Assembly: GCA_003252535.1 (NCBI GenBank)
Contig: QKDN01000046.1
Coordinates: forward strand, 27,183-91,182
From: Campylobacterota bacterium
Lineage (GTDB): Bacteria > Campylobacterota > Campylobacteria > Campylobacterales > Sulfurovaceae
DNA: 64,000 bases
Reading direction: 5' to 3'
The notes under the pieces were generated by a model. The model saw nothing but the letters and a program-made list of their open reading frames with translations, was not told where the DNA came from and did not search any database. Shown in pieces: positions 1-64,000 of the stretch. Numbering within the stretch: the stretch's first letter is position 1; each line of letters begins with the position of its first letter. The position numbers were made by a program, and so were the translations under genes.

Positions 1-104
1 CGCAGTATCCTTTTTCATTCACCTCTCCTTCTTCATGTTCTGGTATGGTAGTAAAATCTCGATAATAAGAGAAAAAGTTTTTACGATTAGTTGCGCTATG
101 CAAG

Positions 105-716
105 CTATTTATAGAGTTCTCTCTTTCTTTTTTCCCTGACTATATAGAATATACTGATAAAGACCACCCCGGTAAGGGCGATGATCGTTGCGGTGCTCAG
201 GTATTTGCTCACCATCTCTTCGTTCGATCCCAGGAAATATCCGAGCAGCACCAGCACCACGACCCATATCCCGGCACCGAGAGCGGTGTACAGGGAGAAC
301 TTGGCGACATTCATCCTCGAAAGCCCGGCAGGGAGCGAGATGTACTGTCTGATACCCGGGAGCAGCCTGCCGTTGAAGGTCGATACTTCCCCGTGTTTGG
401 CAAAGAAGGTTTCGAGTTTGTTCAGGCTCTCCTCTTTGAGGAATATATATTTGCCGTAGCGTATCAGGAACTTTCTCCCCACGCTGAGGGCAAGGTAGTA
501 GTTGAAAAGGGCGCCAGCCAGCGATCCGCCGATACCGGCAAGTACGGCGAGATAGAGGTTCATCTCACCTTTGAAGGCCAGATACCCGGCGGGGATCATG
601 ACCACTTCACTCGGGAACGGGAAGAAACTGCTCTCGAGGAACATCAGGGCAAAGATGCCGAAGTATCCGATCTCTCCGATACTCTGTACTATCTGGTTGG
701 CTATTTCATGGATCAT
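105..716 (-). CDS. DedA/SNARE-associated family inner-membrane protein
   Basis: 203-aa multi-TM ORF; N-terminal [21 protein letters not shown] motif typical of DedA family. Confidence 0.75.
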
Positions 717-757
717 TGGTAATGTCTCTGGCGGTGAATTATGGGGAGCCTGCGAAT

Positions 758-1693
758 CTATTCGCTGAAGGCCCCTACGGATGTAAGTTTCTGGTACCTT
801 TTCTCAAGAAGCTCGTCGACAGAGAGGGCTTTCAGCTCTGCCAGGGACTCGAGGTAGTAGCGCTTGAGCACTTCTGCCGCTTCTTTTTTGTTGCGGTGGG
901 CACCGATAAGCGGCTCATCGATGATCGCATCGATAAGCTTGTGCTCAAGGAGGTCCTGCGGCGTGATCTTGAGTGCTTTGGTAGCTGTCTCTACTTTCTC
1001 CGGGTCGTTCCAGAGGATCGCGGAGCATCCTTCAGGAGAGATGACCGAGAAAACCGAGTAGCGCATCATCGCAAGCCTGTCAGCTACGCCGATGGCGAGT
1101 GCACCGCCGCTTCCCCCTTCACCGATGACGATGGAGATCATCGGTATCCTGGTGCTTGCGAATTCGAAGAGGTTTCTGGCGATCGCTTCGCTCTGGCCTC
1201 TCTCCTCTGCACCGAGACCGGGGTATGCGCCCGGGGTGTCCACGAGCATAAGTACCGGTATCTCGAACTTCTCGGCAAGCCTGACGGCTCTGAGAGCTTT
1301 TCTGTACCCTTCAGGGTTTGGCATACCGAAGTTTCTTTTGATCTTGTTCTTGGTGCCGCGTCCTTTCTGTTCGCCGATCACCATCGTCTTGACACCATCG
1401 ATCCAGCCGATGTAGCAGACGATCGCCTGGTCGTCACGGAATGCTCTGTCGCCGTGTATCTCGTAGGCTCCATCAAGCATGTAACGGATATAGTCTAGCG
1501 CATAGGGGCGGTCAGGGTGGCGGGCAAGTCTCAGCTTCTGGTAGTCGTTGAGCGAGCCGAACGTCTTCTGAACCTCTTTATCAAGATCGCTTGCGAAGCT
1601 CTCTACAGCATATTCATCGCCGCGTGCCTTGGCTGACTCCAAATCTTGCTGGATAGATTCGATCTTACTCTCAAAATCAAGATATGTTGCCAT
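758..1693 (-). CDS. accA: acetyl-CoA carboxylase carboxyltransferase alpha subunit
   Basis: 311 aa, full-length similarity pattern to AccA ([11 protein letters not shown]..., GGSGGALA region); upstream of fabF/acpP. Confidence 0.9.
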
Positions 1694-1702
1694 CAGGACT
1701 CC

Positions 1703-2920
1703 TTATAGTTTCTTGAATACGACTGCACCGTTGGTCCCGCCAAAACCGAACGAGTTGCTCATGGCAATACTGATCTCGACATTTCTCGACTCGTTCGGAA
1801 TGTAGTCGAGATCGCAGTTCTCATCCGGTGTAGTGTAGTTGATCGTCGGTGGGAGGATACTGTCTCTCATGGACATGAGCGTGACGACCGCTTCGATAGC
1901 GCCTGCAGCTCCGAGGCAGTGTCCGATCTGTCCTTTGATAGAACTTACCGGAGGACAGTTCTCTTTTTCGCCGAAGATCATCTTGATGGCGGCAGTTTCG
2001 TTCTTGTCGTTGGCCGGTGTGCTTGTGCCGTGGGCATTGATATAGTCGACCTTCGGGTTGCCTGCCATATTCATAGCGGCTCTCATGGCTCTGTACGGTC
2101 CGTCGACGACCGGTGAAGTGATGTGGTTGGCATCGCCGCTCTCACCGAATCCGATCACCTCGGCATAGATTCTCGCACCTCTTGCAACTGCGCTCTCGTA
2201 CTCTTCGAGGACCAGCGCACCCGCACCTTCTCCCATGACGAAGCCGCTTCTGTCGGCATCGAAAGGTCTTGAGGCTTTTGTCGGGTTCTCGTTGTCCGTG
2301 CAGAGCGCTTTCATCGCTGCAAAGCCGCCGATACCGGCACCGCAGATCGCTGATTCGGCACCTACGACGAGCATCTGATCGGCACCGCCGATCATGATGG
2401 TCTTGCATGCTTCACCGATAGCGTGTGTACCTGCTGCACAGGCAGTCACGCTTGAAAGGTTTGGTCCTTTGATCCCGTGCTCGATAGAGATGAAGCCTCC
2501 GAGCATATTGACCAGTGATGAGGGGATGAAGAAAGGAGAGATTCTTTTGGGTCCTCTGTTCTCACAGATGACGGAGTTCTTTTCGATGTTCGGGAGCCCG
2601 CCGATACCCGAGGCGGAGGAGACACCGAATCTCTCTTTGTCGATCGATTCGGGAAGATTCGCATCTTCGATAGCCTCTTTGGCAGCTTTGAGTCCCAGCT
2701 GGATGAATCTGTCGGCCTTTTTGACCTCTTTGGGGTCCATTACCGTGTTTGGATCAAAGTCGCTTATTTCACCGGCGATCTGGGCAGAAAACTCTGTCGG
2801 GTCAAAAAGGGTGATCCTTTTGATACCGCACTGACCCTCTACGATCGCTTTAAATGAACTCTCTTTGTCCAAACCAAGGCTGTTGATCATGCCTATACCT
2901 GTAACTACAACTCTTTTCAC
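1703..2920 (-). CDS. fabF: 3-oxoacyl-ACP synthase II
   Basis: 405 aa, MKRVVVTGIGMINSLG... ketoacyl synthase N/C domains, active-site Cys/His/His context; adjacent to acpP. Confidence 0.9.
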   Translation of the reverse strand: MKRVVVTGIGMINSLGLDKESSFKAIVEGQCGIKRITLFDPTEFSAQIAGEISDFDPNTVMDPKEVKKADRFIQLGLKAAKEAIEDANLPESIDKERFGVSSASGIGGLPNIEKNSVICENRGPKRISPFFIPSSLVNMLGGFISIEHGIKGPNLSSVTACAAGTHAIGEACKTIMIGGADQMLVVGAESAICGAGIGGFAAMKALCTDNENPTKASRPFDADRSGFVMGEGAGALVLEEYESAVARGARIYAEVIGFGESGDANHITSPVVDGPYRAMRAAMNMAGNPKVDYINAHGTSTPANDKNETAAIKMIFGEKENCPPVSSIKGQIGHCLGAAGAIEAVVTLMSMRDSILPPTINYTTPDENCDLDYIPNESRNVEISIAMSNSFGFGGTNGAVVFKKL

Positions 2921-3056
2921 TTCTGCTCCTAATCACTGTTTTTTGGGAAATCTGTCAAAATGCCTGCCGGATACGGTCCGGTATGAATGTAGTATTTTGA
3001 GAGATTACCCGATCTTATGGGGACAACCCTTCATCGACTGAAGGGTTATGGCCTGC

Positions 3057-3287
3057 TTACTTGTTCTCTTCGATAAACTTGATCGCGTCTGCAACCGTGA
3101 GAATGCTCTCAGCTTTATCATCAGGAATCTCGATATCGAACTTCTCTTCGAGCGCCATTACAAGCTCCACTACATCAAGGCTGTCTGCGCCGAGATCTTC
3201 GATGAACTTTGACTCCTCTTTTACCTCGTCAGGGCTTACATTGAGTTGCTCAACTACGACCTCTTTAACATCATCAAACAATGCCAT
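3057..3287 (-). CDS. acpP: acyl carrier protein
   Basis: 76 aa, [20 protein letters not shown] phosphopantetheine-attachment motif. Confidence 0.92.
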
Positions 3288-3350
3288 AAATTTCTCCTTC
3301 AGTATAGTTAAAAATTACGCCTAAGTATAGCTAAAAAATGATAAAAGAGA

Positions 3351-3863
3351 CTAGTTGCCACCCGCTTCGAGGAGGGACTTTTTGATAAATGGATCGTGAA
3401 GGTGGCGTCCCTGTAACATAAGTTCGCTCATCCGCTCATAATCGAGGAGCTCGTCCGAGCGGTTTTCATAGGCGCCGAAGCCGTAGCCCATCGGTGTCTG
3501 GTCGATCCGGCTGTACCATGCGTGTTCGGCCTTGATCCATCTGCCGGTATCCTTCGTTCTGGTCATGACGAAATAGTTGTCTGTCGGGTGGACTTTGAGC
3601 CACAATACGACACACCCGATGTCATCGAAGAAATAGGTGATCCCCTCTTTTGTCACGATCTGCGCTGCATAGTGCATATCTTCGATATCCATGTCGCATT
3701 CGGAACACTTGTATTCGAAAGGCTTCAGGGAGATCGGCTTATGCTCCGTGTTCCCCTTCGCAACATATTTCGGCCCGTCCTCCCCGGACTGGGAGAGGAA
3801 AAGTAACACGATAGCTGCTGCCCCGATGAGGACGGAGAGGAGGGTGACAAAGAATTTTTTCAT
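3351..3863 (-). CDS. secreted NosL-like putative metal-binding protein
   Basis: 170 aa, N-terminal signal/TM, CSECDM...HYAAQIVTKEGITYFFDDIGC pattern reminiscent of NosL copper-binding family; weak call. Confidence 0.35.
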   Translation of the reverse strand: MKKFFVTLLSVLIGAAAIVLLFLSQSGEDGPKYVAKGNTEHKPISLKPFEYKCSECDMDIEDMHYAAQIVTKEGITYFFDDIGCVVLWLKVHPTDNYFVMTRTKDTGRWIKAEHAWYSRIDQTPMGYGFGAYENRSDELLDYERMSELMLQGRHLHDPFIKKSLLEAGGN

Positions 3864-4828
3864 AAAAAGGCTCCGGTTTTAATGTAGTATAATAATATAT
3901 ATAAGCTGTTGAGTGTGACAAAAAAGATGAGCAGCCAGAGGGAGAGTCGTTTGAGCCTGGGAAGATGTTCTGAAAAGAAAAGTTTCATGATCACATAGTC
4001 AAGCGCGCTCCACACGCTCAAAAAGAGCAGCCCCCAGAGCAGGTAGCCGACGTAATGGTACTCCTTCTGGAGCATACAGAAAGGGCACTTGTGGGTAGGG
4101 AGCTCATAGACATAAGTGCCGAAAAGATACACGACGCCGTAATAGGCAACGGGCAAAAACGCGATATTGGCCAGCAGCAGCCCGATATCGTTCTCGCCTA
4201 TGTGCATCAGGACGATAAAGAGGAAGAGGAGGTAAAATAGTCCGGCAAGCCGGATCGTATCAAGTCCGAAGGGGAGCATATTGGCCCCGTCGAGCTGGCC
4301 GAATATCACGGAACAGCAAGTGACCGGTTTAACCGTCGAGATATGGGTGAAGTAGAGCAGGTCGAGGAGGTACTCGGCTGCAAAGAGGAGGAACATCCCG
4401 GCAAAGAGCCACGATTTGATCCTGTGCCAGGGGTACTCTCTGGCGCTGAGGTCAAGTCTGTTGATCGATATCCAGAAGAGGCTCAGGAAGAGGAGGACGA
4501 TCTTGAGGGCAAGAAGGACGTTGCCGTAACCGTTAGCCTTGATCACACCGGCCGCGCACATGGCCCCCGGGATGATGAGCGCAAGGCGGTCGAGGGTGTA
4601 GGCGAAGTAGACGAGCAGCAGTGATTTGAGTATCAGGACGAAATAGATGATGCTCATCACGAGATAGGAGCGCTTCTCCAGACGGAGCTGCCCCTCGTCG
4701 AACGAGCTGTAGTCCCATTTGGCTATCAGCGCAGGGAGGGCGATGGCAGCAAGGGTGAGGAGCGCGAAGAGGATCGTTTCAGAGACAAGATAGATGATCA
4801 CTTCGTTGCTGAGCAGTACCTCATTCAT
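3860..4828 (-). CDS. integral membrane protein (multi-TM), unknown function
   Basis: 322 aa, about 8 hydrophobic segments, 4-nt overlap with upstream ORF (operon). Confidence 0.5.
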   Translation of the reverse strand: MNEVLLSNEVIIYLVSETILFALLTLAAIALPALIAKWDYSSFDEGQLRLEKRSYLVMSIIYFVLILKSLLLVYFAYTLDRLALIIPGAMCAAGVIKANGYGNVLLALKIVLLFLSLFWISINRLDLSAREYPWHRIKSWLFAGMFLLFAAEYLLDLLYFTHISTVKPVTCCSVIFGQLDGANMLPFGLDTIRLAGLFYLLFLFIVLMHIGENDIGLLLANIAFLPVAYYGVVYLFGTYVYELPTHKCPFCMLQKEYHYVGYLLWGLLFLSVWSALDYVIMKLFFSEHLPRLKRLSLWLLIFFVTLNSLYILLYYIKTGAFL

Positions 4829-4840
4829 GGGCAGGTACCA

Positions 4841-6172
4841 TCAGAGGATAGGCTTTCTGTTGACGGTCAGAGCGTTCCTGTCATAATCGAATTCGAAGAA
4901 CTTGCCGTCGTCCTTCTCTACCGGTTCGAGGGTCAGCCAAACAAGGGTCAGCTGCGGCAGGTCGAGGAGATAGCTGTAGAGTCCTTTGGAGAGGAGGATA
5001 TCGAGATGGATCGTGGTATAGGGGAGGGCGGTGAGCGGCTGGGCGAGGGCAAGGGTCCAGTTGATATCCTCGGTGATATTGAGCGTGCCCTGGGACTCAA
5101 GCCCGTCAAGCGCCTTTGTACCCCGGTCGGTATAGAGCCTGGAGAGTTTCAGCTCTTTGAGCTGCAGCTGCGTTTTGGGTGTAACGAGGGTGGCGAGGAG
5201 TTTGTCAGTGGCGACCAGTTCCCCCTCCTGCATCTCGTCGAGCACTTTTGTCGAGATGTCTGAGAGTATGATATCGGCGGAGAGGCCGTCGAACATCCAT
5301 ACTGTATGATCGTCCCTGAGCCTGATCTTCGTAGCATCGGCGATCACCCCCAGGTCGAGGCGATGATCGGCATCCTTACCGTCAGTGCTCTTGCCGTGTG
5401 TAGTGATATTGATATCGACGGCTTCGATACCGTTGCCGTCGTCCAGCATCGCGGCAAGTTTGTGCGCGCGGTAGGTAGCGTTGAAATCATAGAGTGTATC
5501 GGGTACTTTCCTGAAAGAGCTTTCGGCCTTCTCCAGCAGGATCGTAAAGTCATGCTCTTTTTTGAGCGTTATTTTCCCGATGTTCAGATAGGAGCCGAGG
5601 AGCGCCGAATCGTTGTATTCGCCGCCGAACTTCGCATCTTTGAGGAGCAGTGTGAGGCTCTCGTCCCCTTCAAAGACGGTATCGATATCCCCGAGGTTCC
5701 CGCTGTACTCGTTCTGCCACTGATCTATATCGATATGGGCCCGGAAAAGTTTTTCACTGATCAGTTTTTCATAGAGTTTATGCTGGAAGGGGGTCGCGTT
5801 CTCTTTGAGCTCTTTGGGGAGATCGAGCAGGTAGAGGTCGGCAGAGAGGGCATGGAAGAACCCTTTGAGATAGCTGATCTCGAGTCCGACCCGAAGCCCT
5901 TTCATGATCGCTGCATCATCGTCACTGATATCGATATCGTAGTGTTCGAGGTAGGCATTGATACGCTGGGTATCGTTGCATGTGATGAGATAGCGGTCCT
6001 TGCTCTCCAGCCGTTCGTCGAGTTTGACATCGAAGCCGTTGAGCTCGAGCTCTTCGAGATACCACGAGACGATGGCCCGGAGCTCAGCGGTGAGCTGCTT
6101 GGCCCCGAAGGTGTAGTAGTACCCCAGTGCGCTGACGATGATGGCAGCGAAGAGGGTGACGATGCGTTTCAT
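4841..6172 (-). CDS. secreted hypothetical protein
   Basis: 443 aa, N-terminal signal-anchor MKRIVTLFAAIIVSALG, no recognisable catalytic motif. Confidence 0.5.
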   Translation of the reverse strand: MKRIVTLFAAIIVSALGYYYTFGAKQLTAELRAIVSWYLEELELNGFDVKLDERLESKDRYLITCNDTQRINAYLEHYDIDISDDDAAIMKGLRVGLEISYLKGFFHALSADLYLLDLPKELKENATPFQHKLYEKLISEKLFRAHIDIDQWQNEYSGNLGDIDTVFEGDESLTLLLKDAKFGGEYNDSALLGSYLNIGKITLKKEHDFTILLEKAESSFRKVPDTLYDFNATYRAHKLAAMLDDGNGIEAVDINITTHGKSTDGKDADHRLDLGVIADATKIRLRDDHTVWMFDGLSADIILSDISTKVLDEMQEGELVATDKLLATLVTPKTQLQLKELKLSRLYTDRGTKALDGLESQGTLNITEDINWTLALAQPLTALPYTTIHLDILLSKGLYSYLLDLPQLTLVWLTLEPVEKDDGKFFEFDYDRNALTVNRKPIL

Positions 6173-6177
6173 TCATA

Positions 6178-7260
6178 TCAGCTTTGGGGATAGAGGGCTT
6201 TGAGGTGATCCATCTTCCTGCCCATATTGAGCAGTACCATATCGGCGAGGACTAGCGCCATCATCGACTCGCAGACAATGCTGCCGCGTATCGCGACGCA
6301 GGGGTCGTGCCGCCCCTTGAGGAAGTAGGTCTGATCGTTGTTGTGGACATCGACCGTCTTCTGCTCGATGAAGATCGACGGAGTAGGCTTGAAATAGACT
6401 TTGGTGATGATATCGTCGCCGTTGCTGATCCCGCCGAGTATCCCCCCGGCGTGGTTGCTCTCGAACCCTTTCGAGGTGATCTGGTCATTGTTACGGCTCC
6501 CTTTGCTGCGGCTGGCAGCCACACCGTCGCCAATCTCGACAGCTTTGACCGCGTTGAGCCCCATCATCGCATCGGCTATGGCACCGTCGAGCTTGCGGTA
6601 CATCGGCTCTCCCAGTCCTGCGGGTGCTCCCGTGACCCTGATATAGGCTGCACCGCCGACCGAATCGTGGGCATTGAGCGCCTGTTCCACGGCTTCTTTC
6701 TGCGCCTCCTCCACCGATGGATCGAGGGCGAATATCTGGCTCTGCTTCGCATGTTCGAAGTCGAGGTTCTCACCGGCATGGATACCGTCTATCTCGACGA
6801 TGCCGCTCATCACCCCTATCCCCAGCTCTCTGAGCATCAGTTTGGCGATCGCTCCCGCCGCTACCCTCGCTGCCGTTTCGCGCGCCGAGCTCCTGCCGCC
6901 GCCGCGGTAGTCCCTGATCCCGTACTTGTGGAAGTAGGTGTAGTCGGCATGGCCCGGGCGGAAGAGGTCCTTGACATTGGAGTAGTCCTTGCTCTTCTGG
7001 TTCTCGTTGTAGATCACCATCGCTATTGGAGTCCCGGTGGTTTTCCCCTCGAAGACCCCCGAGAGGATCTCGACGGTGTCGCTCTCCTTGCGCTGTGTTT
7101 CGAACTTGCTCTTGCCAGGTTTGCGGCGGTCAAGCTCGCTCTGGATGAAGGCTTCGTCGATCTCCAGTCCTGCCGGGACGCCGTCTACGACACACCCGAG
7201 CGCTTTGCCGTGGGACTCTCCGAATGTCGTGAATGCAAATCTCTCTCCGAACCTGTTCAT
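6178..7260 (-). CDS. aroC: chorismate synthase
   Basis: 360 aa, [31 protein letters not shown] conserved AroC N-terminus. Confidence 0.92.
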
Positions 7261-7940
7261 AGTTCCTCCTCACCTTTGAGCTTCTCGAGCGCTACCTTGG
7301 CCGCTTTCTGCTGGGCATCCTTCTTGCTCTTCCCCTGGCCTGCGGCGATCGTCTCGCCGTTCAGCGTGATGGCTACTTCGAACTCTTTCTGGTGGTCGGG
7401 GCCGAACGAGCGGATCAGCTCGTAGGTGGGGGTGACACCGTGGGTAGCCTGGGTAAGCTCCTGGAGAGCTGTCTTGAAGTCCCTTGAGAGGGACTGGAGG
7501 TCGATCTTCTTGTGGGTTTCGTTGAGGAGGCCGATCACGATCTTTTTGACCGTCTCGAGTCCCCCTTCGAGGTAGATGGCTCCCATGACCGCTTCGAATG
7601 CATTGGAGAGGAGGGAGGATTTGTTGCGGCCGTTGTTGTTCTCTTCGGCCGGGGAGAGGTAGATATACTGTCCCAGACCGATCCGCTTGGCTATCATGGT
7701 GAAACCGTTCTCGTTGACCAGTGAGGCGCGGGTCTTGGAGAGGACCCCTTCGTTGGACTCGGGGAACTTCTCGAAGAGATACTCCCCTACGATGAGATCG
7801 AGCACAGCGTCGCCGAGGAACTCTAGGCGCTCGTTGTTGTAGGGTTTTTTGTAGCTCTTGTGGGTGAGAGCCTCAATGATGAGCTCTTTGTTCCTGAAAC
7901 TGTAACCGAGTCTCTTTTCAAGTTCATGAAAGTCGTTCAT
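7257..7940 (-). CDS. rnc: ribonuclease III
   Basis: 227 aa, [13 protein letters not shown] RNase III signature plus C-terminal dsRBD. Confidence 0.92.
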
Positions 7941-7951
7941 TGGTCTTTTCC

Positions 7952-8395
7952 TTAGAGTTTTTCTTTGATCTTAGCCGCTTCTTCACGGGCGAGGCGGTCG
8001 CATATCTCGTTCTCTTCGTGTCCGTTGTGTCCCCTGACCCACTCGGCGCTGACACGGTGGGGTGCGGATACTTGGAGGTACTCCTGCCAGAGATCGACGT
8101 TCTTGACCTTGGCGAAGTGTTTGCGTACCCATCCCTCCAGCCATTCGTTGATCGCTTTGACGACATAGGAGCTGTCGGAGACGATATGGACGGCGCAGGG
8201 CTCTTTGAGCATCTTCATCCCCTCGATGACGGCGCGGAGCTCCATGCGGTTGTTGGTGGTGTGGTCCTCGCCGCCGCTGAACTCCTTGCGGTTCCCTTTG
8301 TACTCGAGTATTCCGCCGTAGCCGCCTGGACCTGGATTGCCGAGACTCGAGCCGTCACAATAGAGAGTAATCTGTTTGAGCGCTCTGTTTGACAA
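7952..8395 (-). CDS. rnhA: ribonuclease HI
   Basis: 147 aa, [17 protein letters not shown] ... RNase H fold motifs. Confidence 0.9.
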
Positions 8396-9401
8396 TCTCT
8401 TCCTCCACTTCTATACGGTTTATCGCCAGACAATGAGGGCAGCGTACGAACGATATGGGGAAGTTCTGTTTGCATTTCTTGCACAGGTAACCAAATGACA
8501 GGTCCCCCTCCTCATATCCGCTCATCCTGCTTGAAAGCAGCATATCCACGGCAAAAATACCGCACGGCTGCGGCGCTCTTTGGCGTAGATATCCCCTGGC
8601 ATAGTAGACTGCCTGAAGCTGTTCATTGTTCGATATTATATCCAAATCGAGTTGTGCATAAGGCAAGTACCACAAAATATCGAGTATCTCGCGCAGTCTT
8701 TGGGTGTCGACCAGCTCCCATGCCTTGCGGGTGTCGAGCCTGAAAAGATGGGTGAGGATTGGGCGGTAGAGCGAGCTGTCCTCTTCGAGCAGCCGCTCAA
8801 GGGCGGCGATCTTCTGGGCTCCGGCCGTTTTCTTTTCCGAGGCGATCATCTCGAAGCGGAGGAAGCGTTCGAGGGCAGCGGTATCCTCTCCCATCGTTTT
8901 GAGCGGCTCGATCGTCTCAAGCGCTTTTTTGTACTCCTTGGTCATCTCGTAGATCACCCCCAGCCTGTAGAGCAGCTTGACATCGCGTGGGTGCTGGCGG
9001 AGTATCTCCAGATAGATCACCCGCGCGCGTTCGAGAAATCCTGCGTGCATATAGGTCTGGGCAAGATGCTTGAGCAGGTCGGTATTGTCGATAGGGTTGG
9101 TGGCGTGTTTGATGAGGTAGAGATAGATGTTGATTGCCTTGTGGTACTGGCCGCTGTTCTCGAATGCATTGGCCAGCAGGGTGAGCGGACGGAGCATCGC
9201 TTCTTCAAAAGGCATATTCGAGGTATCGAGGAGACATTCGCTGTTGTCGAACTTCTCAAGGAACCTGTGGAGGACGCTCTTCTCTTTTTGTTGTTTGTAA
9301 AGACCCCATACGAAGGTCATGATGGCGATGATGAGACTGAGCACCACGATGATAAGGATACTGAAAAGGGGGTCGCGGTATGAGGGGAGTATACTGTCCA
9401 C
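8355..9401 (-). CDS. TPR-repeat membrane-anchored protein with C-terminal CxxC...CxxC zinc ribbon (LapB/YciM-like)
   Basis: 348 aa, N-terminal TM, TPR-like helical repeats, C-terminal CKKCKQ...CPHC rubredoxin-like motif as in LapB. Confidence 0.5.
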   Translation of the reverse strand: MDSILPSYRDPLFSILIIVVLSLIIAIMTFVWGLYKQQKEKSVLHRFLEKFDNSECLLDTSNMPFEEAMLRPLTLLANAFENSGQYHKAINIYLYLIKHATNPIDNTDLLKHLAQTYMHAGFLERARVIYLEILRQHPRDVKLLYRLGVIYEMTKEYKKALETIEPLKTMGEDTAALERFLRFEMIASEKKTAGAQKIAALERLLEEDSSLYRPILTHLFRLDTRKAWELVDTQRLREILDILWYLPYAQLDLDIISNNEQLQAVYYARGYLRQRAPQPCGIFAVDMLLSSRMSGYEEGDLSFGYLCKKCKQNFPISFVRCPHCLAINRIEVEEEIVKQSAQTDYSLL

Positions 9402-9677
9402 CTGTCCTCCTTGGTTTCGTTTGGATACCCCGGTATTATCTCCAATCTACCAATAGAGAGAGCTGAATCAGGATAGATAAAGCAATAATTAATATTAAAT
9501 TGGATAAAATTGCTCCCCCTTAAAACCAGATATTTCAGGTTTTGATGCAAAGGGACTGCGTGAAGAATCTTTGGTTAACACGCACCGATTACTCAAGGAT
9601 TGGATTGCATACACATCCGCAATCCACGCAAAAAAGGGATTTTTCCCAACCAGGTGCAAAAATTCGTAGGAGTCACC

Positions 9678-9791
9678 ATGAAGGTTAGACCATCAGTCAA
9701 AAAAATGTGCGACGATTGCAAAGTAATCAAGCGCAAGGGTATCGTCCGCGTGATTTGTAAAAATCCAAAACATAAACAGAGACAAGGATAA
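9678..9791 (+). CDS. rpmJ: 50S ribosomal protein L36
   Basis: 37 aa [37 protein letters not shown] inside the 9600..9791 ORF; RBS upstream. Confidence 0.85.
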
Positions 9792-9793
9792 TT

Positions 9794-10156
9794 ATGGCTC
9801 GTATTGCAGGTGTTGATTTACCGACAAAAAAGAGAATGGAGTACGCTCTGACTTATATCTACGGTATCGGACTACACACATCAAGAAAAATCCTTGATGC
9901 TACAGGTATCGATTATAACAAAAGAGTTTATGAGATCACGGATGCAGAAGCTGCGGATATCCGTAACGAGATCCAGAACAACTATGTAGTTGAGGGTGAT
10001 TTGAGAAAGCAGGTTGCTATGGACATCAAAGCGTTGATGGACCTTGGTAACTATAGAGGTCTTAGACATAGAAAAGGACTCCCTGTTCGTGGTCAGAAAA
10101 CTAAGACAAATGCAAGAACTCGCAAGGGTAAAAGAAAAACCGTTGGCTCGGCTTAA
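9794..10156 (+). CDS. rpsM: 30S ribosomal protein S13
   Basis: 120 aa, [10 protein letters not shown]... canonical S13. Confidence 0.95.
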
Positions 10157-10172
10157 TCAGGAGTAGTAGAGT

Positions 10173-10547
10173 ATGGCTAAGAAAAAAGCAAAAAAGAGTA
10201 TCGCTAAAGGTGTGGTTTACGTAGCTGCAACTTTCAATAATACTGTGATCACCGTTACAGATGAGATGGGAAATGTTATCTCTTGGAGCAGTGCAGGTGC
10301 ACTCGGATTCAAAGGTAGTAAAAAATCTACTCCGTTCGCAGCACAACAGGCTGTAGACGATGCGCTCACAAAAGCAAAAGAGAACGGTGTCAAAGAAGTT
10401 GGTATCAAAGTACAGGGACCAGGTTCAGGTAGAGACACAGCTGTAAAAGCTATCGGTTCTACTGAAGGTATCCGTGTTACTTTCCTCAAGGACATCACAC
10501 CGCTTCCACACAACGGTTGTAGACCTCCTAAAAAGAGAAGAGTATAA
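10173..10547 (+). CDS. rpsK: 30S ribosomal protein S11
   Basis: 124 aa canonical S11. Confidence 0.95.
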
Positions 10548-10612
10548 TTTTTTTGAGCAGATAGCATACGAGCTGTCTTAAGTATTTTGAATAGAAAAAT
10601 AAAGGTAACATA

Positions 10613-11239
10613 ATGGCAAGATATACAGGTCCAGTTGAAAAACTAGAAAGAAGACTTGGTGTTGATCTTGGGTTGAAAGGTGAGCGTAGACTTGCCGGTA
10701 AGAGCGCTCTTGAGAAGAGACCTTATGCACCGGGTCAGCATGGACAAAGAAGAGCAAAGATCAGCGAATACGGTCTTCAACTTCGTGAAAAACAAAAAGC
10801 TAAGTTCATGTACGGCGTAAGCGAGAAGCAGTTCAGAACTCTTTACAAAGAGGCGAACCGCAAAGAGGGTAACACTGGTAACATCCTTATTCAGCTTCTC
10901 GAGCAGAGACTTGACAACGTAGTATACAGAATGGGCTTCGCTACAACAAGAGCATCTGCAAGGCAGTTCGTAACTCACGGACACATCCTTGTAGACGGTA
11001 AAAGAGTGAACATCCCTTCTTACCGTGTCAAAGCAGGTCAGAAAGTCGAGATCAGAGAAAAAAGCAAAACCAATCCACAAATCGTAAGAAGTATCGAACT
11101 TACAAACCAGACCGGTATCGTAGAATGGGTAGATGTGGACAAAGAGAAACTCTTTGGAATCTACACAAGAGTACCGGAAAGAGAAGAGATTTCAATCCCG
11201 GTTGAAGAGCGTCTAATCGTTGAGCTTTACTCTAAATAA
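10613..11239 (+). CDS. rpsD: 30S ribosomal protein S4
   Basis: 208 aa, MARYTGPV... canonical S4. Confidence 0.95.
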
Positions 11240-11261
11240 TAAACAAGTAAAGGGTTAACCT

Positions 11262-12260
11262 ATGAGAAAAATTAAAATCGCCCCGTTCATGCCTACTGAG
11301 GTTGAAGTCAATGAGGTCTCTGCCAACAGGGCGGAGATTATTGCTTATCCTTTTGAGAGCGGATATGCCGTTACTTTGGCCCACCCGCTTCGAAGATTGA
11401 TTTTGAGTAGCTCAATTGGTTATGCTCCTATCTCTGTGAAGATCGACGGTGCAGCTCATGAGTTCGATAATGTCAGAGGTATGCATGAAGATGTTGCCGT
11501 TTTTATCATCAATCTCAAGAACATCCGTTTCAAGATCAAAGATGAGAGCGACAGAGTAGAGGTCAGCTACTCTTTCGTCGGCCACAAGGATATCACTGCA
11601 GAAGACCTCAACAACGACAAGATCGAAGTGGTCAACGGTGATCTTCACCTTGCTACGCTCAATGAAGATGCTCAACTGAACTTTACGGTCGTGATCTCCA
11701 AAGGTATCGGCTATGTACCGAGCGAGGATCTCGAGAGTGAAGTAGAGCGTGATCATATTCCTCTCGATGCTTTCTTTACCCCGGTAAGAAAGGCCAACTA
11801 CAAGATCGAGCCGATCCTTGTAGAGGACAACCCGAACTACGAAAAGATCACATTCGATATCATGACTGACGGTCAGATCGGTCCTGTCGAGGCGTTCACC
11901 AACGCTCTTGAGACGATGAACAAGCAGCTCTCCGTGTTCAACGGTGTGCTCGATGTCAATATCTCTTCGACACCGATCAAGAGAGGTGCGGATGAAGGCG
12001 AGCTCAAGCCGTTCCTTCAGAGCGTCGATGCACTCGGTCTGAGCGCAAGAAGCTTCAACTCGCTTGACCGCGCAGGTATCAAATACCTTGGCGAACTTGT
12101 ACTCATGAGCGAGAACGAGATCAGAAACATCAAAAACCTCGGTAAAAAGTCTCTTGATGAGATCAATGAGTGTCTGGAGGCTCACGGATATGGTCCGGAA
12201 TTTGAGCTGAACGAAGTTACCAGAGCAAACCTGGTAAAAAAATTAGAGCAACTAAACTAA
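11262..12260 (+). CDS. rpoA: DNA-directed RNA polymerase alpha subunit
   Basis: 332 aa, NTD dimerisation and CTD motifs; conserved position after rpsD. Confidence 0.95.
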   Translation: MRKIKIAPFMPTEVEVNEVSANRAEIIAYPFESGYAVTLAHPLRRLILSSSIGYAPISVKIDGAAHEFDNVRGMHEDVAVFIINLKNIRFKIKDESDRVEVSYSFVGHKDITAEDLNNDKIEVVNGDLHLATLNEDAQLNFTVVISKGIGYVPSEDLESEVERDHIPLDAFFTPVRKANYKIEPILVEDNPNYEKITFDIMTDGQIGPVEAFTNALETMNKQLSVFNGVLDVNISSTPIKRGADEGELKPFLQSVDALGLSARSFNSLDRAGIKYLGELVLMSENEIRNIKNLGKKSLDEINECLEAHGYGPEFELNEVTRANLVKKLEQLN

Positions 12261-12272
12261 TAAAGGATTCCC

Positions 12273-12623
12273 ATGAGACATAAACATGGATATCGTAAGC
12301 TTACGAGAACATCTTCTCACAGAGCTGCACTTTTGAAAAACCTCTCTATCGCTTTGACAAAAGAGGGCAAGATCGAAACAACTTTGCCAAAAGCAAAAGA
12401 GCTTAGAAGATACTATGAGAGACTTATCACCAAGGCGTCAGCAGGTGATTTCAACGCTCACAGAGCTATCTTCGCTATGCTTCAGGACAAAGAGTGCACC
12501 AAGAAGCTCGTAGAAGAGATCGCACCGAGCTACGCTGAAAGAAGCGGCGGTTATACACGTATCATCAAAACTCGTATGAGAAGAGGTGATGCGGCTCCGA
12601 TGGCTATCATCGAACTCGTATAA
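12273..12623 (+). CDS. rplQ: 50S ribosomal protein L17
   Basis: 116 aa canonical L17. Confidence 0.95.
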
Positions 12624-12634
12624 TTTCCCTTTTC

Positions 12635-12662
12635 GTCTGTCCGGCTCCGGTCGGGACAGAAC
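12635..12662. terminator. putative bidirectional rho-independent terminator between convergent rplQ and GGDEF gene
   Basis: GTCTGTCC-GGCTCCGGTCGG-GACAGA hairpin directly after rplQ stop, followed by T-rich stretch. Confidence 0.45.
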
Positions 12663-12715
12663 TCCATTTATTACAATCCCTCCCTTACAAACCCACTCCC
12701 TGAACAAGATATCTT

Positions 12716-14464
12716 CTAATCAGCAATCACTACACTGTTTCGGCCGCTGTTTTTGGCCTTGTAAAGAGCATTGTCGGTCCTTTTTAAAAGTTGGCGTGCT
12801 TCTTCGTCGATCTGATATTCGGCCAGACCCATACTCAGGGTGATATGGATATCGGTACCGAATGTATCTTCGGCGATGGCCTTTCTGATACGTTCGGCGA
12901 TATGGTATGCCCCATCCAGATTAGTATCCGGAAGGATGATGATGAACTCTTCGCCGCCGAACCGTGCAAAAATATCTTCTTCTCGAATCATTTTCTGTAT
13001 ATTTTTCGCCACTTCAATGAGAACTATATCACCGGTATCATGACCGTAAGTGTCGTTGACGTTCTTGAAGTGATCAAGATCGAGAAGGATCAATGAGAAA
13101 TGGAGATAGTGACGGTTCGCTCTGTGCATCTCTTTTTTCAGCATCATGTTGAAAGCATAGCGGTTGAGTATACCTGTAAGGGAATCTGTGGATGCGATGT
13201 TCTCCATCTGCTTATAAGCTTTTGTGAGTTCGTGCGTCCTTTTCTCCACGGTCTCTTCAAGTGAACGGTTGAGCATACTGAGCTGACGGTTCTTTGCGCT
13301 GATGGTAGTATGATAGTGCCGCAGCCGCCTACGGAGAATAACGGACAACTGGTACGAACCGAGCAGCGATACGGCTACAAGCAGTATACTGATCAACAGC
13401 AGCTCCTTGACCTGTGCCTGGTGCGCTGTGTAGAGCTGGTTTTTTCTTTTTTTGATCCGGTTTGCAAGCTCCCCTTTGTAATAGCCGGTGGCGATCACCC
13501 AACCGTTTGTCCTGAGCTGACGGATATAGGTATGTTTCACATCTTTCTGGCCATGAGAAGGGTTCTCCCAGAGGTAGGAGACGAATTTGCCTTTTTTCGA
13601 AAGTGGGTCGTTGTAGATATCATTATAAAGATCTTTGTTCATTCTCTCTTTGAGTGCGAGGATATTGGTACCAACGAGTGACTGGTCATACCCGTGCATG
13701 ATGATCTTGCCCGATTCGTCGAGGACGAAGAAATACTGCTCTTTCGGGGATGCGAAATTACGCACAAAGTCGAACAGGCTGTATGCTATCTCTTTTTGCG
13801 TCGTATCGATGTATTCAGCCGAGCCCATATACCAGTCGAAGCCGTCAAAACGCCTGATATAGGCGAGCTGCTTGTACTGGAGGTTCATTGCATGGCCAGG
13901 TCTGGTGAAGGTATCCCAGAGATAGCCTTCCCCTTCGCTTTTTGCCAATGCGATCTCTTCACGGATGACATAACGTCCTGTAGCATCCTGGAAATCGATG
14001 ATACTTTTACCCTCCTGCTGACGGAGATAGGTTGGGGCAAGTTGGAAAACACCGTTGAAATCGAGAATAAAGATAAAGCTCTCGCCGTCGTTCCAGGTAA
14101 GAGGACGCAGGGAGTTGATAATGTCCTTTTTGATCTCGTCGATACTTTTGACGCCCTTGTATTCATCATAAATGTTTTTTGCGATACTGTAGGCGACATC
14201 TACACGAGCCTTGACCTTTTCCTGAAGTATCTTGTTGGCCATAGATTGTTTGTACTCGATCAGGTTGACGATACTGTTGACCTGTGAGATGATGACCTCC
14301 CTTCTAGTTTCGGTCACGGAAGCCTCCATCTGTTCGACGGAGTTGGCGAACTGCGTATGATTTGCATGGATCATGAGGGCAAAGATCATGATAACGACTG
14401 TAGGGATAAAGATGAAAGGTGCATAGGTGATGATCTGTACTATACGAGAATCATTACTGAACAT
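12716..14464 (-). CDS. diguanylate cyclase with periplasmic double-Cache sensor domain
   Basis: 582 aa; N-terminal TM, periplasmic Cache-like region, second TM, C-terminal GGDEF domain (RFGGEEF motif). Confidence 0.85.
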   Translation of the reverse strand: MFSNDSRIVQIITYAPFIFIPTVVIMIFALMIHANHTQFANSVEQMEASVTETRREVIISQVNSIVNLIEYKQSMANKILQEKVKARVDVAYSIAKNIYDEYKGVKSIDEIKKDIINSLRPLTWNDGESFIFILDFNGVFQLAPTYLRQQEGKSIIDFQDATGRYVIREEIALAKSEGEGYLWDTFTRPGHAMNLQYKQLAYIRRFDGFDWYMGSAEYIDTTQKEIAYSLFDFVRNFASPKEQYFFVLDESGKIIMHGYDQSLVGTNILALKERMNKDLYNDIYNDPLSKKGKFVSYLWENPSHGQKDVKHTYIRQLRTNGWVIATGYYKGELANRIKKRKNQLYTAHQAQVKELLLISILLVAVSLLGSYQLSVILRRRLRHYHTTISAKNRQLSMLNRSLEETVEKRTHELTKAYKQMENIASTDSLTGILNRYAFNMMLKKEMHRANRHYLHFSLILLDLDHFKNVNDTYGHDTGDIVLIEVAKNIQKMIREEDIFARFGGEEFIIILPDTNLDGAYHIAERIRKAIAEDTFGTDIHITLSMGLAEYQIDEEARQLLKRTDNALYKAKNSGRNSVVIAD

Positions 14465-14602
14465 AGTTATCCCTTTTTACTTAGTATAGCAAGATGAATT
14501 ACCAAAATGCAAGAGATAAATTGAAATTATTCATTGTGAAAAGAAAAACAAACAGAAGCACTGTGTACAAGATTCATATGGACCGGGCTACGATCCCGGA
14601 AA

Positions 14603-17212
14603 CTAGTTCCGGGTGAAAAGCGAGAACGGCTGCGGGTAGAGATCGATAGCCAGCTGGCCGCTGCTGTTGTATCCCCATGCCCAGAGGGAACCGTCGCTCT
14701 TGATGGCGAGGGTGTGTTGGTACCCGGCATATACGCCGATCCAGTCGGTGTCGTTGCCTATCTGTACCGGGGAGTGACGCTCACTCTTCGTACCGTCGCC
14801 AAGCTGTCCGTAGTTATTACGACCCCATGCCCAGAGAGTGCCGTTATTCTTGATAGCTACGGTGTGGAATTGACCTCCTGAAGTAGCATTCCAGTCGGTA
14901 CCGATGCCAACCTGCACAGGCTCATTGCGACTGATGTTCGTATCATCGCCGAGCTGGCCGTAGTCGTTATTTCCCCATGTCCAGAGAGTACCGTTCTTTT
15001 TGAGCGCGATGACATGATCGGAACCTGATGATACACTGAGCCAACCAGAGCCTAAACCGGTATCTTTGGGTATCAGACTGTCAGAGTATGTCCCATCACC
15101 AAACTGTCCTTCGCTATTGTCCCCCCATGCATAGATAAACTGCTCCCAGACAGCAATAGAGTGGGCGCGTCCTGTCGCAACACTGTCCCAGATGACATGA
15201 GTTCCGTTTTGAACCGGGATATTGCTGTCGGTTGTAGAGTTATTGCCCAGCTGACCGTAATGGTTGTATCCCCACGCACGGGCAAAACCGTTGAGGGTAT
15301 GTGAATCCCCTGCAGCAATATCTTTCACCAAAAGGCCTGTATCATCGATAAATACCGGAGCCGTACGGTCTGTATTAGAGCCGTCGCCGACCTGGCCGTA
15401 CCAGTTGTCTCCCCATGCCCATATCTCATTAGTGCTTTTGCAGGCGACATTATGATACTTCCCTGCTGCGATACTAACCCATGTATCATCGCTTCCGACC
15501 TGAACAGGGTGATAATGCTGCGTCTTGCTTCCATCGCCGAGTTGTCCGTTGCTATTGTACCCCCATGCCCACAGTGTACCGTCATTCCTGATGGCAAGCG
15601 TATGGCTGCTCCCACCGTCTGCGCGCAGCCACTCGCTTTTTGTAAATTCCTGCTTCGGTGAGAGGCTGCCTATGGGGAGACTGTTGCCCAGCTGTCCGTA
15701 ATTGCTGTAACCCCATACGACAAGCGTACCGTTGCGTTTGACCGATATTGTATGGGAGATTCCCGAAGCGAGCGTGCTCCAGTCGTTCGCGCTCCCCACC
15801 TGTACGGGTGAGTTGTGATCGGTCATACTCTCATCGCCGAGCTGTCCGTAATTATTGTGACCCCACGCCCAGAGGGTAGCATTGGTTTTGACGGCAAATG
15901 TATGGTAGGAGCCGACGGCGAAATCACTCCAGTCGGTATCGACGCCGATCTGAACCGGGGTATCGCGATCGGTCGTCGAAGTATCCCCGATCTGTCCGTA
16001 TTCGTTAGATCCCCATCCCCAGAGAGAGCTGCCGCTTTTGATCGCAATGGTATGGCTCGCTCCTGCACTCACCGTGCGCCAGTCGGTATCGGCGCCCACC
16101 TGGACGGGGGCATTACGGCTGGTAGTGGAGCTGTCACCGAGCTGACCGTAGAAGTTGTATCCCCAAGCCCAGAGAGAACCGTCAGTTTTGATCGCGAGAG
16201 AATGGAAATCCCCCGCCGTAGCGCTGCGCCAGTCGCTTGCACTGCCTACTTGTACAGGAGCATTATGGTTGGTATTCGTCCCGTCGCCAAGCTGACCGTA
16301 AAAGTTGTATCCCCAGGCCCAGAGAGTACCGTCTGCCCTGAGCGCGACAGAGAAGGAGTACCCTCCGTCGACACTGCGCCAGTCGTTTGCCGTGCCGATC
16401 TGGACAGGGGTGGTGCGGTTGATATCGGTGCCGTCACCCAGCTGCCCTTTGTCGTTGAGCCCCCATGCCCAGAGAGTACCGCCTGTCTTGACCGCCAGCG
16501 TATGATATGCCCCGGTCGATACGCTGCGCCAGTCGCTCGCTGTCCCCACCTGCATAGGTGTAGAATTGCTTGTTCGTGTCCCGTCGCCGAGTTGTCCGTA
16601 ATTGTTGTATCCCCATGTCCAGAGTGTACCGTCACTCTTGACCGCAGCAGTGTGGTAGTTTCCTGCGGCGATATGCTTCCAGTAGAGGGAGTGGATCGAG
16701 ACAGAGATATCGACCGTGGCTACACCGTCGGAGATCGTGAAAGTACAGATGTCGGTGGCATTGGTCTCGACAATCTTGTGGTAGCTGACCGTATCGCCCG
16801 TGACGCTGCATGTACCGTAGCTTCCGTTGGTCTTGAGGGCGATGGTGAGGGTGTCGCCGTCATCGTCGCTCGCTGCCGATCCTATCTTCCAGTTGCTTGT
16901 TACCGTCGATTCGTTGACATCGAGTGACATGGAATAGCCGGTTGCAGTCGGCACAGCATTGGCGGGTGTGGGCGAAGTATCGTCGGTGACATCCTGCGCC
17001 GGCTCATCCGGAAGGGTCGTATTGGCTTCATCCCCGGAGGATACGTCGGTGGCAGAGGTGTTGGTATCCGTGATCAAGGGATCCGATATGATCGTGTTGG
17101 TGGTATTGTTGGTATCGGTAGTATCCACCGAACTACCGCCCCCGCCACAGCCGGTCATCAAAGCTATCGTCATACTCAGCAGCAGACGGCGCCAAAGATT
17201 CGTTGTTTGCAT
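14603..17212 (-). CDS. RCC1-repeat (beta-propeller) lipoprotein with Thr/Asp-rich linker and Ig-like domain
   Basis: 869 aa; lipobox LMTGC; about 13 tandem approx 50-aa repeats WAWGxNxYGQLGDGT typical of RCC1/ATS1 family; GC-rich. Confidence 0.8.
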   Translation of the reverse strand: MQTTNLWRRLLLSMTIALMTGCGGGGSSVDTTDTNNTTNTIISDPLITDTNTSATDVSSGDEANTTLPDEPAQDVTDDTSPTPANAVPTATGYSMSLDVNESTVTSNWKIGSAASDDDGDTLTIALKTNGSYGTCSVTGDTVSYHKIVETNATDICTFTISDGVATVDISVSIHSLYWKHIAAGNYHTAAVKSDGTLWTWGYNNYGQLGDGTRTSNSTPMQVGTASDWRSVSTGAYHTLAVKTGGTLWAWGLNDKGQLGDGTDINRTTPVQIGTANDWRSVDGGYSFSVALRADGTLWAWGYNFYGQLGDGTNTNHNAPVQVGSASDWRSATAGDFHSLAIKTDGSLWAWGYNFYGQLGDSSTTSRNAPVQVGADTDWRTVSAGASHTIAIKSGSSLWGWGSNEYGQIGDTSTTDRDTPVQIGVDTDWSDFAVGSYHTFAVKTNATLWAWGHNNYGQLGDESMTDHNSPVQVGSANDWSTLASGISHTISVKRNGTLVVWGYSNYGQLGNSLPIGSLSPKQEFTKSEWLRADGGSSHTLAIRNDGTLWAWGYNSNGQLGDGSKTQHYHPVQVGSDDTWVSIAAGKYHNVACKSTNEIWAWGDNWYGQVGDGSNTDRTAPVFIDDTGLLVKDIAAGDSHTLNGFARAWGYNHYGQLGNNSTTDSNIPVQNGTHVIWDSVATGRAHSIAVWEQFIYAWGDNSEGQFGDGTYSDSLIPKDTGLGSGWLSVSSGSDHVIALKKNGTLWTWGNNDYGQLGDDTNISRNEPVQVGIGTDWNATSGGQFHTVAIKNNGTLWAWGRNNYGQLGDGTKSERHSPVQIGNDTDWIGVYAGYQHTLAIKSDGSLWAWGYNSSGQLAIDLYPQPFSLFTRN

Positions 17213-17350
17213 CCTTGCTCCTTATGTGCACTCTATACATTGTACTGAAAAAAAGTTTCATTTCGATGGTTGATTCAAAAATTAGAGAAATTTATTTGTC
17301 ACCCGCCAAAAATTAATTCATCGATGTCAAAAAATACTAGCACATATGAG

Positions 17351-18646
17351 TTAAAAGGAAAATCTACAATCTGCTTTGTAGACACCGTTGATAGCTCGAT
17401 ATTGGCCAGTGCTTGTCGGATATACCCTATGGGCAAACCCATGGGGGGTGGCAACAATATCTACGTGAGTGCAGGCATCGTAAGTTGGTTGGGTGACTAT
17501 GGACATCGCAGGTGTCTTCCGCATAGGTCTTGAGAAACTCATATTTGTGGTCAATTGTGCAAACCCTCCCGCAAGTCCGTACAGGAAGCCATATCCTTTT
17601 CCATGTGCGTATCCCTGCCAAACATAGGTGGTAATCTCTTCTAATGCTTCTGAATATGTTTTGACAATGGGTGAAACATACCTATCCGTGAGAGTCAATG
17701 CAAAGTCGGTCATATAGATGGTATCGTTGGAAGAGGCTGTAGAGATTGTGATATAAAACCCATTTTCAAAATTTTCATAGTCATTTGAATCGAGTGTGAT
17801 TGTCAAAAGACCATCAGCACTTATAGTGGCTGTCGTAAAATACCGAGTTGTTGTAGAGGGGTTGTCTACAGCACCAAATGTACTGATGGAGAGAGTGGCA
17901 CTTGCAATAGAACCCCTTTGGAATAAGGTAGAAACGGTAAATTTCTTTCCTTTGAATTTTTTAGCAATATCACTGTCAAAGAACTGCCTGATCGAAGATG
18001 ACGTAGCTGTAGTGTGTGTGATCACAATGGCATTTTTGTCGGTCCCCGGGAATGTCCCTTTTGTGGCAGTTGAACCACTGTTCCCCGTCACAAAATATAC
18101 ATCGGCGACATATTTCGTACTGTTGTCAGCGGTCCAGGTAGTATTCCCTTCCTGCCATACATCCATATGCGGATTGAGTGCATAATTGAATGTATGAATA
18201 TTTTGTTCAATATATGTTACCAGTGTTGAGATATATGTTTGTGTGTATGCCATCGCTATCCAGTCATCTACACCAGCAGCCGGTGGATTGGATGAACCTG
18301 AGTGCGTATACCATAGGATATCAGCGGCCAGCACGACCGTCTCCGGTGCTACAGTACCGCTCCCCGTATAGTTGGGATCGTAGCTGCCGTTTGCCAGCGC
18401 CTGGACTATAGCCGTACTCGACACGACCTCAGCGTGCTTGGTATCGATATCCGCACTTGCAGCATTGATACCGGTGATGACCGCTTGCAGCTTTGAGATG
18501 AATGCGGTGATCTCCGGCAGGATGGTCGTTTTCCAGTAGCTCAGCCAGCCGCTTGCTTTGGAGTTGAATGTCGTTTTCCCCTCGGCGATGAGCGGCACAT
18601 CAGGGGCATCGGTAAATTCATGATCTATTTGGTCTATTTGTGGCAT
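17351..18646 (-). CDS. phage tail fibre / receptor-binding protein, paralog 1
   Basis: Start taken at MPQIDQIDHEF (RBS AAGGAG upstream); first about 100 aa identical to next gene, C-terminus divergent, Ser/Thr-rich. Confidence 0.6.
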   Translation of the reverse strand: MPQIDQIDHEFTDAPDVPLIAEGKTTFNSKASGWLSYWKTTILPEITAFISKLQAVITGINAASADIDTKHAEVVSSTAIVQALANGSYDPNYTGSGTVAPETVVLAADILWYTHSGSSNPPAAGVDDWIAMAYTQTYISTLVTYIEQNIHTFNYALNPHMDVWQEGNTTWTADNSTKYVADVYFVTGNSGSTATKGTFPGTDKNAIVITHTTATSSSIRQFFDSDIAKKFKGKKFTVSTLFQRGSIASATLSISTFGAVDNPSTTTRYFTTATISADGLLTITLDSNDYENFENGFYITISTASSNDTIYMTDFALTLTDRYVSPIVKTYSEALEEITTYVWQGYAHGKGYGFLYGLAGGFAQLTTNMSFSRPMRKTPAMSIVTQPTYDACTHVDIVATPHGFAHRVYPTSTGQYRAINGVYKADCRFSF

Positions 18647-18690
18647 TTTTTTCTCCTTAGTATGATTGGATGAAGCTCTCTCGAAGAGGC
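18393..18690. repeat. direct repeat copy A (5' end of tail fibre gene plus about 40 bp upstream), about 90% identical to 19711..20010
   Basis: Direct nucleotide comparison of the two regions in this window. Confidence 0.85.
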
Positions 18691-18797
18691 ATTTGATACA
18701 CCTCTTCAAATGAAGTGTAGTTTCTGAGCCAAGAAATGACTCGAACTCAATATCTTGAAACTCTCAGTTCGCAACGATAAGTTGTGTCATTCTCATG

Positions 18798-19964
18798 CTA
18801 CACTGCGGTGATAGTGCATTGGCGATCAGAACCAATGCCGGGATGTGGTTGACTGTAGTTAGCGATTGCCATAGTAATAGTCAAGGTCGTACTCTCTCCT
18901 GAGGAAAGTGCGGATGTATCAATGGTAGTCGATGTAGTAGTATCACCAACACCAATCGTGACATAACCGTCTCCTCCATCGAAGATAATATAAGATTCAC
19001 CCAGTGATGGCGCATGACCCAATGCTAATGATACATCAACAGATTGTGTCCCTGCCGGTATCTGTATATCCGTTACAGGGAAGTACGCTTCGTAGGGCAT
19101 ATATTCGTCTCCTACTTCAACTGTGATATTGAAGTCGACATCGATGAGGTTCGTTGCTACTACCGGCTTAAAAAAGGTGTACACTTTGGCACTATCGACG
19201 AAGATGAACTGGTTTATCAGTTTTGCCGTATCCACTGATGAGAACGGTGCTGACATTGAGGTGGCTGGGCCGACAGTACCAACAGATTTTTCTGTATATT
19301 TGATATGACCGAATACACCGAGGTCGTGAGCAATCTTTAATATGTCGAGATTCGCATAGTACACAGTTCCGGCGACGAGATTCTGACTGTACGTGACAGA
19401 AAAGCTCCCCGTGATCTGGCAAAATGTACCCTGTCTGATAAGTCTCAAATCTACTTTATGTAGGTACTTTTCGGTTCCGGAAGGGGCTGATATGTCGAGA
19501 ATATCACTATTGCCATATTCTATAAGATAGCTCTCCGAATAGAATCTTGCTTCTCTCATGACGGGTGACACCATGATCCAGTCCACGCTTGATATGTTGG
19601 GCACATCTTCCGTACCGTTCGGCGTGTACCATATCGCGTCGTTGTATGATACTGTCGTATTCGCTGCCACGGTGCCGCTTCCTACATAGTTCGGCATGTA
19701 AGTACCATTCGCCAGCGCCTGGACTATAGCCGTACTCGACACGACCTCAGCGTGCTTGGTATCGATATCCGCGCTGGCTGCATTGATACCGGTGATGACA
19801 TCGCGCAGTTTCGAGATGAATGCGGTGATCTCCGGCAGGATGATTGTCTTCCAGTAGGTCAGCCAGCCGCTTGCTTTGGAGTTGAATGTCGTTTTTCCCT
19901 CGGCGATGAGCGGCACATCAGGGGCATCGGTAAATTCATGGTCTATTTGGTCTATTTGTGGCAT
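18798..19964 (-). CDS. phage tail fibre / receptor-binding protein, paralog 2
   Basis: Start at MPQIDQIDHEF; N-terminal about 100 aa identical to paralog 1; distinct C-terminal domain. Confidence 0.6.
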   Translation of the reverse strand: MPQIDQIDHEFTDAPDVPLIAEGKTTFNSKASGWLTYWKTIILPEITAFISKLRDVITGINAASADIDTKHAEVVSSTAIVQALANGTYMPNYVGSGTVAANTTVSYNDAIWYTPNGTEDVPNISSVDWIMVSPVMREARFYSESYLIEYGNSDILDISAPSGTEKYLHKVDLRLIRQGTFCQITGSFSVTYSQNLVAGTVYYANLDILKIAHDLGVFGHIKYTEKSVGTVGPATSMSAPFSSVDTAKLINQFIFVDSAKVYTFFKPVVATNLIDVDFNITVEVGDEYMPYEAYFPVTDIQIPAGTQSVDVSLALGHAPSLGESYIIFDGGDGYVTIGVGDTTTSTTIDTSALSSGESTTLTITMAIANYSQPHPGIGSDRQCTITAV

Positions 19965-20010
19965 TGCTGCTTCTCCTTCTAGTTTTGTTGTATGAAGCTC
20001 TCTATATCGA
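19711..20010. repeat. direct repeat copy B (see 18393..18690)
   Basis: Direct comparison; same orientation as copy A. Confidence 0.85.
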
Positions 20011-20905
20011 GTGAGCACTGCGACATCGAAGCGTTCTCATAGACCTGCACCATGGAGGTGTAGTATCCGAATTGTAAGAACGCCTCCACGCCGTCCATCA
20101 GTCTGAACATCGTCGCCTTGTTCGAGAGGCTGTCGAGCTTCTTTTTGGCAGCATCGAAGCTGTCCGAGGCAAGCTTGATATCGCAGCTGATAAGGTTGGC
20201 AAGGTCGCCTTTGACGAGCTGCACCTTCCCGAATGCATTCTTCTCCGGTTGCCGCGGATTCACCTGGGTGACCGATGCGCCAAACTGCGTACATCCGATC
20301 CCCTCTGTCCTCCCGGCGACGATAAATGCAAGCTCGGCAGTCGCAGTATCAGGCGTATGTATGATGATCTCTACTTTTTGTGAGAAATCTATAGTAAGCG
20401 GATGCGCTATGTTGGCACGAATGTCGCTGGGTACATCATATAAAAACCAATCATACAGATTGTCCGGCCCGCCATCATCGATGATGTCGTAAGTCGTATC
20501 GGCTATTATATCGCCCGTATCGTTGCGCTCAATCACCTGTACAGAGGCGCCCAGCACCCCCATGATCGCCAGCATATTGCACTTGTTACATGAGAATATC
20601 ACATGGAGATCTCCCACACAGGAACATACTGCCGTGGTCTCGCCGTGCTCGCTCATGATCTGATTGTAGGCGGTCAGCATAGCTTTAGAATTTACAGGCT
20701 GCTGTGGATACCACTTCGCAGACACGTTCGGTAGCTCAGTATCTGCTGTCGTGGTATCCTCGGTACACAGGTAGATATAGTCGTTGTATATCCTGTACTC
20801 ACCGGCTGCCACTACAGCGCCAGATACCCAGTCCGGGTATGTCTCGTCTATGGCATTGGTTTCCAGCTGCTCTATAGCCCTTGGTTCTACTACCTCAAAT
20901 TCCAT
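19979..20905 (-). CDS. phage tail structural protein, putative distal tail protein (Dit-like)
   Basis: 308 aa, located between tape measure and fibres as Dit is in siphovirus tail modules; no motif confirmation. Confidence 0.4.
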   Translation of the reverse strand: MEFEVVEPRAIEQLETNAIDETYPDWVSGAVVAAGEYRIYNDYIYLCTEDTTTADTELPNVSAKWYPQQPVNSKAMLTAYNQIMSEHGETTAVCSCVGDLHVIFSCNKCNMLAIMGVLGASVQVIERNDTGDIIADTTYDIIDDGGPDNLYDWFLYDVPSDIRANIAHPLTIDFSQKVEIIIHTPDTATAELAFIVAGRTEGIGCTQFGASVTQVNPRQPEKNAFGKVQLVKGDLANLISCDIKLASDSFDAAKKKLDSLSNKATMFRLMDGVEAFLQFGYYTSMVQVYENASMSQCSLDIESFIQQN

Positions 20906-20906
20906 C

Positions 20907-23900
20907 TTATGCCCTCGCCTTCACTTCGGTATAGAAGTTGTTCTTTTTTGTAGTCTTGAGCGTCTCTGCCGAGATCGCGTTCATCTCTTTGATCGTCTTT
21001 ATCAGCTCCATATTTTGCGACACCATAGAGCTCATCGACTTCTGCATATCCTGAAAGCTTCGCGTAGATACACGATCGACAGCAGTTGCCAGCTGCGGCG
21101 CCAACAGTCCGAATGACTGCTTGATATCCTGGGAGCCGGAGACGGATGCTTTTGCCGCTGTACTTGCAAGCTGCTGGGCAGTAGACGCAGATGATCTGCG
21201 CGTCCCGGTAGAGGCATTTGCAACCGTGCTCGCCAGTAGAGCCGCTGATTCAGTAATATATTTTTTGTCAGACTCTGATATTTTTTTCCCGGTGTTGGGC
21301 TGGGTGCCACCGCCCTCCCTGGCGATCAGTGCATCTATCATTTTGATCGCCGATGCGTTCACACTCTCGTCGATCTTGAGCAGCGTGGCGTCTATATTCT
21401 CGAGCAGCGCCTGCTCGGGAGGTGTTGCTATCCCCTGTATGTCAGCATTGGCTTTGGTGATCATAGAGATGAATTCCGCTTCGTTCCTAGCCGAGCTCTG
21501 CGCCTTTTCTGCAAAGTTCTGATAGGCGCCGGATACCCCTGCATAGTCACCGTTGTTGATCGCTTGCGACAGGAGTGTTTGGGACTGCGCCACCGTCCCG
21601 ATCGTGTACGAGCGCAGCGTCTCCATAGATGACTCTTTGGCCGAGAGTATGGATTCGCGCAGTGCGTTCGAGGCCTCTATCTCGGCGTTGATCCCGTCGA
21701 TCCTGGTCTGCTCTAGCTCTTTGAGCCTGTCCTTTTCTGCATTCGCCCAGGTATCTATCTGGGAGAGAACATCTTCTGATGCGACGCCCGATCTGATATT
21801 CTTCTGGATACCCGATGCAGTGATTTTGGCCGGCGTCGTATAGGCTGCCTTCGCATCGAGCAGCGTCTGCATAGCCGCCGCCCTCTCGTCTGCGAGCTGT
21901 TGCTCGTTGTCCATGAGCTGCTGCTGCATATCATAGAGTTCTGCGAACTGCGGAGAGAGTTCAAGGAGCTTGTCCTTGAGGGTCTCACCTGTCTTGCCGG
22001 TGAAGCTGAGCGAATCTACCAGATTTTTGAATTCTTCTTTTGTCTGTGGCATAGTGAGCCCAAGTGCATTCATGCTGTTCTGCAAATCTCCGGCAAGCAT
22101 GGAGGCCTGCTCCTCCGTGGAGTAGAAGCTACCTATAAAGCTATCAAGTGCTGCTTGTCTCGTGTCGTTGAGCTGCTGCTCCATATCATAGAGTTCTACG
22201 AACTGCGGAGAGAGTTCAAGGAGCTTGTCCTTGAGGGTCTCTCCCGCTGCTCCGCTGAGACCGAGCGAGTCTGCCAGTTTATTGAATTCTTCTTTCGTCT
22301 TTGGTGTCATCGTGTCTGCGTTTCCACTGAAGCTGAGCGAATCTACCAGATTTTTGAATTCTTCTTTTGTCTGTGGCATAGTGAGCCCAAGTGCATTCAT
22401 GCTGTTTTGCAAATCTCCGGCAAGCATGGAGGCCTGCTCCTCCGTGGAGTAGAAGCTGGAGATGTAGCTGTCCAATGCTGATTGCCTCTTATCCGCGAGC
22501 TGCTGCTCCATGTCGATCATCTTGGCATACTCCGGGGAGAGTGCTATGAGTTCGCCATAGAGCTTGGCACTCTCCTCGTCCGTTACTTTGAATCCCTGGA
22601 TCAGATCGGCAAAACCTTCGGCTGTGTCGGGGAGCTTGATACCAAGAGTCTTGGCCGAGCTTTCCAGGTTGTTTTTGACGATGTTGTACTGTTCCTGGTC
22701 CGAGAGGAAGTTTTGCTGGAATGACTGCATGGCAGACGAGAATGCATCCTGACCACCGGCAGCTTCTACCACATCGAGGGTGGCCTCCTGCGCAGAATAT
22801 ATCTTGCCCCATCCTTTGCCGAAGCTTGCCATTGATGATGCCATTTGTACAGCCATAGAGGAAGCAGCATCCATATCCCCGTTCTGAATAGCTGCTGACA
22901 TGCTCTTAGCCATAGTAGACATGGAGTTGCCGGTCTTATGTGACTTGACTATATTGTCGCCTATGATGACGCCGATATCCTCCAGCTGTGCTGAAGACTG
23001 CTCGTATGTGACCGCCAGACGCCCAAGCGTCTCCAGACCATCCTCCCCTGCCTTGCCGTATTTATCTACCCAGCGGTCGATTTCACCTACGCCGCCAAGT
23101 ACCCCAGAGAAATACTCGCTATACGCCGCCTCTATACGTTTTGATGCCTCTTCTGGCGACAACCCCTCAAGGTCTATCTTGCCGATCTCGACCTCGACCT
23201 TCTTGAGCGCATCTTCGTATTGACCGAGCCCGAGCGTCCCGATCGCCTCGAAGATGAAATCATAACCCTCCTGGAACGCCTCTGTGAAATATGACTGCTG
23301 TTCAGCAGTGAGGTCGATGACGGTATCTTTTGTGTACTGCTTCGTCGACAGCCCGAAATATTTTTTCTTCGTGATGATCTCTGTCGTATACCCCTGTACT
23401 ACGCCATCCATGAAGGTATCGTAGCTTGAAGCCCCCATGATCACTCCGGTGCTGAGCATCTCCCGGGAAGTCGAGCTCCAGATGCCTCCTGATTGCGACG
23501 GCTTGTAGTCAGCCCCCGTCAGGTCGACCCCTGCCGATCCGGCTACGGAAATGGCTTTCCCTATGAGAACGAAGTTCTTGTCCATTGAGGCGAGATACTT
23601 CGTCATCTGGTAGGTAGATTCGAGCAGCGGGTCCTGTGCACTCTCGAATATCCCTTTCAGATTTGCCAGTGACTCGTCTGAGAAGTCCGTGCGCCCTTTG
23701 GCTGCTTCTTTTTCTGCATCGGTGAGGGTATCGGTGAGGGATGACGACAGAAATGAAAGTCCTACCCCGATGGCCATTGCAAAGACATTACCGCTCATCC
23801 CCCCCAGGCTATTGAGCCCGGAGCTTAAGGTGGATGCAAGCGACTCCGAGAGGTTGTTGACTATCGGTTTGACGAGCTCTGAGGAGACTCCATCGACAAA

Positions 23901-25859
23901 ACCTTTGAACGCACCGGAGAAGTCCCCTTTGAAAACACCCCCCAGCAGCCCTTTGAACTCGTCGGTGAAGTCGAGTGCGCCGCCATGGTGTTTCTTCCAC
24001 ATTGCGTCATTGGCTTTAGCGACATCTTCAGCGGTCATTTTCCCGGCAGCCCTGAGCTTCTCGAATTCTTTCTTCGCCTCTGCTGCGTCAAGCTCGAAGA
24101 GTTTTTCCTTCTGTCCTGTCAGCTCCAGGAATTTGCGGTAGGATGATTCCAGGTCTTTGGTGGATGAGGCTGCATTCTTCACGCCTGATGCGTGTTCTTT
24201 TGCCGCATTGACCCCTTTTTTCCCGCTTTCATCAGCCTTTTTCCCCATATCTTCGGTCGCTTTTGACAGCTCTTTGGTAGATGCGGTTTCTTTGGCAGTT
24301 TCCTTTGTTACCTTGCCTGTACCCGAAGCAATCTTTTTCCATGTATCTGCTATCGCATCTGCTGTGGTAGCCTGAGTCTTGTATGCTTCGTTAAGTGATG
24401 CATTTGTGCTTCCCGTATCGATGAGCTTTTTGGTAGATTTCGTTGCAGCTTCGATAGATGATTCGTACGAGCCTATAGATATAACGATAGGCTTGAATGG
24501 GTTTTCCTTTCCCGCTAACGCAAATACATTGTCAAAACCAGAAGAAAACGAATTGATAAACTCCGATACAACCCTGAGCAATCCATTGATCATAGCATAG
24601 AAACCCTCGCCGATAGCATCTACTACAAACTTGAAAGTGTTCTGCATAGATACAGTCAGAGAGTTCCATCCATCGCCTATTACATTGATTCCATCTTCAA
24701 TACCCAGTACTACTTCGTAGAAGCCAACGCGCAAGGTTGCTCCCATGTTCAGGAATCCAAGCCCGGCAAGCTGTGCAGTAGAACCGACATGAACCCCTAG
24801 TGCTGCTATGAGATCAAGAACCCCATTGACCTCGTCTTTGATTTGCAGAAAGTCCAGTGCGCCACCCAAGGCATCACTGATACCTTCACCCACGACAACT
24901 ATTGCTTGAGGAAGATATGAAAAAGTGTCGTATATATCCCCGGCCATCGTGACGAAAGTACCGGTTACGGATTGTCCGATACTGGCTGCTTCTGGTCCGA
25001 GGTCATTGAGTATGCGGGTGAGCTCTTTCGCCCCATCTTTCTGCGCGTCGAATATCGGCTGTGTGATCTTCCCGGCGAACATATCCCATGTCGTGCTGAG
25101 GTTGGACATGGCGTAGGCGTATGTATCCTGCTCGGTACCGGTCTCGCTGAGTTTCTCTTTGAGGAACGCTACTTTGTCCCCGGCGGCAGCGTAGGATTCT
25201 TTGGTGACGCCAAGTGTCTGCATCATCTTGCCGAAACCGCTGTTGGCATCCCATGTGCCGTCCGCCATATCGTTGATCCCGGCTGAGAGATCATCGGTCG
25301 AGAGGTTCAGGTTGGATGCGCTGTTGGTGACGAGCTTGAGTATATCCGCCTGATCCTTGAGCGCCCAGTTGTTGCGCTCCATCCCCGGTTTGGCGAGGGC
25401 ATAGATATCGACGAGCTCGCTCATCCCCCTGCCGGTCTTTGTGCTGGTCTTCTCGAGGAGTGACATCATCGCCGCCACTTCGCCGGATACGAGCTTCTGC
25501 CGCTCCATCGCCGTGACCTGTTGCCCTGTTGTGAGCGTCAACCCTTTGGATGCCAATACGATCGCTGTCAACTTTGCCTTGCTAGCGTCCATGGTCTTGT
25601 TGTATTCAAGACCGCTATGCATGACAAAATCGAATGCCTGTTTGAGCGATATGATCTTTCCGACACTCGAGCCCAGATCGCTGATGGTGTTTTTGATACG
25701 GCCGATGGCAGAGGATGTCTGCGCAGCCTCGGTTTTGAGACTGTCGAACTGTGTCAAGACGACACTTATATCCCCTGTCCTGGCATCGACCGAGAGGACG
25801 ATCTCAAGATTCTGTTGCATTTGCCTGTACCCCCCGCTCGATGGTTTTGATATTTTCAA
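20907..25859 (-). CDS. phage tail length tape measure protein
   Basis: 1650 aa, largely alpha-helical/low complexity, internal tandem repeats (MPQTKEEFKNLVDSLSF...LKDKLLELSPQF.ELYDM), directly downstream of G/GT chaperone pair; possible alternative start at MQQNLEIV (25820). Confidence 0.85.
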   Translation of the reverse strand: MKISKPSSGGYRQMQQNLEIVLSVDARTGDISVVLTQFDSLKTEAAQTSSAIGRIKNTISDLGSSVGKIISLKQAFDFVMHSGLEYNKTMDASKAKLTAIVLASKGLTLTTGQQVTAMERQKLVSGEVAAMMSLLEKTSTKTGRGMSELVDIYALAKPGMERNNWALKDQADILKLVTNSASNLNLSTDDLSAGINDMADGTWDANSGFGKMMQTLGVTKESYAAAGDKVAFLKEKLSETGTEQDTYAYAMSNLSTTWDMFAGKITQPIFDAQKDGAKELTRILNDLGPEAASIGQSVTGTFVTMAGDIYDTFSYLPQAIVVVGEGISDALGGALDFLQIKDEVNGVLDLIAALGVHVGSTAQLAGLGFLNMGATLRVGFYEVVLGIEDGINVIGDGWNSLTVSMQNTFKFVVDAIGEGFYAMINGLLRVVSEFINSFSSGFDNVFALAGKENPFKPIVISIGSYESSIEAATKSTKKLIDTGSTNASLNEAYKTQATTADAIADTWKKIASGTGKVTKETAKETASTKELSKATEDMGKKADESGKKGVNAAKEHASGVKNAASSTKDLESSYRKFLELTGQKEKLFELDAAEAKKEFEKLRAAGKMTAEDVAKANDAMWKKHHGGALDFTDEFKGLLGGVFKGDFSGAFKGFVDGVSSELVKPIVNNLSESLASTLSSGLNSLGGMSGNVFAMAIGVGLSFLSSSLTDTLTDAEKEAAKGRTDFSDESLANLKGIFESAQDPLLESTYQMTKYLASMDKNFVLIGKAISVAGSAGVDLTGADYKPSQSGGIWSSTSREMLSTGVIMGASSYDTFMDGVVQGYTTEIITKKKYFGLSTKQYTKDTVIDLTAEQQSYFTEAFQEGYDFIFEAIGTLGLGQYEDALKKVEVEIGKIDLEGLSPEEASKRIEAAYSEYFSGVLGGVGEIDRWVDKYGKAGEDGLETLGRLAVTYEQSSAQLEDIGVIIGDNIVKSHKTGNSMSTMAKSMSAAIQNGDMDAASSMAVQMASSMASFGKGWGKIYSAQEATLDVVEAAGGQDAFSSAMQSFQQNFLSDQEQYNIVKNNLESSAKTLGIKLPDTAEGFADLIQGFKVTDEESAKLYGELIALSPEYAKMIDMEQQLADKRQSALDSYISSFYSTEEQASMLAGDLQNSMNALGLTMPQTKEEFKNLVDSLSFSGNADTMTPKTKEEFNKLADSLGLSGAAGETLKDKLLELSPQFVELYDMEQQLNDTRQAALDSFIGSFYSTEEQASMLAGDLQNSMNALGLTMPQTKEEFKNLVDSLSFTGKTGETLKDKLLELSPQFAELYDMQQQLMDNEQQLADERAAAMQTLLDAKAAYTTPAKITASGIQKNIRSGVASEDVLSQIDTWANAEKDRLKELEQTRIDGINAEIEASNALRESILSAKESSMETLRSYTIGTVAQSQTLLSQAINNGDYAGVSGAYQNFAEKAQSSARNEAEFISMITKANADIQGIATPPEQALLENIDATLLKIDESVNASAIKMIDALIAREGGGTQPNTGKKISESDKKYITESAALLASTVANASTGTRRSSASTAQQLASTAAKASVSGSQDIKQSFGLLAPQLATAVDRVSTRSFQDMQKSMSSMVSQNMELIKTIKEMNAISAETLKTTKKNNFYTEVKARA

Positions 25860-26058
25860 GCGTATCCAGAGTATCTACGCCATATTTTCTGGCGTACTCG
25901 AATACGGTAGTAGGATCGATATAGATGGCAAATCCATTCCCGATCCTGCTGTTGGCCCATACGCGAATATGCCACAGGCTCCACTCATCCTCGAGGAACA
26001 CCAGTCCGTGCTCCTCTCTGTACCACTCTTTCCTCTTCTCGATCTCCTCGCTGTCCAT
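25804..26058 (-). CDS. tail assembly chaperone T-domain ORF (expressed as G-T fusion by -1 frameshift)
   Basis: 84-aa ORF in the -1 frame relative to upstream G-like gene; open through from slippery site; classic gpG/gpGT arrangement. Confidence 0.6.
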   Translation of the reverse strand: MDSEEIEKRKEWYREEHGLVFLEDEWSLWHIRVWANSRIGNGFAIYIDPTTVFEYARKYGVDTLDTLENIKTIERGVQANATES

Positions 26059-26117
26059 CCCCTCGAAGCCCGGCGTATCGCCGTTCGAGAGCTGTGTAGC
26101 GTAGGAGATGAGGTCTT

Positions 26118-26663
26118 CTACTTTTTTTTACGAGCCTCTGCTGCCAGGCTGGCAAGCTCCTGGTATGCGACCGTGAAGGCGAAGTTGAGCTCTTCGAGAC
26201 GGTTGACGAGCTTCTCTTTCTCAGGTCCGTCCTGGATGCCGATGAGGAACATCTCTTTGGCGATCGCATTGTCGCGTCTGTTTGTCGCTTCGATCTCCTT
26301 CGCACGGCTGTGTCTGGCGTTGATCTCTTCGAACTGGTCTTCGAGCTTTCGCTTGTCCGTTCGCATCGCCTGCACTTCCTGGAGCATCGTCTTCTTGATC
26401 GAAGCGTCCTCTTCGAGCGGGATGATCTGGAGAAGTCCGGAGATATCTTCTGTGACCCGGTTCAGTCTTTTCGAGACAGCTTCTTTCTCTTTTGCCGCAT
26501 CGATGATCGGGGCAAACTCCTCGTCGATCGCTGCGAATCTCTCCTCCATCTCCGGTGTGTCGATGAGCTCTTTGGGAGAGTTGAGATTGGCGGTGATGTG
26601 GTAGGTCTCTACCGTATCGCCCGCTTTGATTTTGAAGTCTAGTTTTGTCGTGTTCTGGATCAT
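26118..26663 (-). CDS. tail assembly chaperone (lambda gpG-like)
   Basis: 181 aa acidic protein between major tail protein and tape measure; ends ...AEARKKK* on the slippery heptamer. Confidence 0.65.
   Translation of the reverse strand: MIQNTTKLDFKIKAGDTVETYHITANLNSPKELIDTPEMEERFAAIDEEFAPIIDAAKEKEAVSKRLNRVTEDISGLLQIIPLEEDASIKKTMLQEVQAMRTDKRKLEDQFEEINARHSRAKEIEATNRRDNAIAKEMFLIGIQDGPEKEKLVNRLEELNFAFTVAYQELASLAAEARKKK
26121..26127 (-). promoter_or_regulatory. programmed -1 ribosomal frameshift slippery heptamer A_AAA_AAG (minus strand) overlapping the G-gene stop
   Basis: Minus strand reads cgt-aaa-aaa-aag-tag; a -1 slip gives GTA GAA GAC ... continuing without stop into ATG GAC AGC of the 25804..26058 ORF; frames verified by coordinate arithmetic. 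Confidence 0.6.
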
Positions 26664-26682
26664 GATATTTCCTTATTTATGA

Positions 26683-27612
26683 CTACGCATGGTATTTGCG
26701 TAGTTCGAAGTTGTCGTCTCCGTTGACCTTGCGGCACTCAAGTGTCCTCTCGATATTGATCAGACCGTCTTTCTTTGGTTTTTTCTGGCTGATCACCACA
26801 CATTTTGGAGCGATGAGCTCCCACTGTTTCGTCCCGTCCACGCTGAAGAGAGGGATGACGAAGTTGAACTCGGTACCGCTCTTGAGGTCGGCGAACGCAC
26901 CTGCATTGTCGGGGTCTGCGACCATCGTGACGGTGAGCTGCGGCTTCGTATCCATCGTGTAGCACGAGCCGCTGCATGTGTCTTTTGGCTGCTTGACATC
27001 TGCGCCCAGCGAGAAGTCCACCTTGGTGAAGTGCGCCTCCTGGCCGTTGACGAGGTATGCCGTACAGTTCTTGGTCATGTAACACTTCTCGAAACTCGGT
27101 ACCGATGGGAGCACGGCATCATCATCCACTGCGTCGAGCGATACCGCTTCATGCAGCTGGCTTACCATCTTGAAGCTCATCAGAGCCGCTTTGCCCACCT
27201 CGAAAGAGAGGTCGACGCTGGCTCTTGCCCCGTAGACCGCCGTGTGCTCTCTCAGACCGAGCTGCTTGAGCGATGCCGTGCTCTTCGATGTCGATGAGTA
27301 GGCGTATGATGTCCCTTCTGCGAATGAGGTACCGACAAGACCGCACATACCAAGCAGCGGCTCGATGAGAGTATGATCGGTCGGGATCTTGATCGAAATA
27401 TCCGTCTCTACCCCTGCGAAGTCCGCGATGACTGTGGTCTCTTTGGAGCCGTGATGCGCTGAGAGCGGATCGTTCTCATCCGTATCTACTTTGGGTTCCC
27501 AGAGGTCGCCCCCTTTTTCCATCGGTAGTACTACATCCGGTTCTACATATGTCCCCGGTACTGCTTCTGTTTTGATCTTGACGACTACGCCGTCTCTTGT
27601 ATATCCTGACAT
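26683..27612 (-). CDS. phage major tail (tube) protein
   Basis: 309 aa, position immediately upstream of G/GT/TMP, conserved synteny. Confidence 0.6.
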   Translation of the reverse strand: MSGYTRDGVVVKIKTEAVPGTYVEPDVVLPMEKGGDLWEPKVDTDENDPLSAHHGSKETTVIADFAGVETDISIKIPTDHTLIEPLLGMCGLVGTSFAEGTSYAYSSTSKSTASLKQLGLREHTAVYGARASVDLSFEVGKAALMSFKMVSQLHEAVSLDAVDDDAVLPSVPSFEKCYMTKNCTAYLVNGQEAHFTKVDFSLGADVKQPKDTCSGSCYTMDTKPQLTVTMVADPDNAGAFADLKSGTEFNFVIPLFSVDGTKQWELIAPKCVVISQKKPKKDGLINIERTLECRKVNGDDNFELRKYHA

Positions 27613-27615
27613 GGT

Positions 27616-27750
27616 TTATTTCTCCTTCTCTTTTTGTGGTGTAGGTTTTTTGGTTGTCCAGCCTTTGGCGATCCAGACAGTTTCCTGGCTCTCTGGTATC
27701 GTAAGCGGCGCGCCGTTCTTTGCATAGATCGTAATCGTTCTTTCTGTCAT
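27616..27750 (-). CDS. small phage tail-module protein (44 aa)
   Basis: MTERTITIYAKNGAPLTIPESQETVWIAKGWTTKKPTPQKEKEK; stop 3 nt before major tail ATG; not in ORF track (<60 aa). Confidence 0.35.
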   Translation of the reverse strand: MTERTITIYAKNGAPLTIPESQETVWIAKGWTTKKPTPQKEKEK

Positions 27751-27758
27751 GCTCTCTC

Positions 27759-28097
27759 CTATCTGATATCTTTGTATGTCACATTGAGCGTACACAGCAG
27801 CAGCCCCGATTCGGTGATGCCCGGCTGTGTCGTATCGGTATTGGATATATCGTATCCGCTCATCGATGCTTCGTAGAGCTTCTCCTCTATATCGTCCACG
27901 GTTGCCTCGAGAGCGGTGAGCGAGAAGTCTGCGACGATTATCCCCAGATGCCTCTCCGTTACCCCGATCTCCAGTCTTTCCATCCCGCCATAGAGGAGGA
28001 ACACCCCGCTCTCATTGACTCCAGTGACATCTGCGTCATTGATCGTCATGGGGGCGAGAGCCTCTCTGAGGGCGGCTTTGCTCGATGCGATACTCAT
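27759..28097 (-). CDS. phage tail completion/terminator-like protein
   Basis: 112 aa, first gene of tail operon next to divergent late-promoter region. Confidence 0.4.
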   Translation of the reverse strand: MSIASSKAALREALAPMTINDADVTGVNESGVFLLYGGMERLEIGVTERHLGIIVADFSLTALEATVDDIEEKLYEASMSGYDISNTDTTQPGITESGLLLCTLNVTYKDIR

Positions 28098-28406
28098 CGG
28101 CAGAGAGCTCCGCCCATCCGTACGCTTTTTCCTGTCCTATGTCCGTCTTCCAATCACTCCTCCTTCAAGTCGTTGTAGAGTCGCAGTATAGCAGTGGGAG
28201 GCGCTCGGGGTCACTCCATATACATGGATATCGAGTGACTTTGCTCCCGGGCTTCTCCTATACTTCATCCGAAACTACACAGGCCGGGTGCCGGCATACG
28301 GCAGGCGGGATATCCCGATAGCAGATATCGGGCAGGCCGGCAGAGAGACCCGGAACGAAGCCCGCTCCGCGCTCCCGCCGACTCCGGCAAGTACAGGACA
28401 AACACA

Positions 28407-28574
28407 ATGAAGATCAAAGAAGAGATCACCGCGATCATGCTCCGTGCAAAGAGTTTCGAGGAGGCGTTCGCCCTCCTTGCCGATGCCTGTCCCGATATGG
28501 ATATGGAAGCGCTTGAAGAGGCGTTCATGGGAGTGATGGAGAACGGGGAGCTGACGGGGACGGAAAGCAGCTGA
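28407..28574 (+). CDS. small acidic hypothetical protein (55 aa)
   Basis: MKIKEEITAIMLRAKSFEEAFALLADACPDMDMEALEEAFMGVMENGELTGTESS; first ORF of rightward late/lysis transcription unit; not in track. Confidence 0.3.
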   Translation: MKIKEEITAIMLRAKSFEEAFALLADACPDMDMEALEEAFMGVMENGELTGTESS

Positions 28575-28663
28575 GTGGAAGAGTGTATGCGGCGTGTGCC
28601 GTTTGGATGATTACGGGCGATTTAACGCCTGTTTAACGCATAGTATATATATGGAGGTGACTG

Positions 28664-29008
28664 ATGTTTGATATATTCGGTAAAGCAAGTGTGTGGATCA
28701 ACGAATCGCAGGTCATGGTCGCGGTGATATTCGGGGCGTTCGTGCAGTTCTTCTTCGGCAAGACGAAGAACGCGAAGGTCGCCGTCACCGTGGTGGTGAG
28801 CTCGATATTCGTCGCGCTCTATATCGTCCCGCCCATCGTGGAGCTCCTCAGGATAGCCAGTGACGGCTCGTGGGCGATCACCCTCTATGCCCTCTCCTCC
28901 GTGGTATCGATAGAGATACTTTCTATGGTGATAGCGATCCTGCCGCTCGCCATGAGGGAACGGGTGGAGGAGTATCTCCAGATCATGGAACATAAGGAGC
29001 CGAAATGA
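28664..29008 (+). CDS. holin-like membrane protein (3 TM)
   Basis: 114 aa, three hydrophobic helices, charged C-terminus, immediately upstream of spanin pair; opposite-strand ORF 28622..28993 is an antisense artefact. Confidence 0.5.
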   Translation: MFDIFGKASVWINESQVMVAVIFGAFVQFFFGKTKNAKVAVTVVVSSIFVALYIVPPIVELLRIASDGSWAITLYALSSVVSIEILSMVIAILPLAMRERVEEYLQIMEHKEPK

Positions 29009-29094
29009 GGATCAGAACAGTCCATTACCCCTACGCGATCATCCTGATAGCGGCAGCGGTACTCATCATCTCTCTGATCGGAGCTGCAAGATGA
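29005..29094 (+). CDS. small single-TM protein (29 aa), possible antiholin/lysis accessory
   Basis: MRIRTVHYPYAIILIAAAVLIISLIGAAR; ATGA overlap with holin stop and with downstream start. Confidence 0.25.
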   Translation: MRIRTVHYPYAIILIAAAVLIISLIGAAR

Positions 29095-29402
29095 TACCGG
29101 GATTTGTCGGCAGATACTGGCCGCTGCTCGTCGCCCTCTCGGGGGTGCTGTATCTGTATCATACGATCGACTCGCTCGGGACGCAGCTGGGAGCGTGTCG
29201 TGCAGAGCTCACGAGGATCGACGCCGTAGCCGCAGAGCAGAAGCGCCGGTACGAGGTCTCTGTGAGGAATTATGAGGATGCCATTATCAAAACGGCCAAT
29301 GCATACGAAGAGGATATCAGGAAGATAGAAGAGTTCAAAGGAGAAGCCAATGAGACGAGCTGTCAGAGCGCTGAGCGTATGTTTGACGGTTTCAGCTATT
29401 AG
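29091..29402 (+). CDS. inner-membrane spanin subunit (Rz-like i-spanin)
   Basis: 103 aa, N-terminal TM then coiled-coil periplasmic domain. Confidence 0.5.
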   Translation: MIPGFVGRYWPLLVALSGVLYLYHTIDSLGTQLGACRAELTRIDAVAAEQKRRYEVSVRNYEDAIIKTANAYEEDIRKIEEFKGEANETSCQSAERMFDGFSY

Positions 29403-29589
29403 CGGCTGCACGGGCACTGCACCGCTGCCGGCACCGCAGCCGTGCGTCACGCCGACGGTAGCCAGACCGGTGATGGACAACAGCCGCTGCGGCGATATCC
29501 TCTGCCGCTCGCGCCAGTGCCTGCACAACTACATCGCCATGCGCGCCTACGCCGAGCGTCTCGAAGCGGCGGCATCGGTATGCCGCTAA
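29350..29589 (+). CDS. outer-membrane lipoprotein spanin subunit (Rz1-like o-spanin), overlapping i-spanin in another frame
   Basis: 79 aa, lipobox AISGC, Pro-rich mature region (APLPAPQPCVTP), starts inside i-spanin gene. Confidence 0.55.
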   Translation: MRRAVRALSVCLTVSAISGCTGTAPLPAPQPCVTPTVARPVMDNSRCGDILCRSRQCLHNYIAMRAYAERLEAAASVCR

Positions 29590-29736
29590 GCCGCTGCGTT
29601 ACCCGCGGCAGACGCCCCGGAAATATGAGTCAAAAAAGATAAAGTTCAGAGAGATGAGGTGAAGCGGATGCGTCCAGACCTCTTTGGAGAAGATATAAAA
29701 AAGAAGATGGATACCCCCGCCGGGCGGCGGATCGGG

Positions 29737-29946
29737 TCATGCGTACTGTCTCTTGGGGGGCAGGTCGATATCCTTGTCCACCTCGACGCTGTGTCTGGCG
29801 TACTCCCTCCAGTAGTCGTCGAAACGGATCGCTTCGATGGTCTGGAATGTAGCGTCGCACTGCGTACACTTGCGGAACCTGTGGGTAGTGGGGCCGCGCA
29901 CCGTACCCACTACGCGGGTCGTCCCCTGACACTTTGGACAATCCAT
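29737..29946 (-). CDS. Ogr/Delta-type C4 zinc-finger late transcription activator
   Basis: 69 aa, CPKCQ...x22...CTQC spacing as in P2 Ogr. Confidence 0.55.
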   Translation of the reverse strand: MDCPKCQGTTRVVGTVRGPTTHRFRKCTQCDATFQTIEAIRFDDYWREYARHSVEVDKDIDLPPKRQYA

Positions 29947-29956
29947 CTCTGACCCC

Positions 29957-30355
29957 CTACAGTTTTTTGATCGCGATGATCACCGCGCTTGCCTGTATTT
30001 TACTCAGAATAGATAAACTTAACGGCATGACACCCACGACCCGTCTGACATAATGCATCAGAGCAGGCTGCGAACTCTCCCGCGCCCTCTCGAGCCACAG
30101 CTTCTCTATCGTCGCTATCTGCGCTCTGGTCGCCATCCCTTCGCGCTCACCCGATATCTCGGGCTCCATCCTGCCGTCCATCACGCCGAGCAGGTTCCTG
30201 AGCTCGTCGATGGAGAGTCTGCCGCTGCTTGCCACGCCGTAGTTTTCCATCAGGAATGCCTCCCACCCGTCGCTCTGTTTGGCGCTTTTGTACCACGGGT
30301 GGATGTGGATGCGCCGCAGCAGGTTCCTGCGGTATATCTGCTGTCCTTCTGTCAT
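29957..30355 (-). CDS. GemA-like (Mu gp16, DUF1018) regulatory protein
   Basis: 132 aa; YRRNLLRRIHI...SIDELRNLLGVMDG pattern matches the GemA family. Confidence 0.55.
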   Translation of the reverse strand: MTEGQQIYRRNLLRRIHIHPWYKSAKQSDGWEAFLMENYGVASSGRLSIDELRNLLGVMDGRMEPEISGEREGMATRAQIATIEKLWLERARESSQPALMHYVRRVVGVMPLSLSILSKIQASAVIIAIKKL

Positions 30356-30816
30356 GGATGCTCCTTTGCTCTGTTCTCCCGTATCCGGGTCTGTATCCTC
30401 TCGAAGCTCTTCCTGAGCTGCTCGTCCTGCGTCAGGATGGCGAACTCTCCGCTGCTGCGTTCATGCGGCGCGTCGTCGCCCCTGTCTGTCGTCTGCTGCT
30501 TCGGCTTCAGCCTCGCCGCTATGTCGCGGAACCATATCTTCCCCTGCATCCGCTCGTCGACAAATATCTGCCGCATCCGGCGCAGCACATCCTCTTTCGT
30601 CCCGGCGAACTCCCGGACGATCCCCGGATGATCGAAGTGCAGCACGAGCGCCCCGCCGTGGATGGAGCCGTAGTGGAAGTACTTCTGCTGCCGCTCGTCA
30701 AGAGCCCCGGCGAGCTTGCGGATCAGCTCTGCCTCGGCGAGCTTCGGCGAAGAGAGGGCGCTCCCGCTCCCGATCTGCTCGTCTGTCCTTTTGCATACTG
30801 CATTGGGTATCATCAT
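30352..30816 (-). CDS. phage hypothetical protein
   Basis: 154 aa, ATGA-coupled to gemA-like. Confidence 0.45.
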   Translation of the reverse strand: MMIPNAVCKRTDEQIGSGSALSSPKLAEAELIRKLAGALDERQQKYFHYGSIHGGALVLHFDHPGIVREFAGTKEDVLRRMRQIFVDERMQGKIWFRDIAARLKPKQQTTDRGDDAPHERSSGEFAILTQDEQLRKSFERIQTRIRENRAKEHP

Positions 30817-30875
30817 CCCTCCTTCTGTATAGATTCATTCGAGCCCACCGCGGTGGGTTCGGTGAAGCTACCGTG

Positions 30876-31451
30876 CTATGCTGCCTCCATGATATTCATC
30901 CCCGCCCGCAGCAGCGCGGAGCGGAAGAGGAGCTTCGTGTTCGCCATCGTCTGCGGCGTCATGGGGATAGCGGGCAGTGACGGGAAGACACTGTGCGCCG
31001 CTTCGACGATCGCAGCGTCCCATCCCCAGTCGGCGATCCTCTCAGCTCCGTAGAAGGTCACTGCCTCGATATAGAGGGCGATCAGGTCGGCGCGTTTGAT
31101 CTGTGGCGTGTCGATCTGCACCCCGAAGTGCTGTTCGATAGCCCGCTCGATCCGCTTCTCCAGGCTCTTGTAGATGCGCCCGGAGTTGGACTTGATGGGT
31201 GAGATCATGTCCCCGGTGTACGCCTCCGCCGCATCGTGCAGCAGGGCGCCGAGCCTGTGCTCCGGCGATACGATCCGCGCTACGAGCATACTGTGTTCGG
31301 CCACGCTGTAGAGGCGCGGCGTGTGTCCGTTGAACCTCCCGATAGCGCTGAGAGAGTGGATGATATCCTCGATGTCTATCTGGGAGCTGTCGATGTGCTT
31401 CCAGAACCAGATGCGCTTGCCGCTGTATGTGTCGAGAAACTGCTCCATCAT
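30876..31451 (-). CDS. HD-domain phosphohydrolase
   Basis: Start at MMEQFL; H..HD motif (HSMLVA...LLHDAAEAYTGD); ATGA overlap with upstream M15 gene. Confidence 0.55.
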   Translation of the reverse strand: MMEQFLDTYSGKRIWFWKHIDSSQIDIEDIIHSLSAIGRFNGHTPRLYSVAEHSMLVARIVSPEHRLGALLHDAAEAYTGDMISPIKSNSGRIYKSLEKRIERAIEQHFGVQIDTPQIKRADLIALYIEAVTFYGAERIADWGWDAAIVEAAHSVFPSLPAIPMTPQTMANTKLLFRSALLRAGMNIMEAA

Positions 31452-31873
31452 CTCCCCCTGATCTTTCGGATATCGTAGACCTCCCTGGCATCCCTCCCCT
31501 CGAGTGTCGTGATCTGCCAGTGGGGCATATCCCAGCCCCATTTCGCATAGCCCCACTCGATGGGGAGATCGTAGCGGCTGATGATCTCCTGCATGGCTGC
31601 CCTGATCCCGGCATAGTAGCGTTCTTCCCACGAGGGTTTGCCGTCGACGAATGCCACCAGGTCGACCGCCAGCCCGTAGAGGTGGCAGGAGTTGTTCGTT
31701 TTGCTCGATCCCTTCGCTACGAGCTTCGCCTGCTCCTCGGGGGTACGCAGCCCGTCGAACACCATGAAGTCCTGCTTTGTGATGGCGATCGCCTGCATCA
31801 CTGCGAACGCCAGGATGGGATGGACGCCGTCAAGCTCTTTGAGTGAGCGTTTTGAAAGTCTGTACCCGCTCAT
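31448..31873 (-). CDS. peptidase M15 (VanY/L-Ala-D-Glu peptidase family), probable endolysin
   Basis: 141 aa; HLYGLAVDL Zn-binding motif and overall M15A pattern. Confidence 0.6.
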   Translation of the reverse strand: MSGYRLSKRSLKELDGVHPILAFAVMQAIAITKQDFMVFDGLRTPEEQAKLVAKGSSKTNNSCHLYGLAVDLVAFVDGKPSWEERYYAGIRAAMQEIISRYDLPIEWGYAKWGWDMPHWQITTLEGRDAREVYDIRKIRGR

Positions 31874-32379
31874 GCTGCATCCTGCTGTATCTTCTCGATG
31901 TTCGGCTGGATGCGGAAGCTGTCTCTGACCGTCTTTCTGAGTCCGAGTTTCACGAGGACGCTGTCGTCGAGCTCCGCGATCTCATCCCTGTCTGGTCGCT
32001 CCTCGTACACGATACATGACTGGTACCCGTACGCCTTGAGGCTCCTGAGCAGCGCTTCGACCCGCTCCCTGGTCCTGGGGATCGAGACCGACTTGACGAG
32101 CCTGTATCCTATCGTGCCGAAGTTGAGCACCCTGGAGCGTCTACTCGCAAACTCCGCTTTGTTGGCTTCGCAGAAGAGCTCGATAGCTTTCTCCAGTTGT
32201 TTTTTGTCGTTGTCGATCTCCTGGGAGATGGCTTTGGCCTCCTCTCTGATCTTGTTGATCTTCAGTGTCGTATCGCCGTCGATCTGGCTCTTTTCGATAT
32301 CTATTTCGGCGATGCGGCGCAGCGCGTTATCCACATCGTCCCAGCTGTTGATCGTTGTTGTTGTATTGGTTGTTTTCAT
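31870..32379 (-). CDS. Mu Gam-like host-nuclease inhibitor protein
   Basis: 169 aa; coiled-coil N-terminus then motif pattern matching the Gam family. Confidence 0.55.
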   Translation of the reverse strand: MKTTNTTTTINSWDDVDNALRRIAEIDIEKSQIDGDTTLKINKIREEAKAISQEIDNDKKQLEKAIELFCEANKAEFASRRSRVLNFGTIGYRLVKSVSIPRTRERVEALLRSLKAYGYQSCIVYEERPDRDEIAELDDSVLVKLGLRKTVRDSFRIQPNIEKIQQDAA

Positions 32380-32397
32380 TGTATTCTCCTTGTTGTT

Positions 32398-32520
32398 TCA
32401 GTTTCTGAGTCCTACCCACGCCATCGTCAGTACGATCACGCACACCGCGGCGGTGGCTCCGTATGTGAGATACTCGAGCACGCGATCCCACCGCTGCATC
32501 CGCGGGGAACGCCTGCTCAT
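32398..32520 (-). CDS. small membrane protein (40 aa)
   Basis: MSRRSPRMQRWDRVLEYLTYGATAAVCVIVLTMAWVGLRN; ATGA overlap with upstream ORF. Confidence 0.3.
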   Translation of the reverse strand: MSRRSPRMQRWDRVLEYLTYGATAAVCVIVLTMAWVGLRN

Positions 32521-32705
32521 CTCTTGTCCCTTTTCGCTTTCCCCGTGGGGCACTTCTCTATGGATGCAGTGGAGCGCATCCTGTGCCTGCATCTTCCGCT
32601 TTTGGCATCGGTACGCGGCAGCCGCACGGCAACCCTGCGTACATGGAAGGGGCACCTGTCGCATCCTAGCGCAAACTCGTGTCTGGTGTATATCCCGATG
32701 TTCAC
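32517..32705 (-). CDS. small Cys-containing protein (GTG start)
   Basis: 62 aa, GTGA overlap with upstream ORF stop. Confidence 0.25.
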   Translation of the reverse strand: MNIGIYTRHEFALGCDRCPFHVRRVAVRLPRTDAKSGRCRHRMRSTASIEKCPTGKAKRDKR

Positions 32706-32929
32706 GATGCCGCCCCGCCGCTGCCGTGCAGCAGCTGCCAGACGCTCATGTACTGCGGCTCTCCCAATGCCGGCACCTCCACGGCAGGGGCGCCGAGCGA
32801 GATCATCGAGGGGCCGCCGTCGTGTTCGTACTCCACACTGTCCATCACCGCGGCAAATACCTTCGCCATCTTCTCATCCTCGGTATCGAGGACGCTCTTT
32901 CTCTCCGCTCTGTATCCGATCATCTTCAT
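32702..32929 (-). CDS. small phage early protein (75 aa)
   Basis: MKMIGYRAERKS...; ATGA overlap with upstream. Confidence 0.3.
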   Translation of the reverse strand: MKMIGYRAERKSVLDTEDEKMAKVFAAVMDSVEYEHDGGPSMISLGAPAVEVPALGEPQYMSVWQLLHGSGGAAS

Positions 32930-33258
32930 CTCTTCTCCTTCTCGAAAAATATCTCCACAGGGTCGATCCCGATCCCTGCACAGAGCCCGGCTATCTTTTC
33001 CTGGCCAGGATTGTTGATCATCCGTATGCCGCCGGCCCAGTATCTTTTTTGCCCCAGTTTTCGGGAGAGGCTGGTGTCGCTCTCTGCCCCCAGCGCCGTC
33101 CGCAGCGCATCGATCACTTCCGATCCGTTTCTCCTCCGCATCCCGGCAGGGAGGGGGATATCGGTCTCTTCGCTCCGCCTCGCCTTCCGTCTGACCGTAA
33201 GCCTCCGGTCTCCCGACGCCATCGCCACCATCTCCTCGAAGGATGGTCTGCTGCTCAT
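32926..33258 (-). CDS. small HTH-like phage early protein (110 aa)
   Basis: Start at MSSRPSFEEM; ...IDALRTALGAESDTSLSRKLGQKRYWAGGI helix-turn-helix-like segment. Confidence 0.35.
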   Translation of the reverse strand: MSSRPSFEEMVAMASGDRRLTVRRKARRSEETDIPLPAGMRRRNGSEVIDALRTALGAESDTSLSRKLGQKRYWAGGIRMINNPGQEKIAGLCAGIGIDPVEIFFEKEKR

Positions 33259-33581
33259 CTGCCGCCTCCTCTCCCGCACGATCCGCACGCATGTTTCACT
33301 ATGGAGAAGTGGTATCCTCCGATACTCACCCCGTCCCTCACCGCCGCGGCGTACTTTCGGCACACTGCGGGATGGATCTCGTCCTCCAGCGCCTCGCATC
33401 GGATGTGCTCCTCTGCGCCGTAGTATTGCTCCAGCAGCTCGTATATCTTCGAGCCGTCCGCTCCGTATTTCCCCGAGCGCAGCAGGGAGATGGCGGTGCG
33501 GCTCCTGCCGATCCTCTCGGCCACCCGCTGCACTACGCCACCCTCTGCCGCTATCGCTCTCTCCAGCAGTTCCGTACTCAT
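33255..33581 (-). CDS. small DNA-binding/Cys-rich phage early protein
   Basis: Start at MSTELLERAI; HTH-like VVQRVAERIGRSRTAISLL, C-terminal Cys cluster. Confidence 0.35.
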   Translation of the reverse strand: MSTELLERAIAAEGGVVQRVAERIGRSRTAISLLRSGKYGADGSKIYELLEQYYGAEEHIRCEALEDEIHPAVCRKYAAAVRDGVSIGGYHFSIVKHACGSCGRGGGR

Positions 33582-33793
33582 ACGCTCGCTCCTGTGTATC
33601 TGTATTCTCTCTCCATGATCCTCCTTGCCGTGTTGGTCTTCACCACGATGCCGCTGCGCTCCCACTCGCTCATCCATCTGGAGAGCTTGAAGAGAGGGTA
33701 GTCGGTGATCACCGCCACATCCCCCAGGCGGAACCCGCTGTTGCGCCGCATATAGCGCAGCACCGCTTCCTTTTTGTATTTAACCCTTGCCAT
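33578..33793 (-). CDS. small phage early protein (71-77 aa)
   Basis: MARVKYKKEAVLRYMRRNSGF...; overlaps MuB-like stop. Confidence 0.3.
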   Translation of the reverse strand: MARVKYKKEAVLRYMRRNSGFRLGDVAVITDYPLFKLSRWMSEWERSGIVVKTNTARRIMEREYRYTGASV

Positions 33794-34481
33794 TTTCCAC
33801 CCCCAGCTCACGGAACGCAGCCAGCGACACGCTCGTGATGTCCTGGAGCTCGCATGCCTTCTCCAGGCGGGTGAGCAGCACCCTGATCTGCCGGAGGTTG
33901 GGGTATTTCCTGGCGAGGTATGCCACCAGGTCGCTCTCCACCTTCACCTCGCACAGCTCGCAGAACTTCCCCACATCGCCCGCACCGATCGCCTCGAACT
34001 CCACCAGCTCCACCACCCGGCTGTAGTAGTGTCGGTGGCGTTTGAGCTTGGCGTTGCTCTCCTCCATCCCGATGAAGAAGAGGATGATGGAGGTCTCGTC
34101 GTGGATATCGCGCAGCAGCTCCAGCGTCCCGATCTTCTCGCCCCGCAGCAGCGCGTCGATCTCGTCGATGATGATGATGCGGGGCTCCCTGCGCAGATCG
34201 TCGATCACCCGCTCGTACATCCTCCCACTCCCTCCCGAGATATCGAGATCGAGCTCGAGGCAGAGTTTTTCCAATAATTGTTTCTTGCTCCATGTCTGGG
34301 CTGCCCGCAGCAGGATGGCGTTCTTCTTGACCGCGATCCGCTCCAGCCCGAAGGTCTTCCCCAGTCCGAAATTCCCGTACCCCAGCCCCATACGCGGCGA
34401 TGACGCGCTCAGGCTCTCGAGCCTCCCGAAGCTCTCCAGCATCGTTACATAGTTGGCGGTATCTACAAATACTTCTTTCAC
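33780..34481 (-). CDS. MuB-like transposition ATPase
   Basis: 233 aa; Walker A GYGNFGLGKT, Walker B IIIDEID; directly downstream of DDE transposase. Confidence 0.7.
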   Translation of the reverse strand: MKEVFVDTANYVTMLESFGRLESLSASSPRMGLGYGNFGLGKTFGLERIAVKKNAILLRAAQTWSKKQLLEKLCLELDLDISGGSGRMYERVIDDLRREPRIIIIDEIDALLRGEKIGTLELLRDIHDETSIILFFIGMEESNAKLKRHRHYYSRVVELVEFEAIGAGDVGKFCELCEVKVESDLVAYLARKYPNLRQIRVLLTRLEKACELQDITSVSLAAFRELGVENGKG

Positions 34482-34507
34482 AGTGTTCTCCTTTTTTGTC
34501 GCGTTAA

Positions 34508-36433
34508 CTACGCGCTGCTTTTAACGCTCTTCTTTGCCATCTCCCATATCTCCGGGTTGGCAGCCGCCAGCGCCCTGTCCTTGTCGTCTATAGTCCCCTC
34601 GCCGAGCTTCCTGACAAAGCGCTCGAGCAGCGAGGCATACTTGACCACCCCTTTGGCTCTTTTCGTACGCTCCTCATCCTGCATCTCCTGCCGCTCTTCA
34701 TCTCTCTCCTCACTCCTTGCCTCCTCATTTTCGCTGCTGTGTACACCGGCGATGATCCTGTCGTACTCTTCGCCCCGTTTCTCCGCCTCTCTGACCGCTT
34801 TGTTGGCTTTGGAGGCGAGGCGGTTGTAGGCGCTGCGAGCCTCTTTGATGATGCTCCGCTTCGCTTCGTCGCTCACTGCCGGATCGCTTGCGGTACAGAT
34901 GAATTTGCCATTCTCCGGGTCGTACACGGCGACGCTGTGCATATCGTCTGGCTCGATCACCCTCACCCTGCGGCCGATCCACTCGACCAATGCGGTCTCC
35001 CAGTAGATGTTCCTGATGCCGTCTGTGGTGATGACGATCCCCTCCTTGGTGACGGTGCGTACTCTCGATACCCCCATCATCAGATCGAGGGAGCGCTCAC
35101 TCGCCACCCGTCTCGTATGGTGGCCGCTCCACCGCTCGGCCGGGCTCATCCCCAGCGAAGAGTGGCGGCGGTGCTCGTACTTCTCCACCCACTGCTCCAG
35201 AGCTTCCCGGAGCTCGTCGGAGGAGATGGGGATATCGACGAACATATCGGCCTCTCCCCGCCGCAGGATCGCCCTGGCGAACCCGCTCTCGCTCCACTGC
35301 TTCTCCTTCCATCTCGCTATCGCCTCCCGCCGCTTCTCGAAGCTCTTGGACGATCGCAGCGCCTGCGCCTCGGCTACATTGTGCCCGACGAAGCCGCGCA
35401 GCGTACGGAAGAGGTCGCGTGTCAGCGTCCCGAAGAACCGCTCGATATGCGGCTTCATCTCCCCGCTGTACGGGGGAACCTCCCTCTTGCCGATCCCCAT
35501 CGCCAGGCAGATATCCTCGATGTGGTTGCTCGTATAATCCCTGCCGTTGTCGACGATCAGCAGCTCGGGCAGTCCCATCTTGAGGATGGCCCCGCGCAGG
35601 TTGCGGCTCACGGCGTAGCTGCTCGTGCTCTTCTCCATCGAGACGAACACACGGCGGCTGTAGACATCGATCGCCCCGTAGATCGTCCACCGCATCCCGT
35701 CGCTCGTCATCACATCCGCAGGGGTGGCGTCGAGCTCCCAGGCGGCATTGGGGTACCGGTAGGCCTCCGATGCGCTGCCTATGGCGGGTTTGTACTGCCC
35801 CTTTGCGCGGTCGGGGTTGGTGGCGTGATCCCAGAGGTGGCGGTTGGCCTGCTTCCATGCCGCTGCCCACCGCTCCACGGTACGCTGCGACGGTGCGTCG
35901 GGGTAGACCTGCCGCAGCCGCTCACAGATGCTGCTCATGAGCGGATGGATGTCGCGGCGGAGCAGCTCGGATCGGACGAACTCCTGCATCGCCTCCGTCA
36001 TCACCGTAGAGCCTTTCGGTCTGCCGCGCCCGTCACGGAGCGCCTCCACGACGCTCTCCCCTCTGGCGTAGGCTCCCTTGTAGAGGCGTATCCACCGCCT
36101 GAGACTCTGCTCGCTCACCCTCGCATCCCCCAGCTCTTCGACGAACCGGCGCAGGCTCCCCGAGCGCCGCAGTGCCATCTGCACCACGGTCACCCGGTGA
36201 TCGTCCCCCATCGATGGCTTGCGCTCGGGTACCGATGTCGCCTTCGGCTCGACCCATATCTCGTAGACCGTACCGCCGTTGCCGCCGACCCCGTCGCGTT
36301 CGCGGTAGAGGTAGCGTGTCGAGCCGCGCTTGCAGGCAGCCTGTATGGCTCGCGAGCTCACACCGTAGACGATGGCCGCTTCGGTGGTGCTCACCCACAT
36401 TGGAGCCCCTCCCAGGGGAGTGAGCCGATCCAC
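34508..36433 (-). CDS. Mu-type DDE transposase (MuA-like)
   Basis: 641 aa; N-terminal HTH, rve core with D (WELDATP), D (IVDNGRDY), E (PHIERFF); acidic C-terminal tail; alternative start at MWVSTTE. Confidence 0.85.
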   Translation of the reverse strand: MDRLTPLGGAPMWVSTTEAAIVYGVSSRAIQAACKRGSTRYLYRERDGVGGNGGTVYEIWVEPKATSVPERKPSMGDDHRVTVVQMALRRSGSLRRFVEELGDARVSEQSLRRWIRLYKGAYARGESVVEALRDGRGRPKGSTVMTEAMQEFVRSELLRRDIHPLMSSICERLRQVYPDAPSQRTVERWAAAWKQANRHLWDHATNPDRAKGQYKPAIGSASEAYRYPNAAWELDATPADVMTSDGMRWTIYGAIDVYSRRVFVSMEKSTSSYAVSRNLRGAILKMGLPELLIVDNGRDYTSNHIEDICLAMGIGKREVPPYSGEMKPHIERFFGTLTRDLFRTLRGFVGHNVAEAQALRSSKSFEKRREAIARWKEKQWSESGFARAILRRGEADMFVDIPISSDELREALEQWVEKYEHRRHSSLGMSPAERWSGHHTRRVASERSLDLMMGVSRVRTVTKEGIVITTDGIRNIYWETALVEWIGRRVRVIEPDDMHSVAVYDPENGKFICTASDPAVSDEAKRSIIKEARSAYNRLASKANKAVREAEKRGEEYDRIIAGVHSSENEEARSEERDEERQEMQDEERTKRAKGVVKYASLLERFVRKLGEGTIDDKDRALAAANPEIWEMAKKSVKSSA

Positions 36434-36615
36434 ACCCCGTCTCTTTTGAGATTGGAGATGGTCTTGCGTACCATCCCCGTCCCGCCGTTCCTCTCGCCGG
36501 TGAGCTTCTCCGCCAGCACCAGCGAGAGGATCGTCTGATTGAGCCCCTTCGCCCTGGCGTAGCTGTTGACCCCGTAGCCTTTTTTCCTGAACCTCTCTCT
36601 GATACTCTCTTCCAT
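36391..36615 (-). CDS. Ner-like DNA-binding protein
   Basis: Start at MEESIRERF; small basic HTH protein immediately upstream of transposase as Ner in Mu. Confidence 0.5.
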   Translation of the reverse strand: MEESIRERFRKKGYGVNSYARAKGLNQTILSLVLAEKLTGERNGGTGMVRKTISNLKRDGVWIGSLPWEGLQCG

Positions 36616-36647
36616 CCGTTCTCCTTTCGTCCCCCTCTCCCGGGTGA

Positions 36648-37607
36648 TCACACTGCTATGTTGTCTGTGTTGTCTATGTTGTATAGATACTTTTTTCCTG
36701 CGACCTTCTTGGTGTAGAACCGCCCTTCAAATTTCTCGAGGACGGCTCTCGCGCTCTTGTTTTCGTGGCTCTCGCCGATCTGTGCGAAAAGCTCCCGCTG
36801 GTTCAGTTCTCCATGCTTCTCCAGCGCCTTGATGACCCGGTCTACGATACTCTGCTCATAGTCGCTCATCCTGACGCTCTCCAGGTCGATCTCCGAGAGC
36901 CGCAGCTCCCCGGTGTCGATCTCCCACCCCTTGTCCAGTACGCTCGCACGCTCCTTCTGCACCTCCGTCCACAGCCGCAGCCGTCCGCCGCCCGAGGGAC
37001 GGGGATGGACACGGTACATCACATCGATGGAGTTGCGGATCTGGTTGGAGCCCTGGTAGTTGCCGCCGTCCTTGTTGGAGTGGTGGAGGACGATGATCGT
37101 CGCTCCGGCCTCGCGGATGTTCATCAGGGCGTTCATGATCTTCGCCATCTTCGCATCGTTGCGCAGGTCGATCGCGGCATCCTTGAGTGAATCGATGACG
37201 AGCACCATGTCGCTGTACGCCTCCCCCACCGCCATCTCCGCCATACGCATCAGGATGCTGAAGGGATCGCTCTGCATAGAGGTGCGGTGGATGAAGGTCA
37301 TCCGCTCGTACGCCCCTATGAGTATCCGGTCCACCCCGCGCTTCTTGAGCTCGCTTGCGGGATTGTCGGCATCGATCACCACCACTTCCATCCCGGTGCT
37401 ATCGAGTATCCGGTGGAGCACGGAGTGGAGGAGCCAGCTCTTGCCTACCCCGCCGTCGGCATACCACAGGCTGATGAGCCCTTTGGGGAGAAATCCCTCA
37501 ATGATATGCTCCGTACTCCGTTCGAACACCCCCTTGTCTATCGCCATCTCTTTGAGATAACGCAATGCTTCGCCATTCACGACTCCTCCTTGTACCTTAT
37601 GACCCAT
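36648..37607 (-). CDS. RecA-superfamily ATPase (AAA_25-like)
   Basis: 319 aa; Walker A YADGGVGKSW, Walker B VLVIDSL, strong RBS AGGAGG; first gene of early operon. Confidence 0.6.
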   Translation of the reverse strand: MGHKVQGGVVNGEALRYLKEMAIDKGVFERSTEHIIEGFLPKGLISLWYADGGVGKSWLLHSVLHRILDSTGMEVVVIDADNPASELKKRGVDRILIGAYERMTFIHRTSMQSDPFSILMRMAEMAVGEAYSDMVLVIDSLKDAAIDLRNDAKMAKIMNALMNIREAGATIIVLHHSNKDGGNYQGSNQIRNSIDVMYRVHPRPSGGGRLRLWTEVQKERASVLDKGWEIDTGELRLSEIDLESVRMSDYEQSIVDRVIKALEKHGELNQRELFAQIGESHENKSARAVLEKFEGRFYTKKVAGKKYLYNIDNTDNIAV

Positions 37608-37846
37608 CGCCCCTCGGGACGATCGGAGATAGGGTTCAGGTGTTCTTGTATGTTGCCGTACGCTCTCCTACGGACTTCTCTGGCCTTTTACTCACCGTTT
37701 TAGAGGTGTCGTCTGCGGACGCTCAGACGAAAAATGTTAATAAACACAATCATTTGCTATAATTAATCAAGTGATTAAGGAATTATAGAGTAAATATTCT
37801 TCAATGTCAAGAGATTTGAAGAAATTTTCATCAAAAAGGGTGATTT

Positions 37847-38488
37847 ATGAACAGGTTGAAGGAAATAAGGGCGTTTCTCGGGCTATCACAGCAGGAAATG
37901 GCAGACCAGATAGGGGAAAAACGGTACAGGATCAACGATATGGAGAATGGCAAGACAAAGATCCAGGTCGATTTTGCAGAGCTTCTTGAAGAAAAATTCA
38001 ACATCAACCCGTGGTGGCTGCTGACAGGCAAGGGGAATATGGAGAAGAAGAGTACCGAGAAGATCGAGCTGGTAATGGATGATACTATCAGGATGCCCTT
38101 CGTCCGCGGCCAGGCACAGGCGGGAAGGGGTAACGATATCTCCGATATCCGCTACGAAGTGGTGGATACCATGTCGATCTCCAGGGCGCTCTTCAAGACA
38201 CCGCCCACCTCCACCGTCCGTATCATCAAGGTAGACGGCTACAGTATGATCCCTACCCTCTACCCCGACAGCTACTGTATCTTCGATGAATGCGGCCGCT
38301 TCATCACCGACGGACTCTATATCATCAATTACGGCAACGAGCTCATGGTCAAGCTCCTGCAACAGTCCCCCGACGGCAAGCTCCACATCAGATCGACCAA
38401 CCCGGACTACGCCAGCTGGACCATAGACCCTGCATCCGACCAGACACACTTACACATTATAGGCAAAGTACTCCGAATCATCATCTGA
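37847..38488 (+). CDS. CI/LexA-like repressor (HTH_XRE + S24 peptidase)
   Basis: 213 aa; N-terminal HTH (LGLSQQEMADQIG), C-terminal S24 with GYSM Ser and MVKL Lys; divergent from early operon. Confidence 0.8.
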   Translation: MNRLKEIRAFLGLSQQEMADQIGEKRYRINDMENGKTKIQVDFAELLEEKFNINPWWLLTGKGNMEKKSTEKIELVMDDTIRMPFVRGQAQAGRGNDISDIRYEVVDTMSISRALFKTPPTSTVRIIKVDGYSMIPTLYPDSYCIFDECGRFITDGLYIINYGNELMVKLLQQSPDGKLHIRSTNPDYASWTIDPASDQTHLHIIGKVLRIII

Positions 38489-38528
38489 TCCCTTTTGGCA
38501 ACGACACCCCTGTCACTGCCAAAAACGA

Positions 38529-38560
38529 TATTCGTCAATGTTCGCCAAATGTTCGCCAAT
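38529..38560. repeat. three tandem approx 11-bp repeats TATTCGTCAA / TGTTCGCCAAA / TGTTCGCCAAT
   Basis: Seen directly; similar CGCCAAA-core sites at 38511..38525 and 17297..17312. Confidence 0.6.
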
Positions 38561-38967
38561 ATTCCCCAACACCGCCCAAGCACGCTCACCGATCACACCG
38601 CCAACCCGCCTTGCCCCAACTCCTGCCCAAAATTGACACCCACCAAAAAGCTCATACCTGACAACATCCCCAACCCCCTGCAATCAAGCACTCCAAGCAC
38701 ATCACAATTAACCATTTTATTTGCTGTTTTACACTGATTATATTGCATTACAGTTGTTTGCCAGATTGAATAGTTCAAATATATGTAGTTGCATCATGTC
38801 ATAAAGCTAGAATATATTAATTCAATCATATACCTCGGGGATGGAAAAAAGGGTACTGTTCCTCGAAAACAGGAACGGCAGACTGACAGAGACCGATATG
38901 GAGAGTGTGGAATTTTACTCGGGCATCAGGTGATACGACCGATACGGGCTGAGTGCCCGTACGGATG

Positions 38968-41900
38968 CTACTCTACCTTTTTCGAGAATTTCAGGTAGAG
39001 GATCGGGAGGATGATCAGCGTCAGGAGGGTGGAGCTGATGAGCCCGTTGATGACGACGATCGCGAGCGGTCGCTGTATCTCTGATCCCGGCCCCGTGGCG
39101 AAGAGGAGTGGGAGGAGACCGAAGGCGGCGATGGTGGCAGTCATGAGGACGGGACGGAGCCGTTTGACCGCCCCTTCCACTACTGTCTTTCTCAGATCAT
39201 ACCCCTGGAGGATGAGGTGATTGAAGTAGTTGATGAGGACGACCCCGTTGAGCACCGCGATACCCAGAAGGGCGATAAACCCGACCGATGCAGGTACCGA
39301 GAGGTACTCGCCGCTGAGGTAGAGTCCTGCGAAGCCCCCGATGAGAGCCAGCGGGACATTGATGAGTACCATCGCCGCCTGTCTGAGCGAACCGAACGAG
39401 ATAAAGAGGAGGATAAACACCAAAAAGAGGGCGAGCGGTACGATCACCATCAGACGGGCAGCCGCACGCTGCTGGTTCTCAAACTCACCGCCGTAGGTGA
39501 GGTAATACCCTGCGGGGAGTTTGACATCCTTCTCTATCTTCTCCTTGACCTCTTCGACGAAGCTCACGAGGTCGCGCCCTTCGACATTGGACTGGACGAT
39601 GGTCTTGCGGTAGCCGTTCTCGTGCGCGATCTGTACCGGCCCTGCGTTCGGGGTGAACCTGACGAAGTTGCTCAGAGGTACCGAAGTACCGTCATCGAGC
39701 GGGTAGTAGAGCTGCGAGAGTTTCTCCAGGGAGTTCTGGATGGCGCCGTCCCCCTTGATCATGAGGCTGATACGGCGCATCCCCTCCTGGACTATCCCCG
39801 CCTCTACGCCGGTGACCATTGCCTTGAGGTAGTCGTTGATCTGCTGCTGGGTGATGCCGTAGTAGGACATCTGCTTCTTGTCGAAGCTCAGCTCGAAGTA
39901 GGAGACCCCTTCGTTGGCTTTCTTGTAGACATCGCTGCTCCCTTTGATCCCTTCGAGGGTCGTTTTGATCTTCTGGGCGATCTCTTCGAGCTTGTCGTTG
40001 TCGCTGCCGAAGATACCGATCGCCAGGTCGCCGCGGACACCCGTGAGCATCTCCGAGACTCTCATCTCGATAGGCTGGGTGAAGCCGTACTCTATCCCGA
40101 CGAAATCATCGAGCACCTTCCGTATCTCTTCGATGACGAAATCCTTGGAGGGCTGGCGCCACTTATCCTTGGGCTGGAGGACGAGGAAGGTATCGGTGTC
40201 GTTGAGTCCCATCGGATCGAGTCCGAGCTCGTCGCTCCCTGTCCTGGCGACGATCTTCTTGATCTCGGGGACGGAGGCGAGGAGCTTCTGCTGCACTTTG
40301 AGGTTGAGGTTCTTACTCTCATCCAGCGAGATGGACGGGAGCATCTCGACCCCGATGATGATACTCCCTTCGTCCATCGTCGGCATGAAGGTTTTCCCCG
40401 TCTTGTAGGCGAGGAAGAGGGAGAGGAGGAAGATCACCACGACCGATGCCAGCACCTGCTTCGAGTACTTGAGGCTCAGTTCGAGGGCAGGTTTGTAGAT
40501 ATTGACGAGTTTGTGGACGAGCCATGACTCCTTGTCGGGTCTCTTGGAGAGGATGAAGGAGCTGAGCACAGGGATGAGGGTCAGCGCGAGTACTAGCGAG
40601 CTGAAGAGGGCGAAGACGATACTCAGTGCCACAGGCTTGAAGAGTTTCCCCTCCAGCCCCTCGAGCGAGAGGAGCGGCATGAAGACGATGATGATGATCA
40701 GTACCCCGGTGACGATGGAGGGAGCCATCTCGATAGCGGCGTTGTAGATGATATGGAGCTTGTTGGTCTCGCTGTGCTTGGGTTCCCCCAGCTCTGCCGT
40801 GATATGCTCGACCATGACGACCGCGGAGTCCACGAGGATACCGATGGCGATCGCCAGACCACCGAGACTCATGAGGTTCGCGCTCAGACCGAAATACTGC
40901 ATCGCTATGAAGCTCATCATCAGCGCGAAGGGGAGGATCAGCGCGACGCTCAGCGCCGAGGCGATATTGCCCAGCATCACGAGGAGGATCACGAGGATCA
41001 GGATCACCGCTTCGACCAGCGCTTTCTTGACCGTATGGGTGGCGAGATCGACGAGCTCGGAGCGGTCGTAGAAGATATCGATCTTCGCGCCGTCGGGGAG
41101 GATCGCCTGGAGCTCTGCTATCTGGGCTTTGACCTTTTCGAGTACCTTGGCGGTGTTGGCGCCTTTGAGACCCAGTACGAGACCCTCTACCGCTTCACCT
41201 TGGCCGTTCTTGCTGACGAAACCGGCTCGGGTGAGGTGGCCTATCTCCACCCTGGCGATCTGGTCGACGGTGATCACCTTGTTGTCCTTCTTGATCACCG
41301 GGAGGGCTGCGATCTCATCGAGGTTCCTGAGTTTCCCTACGCTTCGCACGAGGATACTCTCGACACCCTGCGAGACGCGGCCGGTACCGTCGTTCTGGTT
41401 GTTCTCTTCGAGGGCTTTCATGAGCTGGTCGAGGGTGATCCCCATCGTGCGCATCCTGTCGAGATCGGGGGTGACCTGGTAGGTCTTCACCTCGCCGCCG
41501 AGGGCATTGACCTCAGCGACACCTGCTACGGAGCGGATCTTCGGCGCGATGATCCAGTCGAGCAGCGATCGTTTCTCCTGGAGGGAGAGGGTATCCGACT
41601 CGATGGTGAACATCAGGATATCGCTCAGCGGCGTCGAGATGGGGGCGAGTCCCCCTTCGATATTGGACGGGAGGGAGCCTTTGGTATCATTGAGCCGTTC
41701 GGTCACCTGCTGTCTCGCCCAGTAGATATCTGTGCCGTCCTCGAAGTCGATGGTGATATCGCACAGACCGTACTTGGAAGTAGAGCGCATGATCGTCGCA
41801 TGGGGGATACCCACCATACCCATCTCGATAGGGATCGTGATACGGGACTCGATCTCTTCGGGGGTCATACCGTTTGATTTGATGATCATCTTCACCTGGG

Positions 41901-42030
41901 TGGGGGAGATATCGGGGAAGGCGTCGATGGGGAGTTCATTGTACGACTTGACCCCAAACCCCAGTATCACCACGGCCAAAAGGGAGAAGAAGAGCCTCTG
42001 GGCGAGTGCGAATCCTATGAGCTTATTCAT
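38968..42030 (-). CDS. heavy-metal efflux RND transporter (CusA/CzcA family)
   Basis: 1020 aa, 12-TM RND topology, HME-type conserved N-terminus. Confidence 0.85.
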   Translation of the reverse strand: MNKLIGFALAQRLFFSLLAVVILGFGVKSYNELPIDAFPDISPTQVKMIIKSNGMTPEEIESRITIPIEMGMVGIPHATIMRSTSKYGLCDITIDFEDGTDIYWARQQVTERLNDTKGSLPSNIEGGLAPISTPLSDILMFTIESDTLSLQEKRSLLDWIIAPKIRSVAGVAEVNALGGEVKTYQVTPDLDRMRTMGITLDQLMKALEENNQNDGTGRVSQGVESILVRSVGKLRNLDEIAALPVIKKDNKVITVDQIARVEIGHLTRAGFVSKNGQGEAVEGLVLGLKGANTAKVLEKVKAQIAELQAILPDGAKIDIFYDRSELVDLATHTVKKALVEAVILILVILLVMLGNIASALSVALILPFALMMSFIAMQYFGLSANLMSLGGLAIAIGILVDSAVVMVEHITAELGEPKHSETNKLHIIYNAAIEMAPSIVTGVLIIIIVFMPLLSLEGLEGKLFKPVALSIVFALFSSLVLALTLIPVLSSFILSKRPDKESWLVHKLVNIYKPALELSLKYSKQVLASVVVIFLLSLFLAYKTGKTFMPTMDEGSIIIGVEMLPSISLDESKNLNLKVQQKLLASVPEIKKIVARTGSDELGLDPMGLNDTDTFLVLQPKDKWRQPSKDFVIEEIRKVLDDFVGIEYGFTQPIEMRVSEMLTGVRGDLAIGIFGSDNDKLEEIAQKIKTTLEGIKGSSDVYKKANEGVSYFELSFDKKQMSYYGITQQQINDYLKAMVTGVEAGIVQEGMRRISLMIKGDGAIQNSLEKLSQLYYPLDDGTSVPLSNFVRFTPNAGPVQIAHENGYRKTIVQSNVEGRDLVSFVEEVKEKIEKDVKLPAGYYLTYGGEFENQQRAAARLMVIVPLALFLVFILLFISFGSLRQAAMVLINVPLALIGGFAGLYLSGEYLSVPASVGFIALLGIAVLNGVVLINYFNHLILQGYDLRKTVVEGAVKRLRPVLMTATIAAFGLLPLLFATGPGSEIQRPLAIVVINGLISSTLLTLIILPILYLKFSKKVE

Positions 42031-43111
42031 CGCTCTCTCCGAGGAGGTTCTTGAGCACCGCTACTGATGTGGTCGCGATCTCATGATCGAGCTCCGGGGA
42101 ATGGGCGACATAGTAGTAGCCGGTCTCTTCGCCGATGATCTTCACAGTGTAGGAGTCGAACCCTTCGCCGTTCTTGATGAAGACGATCGGTTTCCCTTTG
42201 TGATAGATCAGAGAGGTCTTGTCGATCATCAGCGCGTCGGCGTTGAGGTTGATCGAAGCTGTGGCACGGTAGCCCGAGAGGAGCGCGATGTCCTTGGGGA
42301 CGAGTATCCTCACATGGCGCGTCTGGTTGACCGGGTTGACGGTGGGAGAGAGCTGGAGGATGGTGGTATCGAAGCTTTGCTGCGCAAGGAGGATATTGAC
42401 CACCTGTCCCTCTTTGAGATTGACGAGCCTTGAGGCTTCGATATCGGTCTCGAGCCAGAGCTCACCCTCTTTCTTGATGATGAAGAGGGCTTCGGAGGAT
42501 GGGGTGGTCTTGCCCGGTGAGGCGGTGAGGGCGATCACACGGCCGTCGACCGTGCTGACGATGGGGATGGTGGGGGAGAGGATGAGGTCGCGCAGGAGCG
42601 TATCGATCATCTCATCGCCCGCGCCGTAGCTGTGGAGGAGCGCTTTGGAGGCTTCGATCCTGATCTTGTCGGCCTCGAGCTCGGCGTTGGCCGCTTCACA
42701 CTCTTTTTTGGGGATGATGTTCTCGTTGCACAGGAGCATCTTGCGCTTGGAGGCGTTGGTGTGGTGGCGCAGTTCGATCGCCTCGGAGATCGCTTTCTGC
42801 TGCGCTTCGATCCACTCCGTACCGCTCACTTCGGCGAGTACCTGCCCCGCTTTGACCTCTTCATAGTTGGCTATGAAGAGCTTTTTGACATTGGCATCAT
42901 AGGGGAGGGAGATCGTGGTGAGGAGCGATGGAGGGGTCGCAACCTCGAAGATGAACTCTCCGAGCGGGAGCGTCTGCACCGGCGTAGGGGTCTGGGTCTT
43001 GATCTGCCAGTTGGTGCGCTGCTGTTCGCTGAGGGTGATCTGGGCTGCATCGAGCGATCCTGCCAGCAGAAGGATGAGCGATAATGGTTTGATGAGTGAT
43101 GGGCGCTTCAT
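42023..43111 (-). CDS. RND efflux periplasmic adaptor (CusB/CzcB-like)
   Basis: 362 aa, signal peptide, membrane-fusion-protein architecture, overlaps cusA-like start. Confidence 0.75.
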   Translation of the reverse strand: MKRPSLIKPLSLILLLAGSLDAAQITLSEQQRTNWQIKTQTPTPVQTLPLGEFIFEVATPPSLLTTISLPYDANVKKLFIANYEEVKAGQVLAEVSGTEWIEAQQKAISEAIELRHHTNASKRKMLLCNENIIPKKECEAANAELEADKIRIEASKALLHSYGAGDEMIDTLLRDLILSPTIPIVSTVDGRVIALTASPGKTTPSSEALFIIKKEGELWLETDIEASRLVNLKEGQVVNILLAQQSFDTTILQLSPTVNPVNQTRHVRILVPKDIALLSGYRATASINLNADALMIDKTSLIYHKGKPIVFIKNGEGFDSYTVKIIGEETGYYYVAHSPELDHEIATTSVAVLKNLLGESDE

Positions 43112-43113
43112 GA

Positions 43114-44298
43114 TTAGTCCTTTTTTTCTATGAGCGAGTAGAGTGTGAAGAGCGACTGGTAGTACTCTTTCTGAGTTGCATAGAGCTGTTGTCTGAGTTC
43201 ATAATATTTCTGTCTGTTGAGCAGGTACTCGATCACCGAGCTCTCGCCGAGATCGTAGCTTTTCTTGATCAGCGGCAGCAGCTGGGTGCGGTACTCCTCG
43301 ATATTAGTCCTGATCGCATCGATCATCTGCGCCTTGGTGCGGAGGTCGTCGCGGATATTCTTGATCTGGCTTCTCTTCTGGTGGATCGTCTCTTCGTACT
43401 TGTAGGTCGCCGCCCGTTCGTTGTGCATTGCGGCTAGGCGTTCCTCCTCGGAGCGTCTGGAGGTGAAGTTGAGCGGGATGGAGACCCCTACGGTGTACCG
43501 ATCCATATCGATCTCCTTGTCGCGGGAGAGGGTGAGGTTGACGGAGTCTATAGGGGCGCTGTGGCGGCTGATGGCCGTCCTGGCGCTGTCGACCCGTTTT
43601 TTGTACGCTTCGGTCGTGAGGGTGAACTGACCCATCGGCAGTCTGACATCCGCAGTGATGGGGTAGGTGTCACGGCAGGAGAGAGTAGCATTTTCGTTCA
43701 GGCGCACCTGTGATAGGAGATAGCGTCGGGAGTTCTCCTTTGCCATCCGGCTCGCTCCCAGCTGTGCGAGGAGCTGCTTCTTCTCGATGGAGAGCTGCAA
43801 GAGTTCGGTTCTCGATATCTCCTGGTACTCGTATGCCTTCTCCTTGTTTTTGTACAATGTCTCGAGATCGTTATAGTTCTGGAGGAGACTCTGGTACTCC
43901 CTGGCGTCGATACAGTGCTGGTGGTAGATGTTCTTGATCGCCTGGGTATAGGTGAGGAGCTGGGAGCTCTCTTCGAGGATATCGGCTTCGTTGTTGAGCC
44001 TGTTGATACGGCGCTCTTTGTCTATGATGGAGCCGAACTTGATGTTCTTGGCAATCCCTACGGAGCTCTCGTATTTTTTCGGAGCATTGAGGGGCATCGC
44101 CTTGGCTCCGTTCATGAAGAGCTCGATAGGATCGGAAGAGGTGTCGGCTCTGTTCTTCGCTTCGAGGGCGAGGCTCTTCTGATCGAGCGAATTGGTAAGT
44201 CTGTTGTATTTCTTGCTTGCCGCTATTACTTTGTCGAGCGTGACGGTCTGCGCTGCGAGCAGACCGGTGAGCAGCGCGGCGATCATAAGGTATCGCAT
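43114..44298 (-). CDS. outer-membrane efflux protein (TolC/CusC family)
   Basis: 394 aa, signal peptide, two coiled-coil repeats. Confidence 0.7.
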   Translation of the reverse strand: MRYLMIAALLTGLLAAQTVTLDKVIAASKKYNRLTNSLDQKSLALEAKNRADTSSDPIELFMNGAKAMPLNAPKKYESSVGIAKNIKFGSIIDKERRINRLNNEADILEESSQLLTYTQAIKNIYHQHCIDAREYQSLLQNYNDLETLYKNKEKAYEYQEISRTELLQLSIEKKQLLAQLGASRMAKENSRRYLLSQVRLNENATLSCRDTYPITADVRLPMGQFTLTTEAYKKRVDSARTAISRHSAPIDSVNLTLSRDKEIDMDRYTVGVSIPLNFTSRRSEEERLAAMHNERAATYKYEETIHQKRSQIKNIRDDLRTKAQMIDAIRTNIEEYRTQLLPLIKKSYDLGESSVIEYLLNRQKYYELRQQLYATQKEYYQSLFTLYSLIEKKD

Positions 44299-44522
44299 GG
44301 TGTTCCTTTGTCTGAAAACGGAAGGGCATCTCTAAAAACTATACCATACTCAAAATACAAATGTGACAAGCCATGCGCCAAACCCTTGAAAAGTGGGAAA
44401 AGCGTTCGCATGGCGCTGGAGCATTTGTATTTTGGGTGGGCTTTTAGAGATGCCCGGAAAATATTCTTCATATACGGTGTTTGCCACCGTACAACGCATC
44501 TATCGAAACAGTGTGAAGAGTA

Positions 44523-44825
44523 TCAGGCTATAGGGGGCTTGTAGGAGGTACCGATGTCCGGGGACGGGGAGGGGAAGGTATAGTCGCTCGTGCGCTTCGA
44601 GCTGTCGATGGACTCTACGGCAGGGTAGGTCACTTCGACGATAGCGATATAGTGGAGGAGGTTGTGGACTTCGCTCAGCTGTACCGCTTTGGGTTTGGCA
44701 TCATGCGAGGGGGAGGTATGGGCATAGATCGTCCTGTTCTCGGTATCGATCATCGAGATGACGATATCATGCATCGCCGAAAACGACAATACGACCAGCA
44801 AAGCACGGATGACAAACGACCGCAT
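44523..44825 (-). CDS. small secreted protein
   Basis: Start at MRSFVIRALLVVLSF signal peptide; about 100 aa. Confidence 0.4.
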   Translation of the reverse strand: MRSFVIRALLVVLSFSAMHDIVISMIDTENRTIYAHTSPSHDAKPKAVQLSEVHNLLHYIAIVEVTYPAVESIDSSKRTSDYTFPSPSPDIGTSYKPPIA

Positions 44826-45139
44826 AGACTCCTCCTTTTTAATTGATGTCAGGCACTTTTTGAGCAAAGCCCAAAAAGCGACAGGGACAAATGTCCCTAC
44901 AACTCCCTGAAGCTAGCCGCACCTTTCGGGTGCGACAGAACAACCGACCATTTCCGCCCTTTTTTACAAAAGTGCGGAAAGTCAGTTTTTTATTTAGCGA
45001 ATTATAAGAAAAGATAACTTTTTTTTTAGCTTAGGAGAATATCTAATTAAATAATTTATCTGGGTTTAAGAAGAGTAAATACACATTTTTTTGATAGGAT
45101 TTCATACAAAATCATACAGGCTCTGTCAGGAGAAGATGC

Positions 45140-45823
45140 ATGGCGTACAAAGAGACAAGACTGAAGATACTGCTCCTCGAAGACGATGGCAGTATCGGTG
45201 AGATCGTTTCAGATTTCCTTGAAGAGTGCGGCTACACCGTCGTCCTGGTCGAGGATGGGCACGATGCTGTGGACAGGGCGTATGAAAGCCATTTCGATCT
45301 CTTCATCTTCGATGTCAAGGTTCCCTCCATGAGTGGCTTTGAAGTCCTCAAAGAGATACGGAGATCACAACCCAAAACCCCTGCGATCTTCATGACATCG
45401 CTCTCAAGTATCGATGATATCTCCAGGGGATATAATGCTGGATGCGACGACTACATCAAAAAACCGTTCGAGCTGCGGGAGCTGGAGTTGCGGCTTGAGA
45501 AACTGATAGAGAAATCGTTCGCACTGAGCGACAACAGGATCAGGATCACCCCGGAGTGGTCGTTCGAGCTCCACAGCGGGAAGCTCACAGGGGCCGAGGG
45601 GGAGATGTACCTCTCCAACAAAGAGTCGAAGATCGTCAAAACGCTCCTCTCCAACCAGGGCGCGCCCGTATCGCATGAGCAGCTCATGAACGAGGTGTGG
45701 GGGTACGATGACGAAGTGAGCAACGAAAACCTCCGGACTCACATCAAAAAACTGCGAAAGATTCTGGGCAAAGAGGTGATAGTGAATATTCGCAAACAAG
45801 GATATATGATTGCTGTCGGCTGA
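45140..45823 (+). CDS. OmpR-family response regulator
   Basis: 227 aa, receiver (D-D-K) + winged-helix trans_reg_C. Confidence 0.85.
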   Translation: MAYKETRLKILLLEDDGSIGEIVSDFLEECGYTVVLVEDGHDAVDRAYESHFDLFIFDVKVPSMSGFEVLKEIRRSQPKTPAIFMTSLSSIDDISRGYNAGCDDYIKKPFELRELELRLEKLIEKSFALSDNRIRITPEWSFELHSGKLTGAEGEMYLSNKESKIVKTLLSNQGAPVSHEQLMNEVWGYDDEVSNENLRTHIKKLRKILGKEVIVNIRKQGYMIAVG

Positions 45824-46976
45824 AAAGCGTTCGCTGCTCCAATTCGTCTCGGTCTTCGTAGGGCTCAACACCCTTTTCCTGATCACCCTTTCGATGCTCT
45901 ATTACGACGATCAGAAGAACATCTATATGCAGATTCGTGAAAGCGCCATGACCAATTATGCGGAGACTGCCTACGAATCGATCTACGATCTGGACGATAT
46001 CAACAGGACTGAGGAGTATCTTCTCCACGATTCCAGGTTTGATACGGCGCTGCTGGACAAACAGGGGCGCGTGCTTTACGCCACGGCGGATGATTTTGGG
46101 ATCACTCACAGGCAGGGGTTCTTCGGGCAGGGAAGATATTTCTTTTATGTGAATACGATAGAGCTTGACAGGATCAAAAATGTCCGTTACCTGGCTCTCA
46201 GGGGCAAAAATATCGATGCTGAACTTACCAAGACGAAGGAGATGCTCTATGTATTCCTCATCGTCTCGATATTATTTTTCGGCGTGACGATCTATATCCT
46301 CTCACGGCTTTTTCTCAGACCGCTTCGGGAGTATATCGAGCTCCTAGATGATTTCATACGCGACGCCGCGCATGAGCTCAATACTCCCGTAGCAGTTCTA
46401 TCAATGAGCCTGGAGCGGATCAGGAAGGAGGAGTTGGGCGAGAAGAATGCCAGAGCGCTCCGCCATATGCAGCTGGCGACCAAAACACTCGAACACCTTT
46501 ACGGCGACCTGAGCTTCCTGATAGCGCAGCCGTCCGATGATGAAGAGTCCGATATCAGGGTCGACCTGCTGGTTCTGGAGAGGGTGGAGTATTTCATGCC
46601 GCTTGCCGATGCCAAAGGTATTTCCTTTGTCACGAAGCTCCGCGGGACGACGATGAGGATCGACAGGCTCGCGCTCAACAGGATCGTCGACAATCTCATC
46701 TCGAATGCTATCAAATACAACAGGAAGAACGGGAAGATCGTTATCACTCTCAACCGCCACGCTTTGAGCGTCATTGACACGGGGGTCGGGTTCGAGAGAG
46801 GGCTGTTTAAAGAGATATTCAACCGCTATCAGCGGTTCGACAGTGCAAATGGCGGATTCGGTCTGGGGCTCGATATCGTCAGAACACTGTGCGACCGGTA
46901 CGGTATCACCATAGCGGTCAGATCGAAAATACAAAAAGGGACGATCTTCAGACTGTCGTGGAAAAGTTCACGGTGA
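45810..46976 (+). CDS. sensor histidine kinase
   Basis: 388 aa, two TM flanking a periplasmic domain, HisKA (HELNTP) and HATPase_c (DTGVG...GLGL). Confidence 0.8.
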   Translation: MLSAEKRSLLQFVSVFVGLNTLFLITLSMLYYDDQKNIYMQIRESAMTNYAETAYESIYDLDDINRTEEYLLHDSRFDTALLDKQGRVLYATADDFGITHRQGFFGQGRYFFYVNTIELDRIKNVRYLALRGKNIDAELTKTKEMLYVFLIVSILFFGVTIYILSRLFLRPLREYIELLDDFIRDAAHELNTPVAVLSMSLERIRKEELGEKNARALRHMQLATKTLEHLYGDLSFLIAQPSDDEESDIRVDLLVLERVEYFMPLADAKGISFVTKLRGTTMRIDRLALNRIVDNLISNAIKYNRKNGKIVITLNRHALSVIDTGVGFERGLFKEIFNRYQRFDSANGGFGLGLDIVRTLCDRYGITIAVRSKIQKGTIFRLSWKSSR

Positions 46977-47048
46977 GTTCACTCCTGAGGGTATACAATT
47001 CGGTTAACACATGAAAATGTGTATCACTTTCCCCAAAGGACTCAAACA

Positions 47049-47216
47049 ATGAAAAAATTACTCGCTCTTCTTCTCGTTCTCGGTTTCTCTTCGGCTTTTG
47101 CTGCTGATATGAAAGCGGAAGCTGCACCGACTGCAAAAAAAATGGTCAAACATCATACGCACAAGCACCAGCATGTAAATACTGCAAAATCAGCCCCTGC
47201 TGAAGCGAAAAAGTAA
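47049..47216 (+). CDS. small secreted His-rich protein
   Basis: MKKLLALLLVLGFSSAFA signal then HHTHKHQH motif. Confidence 0.4.
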   Translation: MKKLLALLLVLGFSSAFAADMKAEAAPTAKKMVKHHTHKHQHVNTAKSAPAEAKK

Positions 47217-47315
47217 ATACCTGTTTCTATCTCTTGCTCCCGTTGATAGAAACTGGGTAACAACTCCTCCAGAGCGGAGAGAAAAACCTACCCCCATAAG
47301 CGGTCTTCTCTCCTG

Positions 47316-48257
47316 TTACCAAACCCCGAAATCTTTCTTCTCTTTATTAAGTTTATCGTAGTCCACCCGCAGATTCCCGATCGACTGTTCGAGCGGTATC
47401 TGCTGGTCTATGTGCCATTGCATCGACTCCCTGTACTCTTTGGATAGGGTATAGCCGGTGCTGGCAGAGACCCAGGTGTAGTCGACCAGCCGTTCGGTGT
47501 TGTTGCCGCAGAGCTTGCTGTAGCTCTCGGGGAGTTCTCCGGTGAGGAGCAGCAGGGTCAGGCCGTTGCCGTAGGCCCCGATCCTGTACGGGTTCCCGGC
47601 GTCCCTGATCTCGTCTCTGAGTCCCCTGGCATAGTCGAGGACATGGAGGCAGACCCTCTTGCCGCCGAGGGTGTTGCCGATACTGTAGTCGAAGTCGATG
47701 CCGAAGTAGATCGCGCTCCCTTTGGGCTGGGAGACGCTCTTCGCCTGTTTCAGGGCGTACTTCGCATCGAGCCGCCCTTCGTCGTAGGGATTCTTGGCGA
47801 CTGTCGGCAGGACGCACCCGGTATCGTTCGCAGTGTCCGGAACGGGGAGCAGGTCGGAGCAGACCACTTCGTTCTGCACGATGACCGGGTAGCCTTTGCT
47901 GTCCTTCTTGCCGAATCTCCCTGTCAGTTTGCACGGGGAGTTGCTGTTGTACTGGTAGACCGACAGGATGCCCAGACCGTTCTTCTTGATCTGTGCGGCT
48001 TCGGCGGGGTTGTCGACCAGGCGCTTCTGGGGGAGGTTGCTCTGTGCGCATCGGCCGTAGTATCGTCCTACGACAGCTACGCCATGCTGTTTCAGATCGG
48101 TGAGATACGGTGATGTATCGGTCGATGTGTCTACGACGAGACCGCTGATGGTCTGCGGCTCATCGGGTGTGGAGACGACCGTGCCGGCGGGGGTCTTTCT
48201 CACGCATCCGGCCAGTAGCATCGCGGCGGCGATGAGTCCGATCATGGTTTTTTTCAT
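47316..48257 (-). CDS. lipoprotein, possible glycoside-hydrolase-like (DUF1906-type) domain
   Basis: 313 aa, lipobox LLAGC; weak family assignment. Confidence 0.35.
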   Translation of the reverse strand: MKKTMIGLIAAAMLLAGCVRKTPAGTVVSTPDEPQTISGLVVDTSTDTSPYLTDLKQHGVAVVGRYYGRCAQSNLPQKRLVDNPAEAAQIKKNGLGILSVYQYNSNSPCKLTGRFGKKDSKGYPVIVQNEVVCSDLLPVPDTANDTGCVLPTVAKNPYDEGRLDAKYALKQAKSVSQPKGSAIYFGIDFDYSIGNTLGGKRVCLHVLDYARGLRDEIRDAGNPYRIGAYGNGLTLLLLTGELPESYSKLCGNNTERLVDYTWVSASTGYTLSKEYRESMQWHIDQQIPLEQSIGNLRVDYDKLNKEKKDFGVW

Positions 48258-48412
48258 TTTTTCACCTCTAGTGTTTTCTTGTTTATTATATTGAAATATA
48301 TGTCAGATAACAAGAATTTTATATCATCAGAAATGAATTGTAAAAGGAGTTGACAGAGCAGGATTCCCGATCGGGTCGGGAATGACGGAAAGGATTAATA
48401 GTGAGGAGAAAG

Positions 48413-49711
48413 TTACTCCTCTATCCCCAGAAATTCCCTGACGACCTCGCGGTCGTCGAAGTGGTGCTTGACCCCTTTGATCTCCTGGTAGTCCTCGTCG
48501 CCTTTGCCGAGTATCAGGAGGACATCAGAGTCTGTGAGCTCGTTCAGGGCGAGGCGGATAGCCTCTCTCCTGTCGACGATCGCTCTGACATTCTCTTTGC
48601 CGCGCAGACCCATCAGTATCTCTTCGATGATGGTCTCGGGCTCTTCGTCGCGCGGGTTGTCGCTGGTGACATAGATACGCTTGGCGAATCTCCCTGCGAC
48701 CGCACCCATCCTCGGGCGTTTCTGGTGATCCCTGTTGCCCCCTGCGCCGAATACCACGGAGATATCCTTGTCCTTGAGCGAGTCGAGCACCTGGTACATC
48801 CCGTCGTCGGTGTGGGCGAAGTCGACGATCACGAGCGGATCGCGGCTGATCACCTCCATCCTCCCGGCTACGCCGCCGAAGTGCTCCACCTCGTCGCATA
48901 CCTCCTGGAGCGGTCTGCCGGTGAGCATGACGACCGAGCCGATCGCCGCCATGAGGTTGTAGACATTGAAGAGTCCCACCATCGGAGAGTAGAACGACGC
49001 CTCTTCCTTGATAGACTTGATCGCTGCGGTGATACCGTTTATCAGCGAGAACGCCTGTACCTTGTAGGTGGCGGGCTCGTCCACGCCGTAGCTCTGGGCG
49101 CCAATGGGGTTGTAGACGATATGTTTGATATCGTCCTTGTTGAGGAGCTTGGGAGCCTCATCGGCGAAGAAGAGACTCTTGACCCGTCTGTACTCCTCGA
49201 CGCTGCCGTGGTAGTCGAGGTGGTCGCTGGTGACATTGGTGTGCACCTTGAGGGCGAATGTGATCCCTTCGATACGCTGTTGGTCGATGGCGTGGGAGCT
49301 CACCTCCATGATGAAGTGGTCGCAGTTGCGATCGAGCGCCATCTTCATATGGCTCAGCGTCTCGAAGATCGAAGGGGTGGTCATCGCCTTCTCCTCGAGC
49401 CTCTCTTCCGCGGCGAAGAATCCCCGTGTCCCCTGTAATGCCGGTCTGTATCCCAGGTCGAGGAGCAGCGAGTAGATCGCAGCGGTGACGCTGGTCTTGC
49501 CGTTGGTGCCGGTGACGCCGACGGCTTTGAGGCTGTCGAGCTCCCACAGCTCTATCAGTTCGTCCGGGGTGATGTAGGCAGGTTTCGGATCAAGCTTGTC
49601 GAAGTATCTGGTGTTCTGTGCTGTTTTGAGGAAGAGGACACCTTCGGCGAGCCTGCCCGTATCGTCGGTGAGGGATGTGAATCCCTCCTTTCTGTCGAAC
49701 GGCGCTATCAC
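48413..49711 (-). CDS. murE: UDP-N-acetylmuramoyl-tripeptide synthetase (Mur ligase, MurE-type)
   Basis: 432 aa; GTNGKT P-loop, DNPR motif characteristic of MurE. Confidence 0.8.
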   Translation of the reverse strand: MIAPFDRKEGFTSLTDDTGRLAEGVLFLKTAQNTRYFDKLDPKPAYITPDELIELWELDSLKAVGVTGTNGKTSVTAAIYSLLLDLGYRPALQGTRGFFAAEERLEEKAMTTPSIFETLSHMKMALDRNCDHFIMEVSSHAIDQQRIEGITFALKVHTNVTSDHLDYHGSVEEYRRVKSLFFADEAPKLLNKDDIKHIVYNPIGAQSYGVDEPATYKVQAFSLINGITAAIKSIKEEASFYSPMVGLFNVYNLMAAIGSVVMLTGRPLQEVCDEVEHFGGVAGRMEVISRDPLVIVDFAHTDDGMYQVLDSLKDKDISVVFGAGGNRDHQKRPRMGAVAGRFAKRIYVTSDNPRDEEPETIIEEILMGLRGKENVRAIVDRREAIRLALNELTDSDVLLILGKGDEDYQEIKGVKHHFDDREVVREFLGIEE

Positions 49712-50286
49712 TTTTTGCTGCCGGTGGCGATATTGTAAAGCTCGTAGATATCCTGGTCGTCGCCGAACGAACCTGCGGCTGCATCGAGGTAGTGGAGCGC
49801 CATCTCGTCGAACCCTTCGGTGGCGAGGTGTCTGACGAAGTCGATGAACTCGCTTTTTTCGGTGATGATCACTTTGGTGGAGAACATGATGTCCTCAAAC
49901 GCTTTCTTGAAGTCGCCCCTGTCGTCGACGAGCTGCATGAAGTCCTCGTAGCGGATACCGTCCTCGTAGTCGACCTGCTCTTTGAGGGGATCGACGAGGA
50001 GGTCCTGGAGTGAGTTCTTTGACTCTTCGAGGGTGGTGATGATATTGTTGATGATCTTGTAAGCGTCCTCTTTTTCGTCTTTGATCACCTGGTAGTAATC
50101 ATAGAGCGCCTGCGCCTCTTCGGCATTCTCGCTCCCAAAATCGCTCAAAAGTACACCCACCTTCGACTCTTCGTGCCCGGGGGAGCTTGCCAGTACCAAA
50201 GCGTAGCTCTGGAGCGCCTGGTCGAAATCACCCGCGGCAAACTGTTTTTCTGCTCTTTTGATTAGATTGTTTATATTGATATTCAT
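49708..50286 (-). CDS. hypothetical protein
   Basis: Start at MNININNLIKRAEKQ; helical. Confidence 0.45.
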   Translation of the reverse strand: MNININNLIKRAEKQFAAGDFDQALQSYALVLASSPGHEESKVGVLLSDFGSENAEEAQALYDYYQVIKDEKEDAYKIINNIITTLEESKNSLQDLLVDPLKEQVDYEDGIRYEDFMQLVDDRGDFKKAFEDIMFSTKVIITEKSEFIDFVRHLATEGFDEMALHYLDAAAGSFGDDQDIYELYNIATGSKK

Positions 50287-50567
50287 TATTTTCCCAATTG
50301 ATCTAGTTTGTCTTCCCATCCAAAAGGTACGTTCACTACTACTATCTCAGGATGAATCAATGCTTTCATCTGCCTCTCTACGCCGAACTTGAGCGTCGTG
50401 CCGCTGCTTGCGCATCCGACACACGCCCCTTTGAGCTGTACATAGACCACGGCGTCTTTGATGGCGATCAGCTCTATATCTCCGCCGTCAAGCTTGATAG
50501 AAGGGCGTACCTTGGCTATCACGTTCTCTACGGCAGGTCTTAACTCTTCATCGGTAAATTGTACCAA
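50286..50567 (-). CDS. NifU-like Fe-S cluster protein (Nfu C-terminal domain)
   Basis: 93 aa, CxxC (GACVGCASSG) motif. Confidence 0.7.
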   Translation of the reverse strand: MVQFTDEELRPAVENVIAKVRPSIKLDGGDIELIAIKDAVVYVQLKGACVGCASSGTTLKFGVERQMKALIHPEIVVVNVPFGWEDKLDQLGK

Positions 50568-50683
50568 TTTTATACCCCTTATAGATGATAAATTGTTTTA
50601 TTATAACAGATAATCCTGTAATATGCAACAATCGGCGCCCGGGCGCTCTGTTCTCTGGTTTATACAGAAAACAGCCTGATTTG

Positions 50684-52483
50684 TCAAGGGATATCGTCCC
50701 TCTGTCGCAAAGTACCGAGCAAATCGAGGAATTTTTCACCATATTTCTCATATTTCTGCTCGCCGATACCGTAGATTTCCAGCATCTCTTCCCTGCTGGC
50801 GGGAAGGGCGGAGACGAGATCGCGGAGGGTCTTGTCGGAAAAGACGAGGTAGGGCGGGATATCCTCGTCGATGGCGATCTCCCGGCGCAGCGCCCGGAGT
50901 GCGTTGAAGAGCTGTTCATCGGCAGAGTCGGTGAAGATGTCGGCTTTGGCATACTCCCTTTTGGTCTTGAGCCTGTCGCTGTCGAGGTCGATCGTGGCCA
51001 GCCCCTTGAGGATATCTGCCCCCTGCTGTGTGAGGCGGTAGACCTTGTATTCGTTGATCTCGAGGGCTTTGAGCTCGAGGAGGCGGTTGGCGACGGTGAG
51101 CCACTGCGCCCGGCTGAACTCCCGGCCGATACCGTAGACCGAGAGTTTGTCATGGGCGTTCTCAAGCACCCTCGCAGCCTGTGATCCCAGCAGGATATCG
51201 ACGATGTAGTGCATACCGAACTTCTGCTCGGTGCGCATGATCGAGGAGAGGAGCTTCCGGGCGGGGGTGGTGATGTCGACGCTTACTGCCGGGGGATTGA
51301 GGCAATTGTCGCATTTGTCCCTGCACTCCTCTATAGTGTCCCCGAAGTAGTCGGCGATGCTCCGGTGGCGGCATACCGACGAATCTATAAAGGAGGTGAA
51401 CTTCTCGATCTTGGCATAGGCGTAGGTCTTATACGGAGTTTCGGGGAGGTCGTCGATAAATCGCTTCTGGAGCAGGGTATCGTGCACCGAGTCGAGCAGC
51501 AGTGATTTGGCCTCGAGCCCGTCTCGCCCGGCACGCCCGATCTCCTGGTAGAAGCTCTCGACGGTCTTGGGGCGGTGCATGTGGACGACGAAGCGGATAT
51601 TGCTCTTGTCTATCCCCATCCCGAAGGCGATCGTAGCGACGACGATATCGATACGGTCGGAGATGAAGTCGTCGTAGGTCTTTTTCTTGGTCTCAGGGCT
51701 GAGTCCCGCGTGGTAGGGTTTGGCCCTGTATCCTTTGGATTCGAGGAAGAGGGCGATCGTCTCGGTGGAGCGGCGGGAGAGGGTATAGACGATCCCGGGC
51801 TGTCCCCTGTGGGCGCCGAGGAAGCTCAGCAACTGTTCTTTCCCCTCCTTGACTCGGTGCTCTATATGGATGGTGAGGTTGGGACGGAAGATCGTCCCCT
51901 GGATGGTGTTGGGCTCCCGCAGACCCAGCTGCGAGATGATATCGTCCCGTACCTGCCCGGTGGCGGTGGCTGTGAAAGCGGCGATAGAGACATCGGGGAA
52001 GAGGCGCCGCAGCAGGGAGAGCTCCCTGTAGTTCTCACGGAACTCATGCCCCCATTCGCTCAGGCAGTGGGCTTCGTCGATCACGAAGAAGTTGATCCTG
52101 ACACGGTGGAGCAGGGAGATGAAATACTCGCTCGCAAACCTCTCGGGGGCGACGAAGAGGAGCTTGATCTTCCCCGAGGTGAGGTCGTTGATGATCGTCT
52201 GGGACTCCTCCATATCCTGCATCGAGCTGAGCATGGCCGCAGGGATACCGTAGGAGTGGAGCGCGGCGACCTGGTCGTGCATCAGGGCGAGCAGCGGGGA
52301 GATCACGACAGTCACCCCATCCATCAGCAGGGAGGGGAGCTGGTAGCACAGCGATTTACCCCCTCCTGTGGGGAGGATCATCAGAAGGTCCTTCCCCTCG
52401 AGGATCGTGTCGATCGCCTCGCCCTGGAGGGGACGAAACTCATCATAGCCGAAGTATTTTTTGAGCAGTTTTTCTTTTTTCAT
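50684..52483 (-). CDS. recQ: ATP-dependent DNA helicase RecQ
   Basis: 599 aa; DEAD/helicase motifs, RQC and HRDC regions. Confidence 0.88.
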   Translation of the reverse strand: MKKEKLLKKYFGYDEFRPLQGEAIDTILEGKDLLMILPTGGGKSLCYQLPSLLMDGVTVVISPLLALMHDQVAALHSYGIPAAMLSSMQDMEESQTIINDLTSGKIKLLFVAPERFASEYFISLLHRVRINFFVIDEAHCLSEWGHEFRENYRELSLLRRLFPDVSIAAFTATATGQVRDDIISQLGLREPNTIQGTIFRPNLTIHIEHRVKEGKEQLLSFLGAHRGQPGIVYTLSRRSTETIALFLESKGYRAKPYHAGLSPETKKKTYDDFISDRIDIVVATIAFGMGIDKSNIRFVVHMHRPKTVESFYQEIGRAGRDGLEAKSLLLDSVHDTLLQKRFIDDLPETPYKTYAYAKIEKFTSFIDSSVCRHRSIADYFGDTIEECRDKCDNCLNPPAVSVDITTPARKLLSSIMRTEQKFGMHYIVDILLGSQAARVLENAHDKLSVYGIGREFSRAQWLTVANRLLELKALEINEYKVYRLTQQGADILKGLATIDLDSDRLKTKREYAKADIFTDSADEQLFNALRALRREIAIDEDIPPYLVFSDKTLRDLVSALPASREEMLEIYGIGEQKYEKYGEKFLDLLGTLRQRDDIP

Positions 52484-52640
52484 AGCTGCAATAGTAGCAC
52501 CGTGTTTTTAAAAAAGTCAAATTATATTTCAAATTGTAATATCTTATCAATTTTTTAATCAAAATATTTTATGAACCAATTCATATAAATTTTATATTCT
52601 TTTTATATACTTACAGGTCAAATCAAAAAACAAAAGGACA

Positions 52641-53336
52641 ATGAATATGGCTCTATATGACAGAGATTATACTCAGAACGAATCGGTTTCTTATGTTCAG
52701 GAAGGTGCCAGCGTCGCCTTCATGAAGAGGACATACCAGCTGTTAGGCGCGAGCATGATCGCTGCCGCAGCAGGTGCGTATGCCACTATGCCTTACGCTC
52801 AGACTGTACTTGAGTACAAATGGTTCATCTTCGGCTTCGAGCTTTTCATGCTCTTCGTCGGTCTTGGAATGACAAGAAACAAACCGGGTCTCAACCTCGC
52901 GGCACTTTTTGTCTTTACCTTCACTACCGGTGTATCGCTTGTACCTCTTTTGGCAAGACTCATCGGTGCGGGCAACGGCGGCGTGATCGGTAATGCGTTC
53001 CTGATGACCGCAGTACTTTTCGGCGCCCTCAGCCTCTTCGCTATCAACAGCAGAAGCGACTTCTCAAGCTGGGGCAAACCGCTCTTTATCACCCTTATCG
53101 TGATCATCGTTGCTTCACTGGTCAATATGTTCATCCTTCAGAGTCCGATGATGCATGTGATCATTACGGCAGGCGTATTGCTCCTCTTCAGTCTCTTCAC
53201 GATCTACGATACGCAGAATATCGCCAACGGTGCGTACGATTCAGAAGTCGATGCGGCAGTATCGCTCTATCTTGACTTTCTTAATATGTTCACTTCGATC
53301 CTCCAGCTTCTTGGAATCTTCGGCAATGACGATTGA
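52641..53336 (+). CDS. Bax inhibitor-1/YccA family membrane protein
   Basis: 231 aa, 7 TM, conserved BI-1 C-terminal pattern. Confidence 0.8.
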   Translation: MNMALYDRDYTQNESVSYVQEGASVAFMKRTYQLLGASMIAAAAGAYATMPYAQTVLEYKWFIFGFELFMLFVGLGMTRNKPGLNLAALFVFTFTTGVSLVPLLARLIGAGNGGVIGNAFLMTAVLFGALSLFAINSRSDFSSWGKPLFITLIVIIVASLVNMFILQSPMMHVIITAGVLLLFSLFTIYDTQNIANGAYDSEVDAAVSLYLDFLNMFTSILQLLGIFGNDD

Positions 53337-53742
53337 TCATGCCAATGACGGTTTGGAGCGGCTCATCGATGCCAATCTGAACCGCCTTGGCGAAGGGATA
53401 CGCGTCATCGAGGATGTATGCAGATACATCTACGATGATACGACCCTCACCCCCCGTCTCAAGTCCATCCGCCACGATCTCCAAAAAGCCCACGATCCCA
53501 GACGACTCATCCACAGAGATATCCAGAACGATATCCTCAAATCATCCACCCCAAGCGAACTCCAGAGAACATCCCTCACCGATATGATGCTCGCGAACTT
53601 CTCCCGTGCAGAGGAATCAGCCAGAGTGCTCGAAGAGAGCTTCAAACTCATCGATGTTGGGCTTGCAGAACTCTTCAAACATATCCGCTATGAGCTCTAT
53701 GACCTCGAGAAGATTTTTTTTGAGGCGCATACTCCTCGCTAA
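53326..53742 (+). CDS. hypothetical protein
   Basis: Start at MTIDHANDG; 138 aa. Confidence 0.4.
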   Translation: MTIDHANDGLERLIDANLNRLGEGIRVIEDVCRYIYDDTTLTPRLKSIRHDLQKAHDPRRLIHRDIQNDILKSSTPSELQRTSLTDMMLANFSRAEESARVLEESFKLIDVGLAELFKHIRYELYDLEKIFFEAHTPR

Positions 53743-53873
53743 GAAAATCATATCAAGGCTACTTTATCGAAGTATTGATTTTGGATTTTTTTTAGTTATA
53801 ATCTACCTGTTTTAAATAGTACCTATTCCTGATTCTCGAGGCGGATTTCAATGATTTTTTTCATAGAGTATGC

Positions 53874-54953
53874 ATGTTAGAAAAACTGATGGCGTTCATT
53901 GAGCATAAAGGTATGCTTCAAGAAAAACATCCGCTTCGTTATCTTCTCTGGGAACCTACTTTGCGTTGCAATCTGGAGTGTCTCCATTGCAGCAATGAAT
54001 GCACCACTGAAAATACCTCAAGACTCAATGAACTGACTACAGAAGAGATCAAGAATGAACTCTCTTCGATAGCGATGCACTATGATCCCAAAGAGATCAC
54101 CTTCGTCGTCACGGGGGGAGAACCTCTGATGCGTCACGACCTGACCGAAGTGGGTGCGTTCGCCAGCTCTCTCGGCTACCAATGGAGTATCACCACCAAT
54201 GGTCTGCTGCTCAATAAAAATACTATCCGATCGTTAAAAGAAGCACATCTCGGGAGTATAGCCGTCAGTCTCGACGGGATAGAAGAGCATCACGACAAGC
54301 TCAGAAACTCTCAGGGAGCCTACCGTCGCACCGTAGAGAACATTCGCAGATTCCTTGCATCAGATAACCCTGCCACATTGAGTATACTGTGCTGTGTGAG
54401 CAGTATCAATGTCCATCATTTGGGAGAATTTGTCAAAGAATTGATGGATATTGGGGTCAGGAGAGTGCGCTTTGGCCCCATATATGGAGCTGGTAGAGCC
54501 CAGGGCGAGTTGATGCTCAGTGATGAAGAGCTGTTAAAACTCCTCGTTTTTATCAGGGAGGAGCGGGTCCGTCAGCGTAACAGAATCGATATTTCACTCA
54601 GCGATGACGGTTACTATGGCGCGGAGTTTGAGTGTCATGTGCGGAGAAATCTTCATTACTGCGGTGCAGGTATAGAGTGGGGAGCGATACTCTATGACGG
54701 ATGTGTGTCGGGATCGACCAACATATCGAGGAAATATAACGAAGGAAATATAAGAAATGACTCTTTCGTAGATATCTGGGAGAACAGATTTGACCGTTAC
54801 CGCAGAGGAAGGGAAACTCTTTTCGCCCCTTATTGTGCAGATTGTGAGGAGTGGATACTGTGTGAAGGTGGAGGGTTTCATCTATTGGATCAATATCTAA
54901 ATGGAACGCAGGAATGTGGTTACAAAAAAATAAGGAGTGCATATGGAAGATAA
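53874..54953 (+). CDS. radical SAM enzyme with C-terminal SPASM/twitch domain
   Basis: 359 aa; CNLECLHC (Cx3Cx2C) near N-terminus; C-terminal Cys-rich region. Confidence 0.8.
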   Translation: MLEKLMAFIEHKGMLQEKHPLRYLLWEPTLRCNLECLHCSNECTTENTSRLNELTTEEIKNELSSIAMHYDPKEITFVVTGGEPLMRHDLTEVGAFASSLGYQWSITTNGLLLNKNTIRSLKEAHLGSIAVSLDGIEEHHDKLRNSQGAYRRTVENIRRFLASDNPATLSILCCVSSINVHHLGEFVKELMDIGVRRVRFGPIYGAGRAQGELMLSDEELLKLLVFIREERVRQRNRIDISLSDDGYYGAEFECHVRRNLHYCGAGIEWGAILYDGCVSGSTNISRKYNEGNIRNDSFVDIWENRFDRYRRGRETLFAPYCADCEEWILCEGGGFHLLDQYLNGTQECGYKKIRSAYGR

Positions 54954-55689
54954 AAAAGGTATGGATAGACGGGTATTTCTGGAGAAATTCGCGAAGATCA
55001 GCACGGCGGCGATCACCATAGGGGTATGTACAGCGTGTCCGGGGACACCTCCAGATTATTTTGGTGTCTTTATCGATGTGTACGATATTGACGGGAGAAG
55101 CTATCTTGATTGGGAAATTACACAGCTTCCTAAACAGCCCAAATTTGTTTTGAGATTTTCACATCCCGTCCTTCCGGATGTAGAAAAACTGGTGGATATT
55201 GCCGATGCAAATTCCAATACGATACCATGTCAAAAATCCTGGCAGAATGAGAGTGATCTGGAGATCACATTCCCCGATGATCCACTCAACTATGGCAGTC
55301 GCTATATACTCAATATCTCCGATGATATCAAGGATAAGAACGGTATGACGATAGACGGATACCTACAACACTATATCTTTGATATCACACATATCAAGCT
55401 TTCAAGCGAAACGATTACCTTGGCTCCCAATGAAGAGGTGAAGGTTGAGATTGAAGCGTTGTATATCGATGATATGATACTTGTCGAGTACGACGGAGTC
55501 TTCGTAGAAAAGCTCTCCAATGATTATTATGAAGAAAATGGCGAAGCCGATGTGACCGTAGAGGGGCAAACAGTGATCGTAAAAGGGCTTAAAGAAGGAA
55601 AAATGATGTTCGGTGTATATATCCTCTATAACGGCAATGAGAACAAACCAAAGACATATCAGACACAAATGTATGTCGAGATTTCCTAG
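54937..55689 (+). CDS. Tat-signal exported protein
   Basis: 250 aa; DRRVFLEKF twin-arginine motif, Cys pair CTACPG after signal; overlaps rSAM gene end. Confidence 0.5.
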   Translation: MHMEDKKGMDRRVFLEKFAKISTAAITIGVCTACPGTPPDYFGVFIDVYDIDGRSYLDWEITQLPKQPKFVLRFSHPVLPDVEKLVDIADANSNTIPCQKSWQNESDLEITFPDDPLNYGSRYILNISDDIKDKNGMTIDGYLQHYIFDITHIKLSSETITLAPNEEVKVEIEALYIDDMILVEYDGVFVEKLSNDYYEENGEADVTVEGQTVIVKGLKEGKMMFGVYILYNGNENKPKTYQTQMYVEIS

Positions 55690-55884
55690 AACACTGGTTC
55701 GTCTCGATCGTCCCCGATGTGTGCACGGGGGTTGTTCGCTTGTATAGGAACCGAAAGCTTTAGCTTCGCCTTTTCTGATGGGTAGAACAGCCGTTTTTGT
55801 CCTATAGTGGTTTCTCCACAAACATCATATACCAAATTAAGACTAAATTTAATACAATTGGACAATAAAACAAAAGGGAGTATC

Positions 55885-56157
55885 ATGCATCTGAGTCAGG
55901 ATATCAAGCCCATTTCCTATCTGAAAGCAAAAACGGCAGAAGCGGTGAGCAGGGTGACAGATACCCAGCGCGCGATGATCATCACGCAAAACGGTGAAGC
56001 CAAGGCGGTGATACAGGATATAAGGAGCTATGAAGAGCTGCAAAACAATCTTGCGATGTTAAAGATGATCATCAAAAGCGAACGGCAGATACGCGAGGGG
56101 AAGGTCACCGCACAGGAAGATGTGTTTGAAAAAATGGAAAAAAAATACTTCGGCTAA
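55885..56157 (+). CDS. type II antitoxin, Phd/YefM family
   Basis: 90 aa from MHLSQDIKPISYLKAKTAEAV; 3-nt gap to toxin gene. Confidence 0.7.
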   Translation: MHLSQDIKPISYLKAKTAEAVSRVTDTQRAMIITQNGEAKAVIQDIRSYEELQNNLAMLKMIIKSERQIREGKVTAQEDVFEKMEKKYFG

Positions 56158-56160
56158 TCG

Positions 56161-56499
56161 ATGCAGACATATACGGTACTCTGGACGGACGACGCTCTCA
56201 AAGATTTTGACCGTATCATCGGGCATATCTCCAATGAGAACAGAACCAATGCCGCAAATATCTATCAGGAGATGAAAAATCAGGCTATATCACTGGAACA
56301 GTTCCCGCTGAGAGGAAGGGTAGTACCTGAGCTGGAGGCATTGGGTTTTACCCATTATAGAGAACTTCTCTTCAAGCGATGGCGTATCATCTATACAGTA
56401 GACGGAACGACAGTGTATATATTGCTGTTATTGGATGGCAGGCAAAATCTCGAGGATCAACTGATCTACAAGATATTGCATAGCGGTCAGATGGAATAG
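56161..56499 (+). CDS. type II toxin, ParE/RelE family
   Basis: 112 aa; ParE-like pattern (FPLRGRVVPEL...WRIIY). Confidence 0.7.
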   Translation: MQTYTVLWTDDALKDFDRIIGHISNENRTNAANIYQEMKNQAISLEQFPLRGRVVPELEALGFTHYRELLFKRWRIIYTVDGTTVYILLLLDGRQNLEDQLIYKILHSGQME

Positions 56500-56566
56500 T
56501 GAGACAGATTTTTTCTTTCCAACATATTGTGCTACAATTACCGATACCAGTTGCGAGGAGCATACG

Positions 56567-57589
56567 ATGTTTGGGATCAAGTATATCAAAGTACCGCCGA
56601 CAAGCTACCTGATCAGGTACAGCGGGGGTGAGATCACGAAGGAGGGGGCGGGAGGTTCATTCTTCTACTACGCCCCGATGACCACGCTGGTCTCCATACC
56701 GATCGGTTCGGTCGATATCCCCTTTATCTTCGAGGAGGTAACGGCAGATTTCCAGAGCGTGACGATACAGGGGCAGATCGCCTACAAGATCAGGGATGCC
56801 AAGAGCATCTCGAAGCTCCTCGACTTCTCGATCGACTCATACAAACATACCTACCAGTCCGACGACCCGCAGAAGCTCTCGCAGCGTATCGTCAACCAGG
56901 TGCAGGTCGTGACCAAGAAAGAGATACAGAAGCTCTCCCTCCAGAGCGCCCTTGTCTCGCTCGATGAGATCGTCGAGAAGATCACGCAGGCGATGGAGCA
57001 CCTCAAAGAGTTCGAAGCGCTGGGTATCGAAGTACTGAGCTTCTCCCTGCTGGCGATCCGTCCGACACCCGAAACCGCGCGGGCACTCGAAGCGAAGGTG
57101 AGAGAGGTGATCCTCAAGGAGGCCGACGAAGCCCTCTACGCCAGACGCAACGCCGCCATCGAACAGGAGCGGGCCATCAAAGAGAACGAGCTCAATACCG
57201 AGATAGCCGTCGAGGAGAAGAAGCGCCAGATACAGGAGACGCAGATGGAGGCCAAAAAAGCGGTCGCCCAGAAAGAGCATGAGCTCCAGACACTCCAGAT
57301 GGTCTCGATGATCGAGATCGAAACGCAGAACAACGAACTTGTCGATCTCCGCGTCGCGAACGCCAGGAAAGAGTCCGACGCCAAGGCCTATGCGCTCGAA
57401 GCGCTGATGAAAGCGGTCTCCCAGAGCGATCCGAAGATACTCCAGGCCATCACTGCATCAGGTATGAGCCCCGAACAGCTCATCGCCCATGCCTTCGGCG
57501 ATATCGCATCCAACTCCGAGAAGATCGGCCAGCTCAATATCACCCCCGACCTCCTCAAAGAGCTCCTTGACAAAGAGAGAAATTATTGA
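56567..57589 (+). CDS. SPFH/band-7 (flotillin-like) protein
   Basis: 340 aa; SPFH domain then long coiled-coil. Confidence 0.7.
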   Translation: MFGIKYIKVPPTSYLIRYSGGEITKEGAGGSFFYYAPMTTLVSIPIGSVDIPFIFEEVTADFQSVTIQGQIAYKIRDAKSISKLLDFSIDSYKHTYQSDDPQKLSQRIVNQVQVVTKKEIQKLSLQSALVSLDEIVEKITQAMEHLKEFEALGIEVLSFSLLAIRPTPETARALEAKVREVILKEADEALYARRNAAIEQERAIKENELNTEIAVEEKKRQIQETQMEAKKAVAQKEHELQTLQMVSMIEIETQNNELVDLRVANARKESDAKAYALEALMKAVSQSDPKILQAITASGMSPEQLIAHAFGDIASNSEKIGQLNITPDLLKELLDKERNY

Positions 57590-58554
57590 GAAACGAAGAG
57601 AAGAAGATCGTTCTCATCACCAGGAAGAGCCGCCTCGACGAGCTCATCTACCGCTTCAACACCCTCTCGCAAGCCCGCTTCTATGTCGAGCACCTCGGAG
57701 GGGATTTCCGGGACTATATCGACGAGCACAGGACATATGAAGAGGTGATCAGGCAGGCGGTGGCGATCCTCTCGTCGCTGGGGAGGGTCACGCAGCTCGA
57801 CCGCGCCTACCTCCCCAACTATATCTTCGGGCGGGACGATACGATCGTCGTCATCGGGCAGGACGGTCTGGTCGCCAATACCATCAAGTACCTCGATTCC
57901 CACCCCCTCATCGCGATCAACCCCGACCCAGCCAGATGGGACGGCAACCTCCTTCCATTCCTTGTCGATGACCTCGCCGAGATTATCCCGCAGGTGTGGT
58001 ACTCGCAGTGCAGCCGCCGCGATATCACCCTCGCCAAAGTCTCGCTCAATACCGGCGAGGAGCTTTACGGGGTTAATGATATCTTCATCGGCCCCCGCAC
58101 CCACCTCTCGCTCCGCTACAATATCTCCCATGGAGGAGCGAGCGAGAACCAGTCCTCGAGCGGTATCATCGTCTCGACCGGGCTGGGCTCCACTGGGTGG
58201 TTCCGCAGCCTGATGGTGGGGGCGCGGGGCGTGGCGCAGAGCTGGGAGAGGAGTTCGGGGGGAACTGTCACGATGACGGAGCCCCCGGAGCAGGGGAACG
58301 ACTACTCCTTCCCGTGGGATGCGAACTACCTCTACTTCACCGTCAGGGAGCCTTTCCCGAGCCAGTATTCACAGACCGACCTTCTCTTCGGGCGGATATC
58401 CCCCGACGCGCCGCTGACGATCAGCTCCTATATGCCTGAGAACGGGGTGATATTCAGCGACGGTATCGAGAAGGACTATATCAATTTCAATTCGGGTACC
58501 GTCGCCACGATAGGGGTGGCGCAGAAAAAAGGGTGCCTTGTGCTCGGTTCCTGA
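57586..58554 (+). CDS. divergent NAD-kinase-fold protein
   Basis: 322 aa; VVIGQDGLVANT in place of GGDGT, PLIAINP like NadK; overlaps band-7 gene stop. Confidence 0.4.
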   Translation: MRNEEKKIVLITRKSRLDELIYRFNTLSQARFYVEHLGGDFRDYIDEHRTYEEVIRQAVAILSSLGRVTQLDRAYLPNYIFGRDDTIVVIGQDGLVANTIKYLDSHPLIAINPDPARWDGNLLPFLVDDLAEIIPQVWYSQCSRRDITLAKVSLNTGEELYGVNDIFIGPRTHLSLRYNISHGGASENQSSSGIIVSTGLGSTGWFRSLMVGARGVAQSWERSSGGTVTMTEPPEQGNDYSFPWDANYLYFTVREPFPSQYSQTDLLFGRISPDAPLTISSYMPENGVIFSDGIEKDYINFNSGTVATIGVAQKKGCLVLGS

Positions 58555-58565
58555 TTTCTCTGATC

Positions 58566-58661
58566 TCTCTTCCTAAGAGGGTGCTCCTGCGCTATGCAAA
58601 CGCTTTTCCCCCCCCCATTTCATGGGTTGGGTGCATAGCTTCTCGCACCCTCTTAGGAAGA
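58566..58661. repeat. 96-nt intergenic palindrome (18-bp perfect outer stem) containing a C9 homopolymer
   Basis: CTCTTCCTAAGAGGGTGC...GCACCCTCTTAGGAAGAG with inner GCGCTATGCA/TGCATAGC pairing; C-run 58607..58615. Confidence 0.7.
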
Positions 58662-58740
58662 GGATGAAGAGTTTTCCGGCTTCCCATATCCATAAAATTT
58701 AAAAATAAATGAATATAATTTATCAAAAAGAGGAGAATCG

Positions 58741-59241
58741 ATGAAAAAAATAGTATTGCTGGCACTGGTCTGCGCCCTGAGTACGCTGAGCGCCGAGACG
58801 GTCAAGAGCTACTACCCCAACGGCAAGCTCAAAAGCGCCGAAGAGTACAAGAATGGCAAACGTACCGGGATGAGCCACGAGTACTATGAGGACGGCGCAA
58901 CCCTCCGCACCGCCAAGCCATACCTCGGCGGTAAGCTCCACGGGATCGTCCAGGCATACTCCTCCAATGCCCTCCTGCGCTACGAAGTCCCCTACAAGAA
59001 CGGACTGGAGAACGGGACGGCGCGCTACTATACCGACGACGGGCTGCTCAAGGCGGAGGTCGACTACAAGGACGGGCTCAAGGACGGGCGGATGAGGCTC
59101 TACTATGAGACGGGGATGCTCAAGATCGAGACCGTATGGGAAAACGGCAAACTTGTCGACGGCTATCTCTTCAACATGGAGAGCAAGAACCGCCGCTTCA
59201 CCAAAGAGGAGTTCGAGATATTCAGAAAGGCCAACGAATAG
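58741..59241 (+). CDS. secreted MORN-repeat (YwqK-like) protein
   Basis: 166 aa, signal peptide, repeated YxxNGKLKxE / Y.DG.L units. Confidence 0.6.
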   Translation: MKKIVLLALVCALSTLSAETVKSYYPNGKLKSAEEYKNGKRTGMSHEYYEDGATLRTAKPYLGGKLHGIVQAYSSNALLRYEVPYKNGLENGTARYYTDDGLLKAEVDYKDGLKDGRMRLYYETGMLKIETVWENGKLVDGYLFNMESKNRRFTKEEFEIFRKANE

Positions 59242-59243
59242 GG

Positions 59244-59918
59244 ATGGGATTTCTGCTGCCCGAGTTCAGACATATCGTCAATAACAGACTCAAGTACATC
59301 TACCTCACCTTCGACGAGGAGGCGAACCTCGTCATCAAGAGCCCCCGGATCACCCAGGCAGAGCTGGAGAAGGTGCTGATCAAAAAGAGCGCGTGGATCG
59401 AAAAGAGCCGCCGGAAGGTCCTCTCCAGGAAAGGGGTGATCTCGCCAGTGGAGGGGAAACAGCAGGTCTATTTCCTCGGCGAAGCCCACGAGGTGAGGCA
59501 CGAGCTCGGGGAGCGCGGGAGAGCCGTGCTGGAGTTTGGCAGCGGGGGATTCGTCTACCGTGCGGCATCTTTTGATCTCGAGGAGTTCCGAAGCGTGCTT
59601 GACCGATTCTACCTCAGGGAGGCGCGGGAGTCGATACCCCGGATGCTCAGAGACTGCTCCGAGCGCTCGGGTCTGGAGCCCGGGAAGCTCTCGCTGCGCA
59701 AGGCCGCCAAGCGGTGGGGGAGCTGCAGCAGCCGCAATGATATCTCGATCAACTACCGGGTGATGAAGCTCCCGCCCGAGCTCATCGAGTATATCCTCTA
59801 CCACGAGCTCGCCCACATCTGCCACAAGAACCACAAGAAGGAGTTCTGGGCATTGGTAGGTGAGCTCATGCCGCACTACAGGGACTGCGAAGTGCAGCTC
59901 AAAACATACAGACCATAG
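59244..59918 (+). CDS. YgjP-like (DUF45/M48-type) metal-dependent hydrolase
   Basis: Start at MGFLLPEF; HELAH zinc motif and WGSCS segment. Confidence 0.6.
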   Translation: MGFLLPEFRHIVNNRLKYIYLTFDEEANLVIKSPRITQAELEKVLIKKSAWIEKSRRKVLSRKGVISPVEGKQQVYFLGEAHEVRHELGERGRAVLEFGSGGFVYRAASFDLEEFRSVLDRFYLREARESIPRMLRDCSERSGLEPGKLSLRKAAKRWGSCSSRNDISINYRVMKLPPELIEYILYHELAHICHKNHKKEFWALVGELMPHYRDCEVQLKTYRP

Positions 59919-59926
59919 GAGACCAA

Positions 59927-60184
59927 ATGGATATCTACCTGATCATATTCCTCATCCTCATCCTCGCAGGGTCGGTGACGATCTACACTTACTACCTGCG
60001 GGAGAAGAAGGTCGAGCTCGATTCGATCAAGCGGGGGTTCTGCCCCTCGTGCCACCAGAACACGATCGAACTGACCGATCAGCGGGGGACAGGGTGCGGT
60101 TCGCCGCGTCTCGTGACCTTCGAGTGCAGCAGCTGCGGCTACCACAACAGCTTCAGCATCGACGGCGGCGGGTGCGGGTTTTAG
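59927..60184 (+). CDS. small membrane-anchored zinc-ribbon protein
   Basis: 85 aa; N-terminal TM, CPSC...CSSC. Confidence 0.4.
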   Translation: MDIYLIIFLILILAGSVTIYTYYLREKKVELDSIKRGFCPSCHQNTIELTDQRGTGCGSPRLVTFECSSCGYHNSFSIDGGGCGF

Positions 60185-60909
60185 AGGAGGGTGTTGTTGA
60201 GGAGGAGATTGTTGGCTCCTGCCTCTTTGAGCTCCCTGCTGCGAAACACTTCCTCCATGTACCTCGCCTGCCTGGCCGAATGGAGATCGCTGCCGAGGAA
60301 ATCGACCATCTCGAAAGCGGAGAGTATCTTTGTATTCTCCTGTACCTCTTTACCGTAAAATCCCGTGAATGATCCGATATTGCACTGGAAGAGTACCTCC
60401 TGTTCTTTGAGCTCGATATATTTCTTTTTCGGAGAAGTGAAATAGAGATAGCGTTCCGGGTGGGCCAGAACCGGTGTATACCCCGCTGCTTTCACTTCAT
60501 AAAGAAGCTTGTCAAGATTGGGCGGCATCGTAAAACGGGATATTTCGAAGAGGAGGTAGTTGTCCCCGAATGTCAGGATGTCATCGTGTGCCATCCGTTG
60601 CAGCAGCTCCGTATCGAGCATATATTCCGCGGCTGCTTCCACTTCTATCCCGATCCCGTTACGGAGCATCTCCTCTTTGAGGATGGCAAGGGTATCCCTG
60701 ATGGTCCGGGTGGCGTTGTTGTAGCGGTGCGACATGACATGGGGGGTGGTGATCACCTTGTGATACCCCATCCGTTCGAGCGAGCGGAGCATCTCGAGAC
60801 TCTCTGCCATATCCTTCGCACCGTCGTCGATACCCGGGAGAATATGGGAGTGAATATCTACAGCAAGCTCCAGCGGGGTATCGTGGCTGAAGATATTGAA
60901 AAGTGCCAT
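60181..60909 (-). CDS. CpsB/CapC-family PHP-domain protein-tyrosine phosphatase
   Basis: 242 aa; DIHSHILPGIDDG signature. Confidence 0.75.
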   Translation of the reverse strand: MALFNIFSHDTPLELAVDIHSHILPGIDDGAKDMAESLEMLRSLERMGYHKVITTPHVMSHRYNNATRTIRDTLAILKEEMLRNGIGIEVEAAAEYMLDTELLQRMAHDDILTFGDNYLLFEISRFTMPPNLDKLLYEVKAAGYTPVLAHPERYLYFTSPKKKYIELKEQEVLFQCNIGSFTGFYGKEVQENTKILSAFEMVDFLGSDLHSARQARYMEEVFRSRELKEAGANNLLLNNTLL

Positions 60910-61078
60910 TGTCGTTCCTTTTTGAACTTTCGTATCGATTGGATGATAGCATACCCTTGCTTACTGATCTTTAATGAAAAATGATTATAATCCACATTAA
61001 TGGACCTTTTCATGCCGTCATTTGAGAGAATGGAGAGCATAGTGCAAAAGGTCAAAAATCAGTATCGGAGACTATACA

Positions 61079-61810
61079 GTGAAGGGGTTATTCTATTTCG
61101 TCGGGGCGCTTGGGTTGATCATAGGGCTAAGCGGGTGCGGCAAACGCGACTATGAGATATTGCAAAGTGATTCGCCTGTCAGGGAAACCAAAAAGATATC
61201 GCTCAAGGAGATCGAGTACAAGATACAGCCCCATGACAGGGTGTCGATCACGATCTATCAGTCTCCCGACCTCACCCCGGTGAATCTGGAGCAGAAAGGG
61301 TTCATCGTCGATGCCGGCGGGTATGTCTCTCTCCCGCTCATCCATCGTGTCAGGGTCGCAGGGCTCACCCAGAGCGCAGCGGCAAGGATACTCGAAAAGA
61401 GGTATGGTGCATTCCTCAGCGACCCTTCGCTCACCCTCGAGGTGCTCAATAAGAAGATCTATGTCCTCGGTGAGGTGAAGACCCAGGGGGTGATCGAGCT
61501 CCAGAACGATTATATGAATATCTTCCAGGTGCTTGCTGCCAGCGGCGGTCTGGCCGACACGGCACGCCGCGACAGTATCTATATCCTCTCGTACGACAAG
61601 AGTATGACGATGCATATGCGCCAGATCGACCTGAGCAGTTTCGCCACGCTCCAGGGGAGCAATACGATCGTCAGACCCAACGATATCGTCTATGTCCGTC
61701 CCAACAACTGGAAACCGTTCCGTGTAGCAGCCGATGACTTCACATCACCGTTCGAGGCGGTGGCGAAGGTCGCAGCACCGTTCGTGACGATCAAGTATCT
61801 CTCCGACTGA
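61079..61810 (+). CDS. polysaccharide export outer-membrane lipoprotein (Wza-like)
   Basis: 243 aa; lipobox LSGC, Poly_export + SLBB pattern. Confidence 0.7.
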   Translation: MKGLFYFVGALGLIIGLSGCGKRDYEILQSDSPVRETKKISLKEIEYKIQPHDRVSITIYQSPDLTPVNLEQKGFIVDAGGYVSLPLIHRVRVAGLTQSAAARILEKRYGAFLSDPSLTLEVLNKKIYVLGEVKTQGVIELQNDYMNIFQVLAASGGLADTARRDSIYILSYDKSMTMHMRQIDLSSFATLQGSNTIVRPNDIVYVRPNNWKPFRVAADDFTSPFEAVAKVAAPFVTIKYLSD

Positions 61811-61825
61811 CGCTCATGCGGAGGA

Positions 61826-62869
61826 TTACATCTCCTCTGCGCCGTCTCCGATCTCGTCCTCGCTCATCGCGAGCATATTGCCCATTCCCAGAGCCTCTTT
61901 GATCTTCGCTTCGATCTCTCTGGCGAGCTCTTTCTCCTCTTTGAGCATTACTTTGACGTTCTCTTTGCCCTGTCCGAGCTTCTTCTCGCCGTAGCTGAAC
62001 CATGCGCCCGACTTGTCGATGATATCGAGTTTCACACCGTAGTCGACGAGCTCACCCTCTTTGGAGATACCCTCGCCGAACATGATATCGAACTCAGCCT
62101 GTCTGAACGGCGGCGCGACCTTGTTCTTGACCACTTTGGCCTTGACACGGTTACCGATCTGCGATTCACCCTGCTTGAGGGTAGCGATACGGCGTACATC
62201 TATCCTGACAGACGCGTAGAACTTGAGGGCATTACCACCTGTCGTGGTCTCGGGTGAGCCGTAGCCCATCATACCGATCTTCATACGGATCTGGTTGATG
62301 AAGATGACGGTGGTGTTCATCTTGTGGAGGATACCCGTGAGCTTGCGGAGCGCCTGAGACATGAGACGCGCCTGGAGACCCACATGCTGGTCACCCATGT
62401 CACCCTCGATCTCGCTTTTGGGGGTGAGCGCCGCTACCGAGTCGACGACGACGAGGTCGACCGCGCCGCTCCTGGCGATCGTCTCCAGGATATCGAGCGC
62501 CTGTTCGCCGAAGTCGGGCTGCGAGACGAGGAGGTTGTCGATATCGACGCCGAGGTTTCTGGCGTAGAGGACATCAAGGGCATGTTCGGCATCGATGAAC
62601 GCACATATCTTCCCCTCTGCCTGCGCCGAAGCAATGGTCTGGAGTGCGAGGGTGGTCTTACCCGATGATTCGGGCCCGTAGACCTCGATGATCCTCCCCT
62701 GCGGGATACCGCCGATCCCAAGAGCCATATCGAGCCCGAGAGAGCCTGTGCTGATCGCCTCGATAGGCTCGATCTCTTTGTCACCCAGACGGATCAGGGT
62801 ACCTTTGCCGAAAGTCTTGTCGATCTGTTTGATAGCCATCTCAAGGGCTTTTTGTTTGTTCGCATCCAT
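61826..62869 (-). CDS. recA: recombinase RecA
   Basis: 347 aa; [10 protein letters not shown]-loop, full-length RecA pattern. Confidence 0.95.
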
Positions 62870-62987
62870 AGTGGTCGATCCTTCGTAGATAAGTTATGAA
62901 ATTCTATCAGCATTATAGTTGCTTTTTGGTGAGGGTGGTGAAAAGATTTCAAATTGACAGATTAATTTTTGCTGCCCTTCCATCGGC

Positions 62988-63692
62988 TCACTCTTCACAC
63001 ATCCCACCCCACACTTCATGGAGGCAGGAGTCGGGATCACGATTCGATTTTTTGCCGAGTAGTTTGTCGGATAGAGGTTTGGCATTCTGATCGAGTTTGA
63101 CCTCGTAGGTACTATCGACACAGCTATGTTTGTCGTCATCGTAATCTCCCGATACCTTCGTGGCGATAAAGCCATTCCCGGTCTTCTTGTATCGCGTATA
63201 GCGGCTGTAGGAGCTGTTCGGTCCATGGAGCCAGAGCATGAGCTGCATCTCACCGTCGGTGTCTATCCCATCGATGACAGGGTAGATATCGTGCGGTTCG
63301 TCCATGCGGTAGATACGAAATTTTTTGTTGATGAGATAGATATTGTAGAGCATATGGCAGTTGAGTCCTTCGACCTCCCCGCTCAGATAGAGAGTACTGT
63401 TGTGATAGTCGATGGGTTTGAGCTCTTTGAACTGTTTTTGTGTCGCAGGCGGGAAGGATGAGAGCGGTTGGCGATAGGCTTTGAAAGATACGAAATACTT
63501 TGTGTCCCTTGGCACCAATACGCCACCTTTATACCTTGCATCATAGGCTCGGACTTCCATATAGAGGATATCATCCCTGAAGTTGAAATCCCTGATCGGG
63601 TCGTATTTGTTCAGGGGTTTGAGCTTCTGCCATTTGGCATATAGAGGAGATGTCAATAGAGAGAGGATGAGGAGAGAGAATAGCCATTTCAT
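62988..63692 (-). CDS. secreted hypothetical protein
   Basis: 234 aa with signal peptide MKWLFSLLILSLLTSPLYA. Confidence 0.5.
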   Translation of the reverse strand: MKWLFSLLILSLLTSPLYAKWQKLKPLNKYDPIRDFNFRDDILYMEVRAYDARYKGGVLVPRDTKYFVSFKAYRQPLSSFPPATQKQFKELKPIDYHNSTLYLSGEVEGLNCHMLYNIYLINKKFRIYRMDEPHDIYPVIDGIDTDGEMQLMLWLHGPNSSYSRYTRYKKTGNGFIATKVSGDYDDDKHSCVDSTYEVKLDQNAKPLSDKLLGKKSNRDPDSCLHEVWGGMCEE

Positions 63693-64000
63693 AGAGACTC
63701 CTTGGTGGTGTAATGATAAAGTAGCATCCTCACTCTTTGTTTGAGCTTGTAAAGGCTTTGAGGTAATACATAGTTATCACAAAAGCCACTGCAATGATTA
63801 TTGCATGTTGATGCTCCCTTAGCGAAGAGTTTGATATTATAAAGAATATAAAAAAATGGGGCTAGACTAGTTTAGAGGTATTAAAGTGCCATAGGAGTAC
63901 GATAATACCGATGAAAAACAAGTATGTAAAAGTTGCCCACATTTCAGAGCCAAAATTTAGAGAGATAATCAAGTATTTTTCAGAGGATCTGACAGCTACA

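Follow-up and report, generated by a model that had tools for sequence, protein, structure and literature searches.

The window, that is the whole stretch of 64 kb of DNA analysed here, contains two overlapping genes that probably work together as a cassette. One encodes a radical SAM/SPASM enzyme, which would modify, in the cytoplasm, a motif behind the signal peptide of its partner protein; the partner would then be exported in the folded state via the Tat pathway and probably receive a lipid anchor at C32. The original prediction had described the genes as a possible uncharacterised maturase-substrate pair. This description is supported by their co-conservation. The pair is no singleton; the unnamed family to which it belongs is widespread, and the pair forms a derived branch within it.

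The radical SAM/SPASM enzyme and its relatives

The following features were assigned to the enzyme gene and its upstream region:
53775..53802, + strand: promoter-like site (TTGATT, 16 nt, TATAAT) from a consensus scan with 10/12 matches, located roughly 70 nt before the start of the enzyme gene; weak evidence
53874..54953, + strand: radical SAM/SPASM enzyme gene, ORF of 359 aa, assigned by Pfam, TIGR04133 (296 bits) and an AlphaFold2 model
53967..53990, + strand: codons of C32-N-L-E-C36-L-H-C39, the CX3CX2C radical SAM [4Fe-4S] site, read from the sequence
54633..54917, + strand: SPASM region from C254 to C348, assigned by Pfam and alignments

In public gene calls the enzyme starts at Met6 and has a length of 354 aa. 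The predicted Cx3Cx2C signature was confirmed as C32-x3-C36-x2-C39, and the Pfam model Radical_SAM (PF04055) matched with 74.7 bits, above its cutoff of 29.5, whereas the score of the SPASM model (PF13186) was marginal (21.9 bits versus a cutoff of 21.5). C32, C36 and C39 are invariant in the alignments A1 and A3. They are followed by a fourth cysteine, C43, which is kept in at least 90% of the family, being invariant in A1 and absent from P0006 in A3. The enzyme family has 13 conserved cysteine positions; C173, C174, C263, C321, C324, C330, C348 and the GGEP motif are likewise invariant in A1.

The SPASM region was compared with the seven-cysteine pattern C-x9-15-G-x4-C ... C-x2-C-x5-C-x3-C ... 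C. The elements C263-x12-G276 and C321-x2-C324-x5-C330 as well as the final C348 are all present in the window enzyme. The canonical cysteine of G-x4-C is replaced by Ser (Ser281), C277 was found in the window enzyme alone within the alignment, and the position of the x3-C cysteine is occupied by Gly throughout the whole enzyme family.

Based on the NCBIfam models, the sole strong match of the window enzyme was TIGR04133 ("rSAM_w_lipo") with 296 bits; the alignment is full length (enzyme residues 6-350 on model positions 8-346 of 350) and the second-best family reached 127 bits. The classification, for which the original prediction had named several types of maturases, thus points to a single family, with the reservation that the score lies below the curated cutoff of 425. 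Five relatives of the enzyme received the same overall classification with 286-309 bits, likewise under this cutoff.

An identity as a cofactor-biosynthesis enzyme (NirJ, AhbC/D, PqqE or MoaA) was rejected since all of the scores were far under the cutoffs and some of the models matched the N-terminal half only, which agrees with the original prediction of a protein-modifying enzyme. The NirJ/Ahb models scored 105-120 bits against cutoffs of 500-650. The models of AhbC, NirJ1, NirJ and MoaA were restricted to the N-terminal (radical SAM) half, and those of NirJ2 and PqqE aligned over nearly the full window enzyme with scores far under their cutoffs.

More than 600 proteins matched the enzyme at E<=1e-20. 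The best 120 of these share 45-65% identity with it across the full length, and the source names or record titles among these 120 include Chloroflexota, Nitrospirota, Calditrichota and Alpha-, Beta- and "Delta"-proteobacteria. Public annotations read only "radical SAM protein" or "putative PqqE".

The AlphaFold2 model of the enzyme (pLDDT 79.7) is closest to the solved folds of SkfB, SuiB, PqqE and anSMEcpe with a TM of about 0.65 (0.65-0.67 for anSMEcpe, a full-length neighbour). The nearest folds belong to SPASM/twitch enzymes that modify peptides or proteins. A sequence search of the solved structures yielded no close match to the enzyme.

The partner protein

The features of the partner gene are as follows:
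54932..54937, + strand: Shine-Dalgarno sequence AAGGAG of the partner gene, within the 3' end of the enzyme gene
54943..55689, + strand: partner gene, 248 aa, encoding a Tat-type signal, a Cys motif and two Ig-like domains
54964..54990, + strand: twin-arginine motif D8-R-R-V-F-L-E-K-F16, from the sequence and a predicted helix of residues 9-19
55027..55053, + strand: C29-T-A-C32-P-G-T-P-P, candidate modification site and lipobox-like cleavage site, low-confidence/disordered in the model
55066..55386, + strand: Ig-like beta-sandwich domain 1, from Pfam (Big_5, 26 bits, weak) and the model
55393..55683, + strand: Ig-like beta-sandwich domain 2, from the model; the relative P0127 matches Big_2

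In the list of open reading frames the partner starts with GTG at 54937 and has 250 aa, the length given in the original prediction. The ATG at 54943 appears to be the likelier start, with AAGGAG located 5 nt upstream, and public gene calls likewise give 248 aa. The predicted overlap with the enzyme gene, whose stop codon occupies 54951-54953, persists with this start but amounts to 11 nt rather than 17.

The N-terminus reads M-E-D-K-K-G-M-D-R-R-V-F-L-E-K-F-A-K-I-S-T-A-A-I-T-I-G-V-C-T-A-C-P-G-T-P-P-D-Y-F-G. The twin-arginine signal DRRVFLEKF proposed earlier is present and is followed by 19 uncharged residues, which corresponds to the consensus [ST]-R-R-x-F-L-K with an uncharged h-region. The residues R9, R10, F12, L13 and F16 are invariant in alignment A2. 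Since the Tat-signal models PF10518 and TIGR01409 gave no match to the window partner (its relatives reached 17-20 bits, under the threshold of 22.7), the Tat assignment is based on this motif together with the consensus S-R-R-x-F-L-x-x-F-A, which the relatives show.

The Cys pair had been placed just after the signal. The pair itself was found, but C29-T-A-C32 straddles the predicted cleavage site. Compared with the lipobox [LVI][ASTVI][GAS]-C, the Ala at position -1 and the Thr at position -2 of C32 fit, and the Cys at position -3 is non-canonical. The Cys pair thus lies where cleavage at a lipobox-like site is predicted, which makes a Tat-dependent lipoprotein the probable identity of the partner. 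As stated in the original prediction, the motif is not the CxPxR of sulfatases; it reads C-P-G-T-P.

The AlphaFold2 model of the partner (pLDDT 83.8) consists of a helix (residues 9-19) and two Ig-like beta-sandwiches (42-148 and 151-247), with a low-confidence, disordered stretch at residues 21-34. The solved folds most similar to it, S-layer, L,D-transpeptidase and filamin Ig domains, include no enzyme-like fold. The partner is read as the presumable substrate of the enzyme because its sole conserved candidate site is the disordered stretch that follows the signal. The NYG at residues 116-118 (Y117) was rejected as a splice site, as it lies in a beta-strand of an Ig domain and the YG is not conserved.

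Co-occurrence of enzyme and partner

One genome per species was scanned, resulting in 26 loci, of which L004 was uninformative since only 35 nt follow the enzyme gene there. In 25/25 informative loci from five phyla, the homologous enzyme gene (45-53% identity of the protein) adjoins one to four genes bearing the N-terminal cassette described below. The partner genes are usually located directly downstream of the enzyme gene, and start and stop codons mostly overlap or are 3-4 nt apart.

Starting from the partner side, the genes P0122, P0125, P0127, P0135, P0143 and P0156, which represent six distinct metagenomic loci, were found to overlap an upstream radical SAM/SPASM gene; no radical SAM gene was detected on the 3-kb contig of the partner-like P0129. 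The co-conservation implied by the original prediction thus became apparent from both sides.

A composite pattern of the Tat-like motif and YG/PGP/GxPP was furthermore searched in six frames, both in the 64-kb window and in related loci totalling about 220 kb. The pattern matched only genes adjoining a radical SAM gene, with one match in the window, which speaks against a chance finding. Apart from the enzyme and its partners, the loci share no conserved gene family. An apparent third conserved gene cluster was rejected, as it consisted of ORFs that lie antisense to the enzyme gene in genomes of high GC content and are linked to an unrelated N-terminal fragment in L003. Literature searches on TIGR04133/TIGR04134 and on SPASM in combination with twin-arginine or lipoprotein retrieved no description of a pair of a SPASM enzyme and a Tat lipoprotein.

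A shared N-terminal cassette on exchanged protein bodies

The N-terminal cassette is the only part common to all partners, their bodies being unrelated. Its first elements are [ST]-R-R-x-F-L-x-x-[FY]-A and a run of hydrophobic residues; after the lipobox Cys, where there is one, it continues with at least one copy of [V/L/A/M/E]-Y-G-[P/A/V]-x-P, most commonly V-Y-G-P-P-P. All main-clade partners (43/43) contain X-Y-G at least once, often repeatedly and mostly with Val or Leu as X. A canonical lipobox Cys (for example LSGC, LTGC or TLAC) occurs in about two thirds of the main-clade partners, and about one third lack it. In a few loci of Burkholderiales and Alphaproteobacteria the two arginines are degraded, with F-L-x-x-[FYW]-A and Y-G-P-P being kept. 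The bodies that follow the cassette are:
Nitrospirota and Campylobacterota: Big_5 Ig domain
Alphaproteobacteria: OmpA/Pal (136.6 bits versus a Pal_lipo cutoff of 125.35), often as 2-3 tandem paralogues
Calditrichota: domain of about 200 aa with no family recognised, as four tandem paralogues
Roseiarcus and Bradyrhizobium: Pro-rich Y-G-P-P-P repeats without Cys

We rejected the formation of a Cys-Tyr crosslink as the reaction common to the partners: Cys and Tyr are 1 to 33 residues apart, and Cys is missing altogether in several partners.

The original prediction had also compared the enzyme with the anaerobic sulfatase maturases (anSME), in which case C32 (or C29) of the exported partner would be oxidised to formylglycine. 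The enzyme resembles an anSME in its size and in its architecture without a recognition domain, its model superposes over the full length on anSMEcpe, and in the partner motif a Cys precedes Pro. Nevertheless, such an oxidation seems very unlikely, and membership in the anSME was not borne out: the anSME model TIGR03942 is absent from the 25 best families of the window enzyme and reached 75 bits versus a cutoff of 349 on its relative P0094, the partner is a tandem-Ig protein instead of a sulfatase and lacks C-x-P-x-R, and the main clade has Tyr-Gly, with some of its members lacking any Cys. If C32 is lipidated, it cannot moreover become formylglycine as well. A QhpD-type model is also not among the 25 best of the 84 families matched by the window enzyme.

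Co-variation of enzyme and motif in the subclade of the window

The window partner is close to being an orphan: a word-indexed search with it retrieved no relative, only the partner itself. By exhaustive and profile searches we detected the relatives P0122-P0126, P0135, P0142, P0143, P0155 and P0156, which share 22-37% identity with it. These ten subclade partners carry G-[VI]-C-V-[AS]-C-[PT]-x-P-G-P in place of X-Y-G-P-P-P, corresponding to C-T-A-C-P-G-T-P-P in the window, and an N-terminal X-Y-G was found neither in them nor in the window partner. P0127 has a two-Ig body like that of the window partner but a C-V-Y-G-P-P motif; its enzyme is L031.

According to alignment A3, the subclade enzymes (window, P0003-P0007, L033; also L034) lack the second Cys of the SPASM element C-x12-G-x4-C, where G-C-P-S is changed to G-[SA]-T-[NH]. 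This cysteine is kept in the L031 enzyme and in all main-clade enzymes. Partners with C-V-A-C-P go with every Cys-lacking enzyme whose partner is known (window, P0005, P0007, L033, L034, L036), and X-Y-G partners go with all enzymes that keep the G-x4-C cysteine, including L031. The pattern, which reflects a single evolutionary split, looks like a co-variation of enzyme and substrate. As the loss of the enzyme Cys tracks the partner motif, enzyme and partner motif have changed together, as direct recognition would predict. L034-L037 include two further Tat-lipoprotein paralogues without the Cys/Pro motif, so that Tat targeting may be a trait of the lipoprotein family rather than a consequence of the modification.

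The window enzyme could be impaired, taking into account its marginal SPASM score and the missing auxiliary-cluster ligand in the subclade. The subclade enzyme would then be a decaying or repurposed relic that has lost this ligand while its partner has lost the original target, in line with the absence of the G-x4-C cysteine from all members and the additional loss of C43 in P0006. We consider this highly improbable since GGEP, the cysteines of the radical SAM site and nine further cysteines are retained in the subclade enzymes, which share 50-65% identity along their entire sequence and keep the overlapping gene order, and since a new and well-conserved partner motif arose in the subclade.

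The invariant X-Y-G of the main clade might alternatively identify the enzyme as a new type of tyramine-excising splicease. TIGR04103, which we take to be the PlpX family, is among the full-length peptide-maturase matches with 96.8 bits on the window enzyme (97-106 bits with the relatives included), although this score is far under the cutoff of 725 and no better than those of several similar matches, namely the NirJ2, mycofactocin and GDL-motif maturase models. The spliceases are radical SAM/SPASM enzymes directed to an X-Y-G site, and in their two-gene systems the leader helix of the substrate binds and activates the enzyme (PMC11414181, PMC10849128, PMC9811515). They are furthermore able to act on whole proteins (PMC11414181, PMC10533398). 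The frequent repetition of X-Y-G in the main clade and the predominance of Val and Leu as X would be compatible with such an activity. However, the absence of Tyr-Gly from the N-termini of the window partner and its ten relatives argues against a splicease in the window pair, and we regard this identity as unlikely.

Genomic context

The pair has a GC3 of 0.46-0.48 versus 0.74-0.82 in the housekeeping genes of the window and adjoins a Phd/ParE module of likewise low GC3, which suggests that the enzyme-partner pair was acquired horizontally.

The atypical composition of the block that holds the pair and the neighbouring toxin-antitoxin module would also be compatible with an enzyme that leaves the partner untouched, the adjacency of both genes resulting from a shared envelope process or from a mobile islet. 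This reading seems quite unlikely considering that the adjacency is kept over five phyla in otherwise unrelated neighbourhoods, that the N-terminal cassette alone is conserved on swapped partner bodies, and that enzyme and partner motif changed together.

Proposed function of the cassette

We therefore favour a modification of the partner by the adjoining enzyme. The latter has about 360 aa and no peptide-recognition domain of its own; it would reside in the cytoplasm and require Fe-S clusters, SAM and a reductant. Before Tat export it would modify the partner at the short motif that follows the signal peptide, with the signal helix R-R-x-F-L-x-x-F-A presumably also aiding the binding between enzyme and partner. 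The Tat system exports folded proteins post-translationally, which would leave time for a maturation in the cytoplasm. The modified partner would be exported in the folded state, probably with a lipid anchor at C32, and would carry the two Ig-like domains.

In the main clade, where X-Y-G is invariant, the reaction may be directed to Tyr, and a splicease-like excision of tyramine would be the closest precedent. For the subclade of the window our best guess is a reaction centred on Cys or Pro, for instance the formation of a thioether crosslink or a C-beta oxidation, with low confidence in the exact chemistry. A cysteine of the substrate might bind to the depleted auxiliary cluster. In CteB, a substrate cysteine binds the auxiliary cluster.

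As a tentative and rather doubtful generalisation, the pair may belong to a widespread, as yet uncharacterised protein-modification system. Its dedicated radical SAM/SPASM enzymes would act, before export, on the N-terminal tether of (lipo)proteins that use the Tat pathway, including the Pal paralogues, and the lineage of the window would have switched from Tyr-Gly to Cys-x-x-Cys-Pro and given up the auxiliary-cluster cysteine. If true, the switch of the target would imply that either the chemistry is new or the substrate provides a ligand of the cluster. The subclade represents a natural experiment in which enzyme and motif have changed together.

To our knowledge, few radical SAM/SPASM enzymes act on whole exported proteins, the known examples being anSME and QhpD. 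The occurrence of one short cassette on unrelated envelope proteins, Pal-like ones included, each with its own enzyme in the direct vicinity, points to a general chemical marking before Tat export. If the X-Y-G of the main clade is spliced, bacterial lipoproteins would contain reactive alpha-ketoamides.

Comparison with known systems

Similar to the anSME, the enzyme is a SPASM protein of about 360-370 aa without a recognition domain that presumably modifies a full-length exported protein in the cytoplasm. It differs from them in its HMM score far under the cutoff and in its partner, which is no sulfatase and lacks C/S-x-P-x-R.

QhpD forms thioether crosslinks in QhpC of the quinohemoprotein amine dehydrogenase. 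The likeness lies in a SPASM enzyme that acts on Cys of a protein destined for the periplasm; in contrast to QhpD, the enzyme lacks a QhpD-type model among its 25 best families and its partner has no QhpC-like features.

The spliceases (PlpX, PcpX, RhaX; the PlpX family is given as IPR026482) share with the present system the SPASM enzyme beside its substrate gene, the X-Y-G target in the case of the main clade, and an N-terminal substrate helix that likely contacts the enzyme in both. The similarity is distant, with about 100 bits to TIGR04103 in the profile comparison, and no closer than that to other maturase models. Moreover, the splicease substrates are leader-core peptides, whereas the partners described here are exported (lipo)proteins with a Tat signal, and the window partner lacks an N-terminal X-Y-G. 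Scott et al. 2022 reportedly surveyed YG-rich neighbours of rSAM-SPASM genes, and the main clade may already be among the splicease systems listed there. A paper citing Scott et al. 2022 gives 27 characterised and 939 predicted splicease systems.

TIGR04133 is presumably paired with the TIGR04134 lipoprotein in Bacteroidota. Every enzyme tested here scored under the TIGR04133 cutoff of 425, and TIGR04134 matched neither the window partner at E<=10 nor ten of its relatives at E<=0.1. The partners described here differ by their Tat signal and the X-Y-G-P-P-P or C-V-A-C-P motif, and they occur in Campylobacterota, Nitrospirota, Pseudomonadota and further hosts instead of the Bacteroidota that we assume for TIGR04133. 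Both systems nevertheless have in common that a SPASM enzyme adjoins a lipoprotein gene, in addition to the full-length match of the enzyme with 296 bits, and the name "rSAM_w_lipo" indicates that the curators of TIGR04133 had noted the pairing of a radical SAM enzyme with a lipoprotein.

Start of the enzyme gene

The radical SAM/SPASM enzyme gene starts at Met6 (window 53889; 354 aa) according to the public NCBI/JGI calls and at Met1 (window 53874; 359 aa) according to the Logan call. Since the alignment of the enzyme with its relatives begins at Leu5, the 359-aa form with the start at Met1 is plausible.

Composition and gene neighbourhood

The enzyme gene and the overlapping partner gene are located in a block (window 52641-56499) of atypical composition.

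GC3 of the genes within window 52641-56499
Bax1-I: 0.60
ThiD2: 0.60
radical SAM enzyme gene: 0.475
partner gene: 0.46
phd: 0.59
parE: 0.53

The genes flanking the block (murE-like, recQ, SPFH and recA) have GC3 values of 0.74-0.82, and the block is probably an islet gained horizontally. Immediately downstream, the partner gene is followed by co-oriented genes for a toxin-antitoxin module:

55885-56499 (+), Phd/YefM antitoxin (PF02604) and ParE toxin (PF05016)

In some relatives of the window's own subclade, in which the partners carry the C-V-A-C-P-type motif, the pair is part of a tight same-strand operon (L034 1838-8790; likewise L035-L037), which additionally encodes:

two further Tat-lipoprotein tandem-Ig paralogues without the Cys/Pro motif
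a lipoprotein of 435 aa that contains the metalloprotease motif HELAH
a 356-aa secreted protein
a membrane protease of the Rce1-like (CPBP) type

Other features of the window

14603-17212, 869-aa protein built of RCC1 repeats, neighbouring the following ORF
20907-25859 (-), 1650-aa ORF
34508-36433 (-), Mu-type transposase (rve and Mu-transpos_C)
38968-44298 (-), RND efflux operon encoding an AcrB-type pump (960 bits), a HlyD-type adaptor and an outer-membrane factor

The Pfam search of the 1650-aa ORF gave no matches at E<=1e-5. The transposase, which may be part of a mobile element, lies within the GC maximum of the window (30-36 kb; GC 0.59-0.61), where the GC skew is negative.

Partners at other loci of the enzyme family

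In Alphaproteobacteria (Magnetospirillum, Terasakiella and others) the enzyme gene adjoins a tandem array of two or three genes for Pal-like lipoproteins with an OmpA domain (L007 5082-6430; L010 5082-6090; L027 1206-2240). All of these partners carry the Tat signal and V-Y-G-[PA]-P-P, and one of them exceeds the Pal_lipo cutoff. In a Calditrichota MAG (L013 2288-5460), the enzyme gene is followed by four paralogous genes in tandem; their products, each about 250 aa long, join the shared N-terminal cassette to a body without a recognised domain.

The Burkholderiales partners (L017, about 5080-6325; L018, about 5090-5850) have lost the twin arginines, the corresponding stretches reading D-P-F-L-K-K-Y-A and G-K-F-L-L-R-Y-A. 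Since F-L-x-x-Y-A and V-V-Y-G-P-P were retained despite this loss, these sequences hint that the N-terminal helix of the partners is selected for some role beyond Tat targeting.
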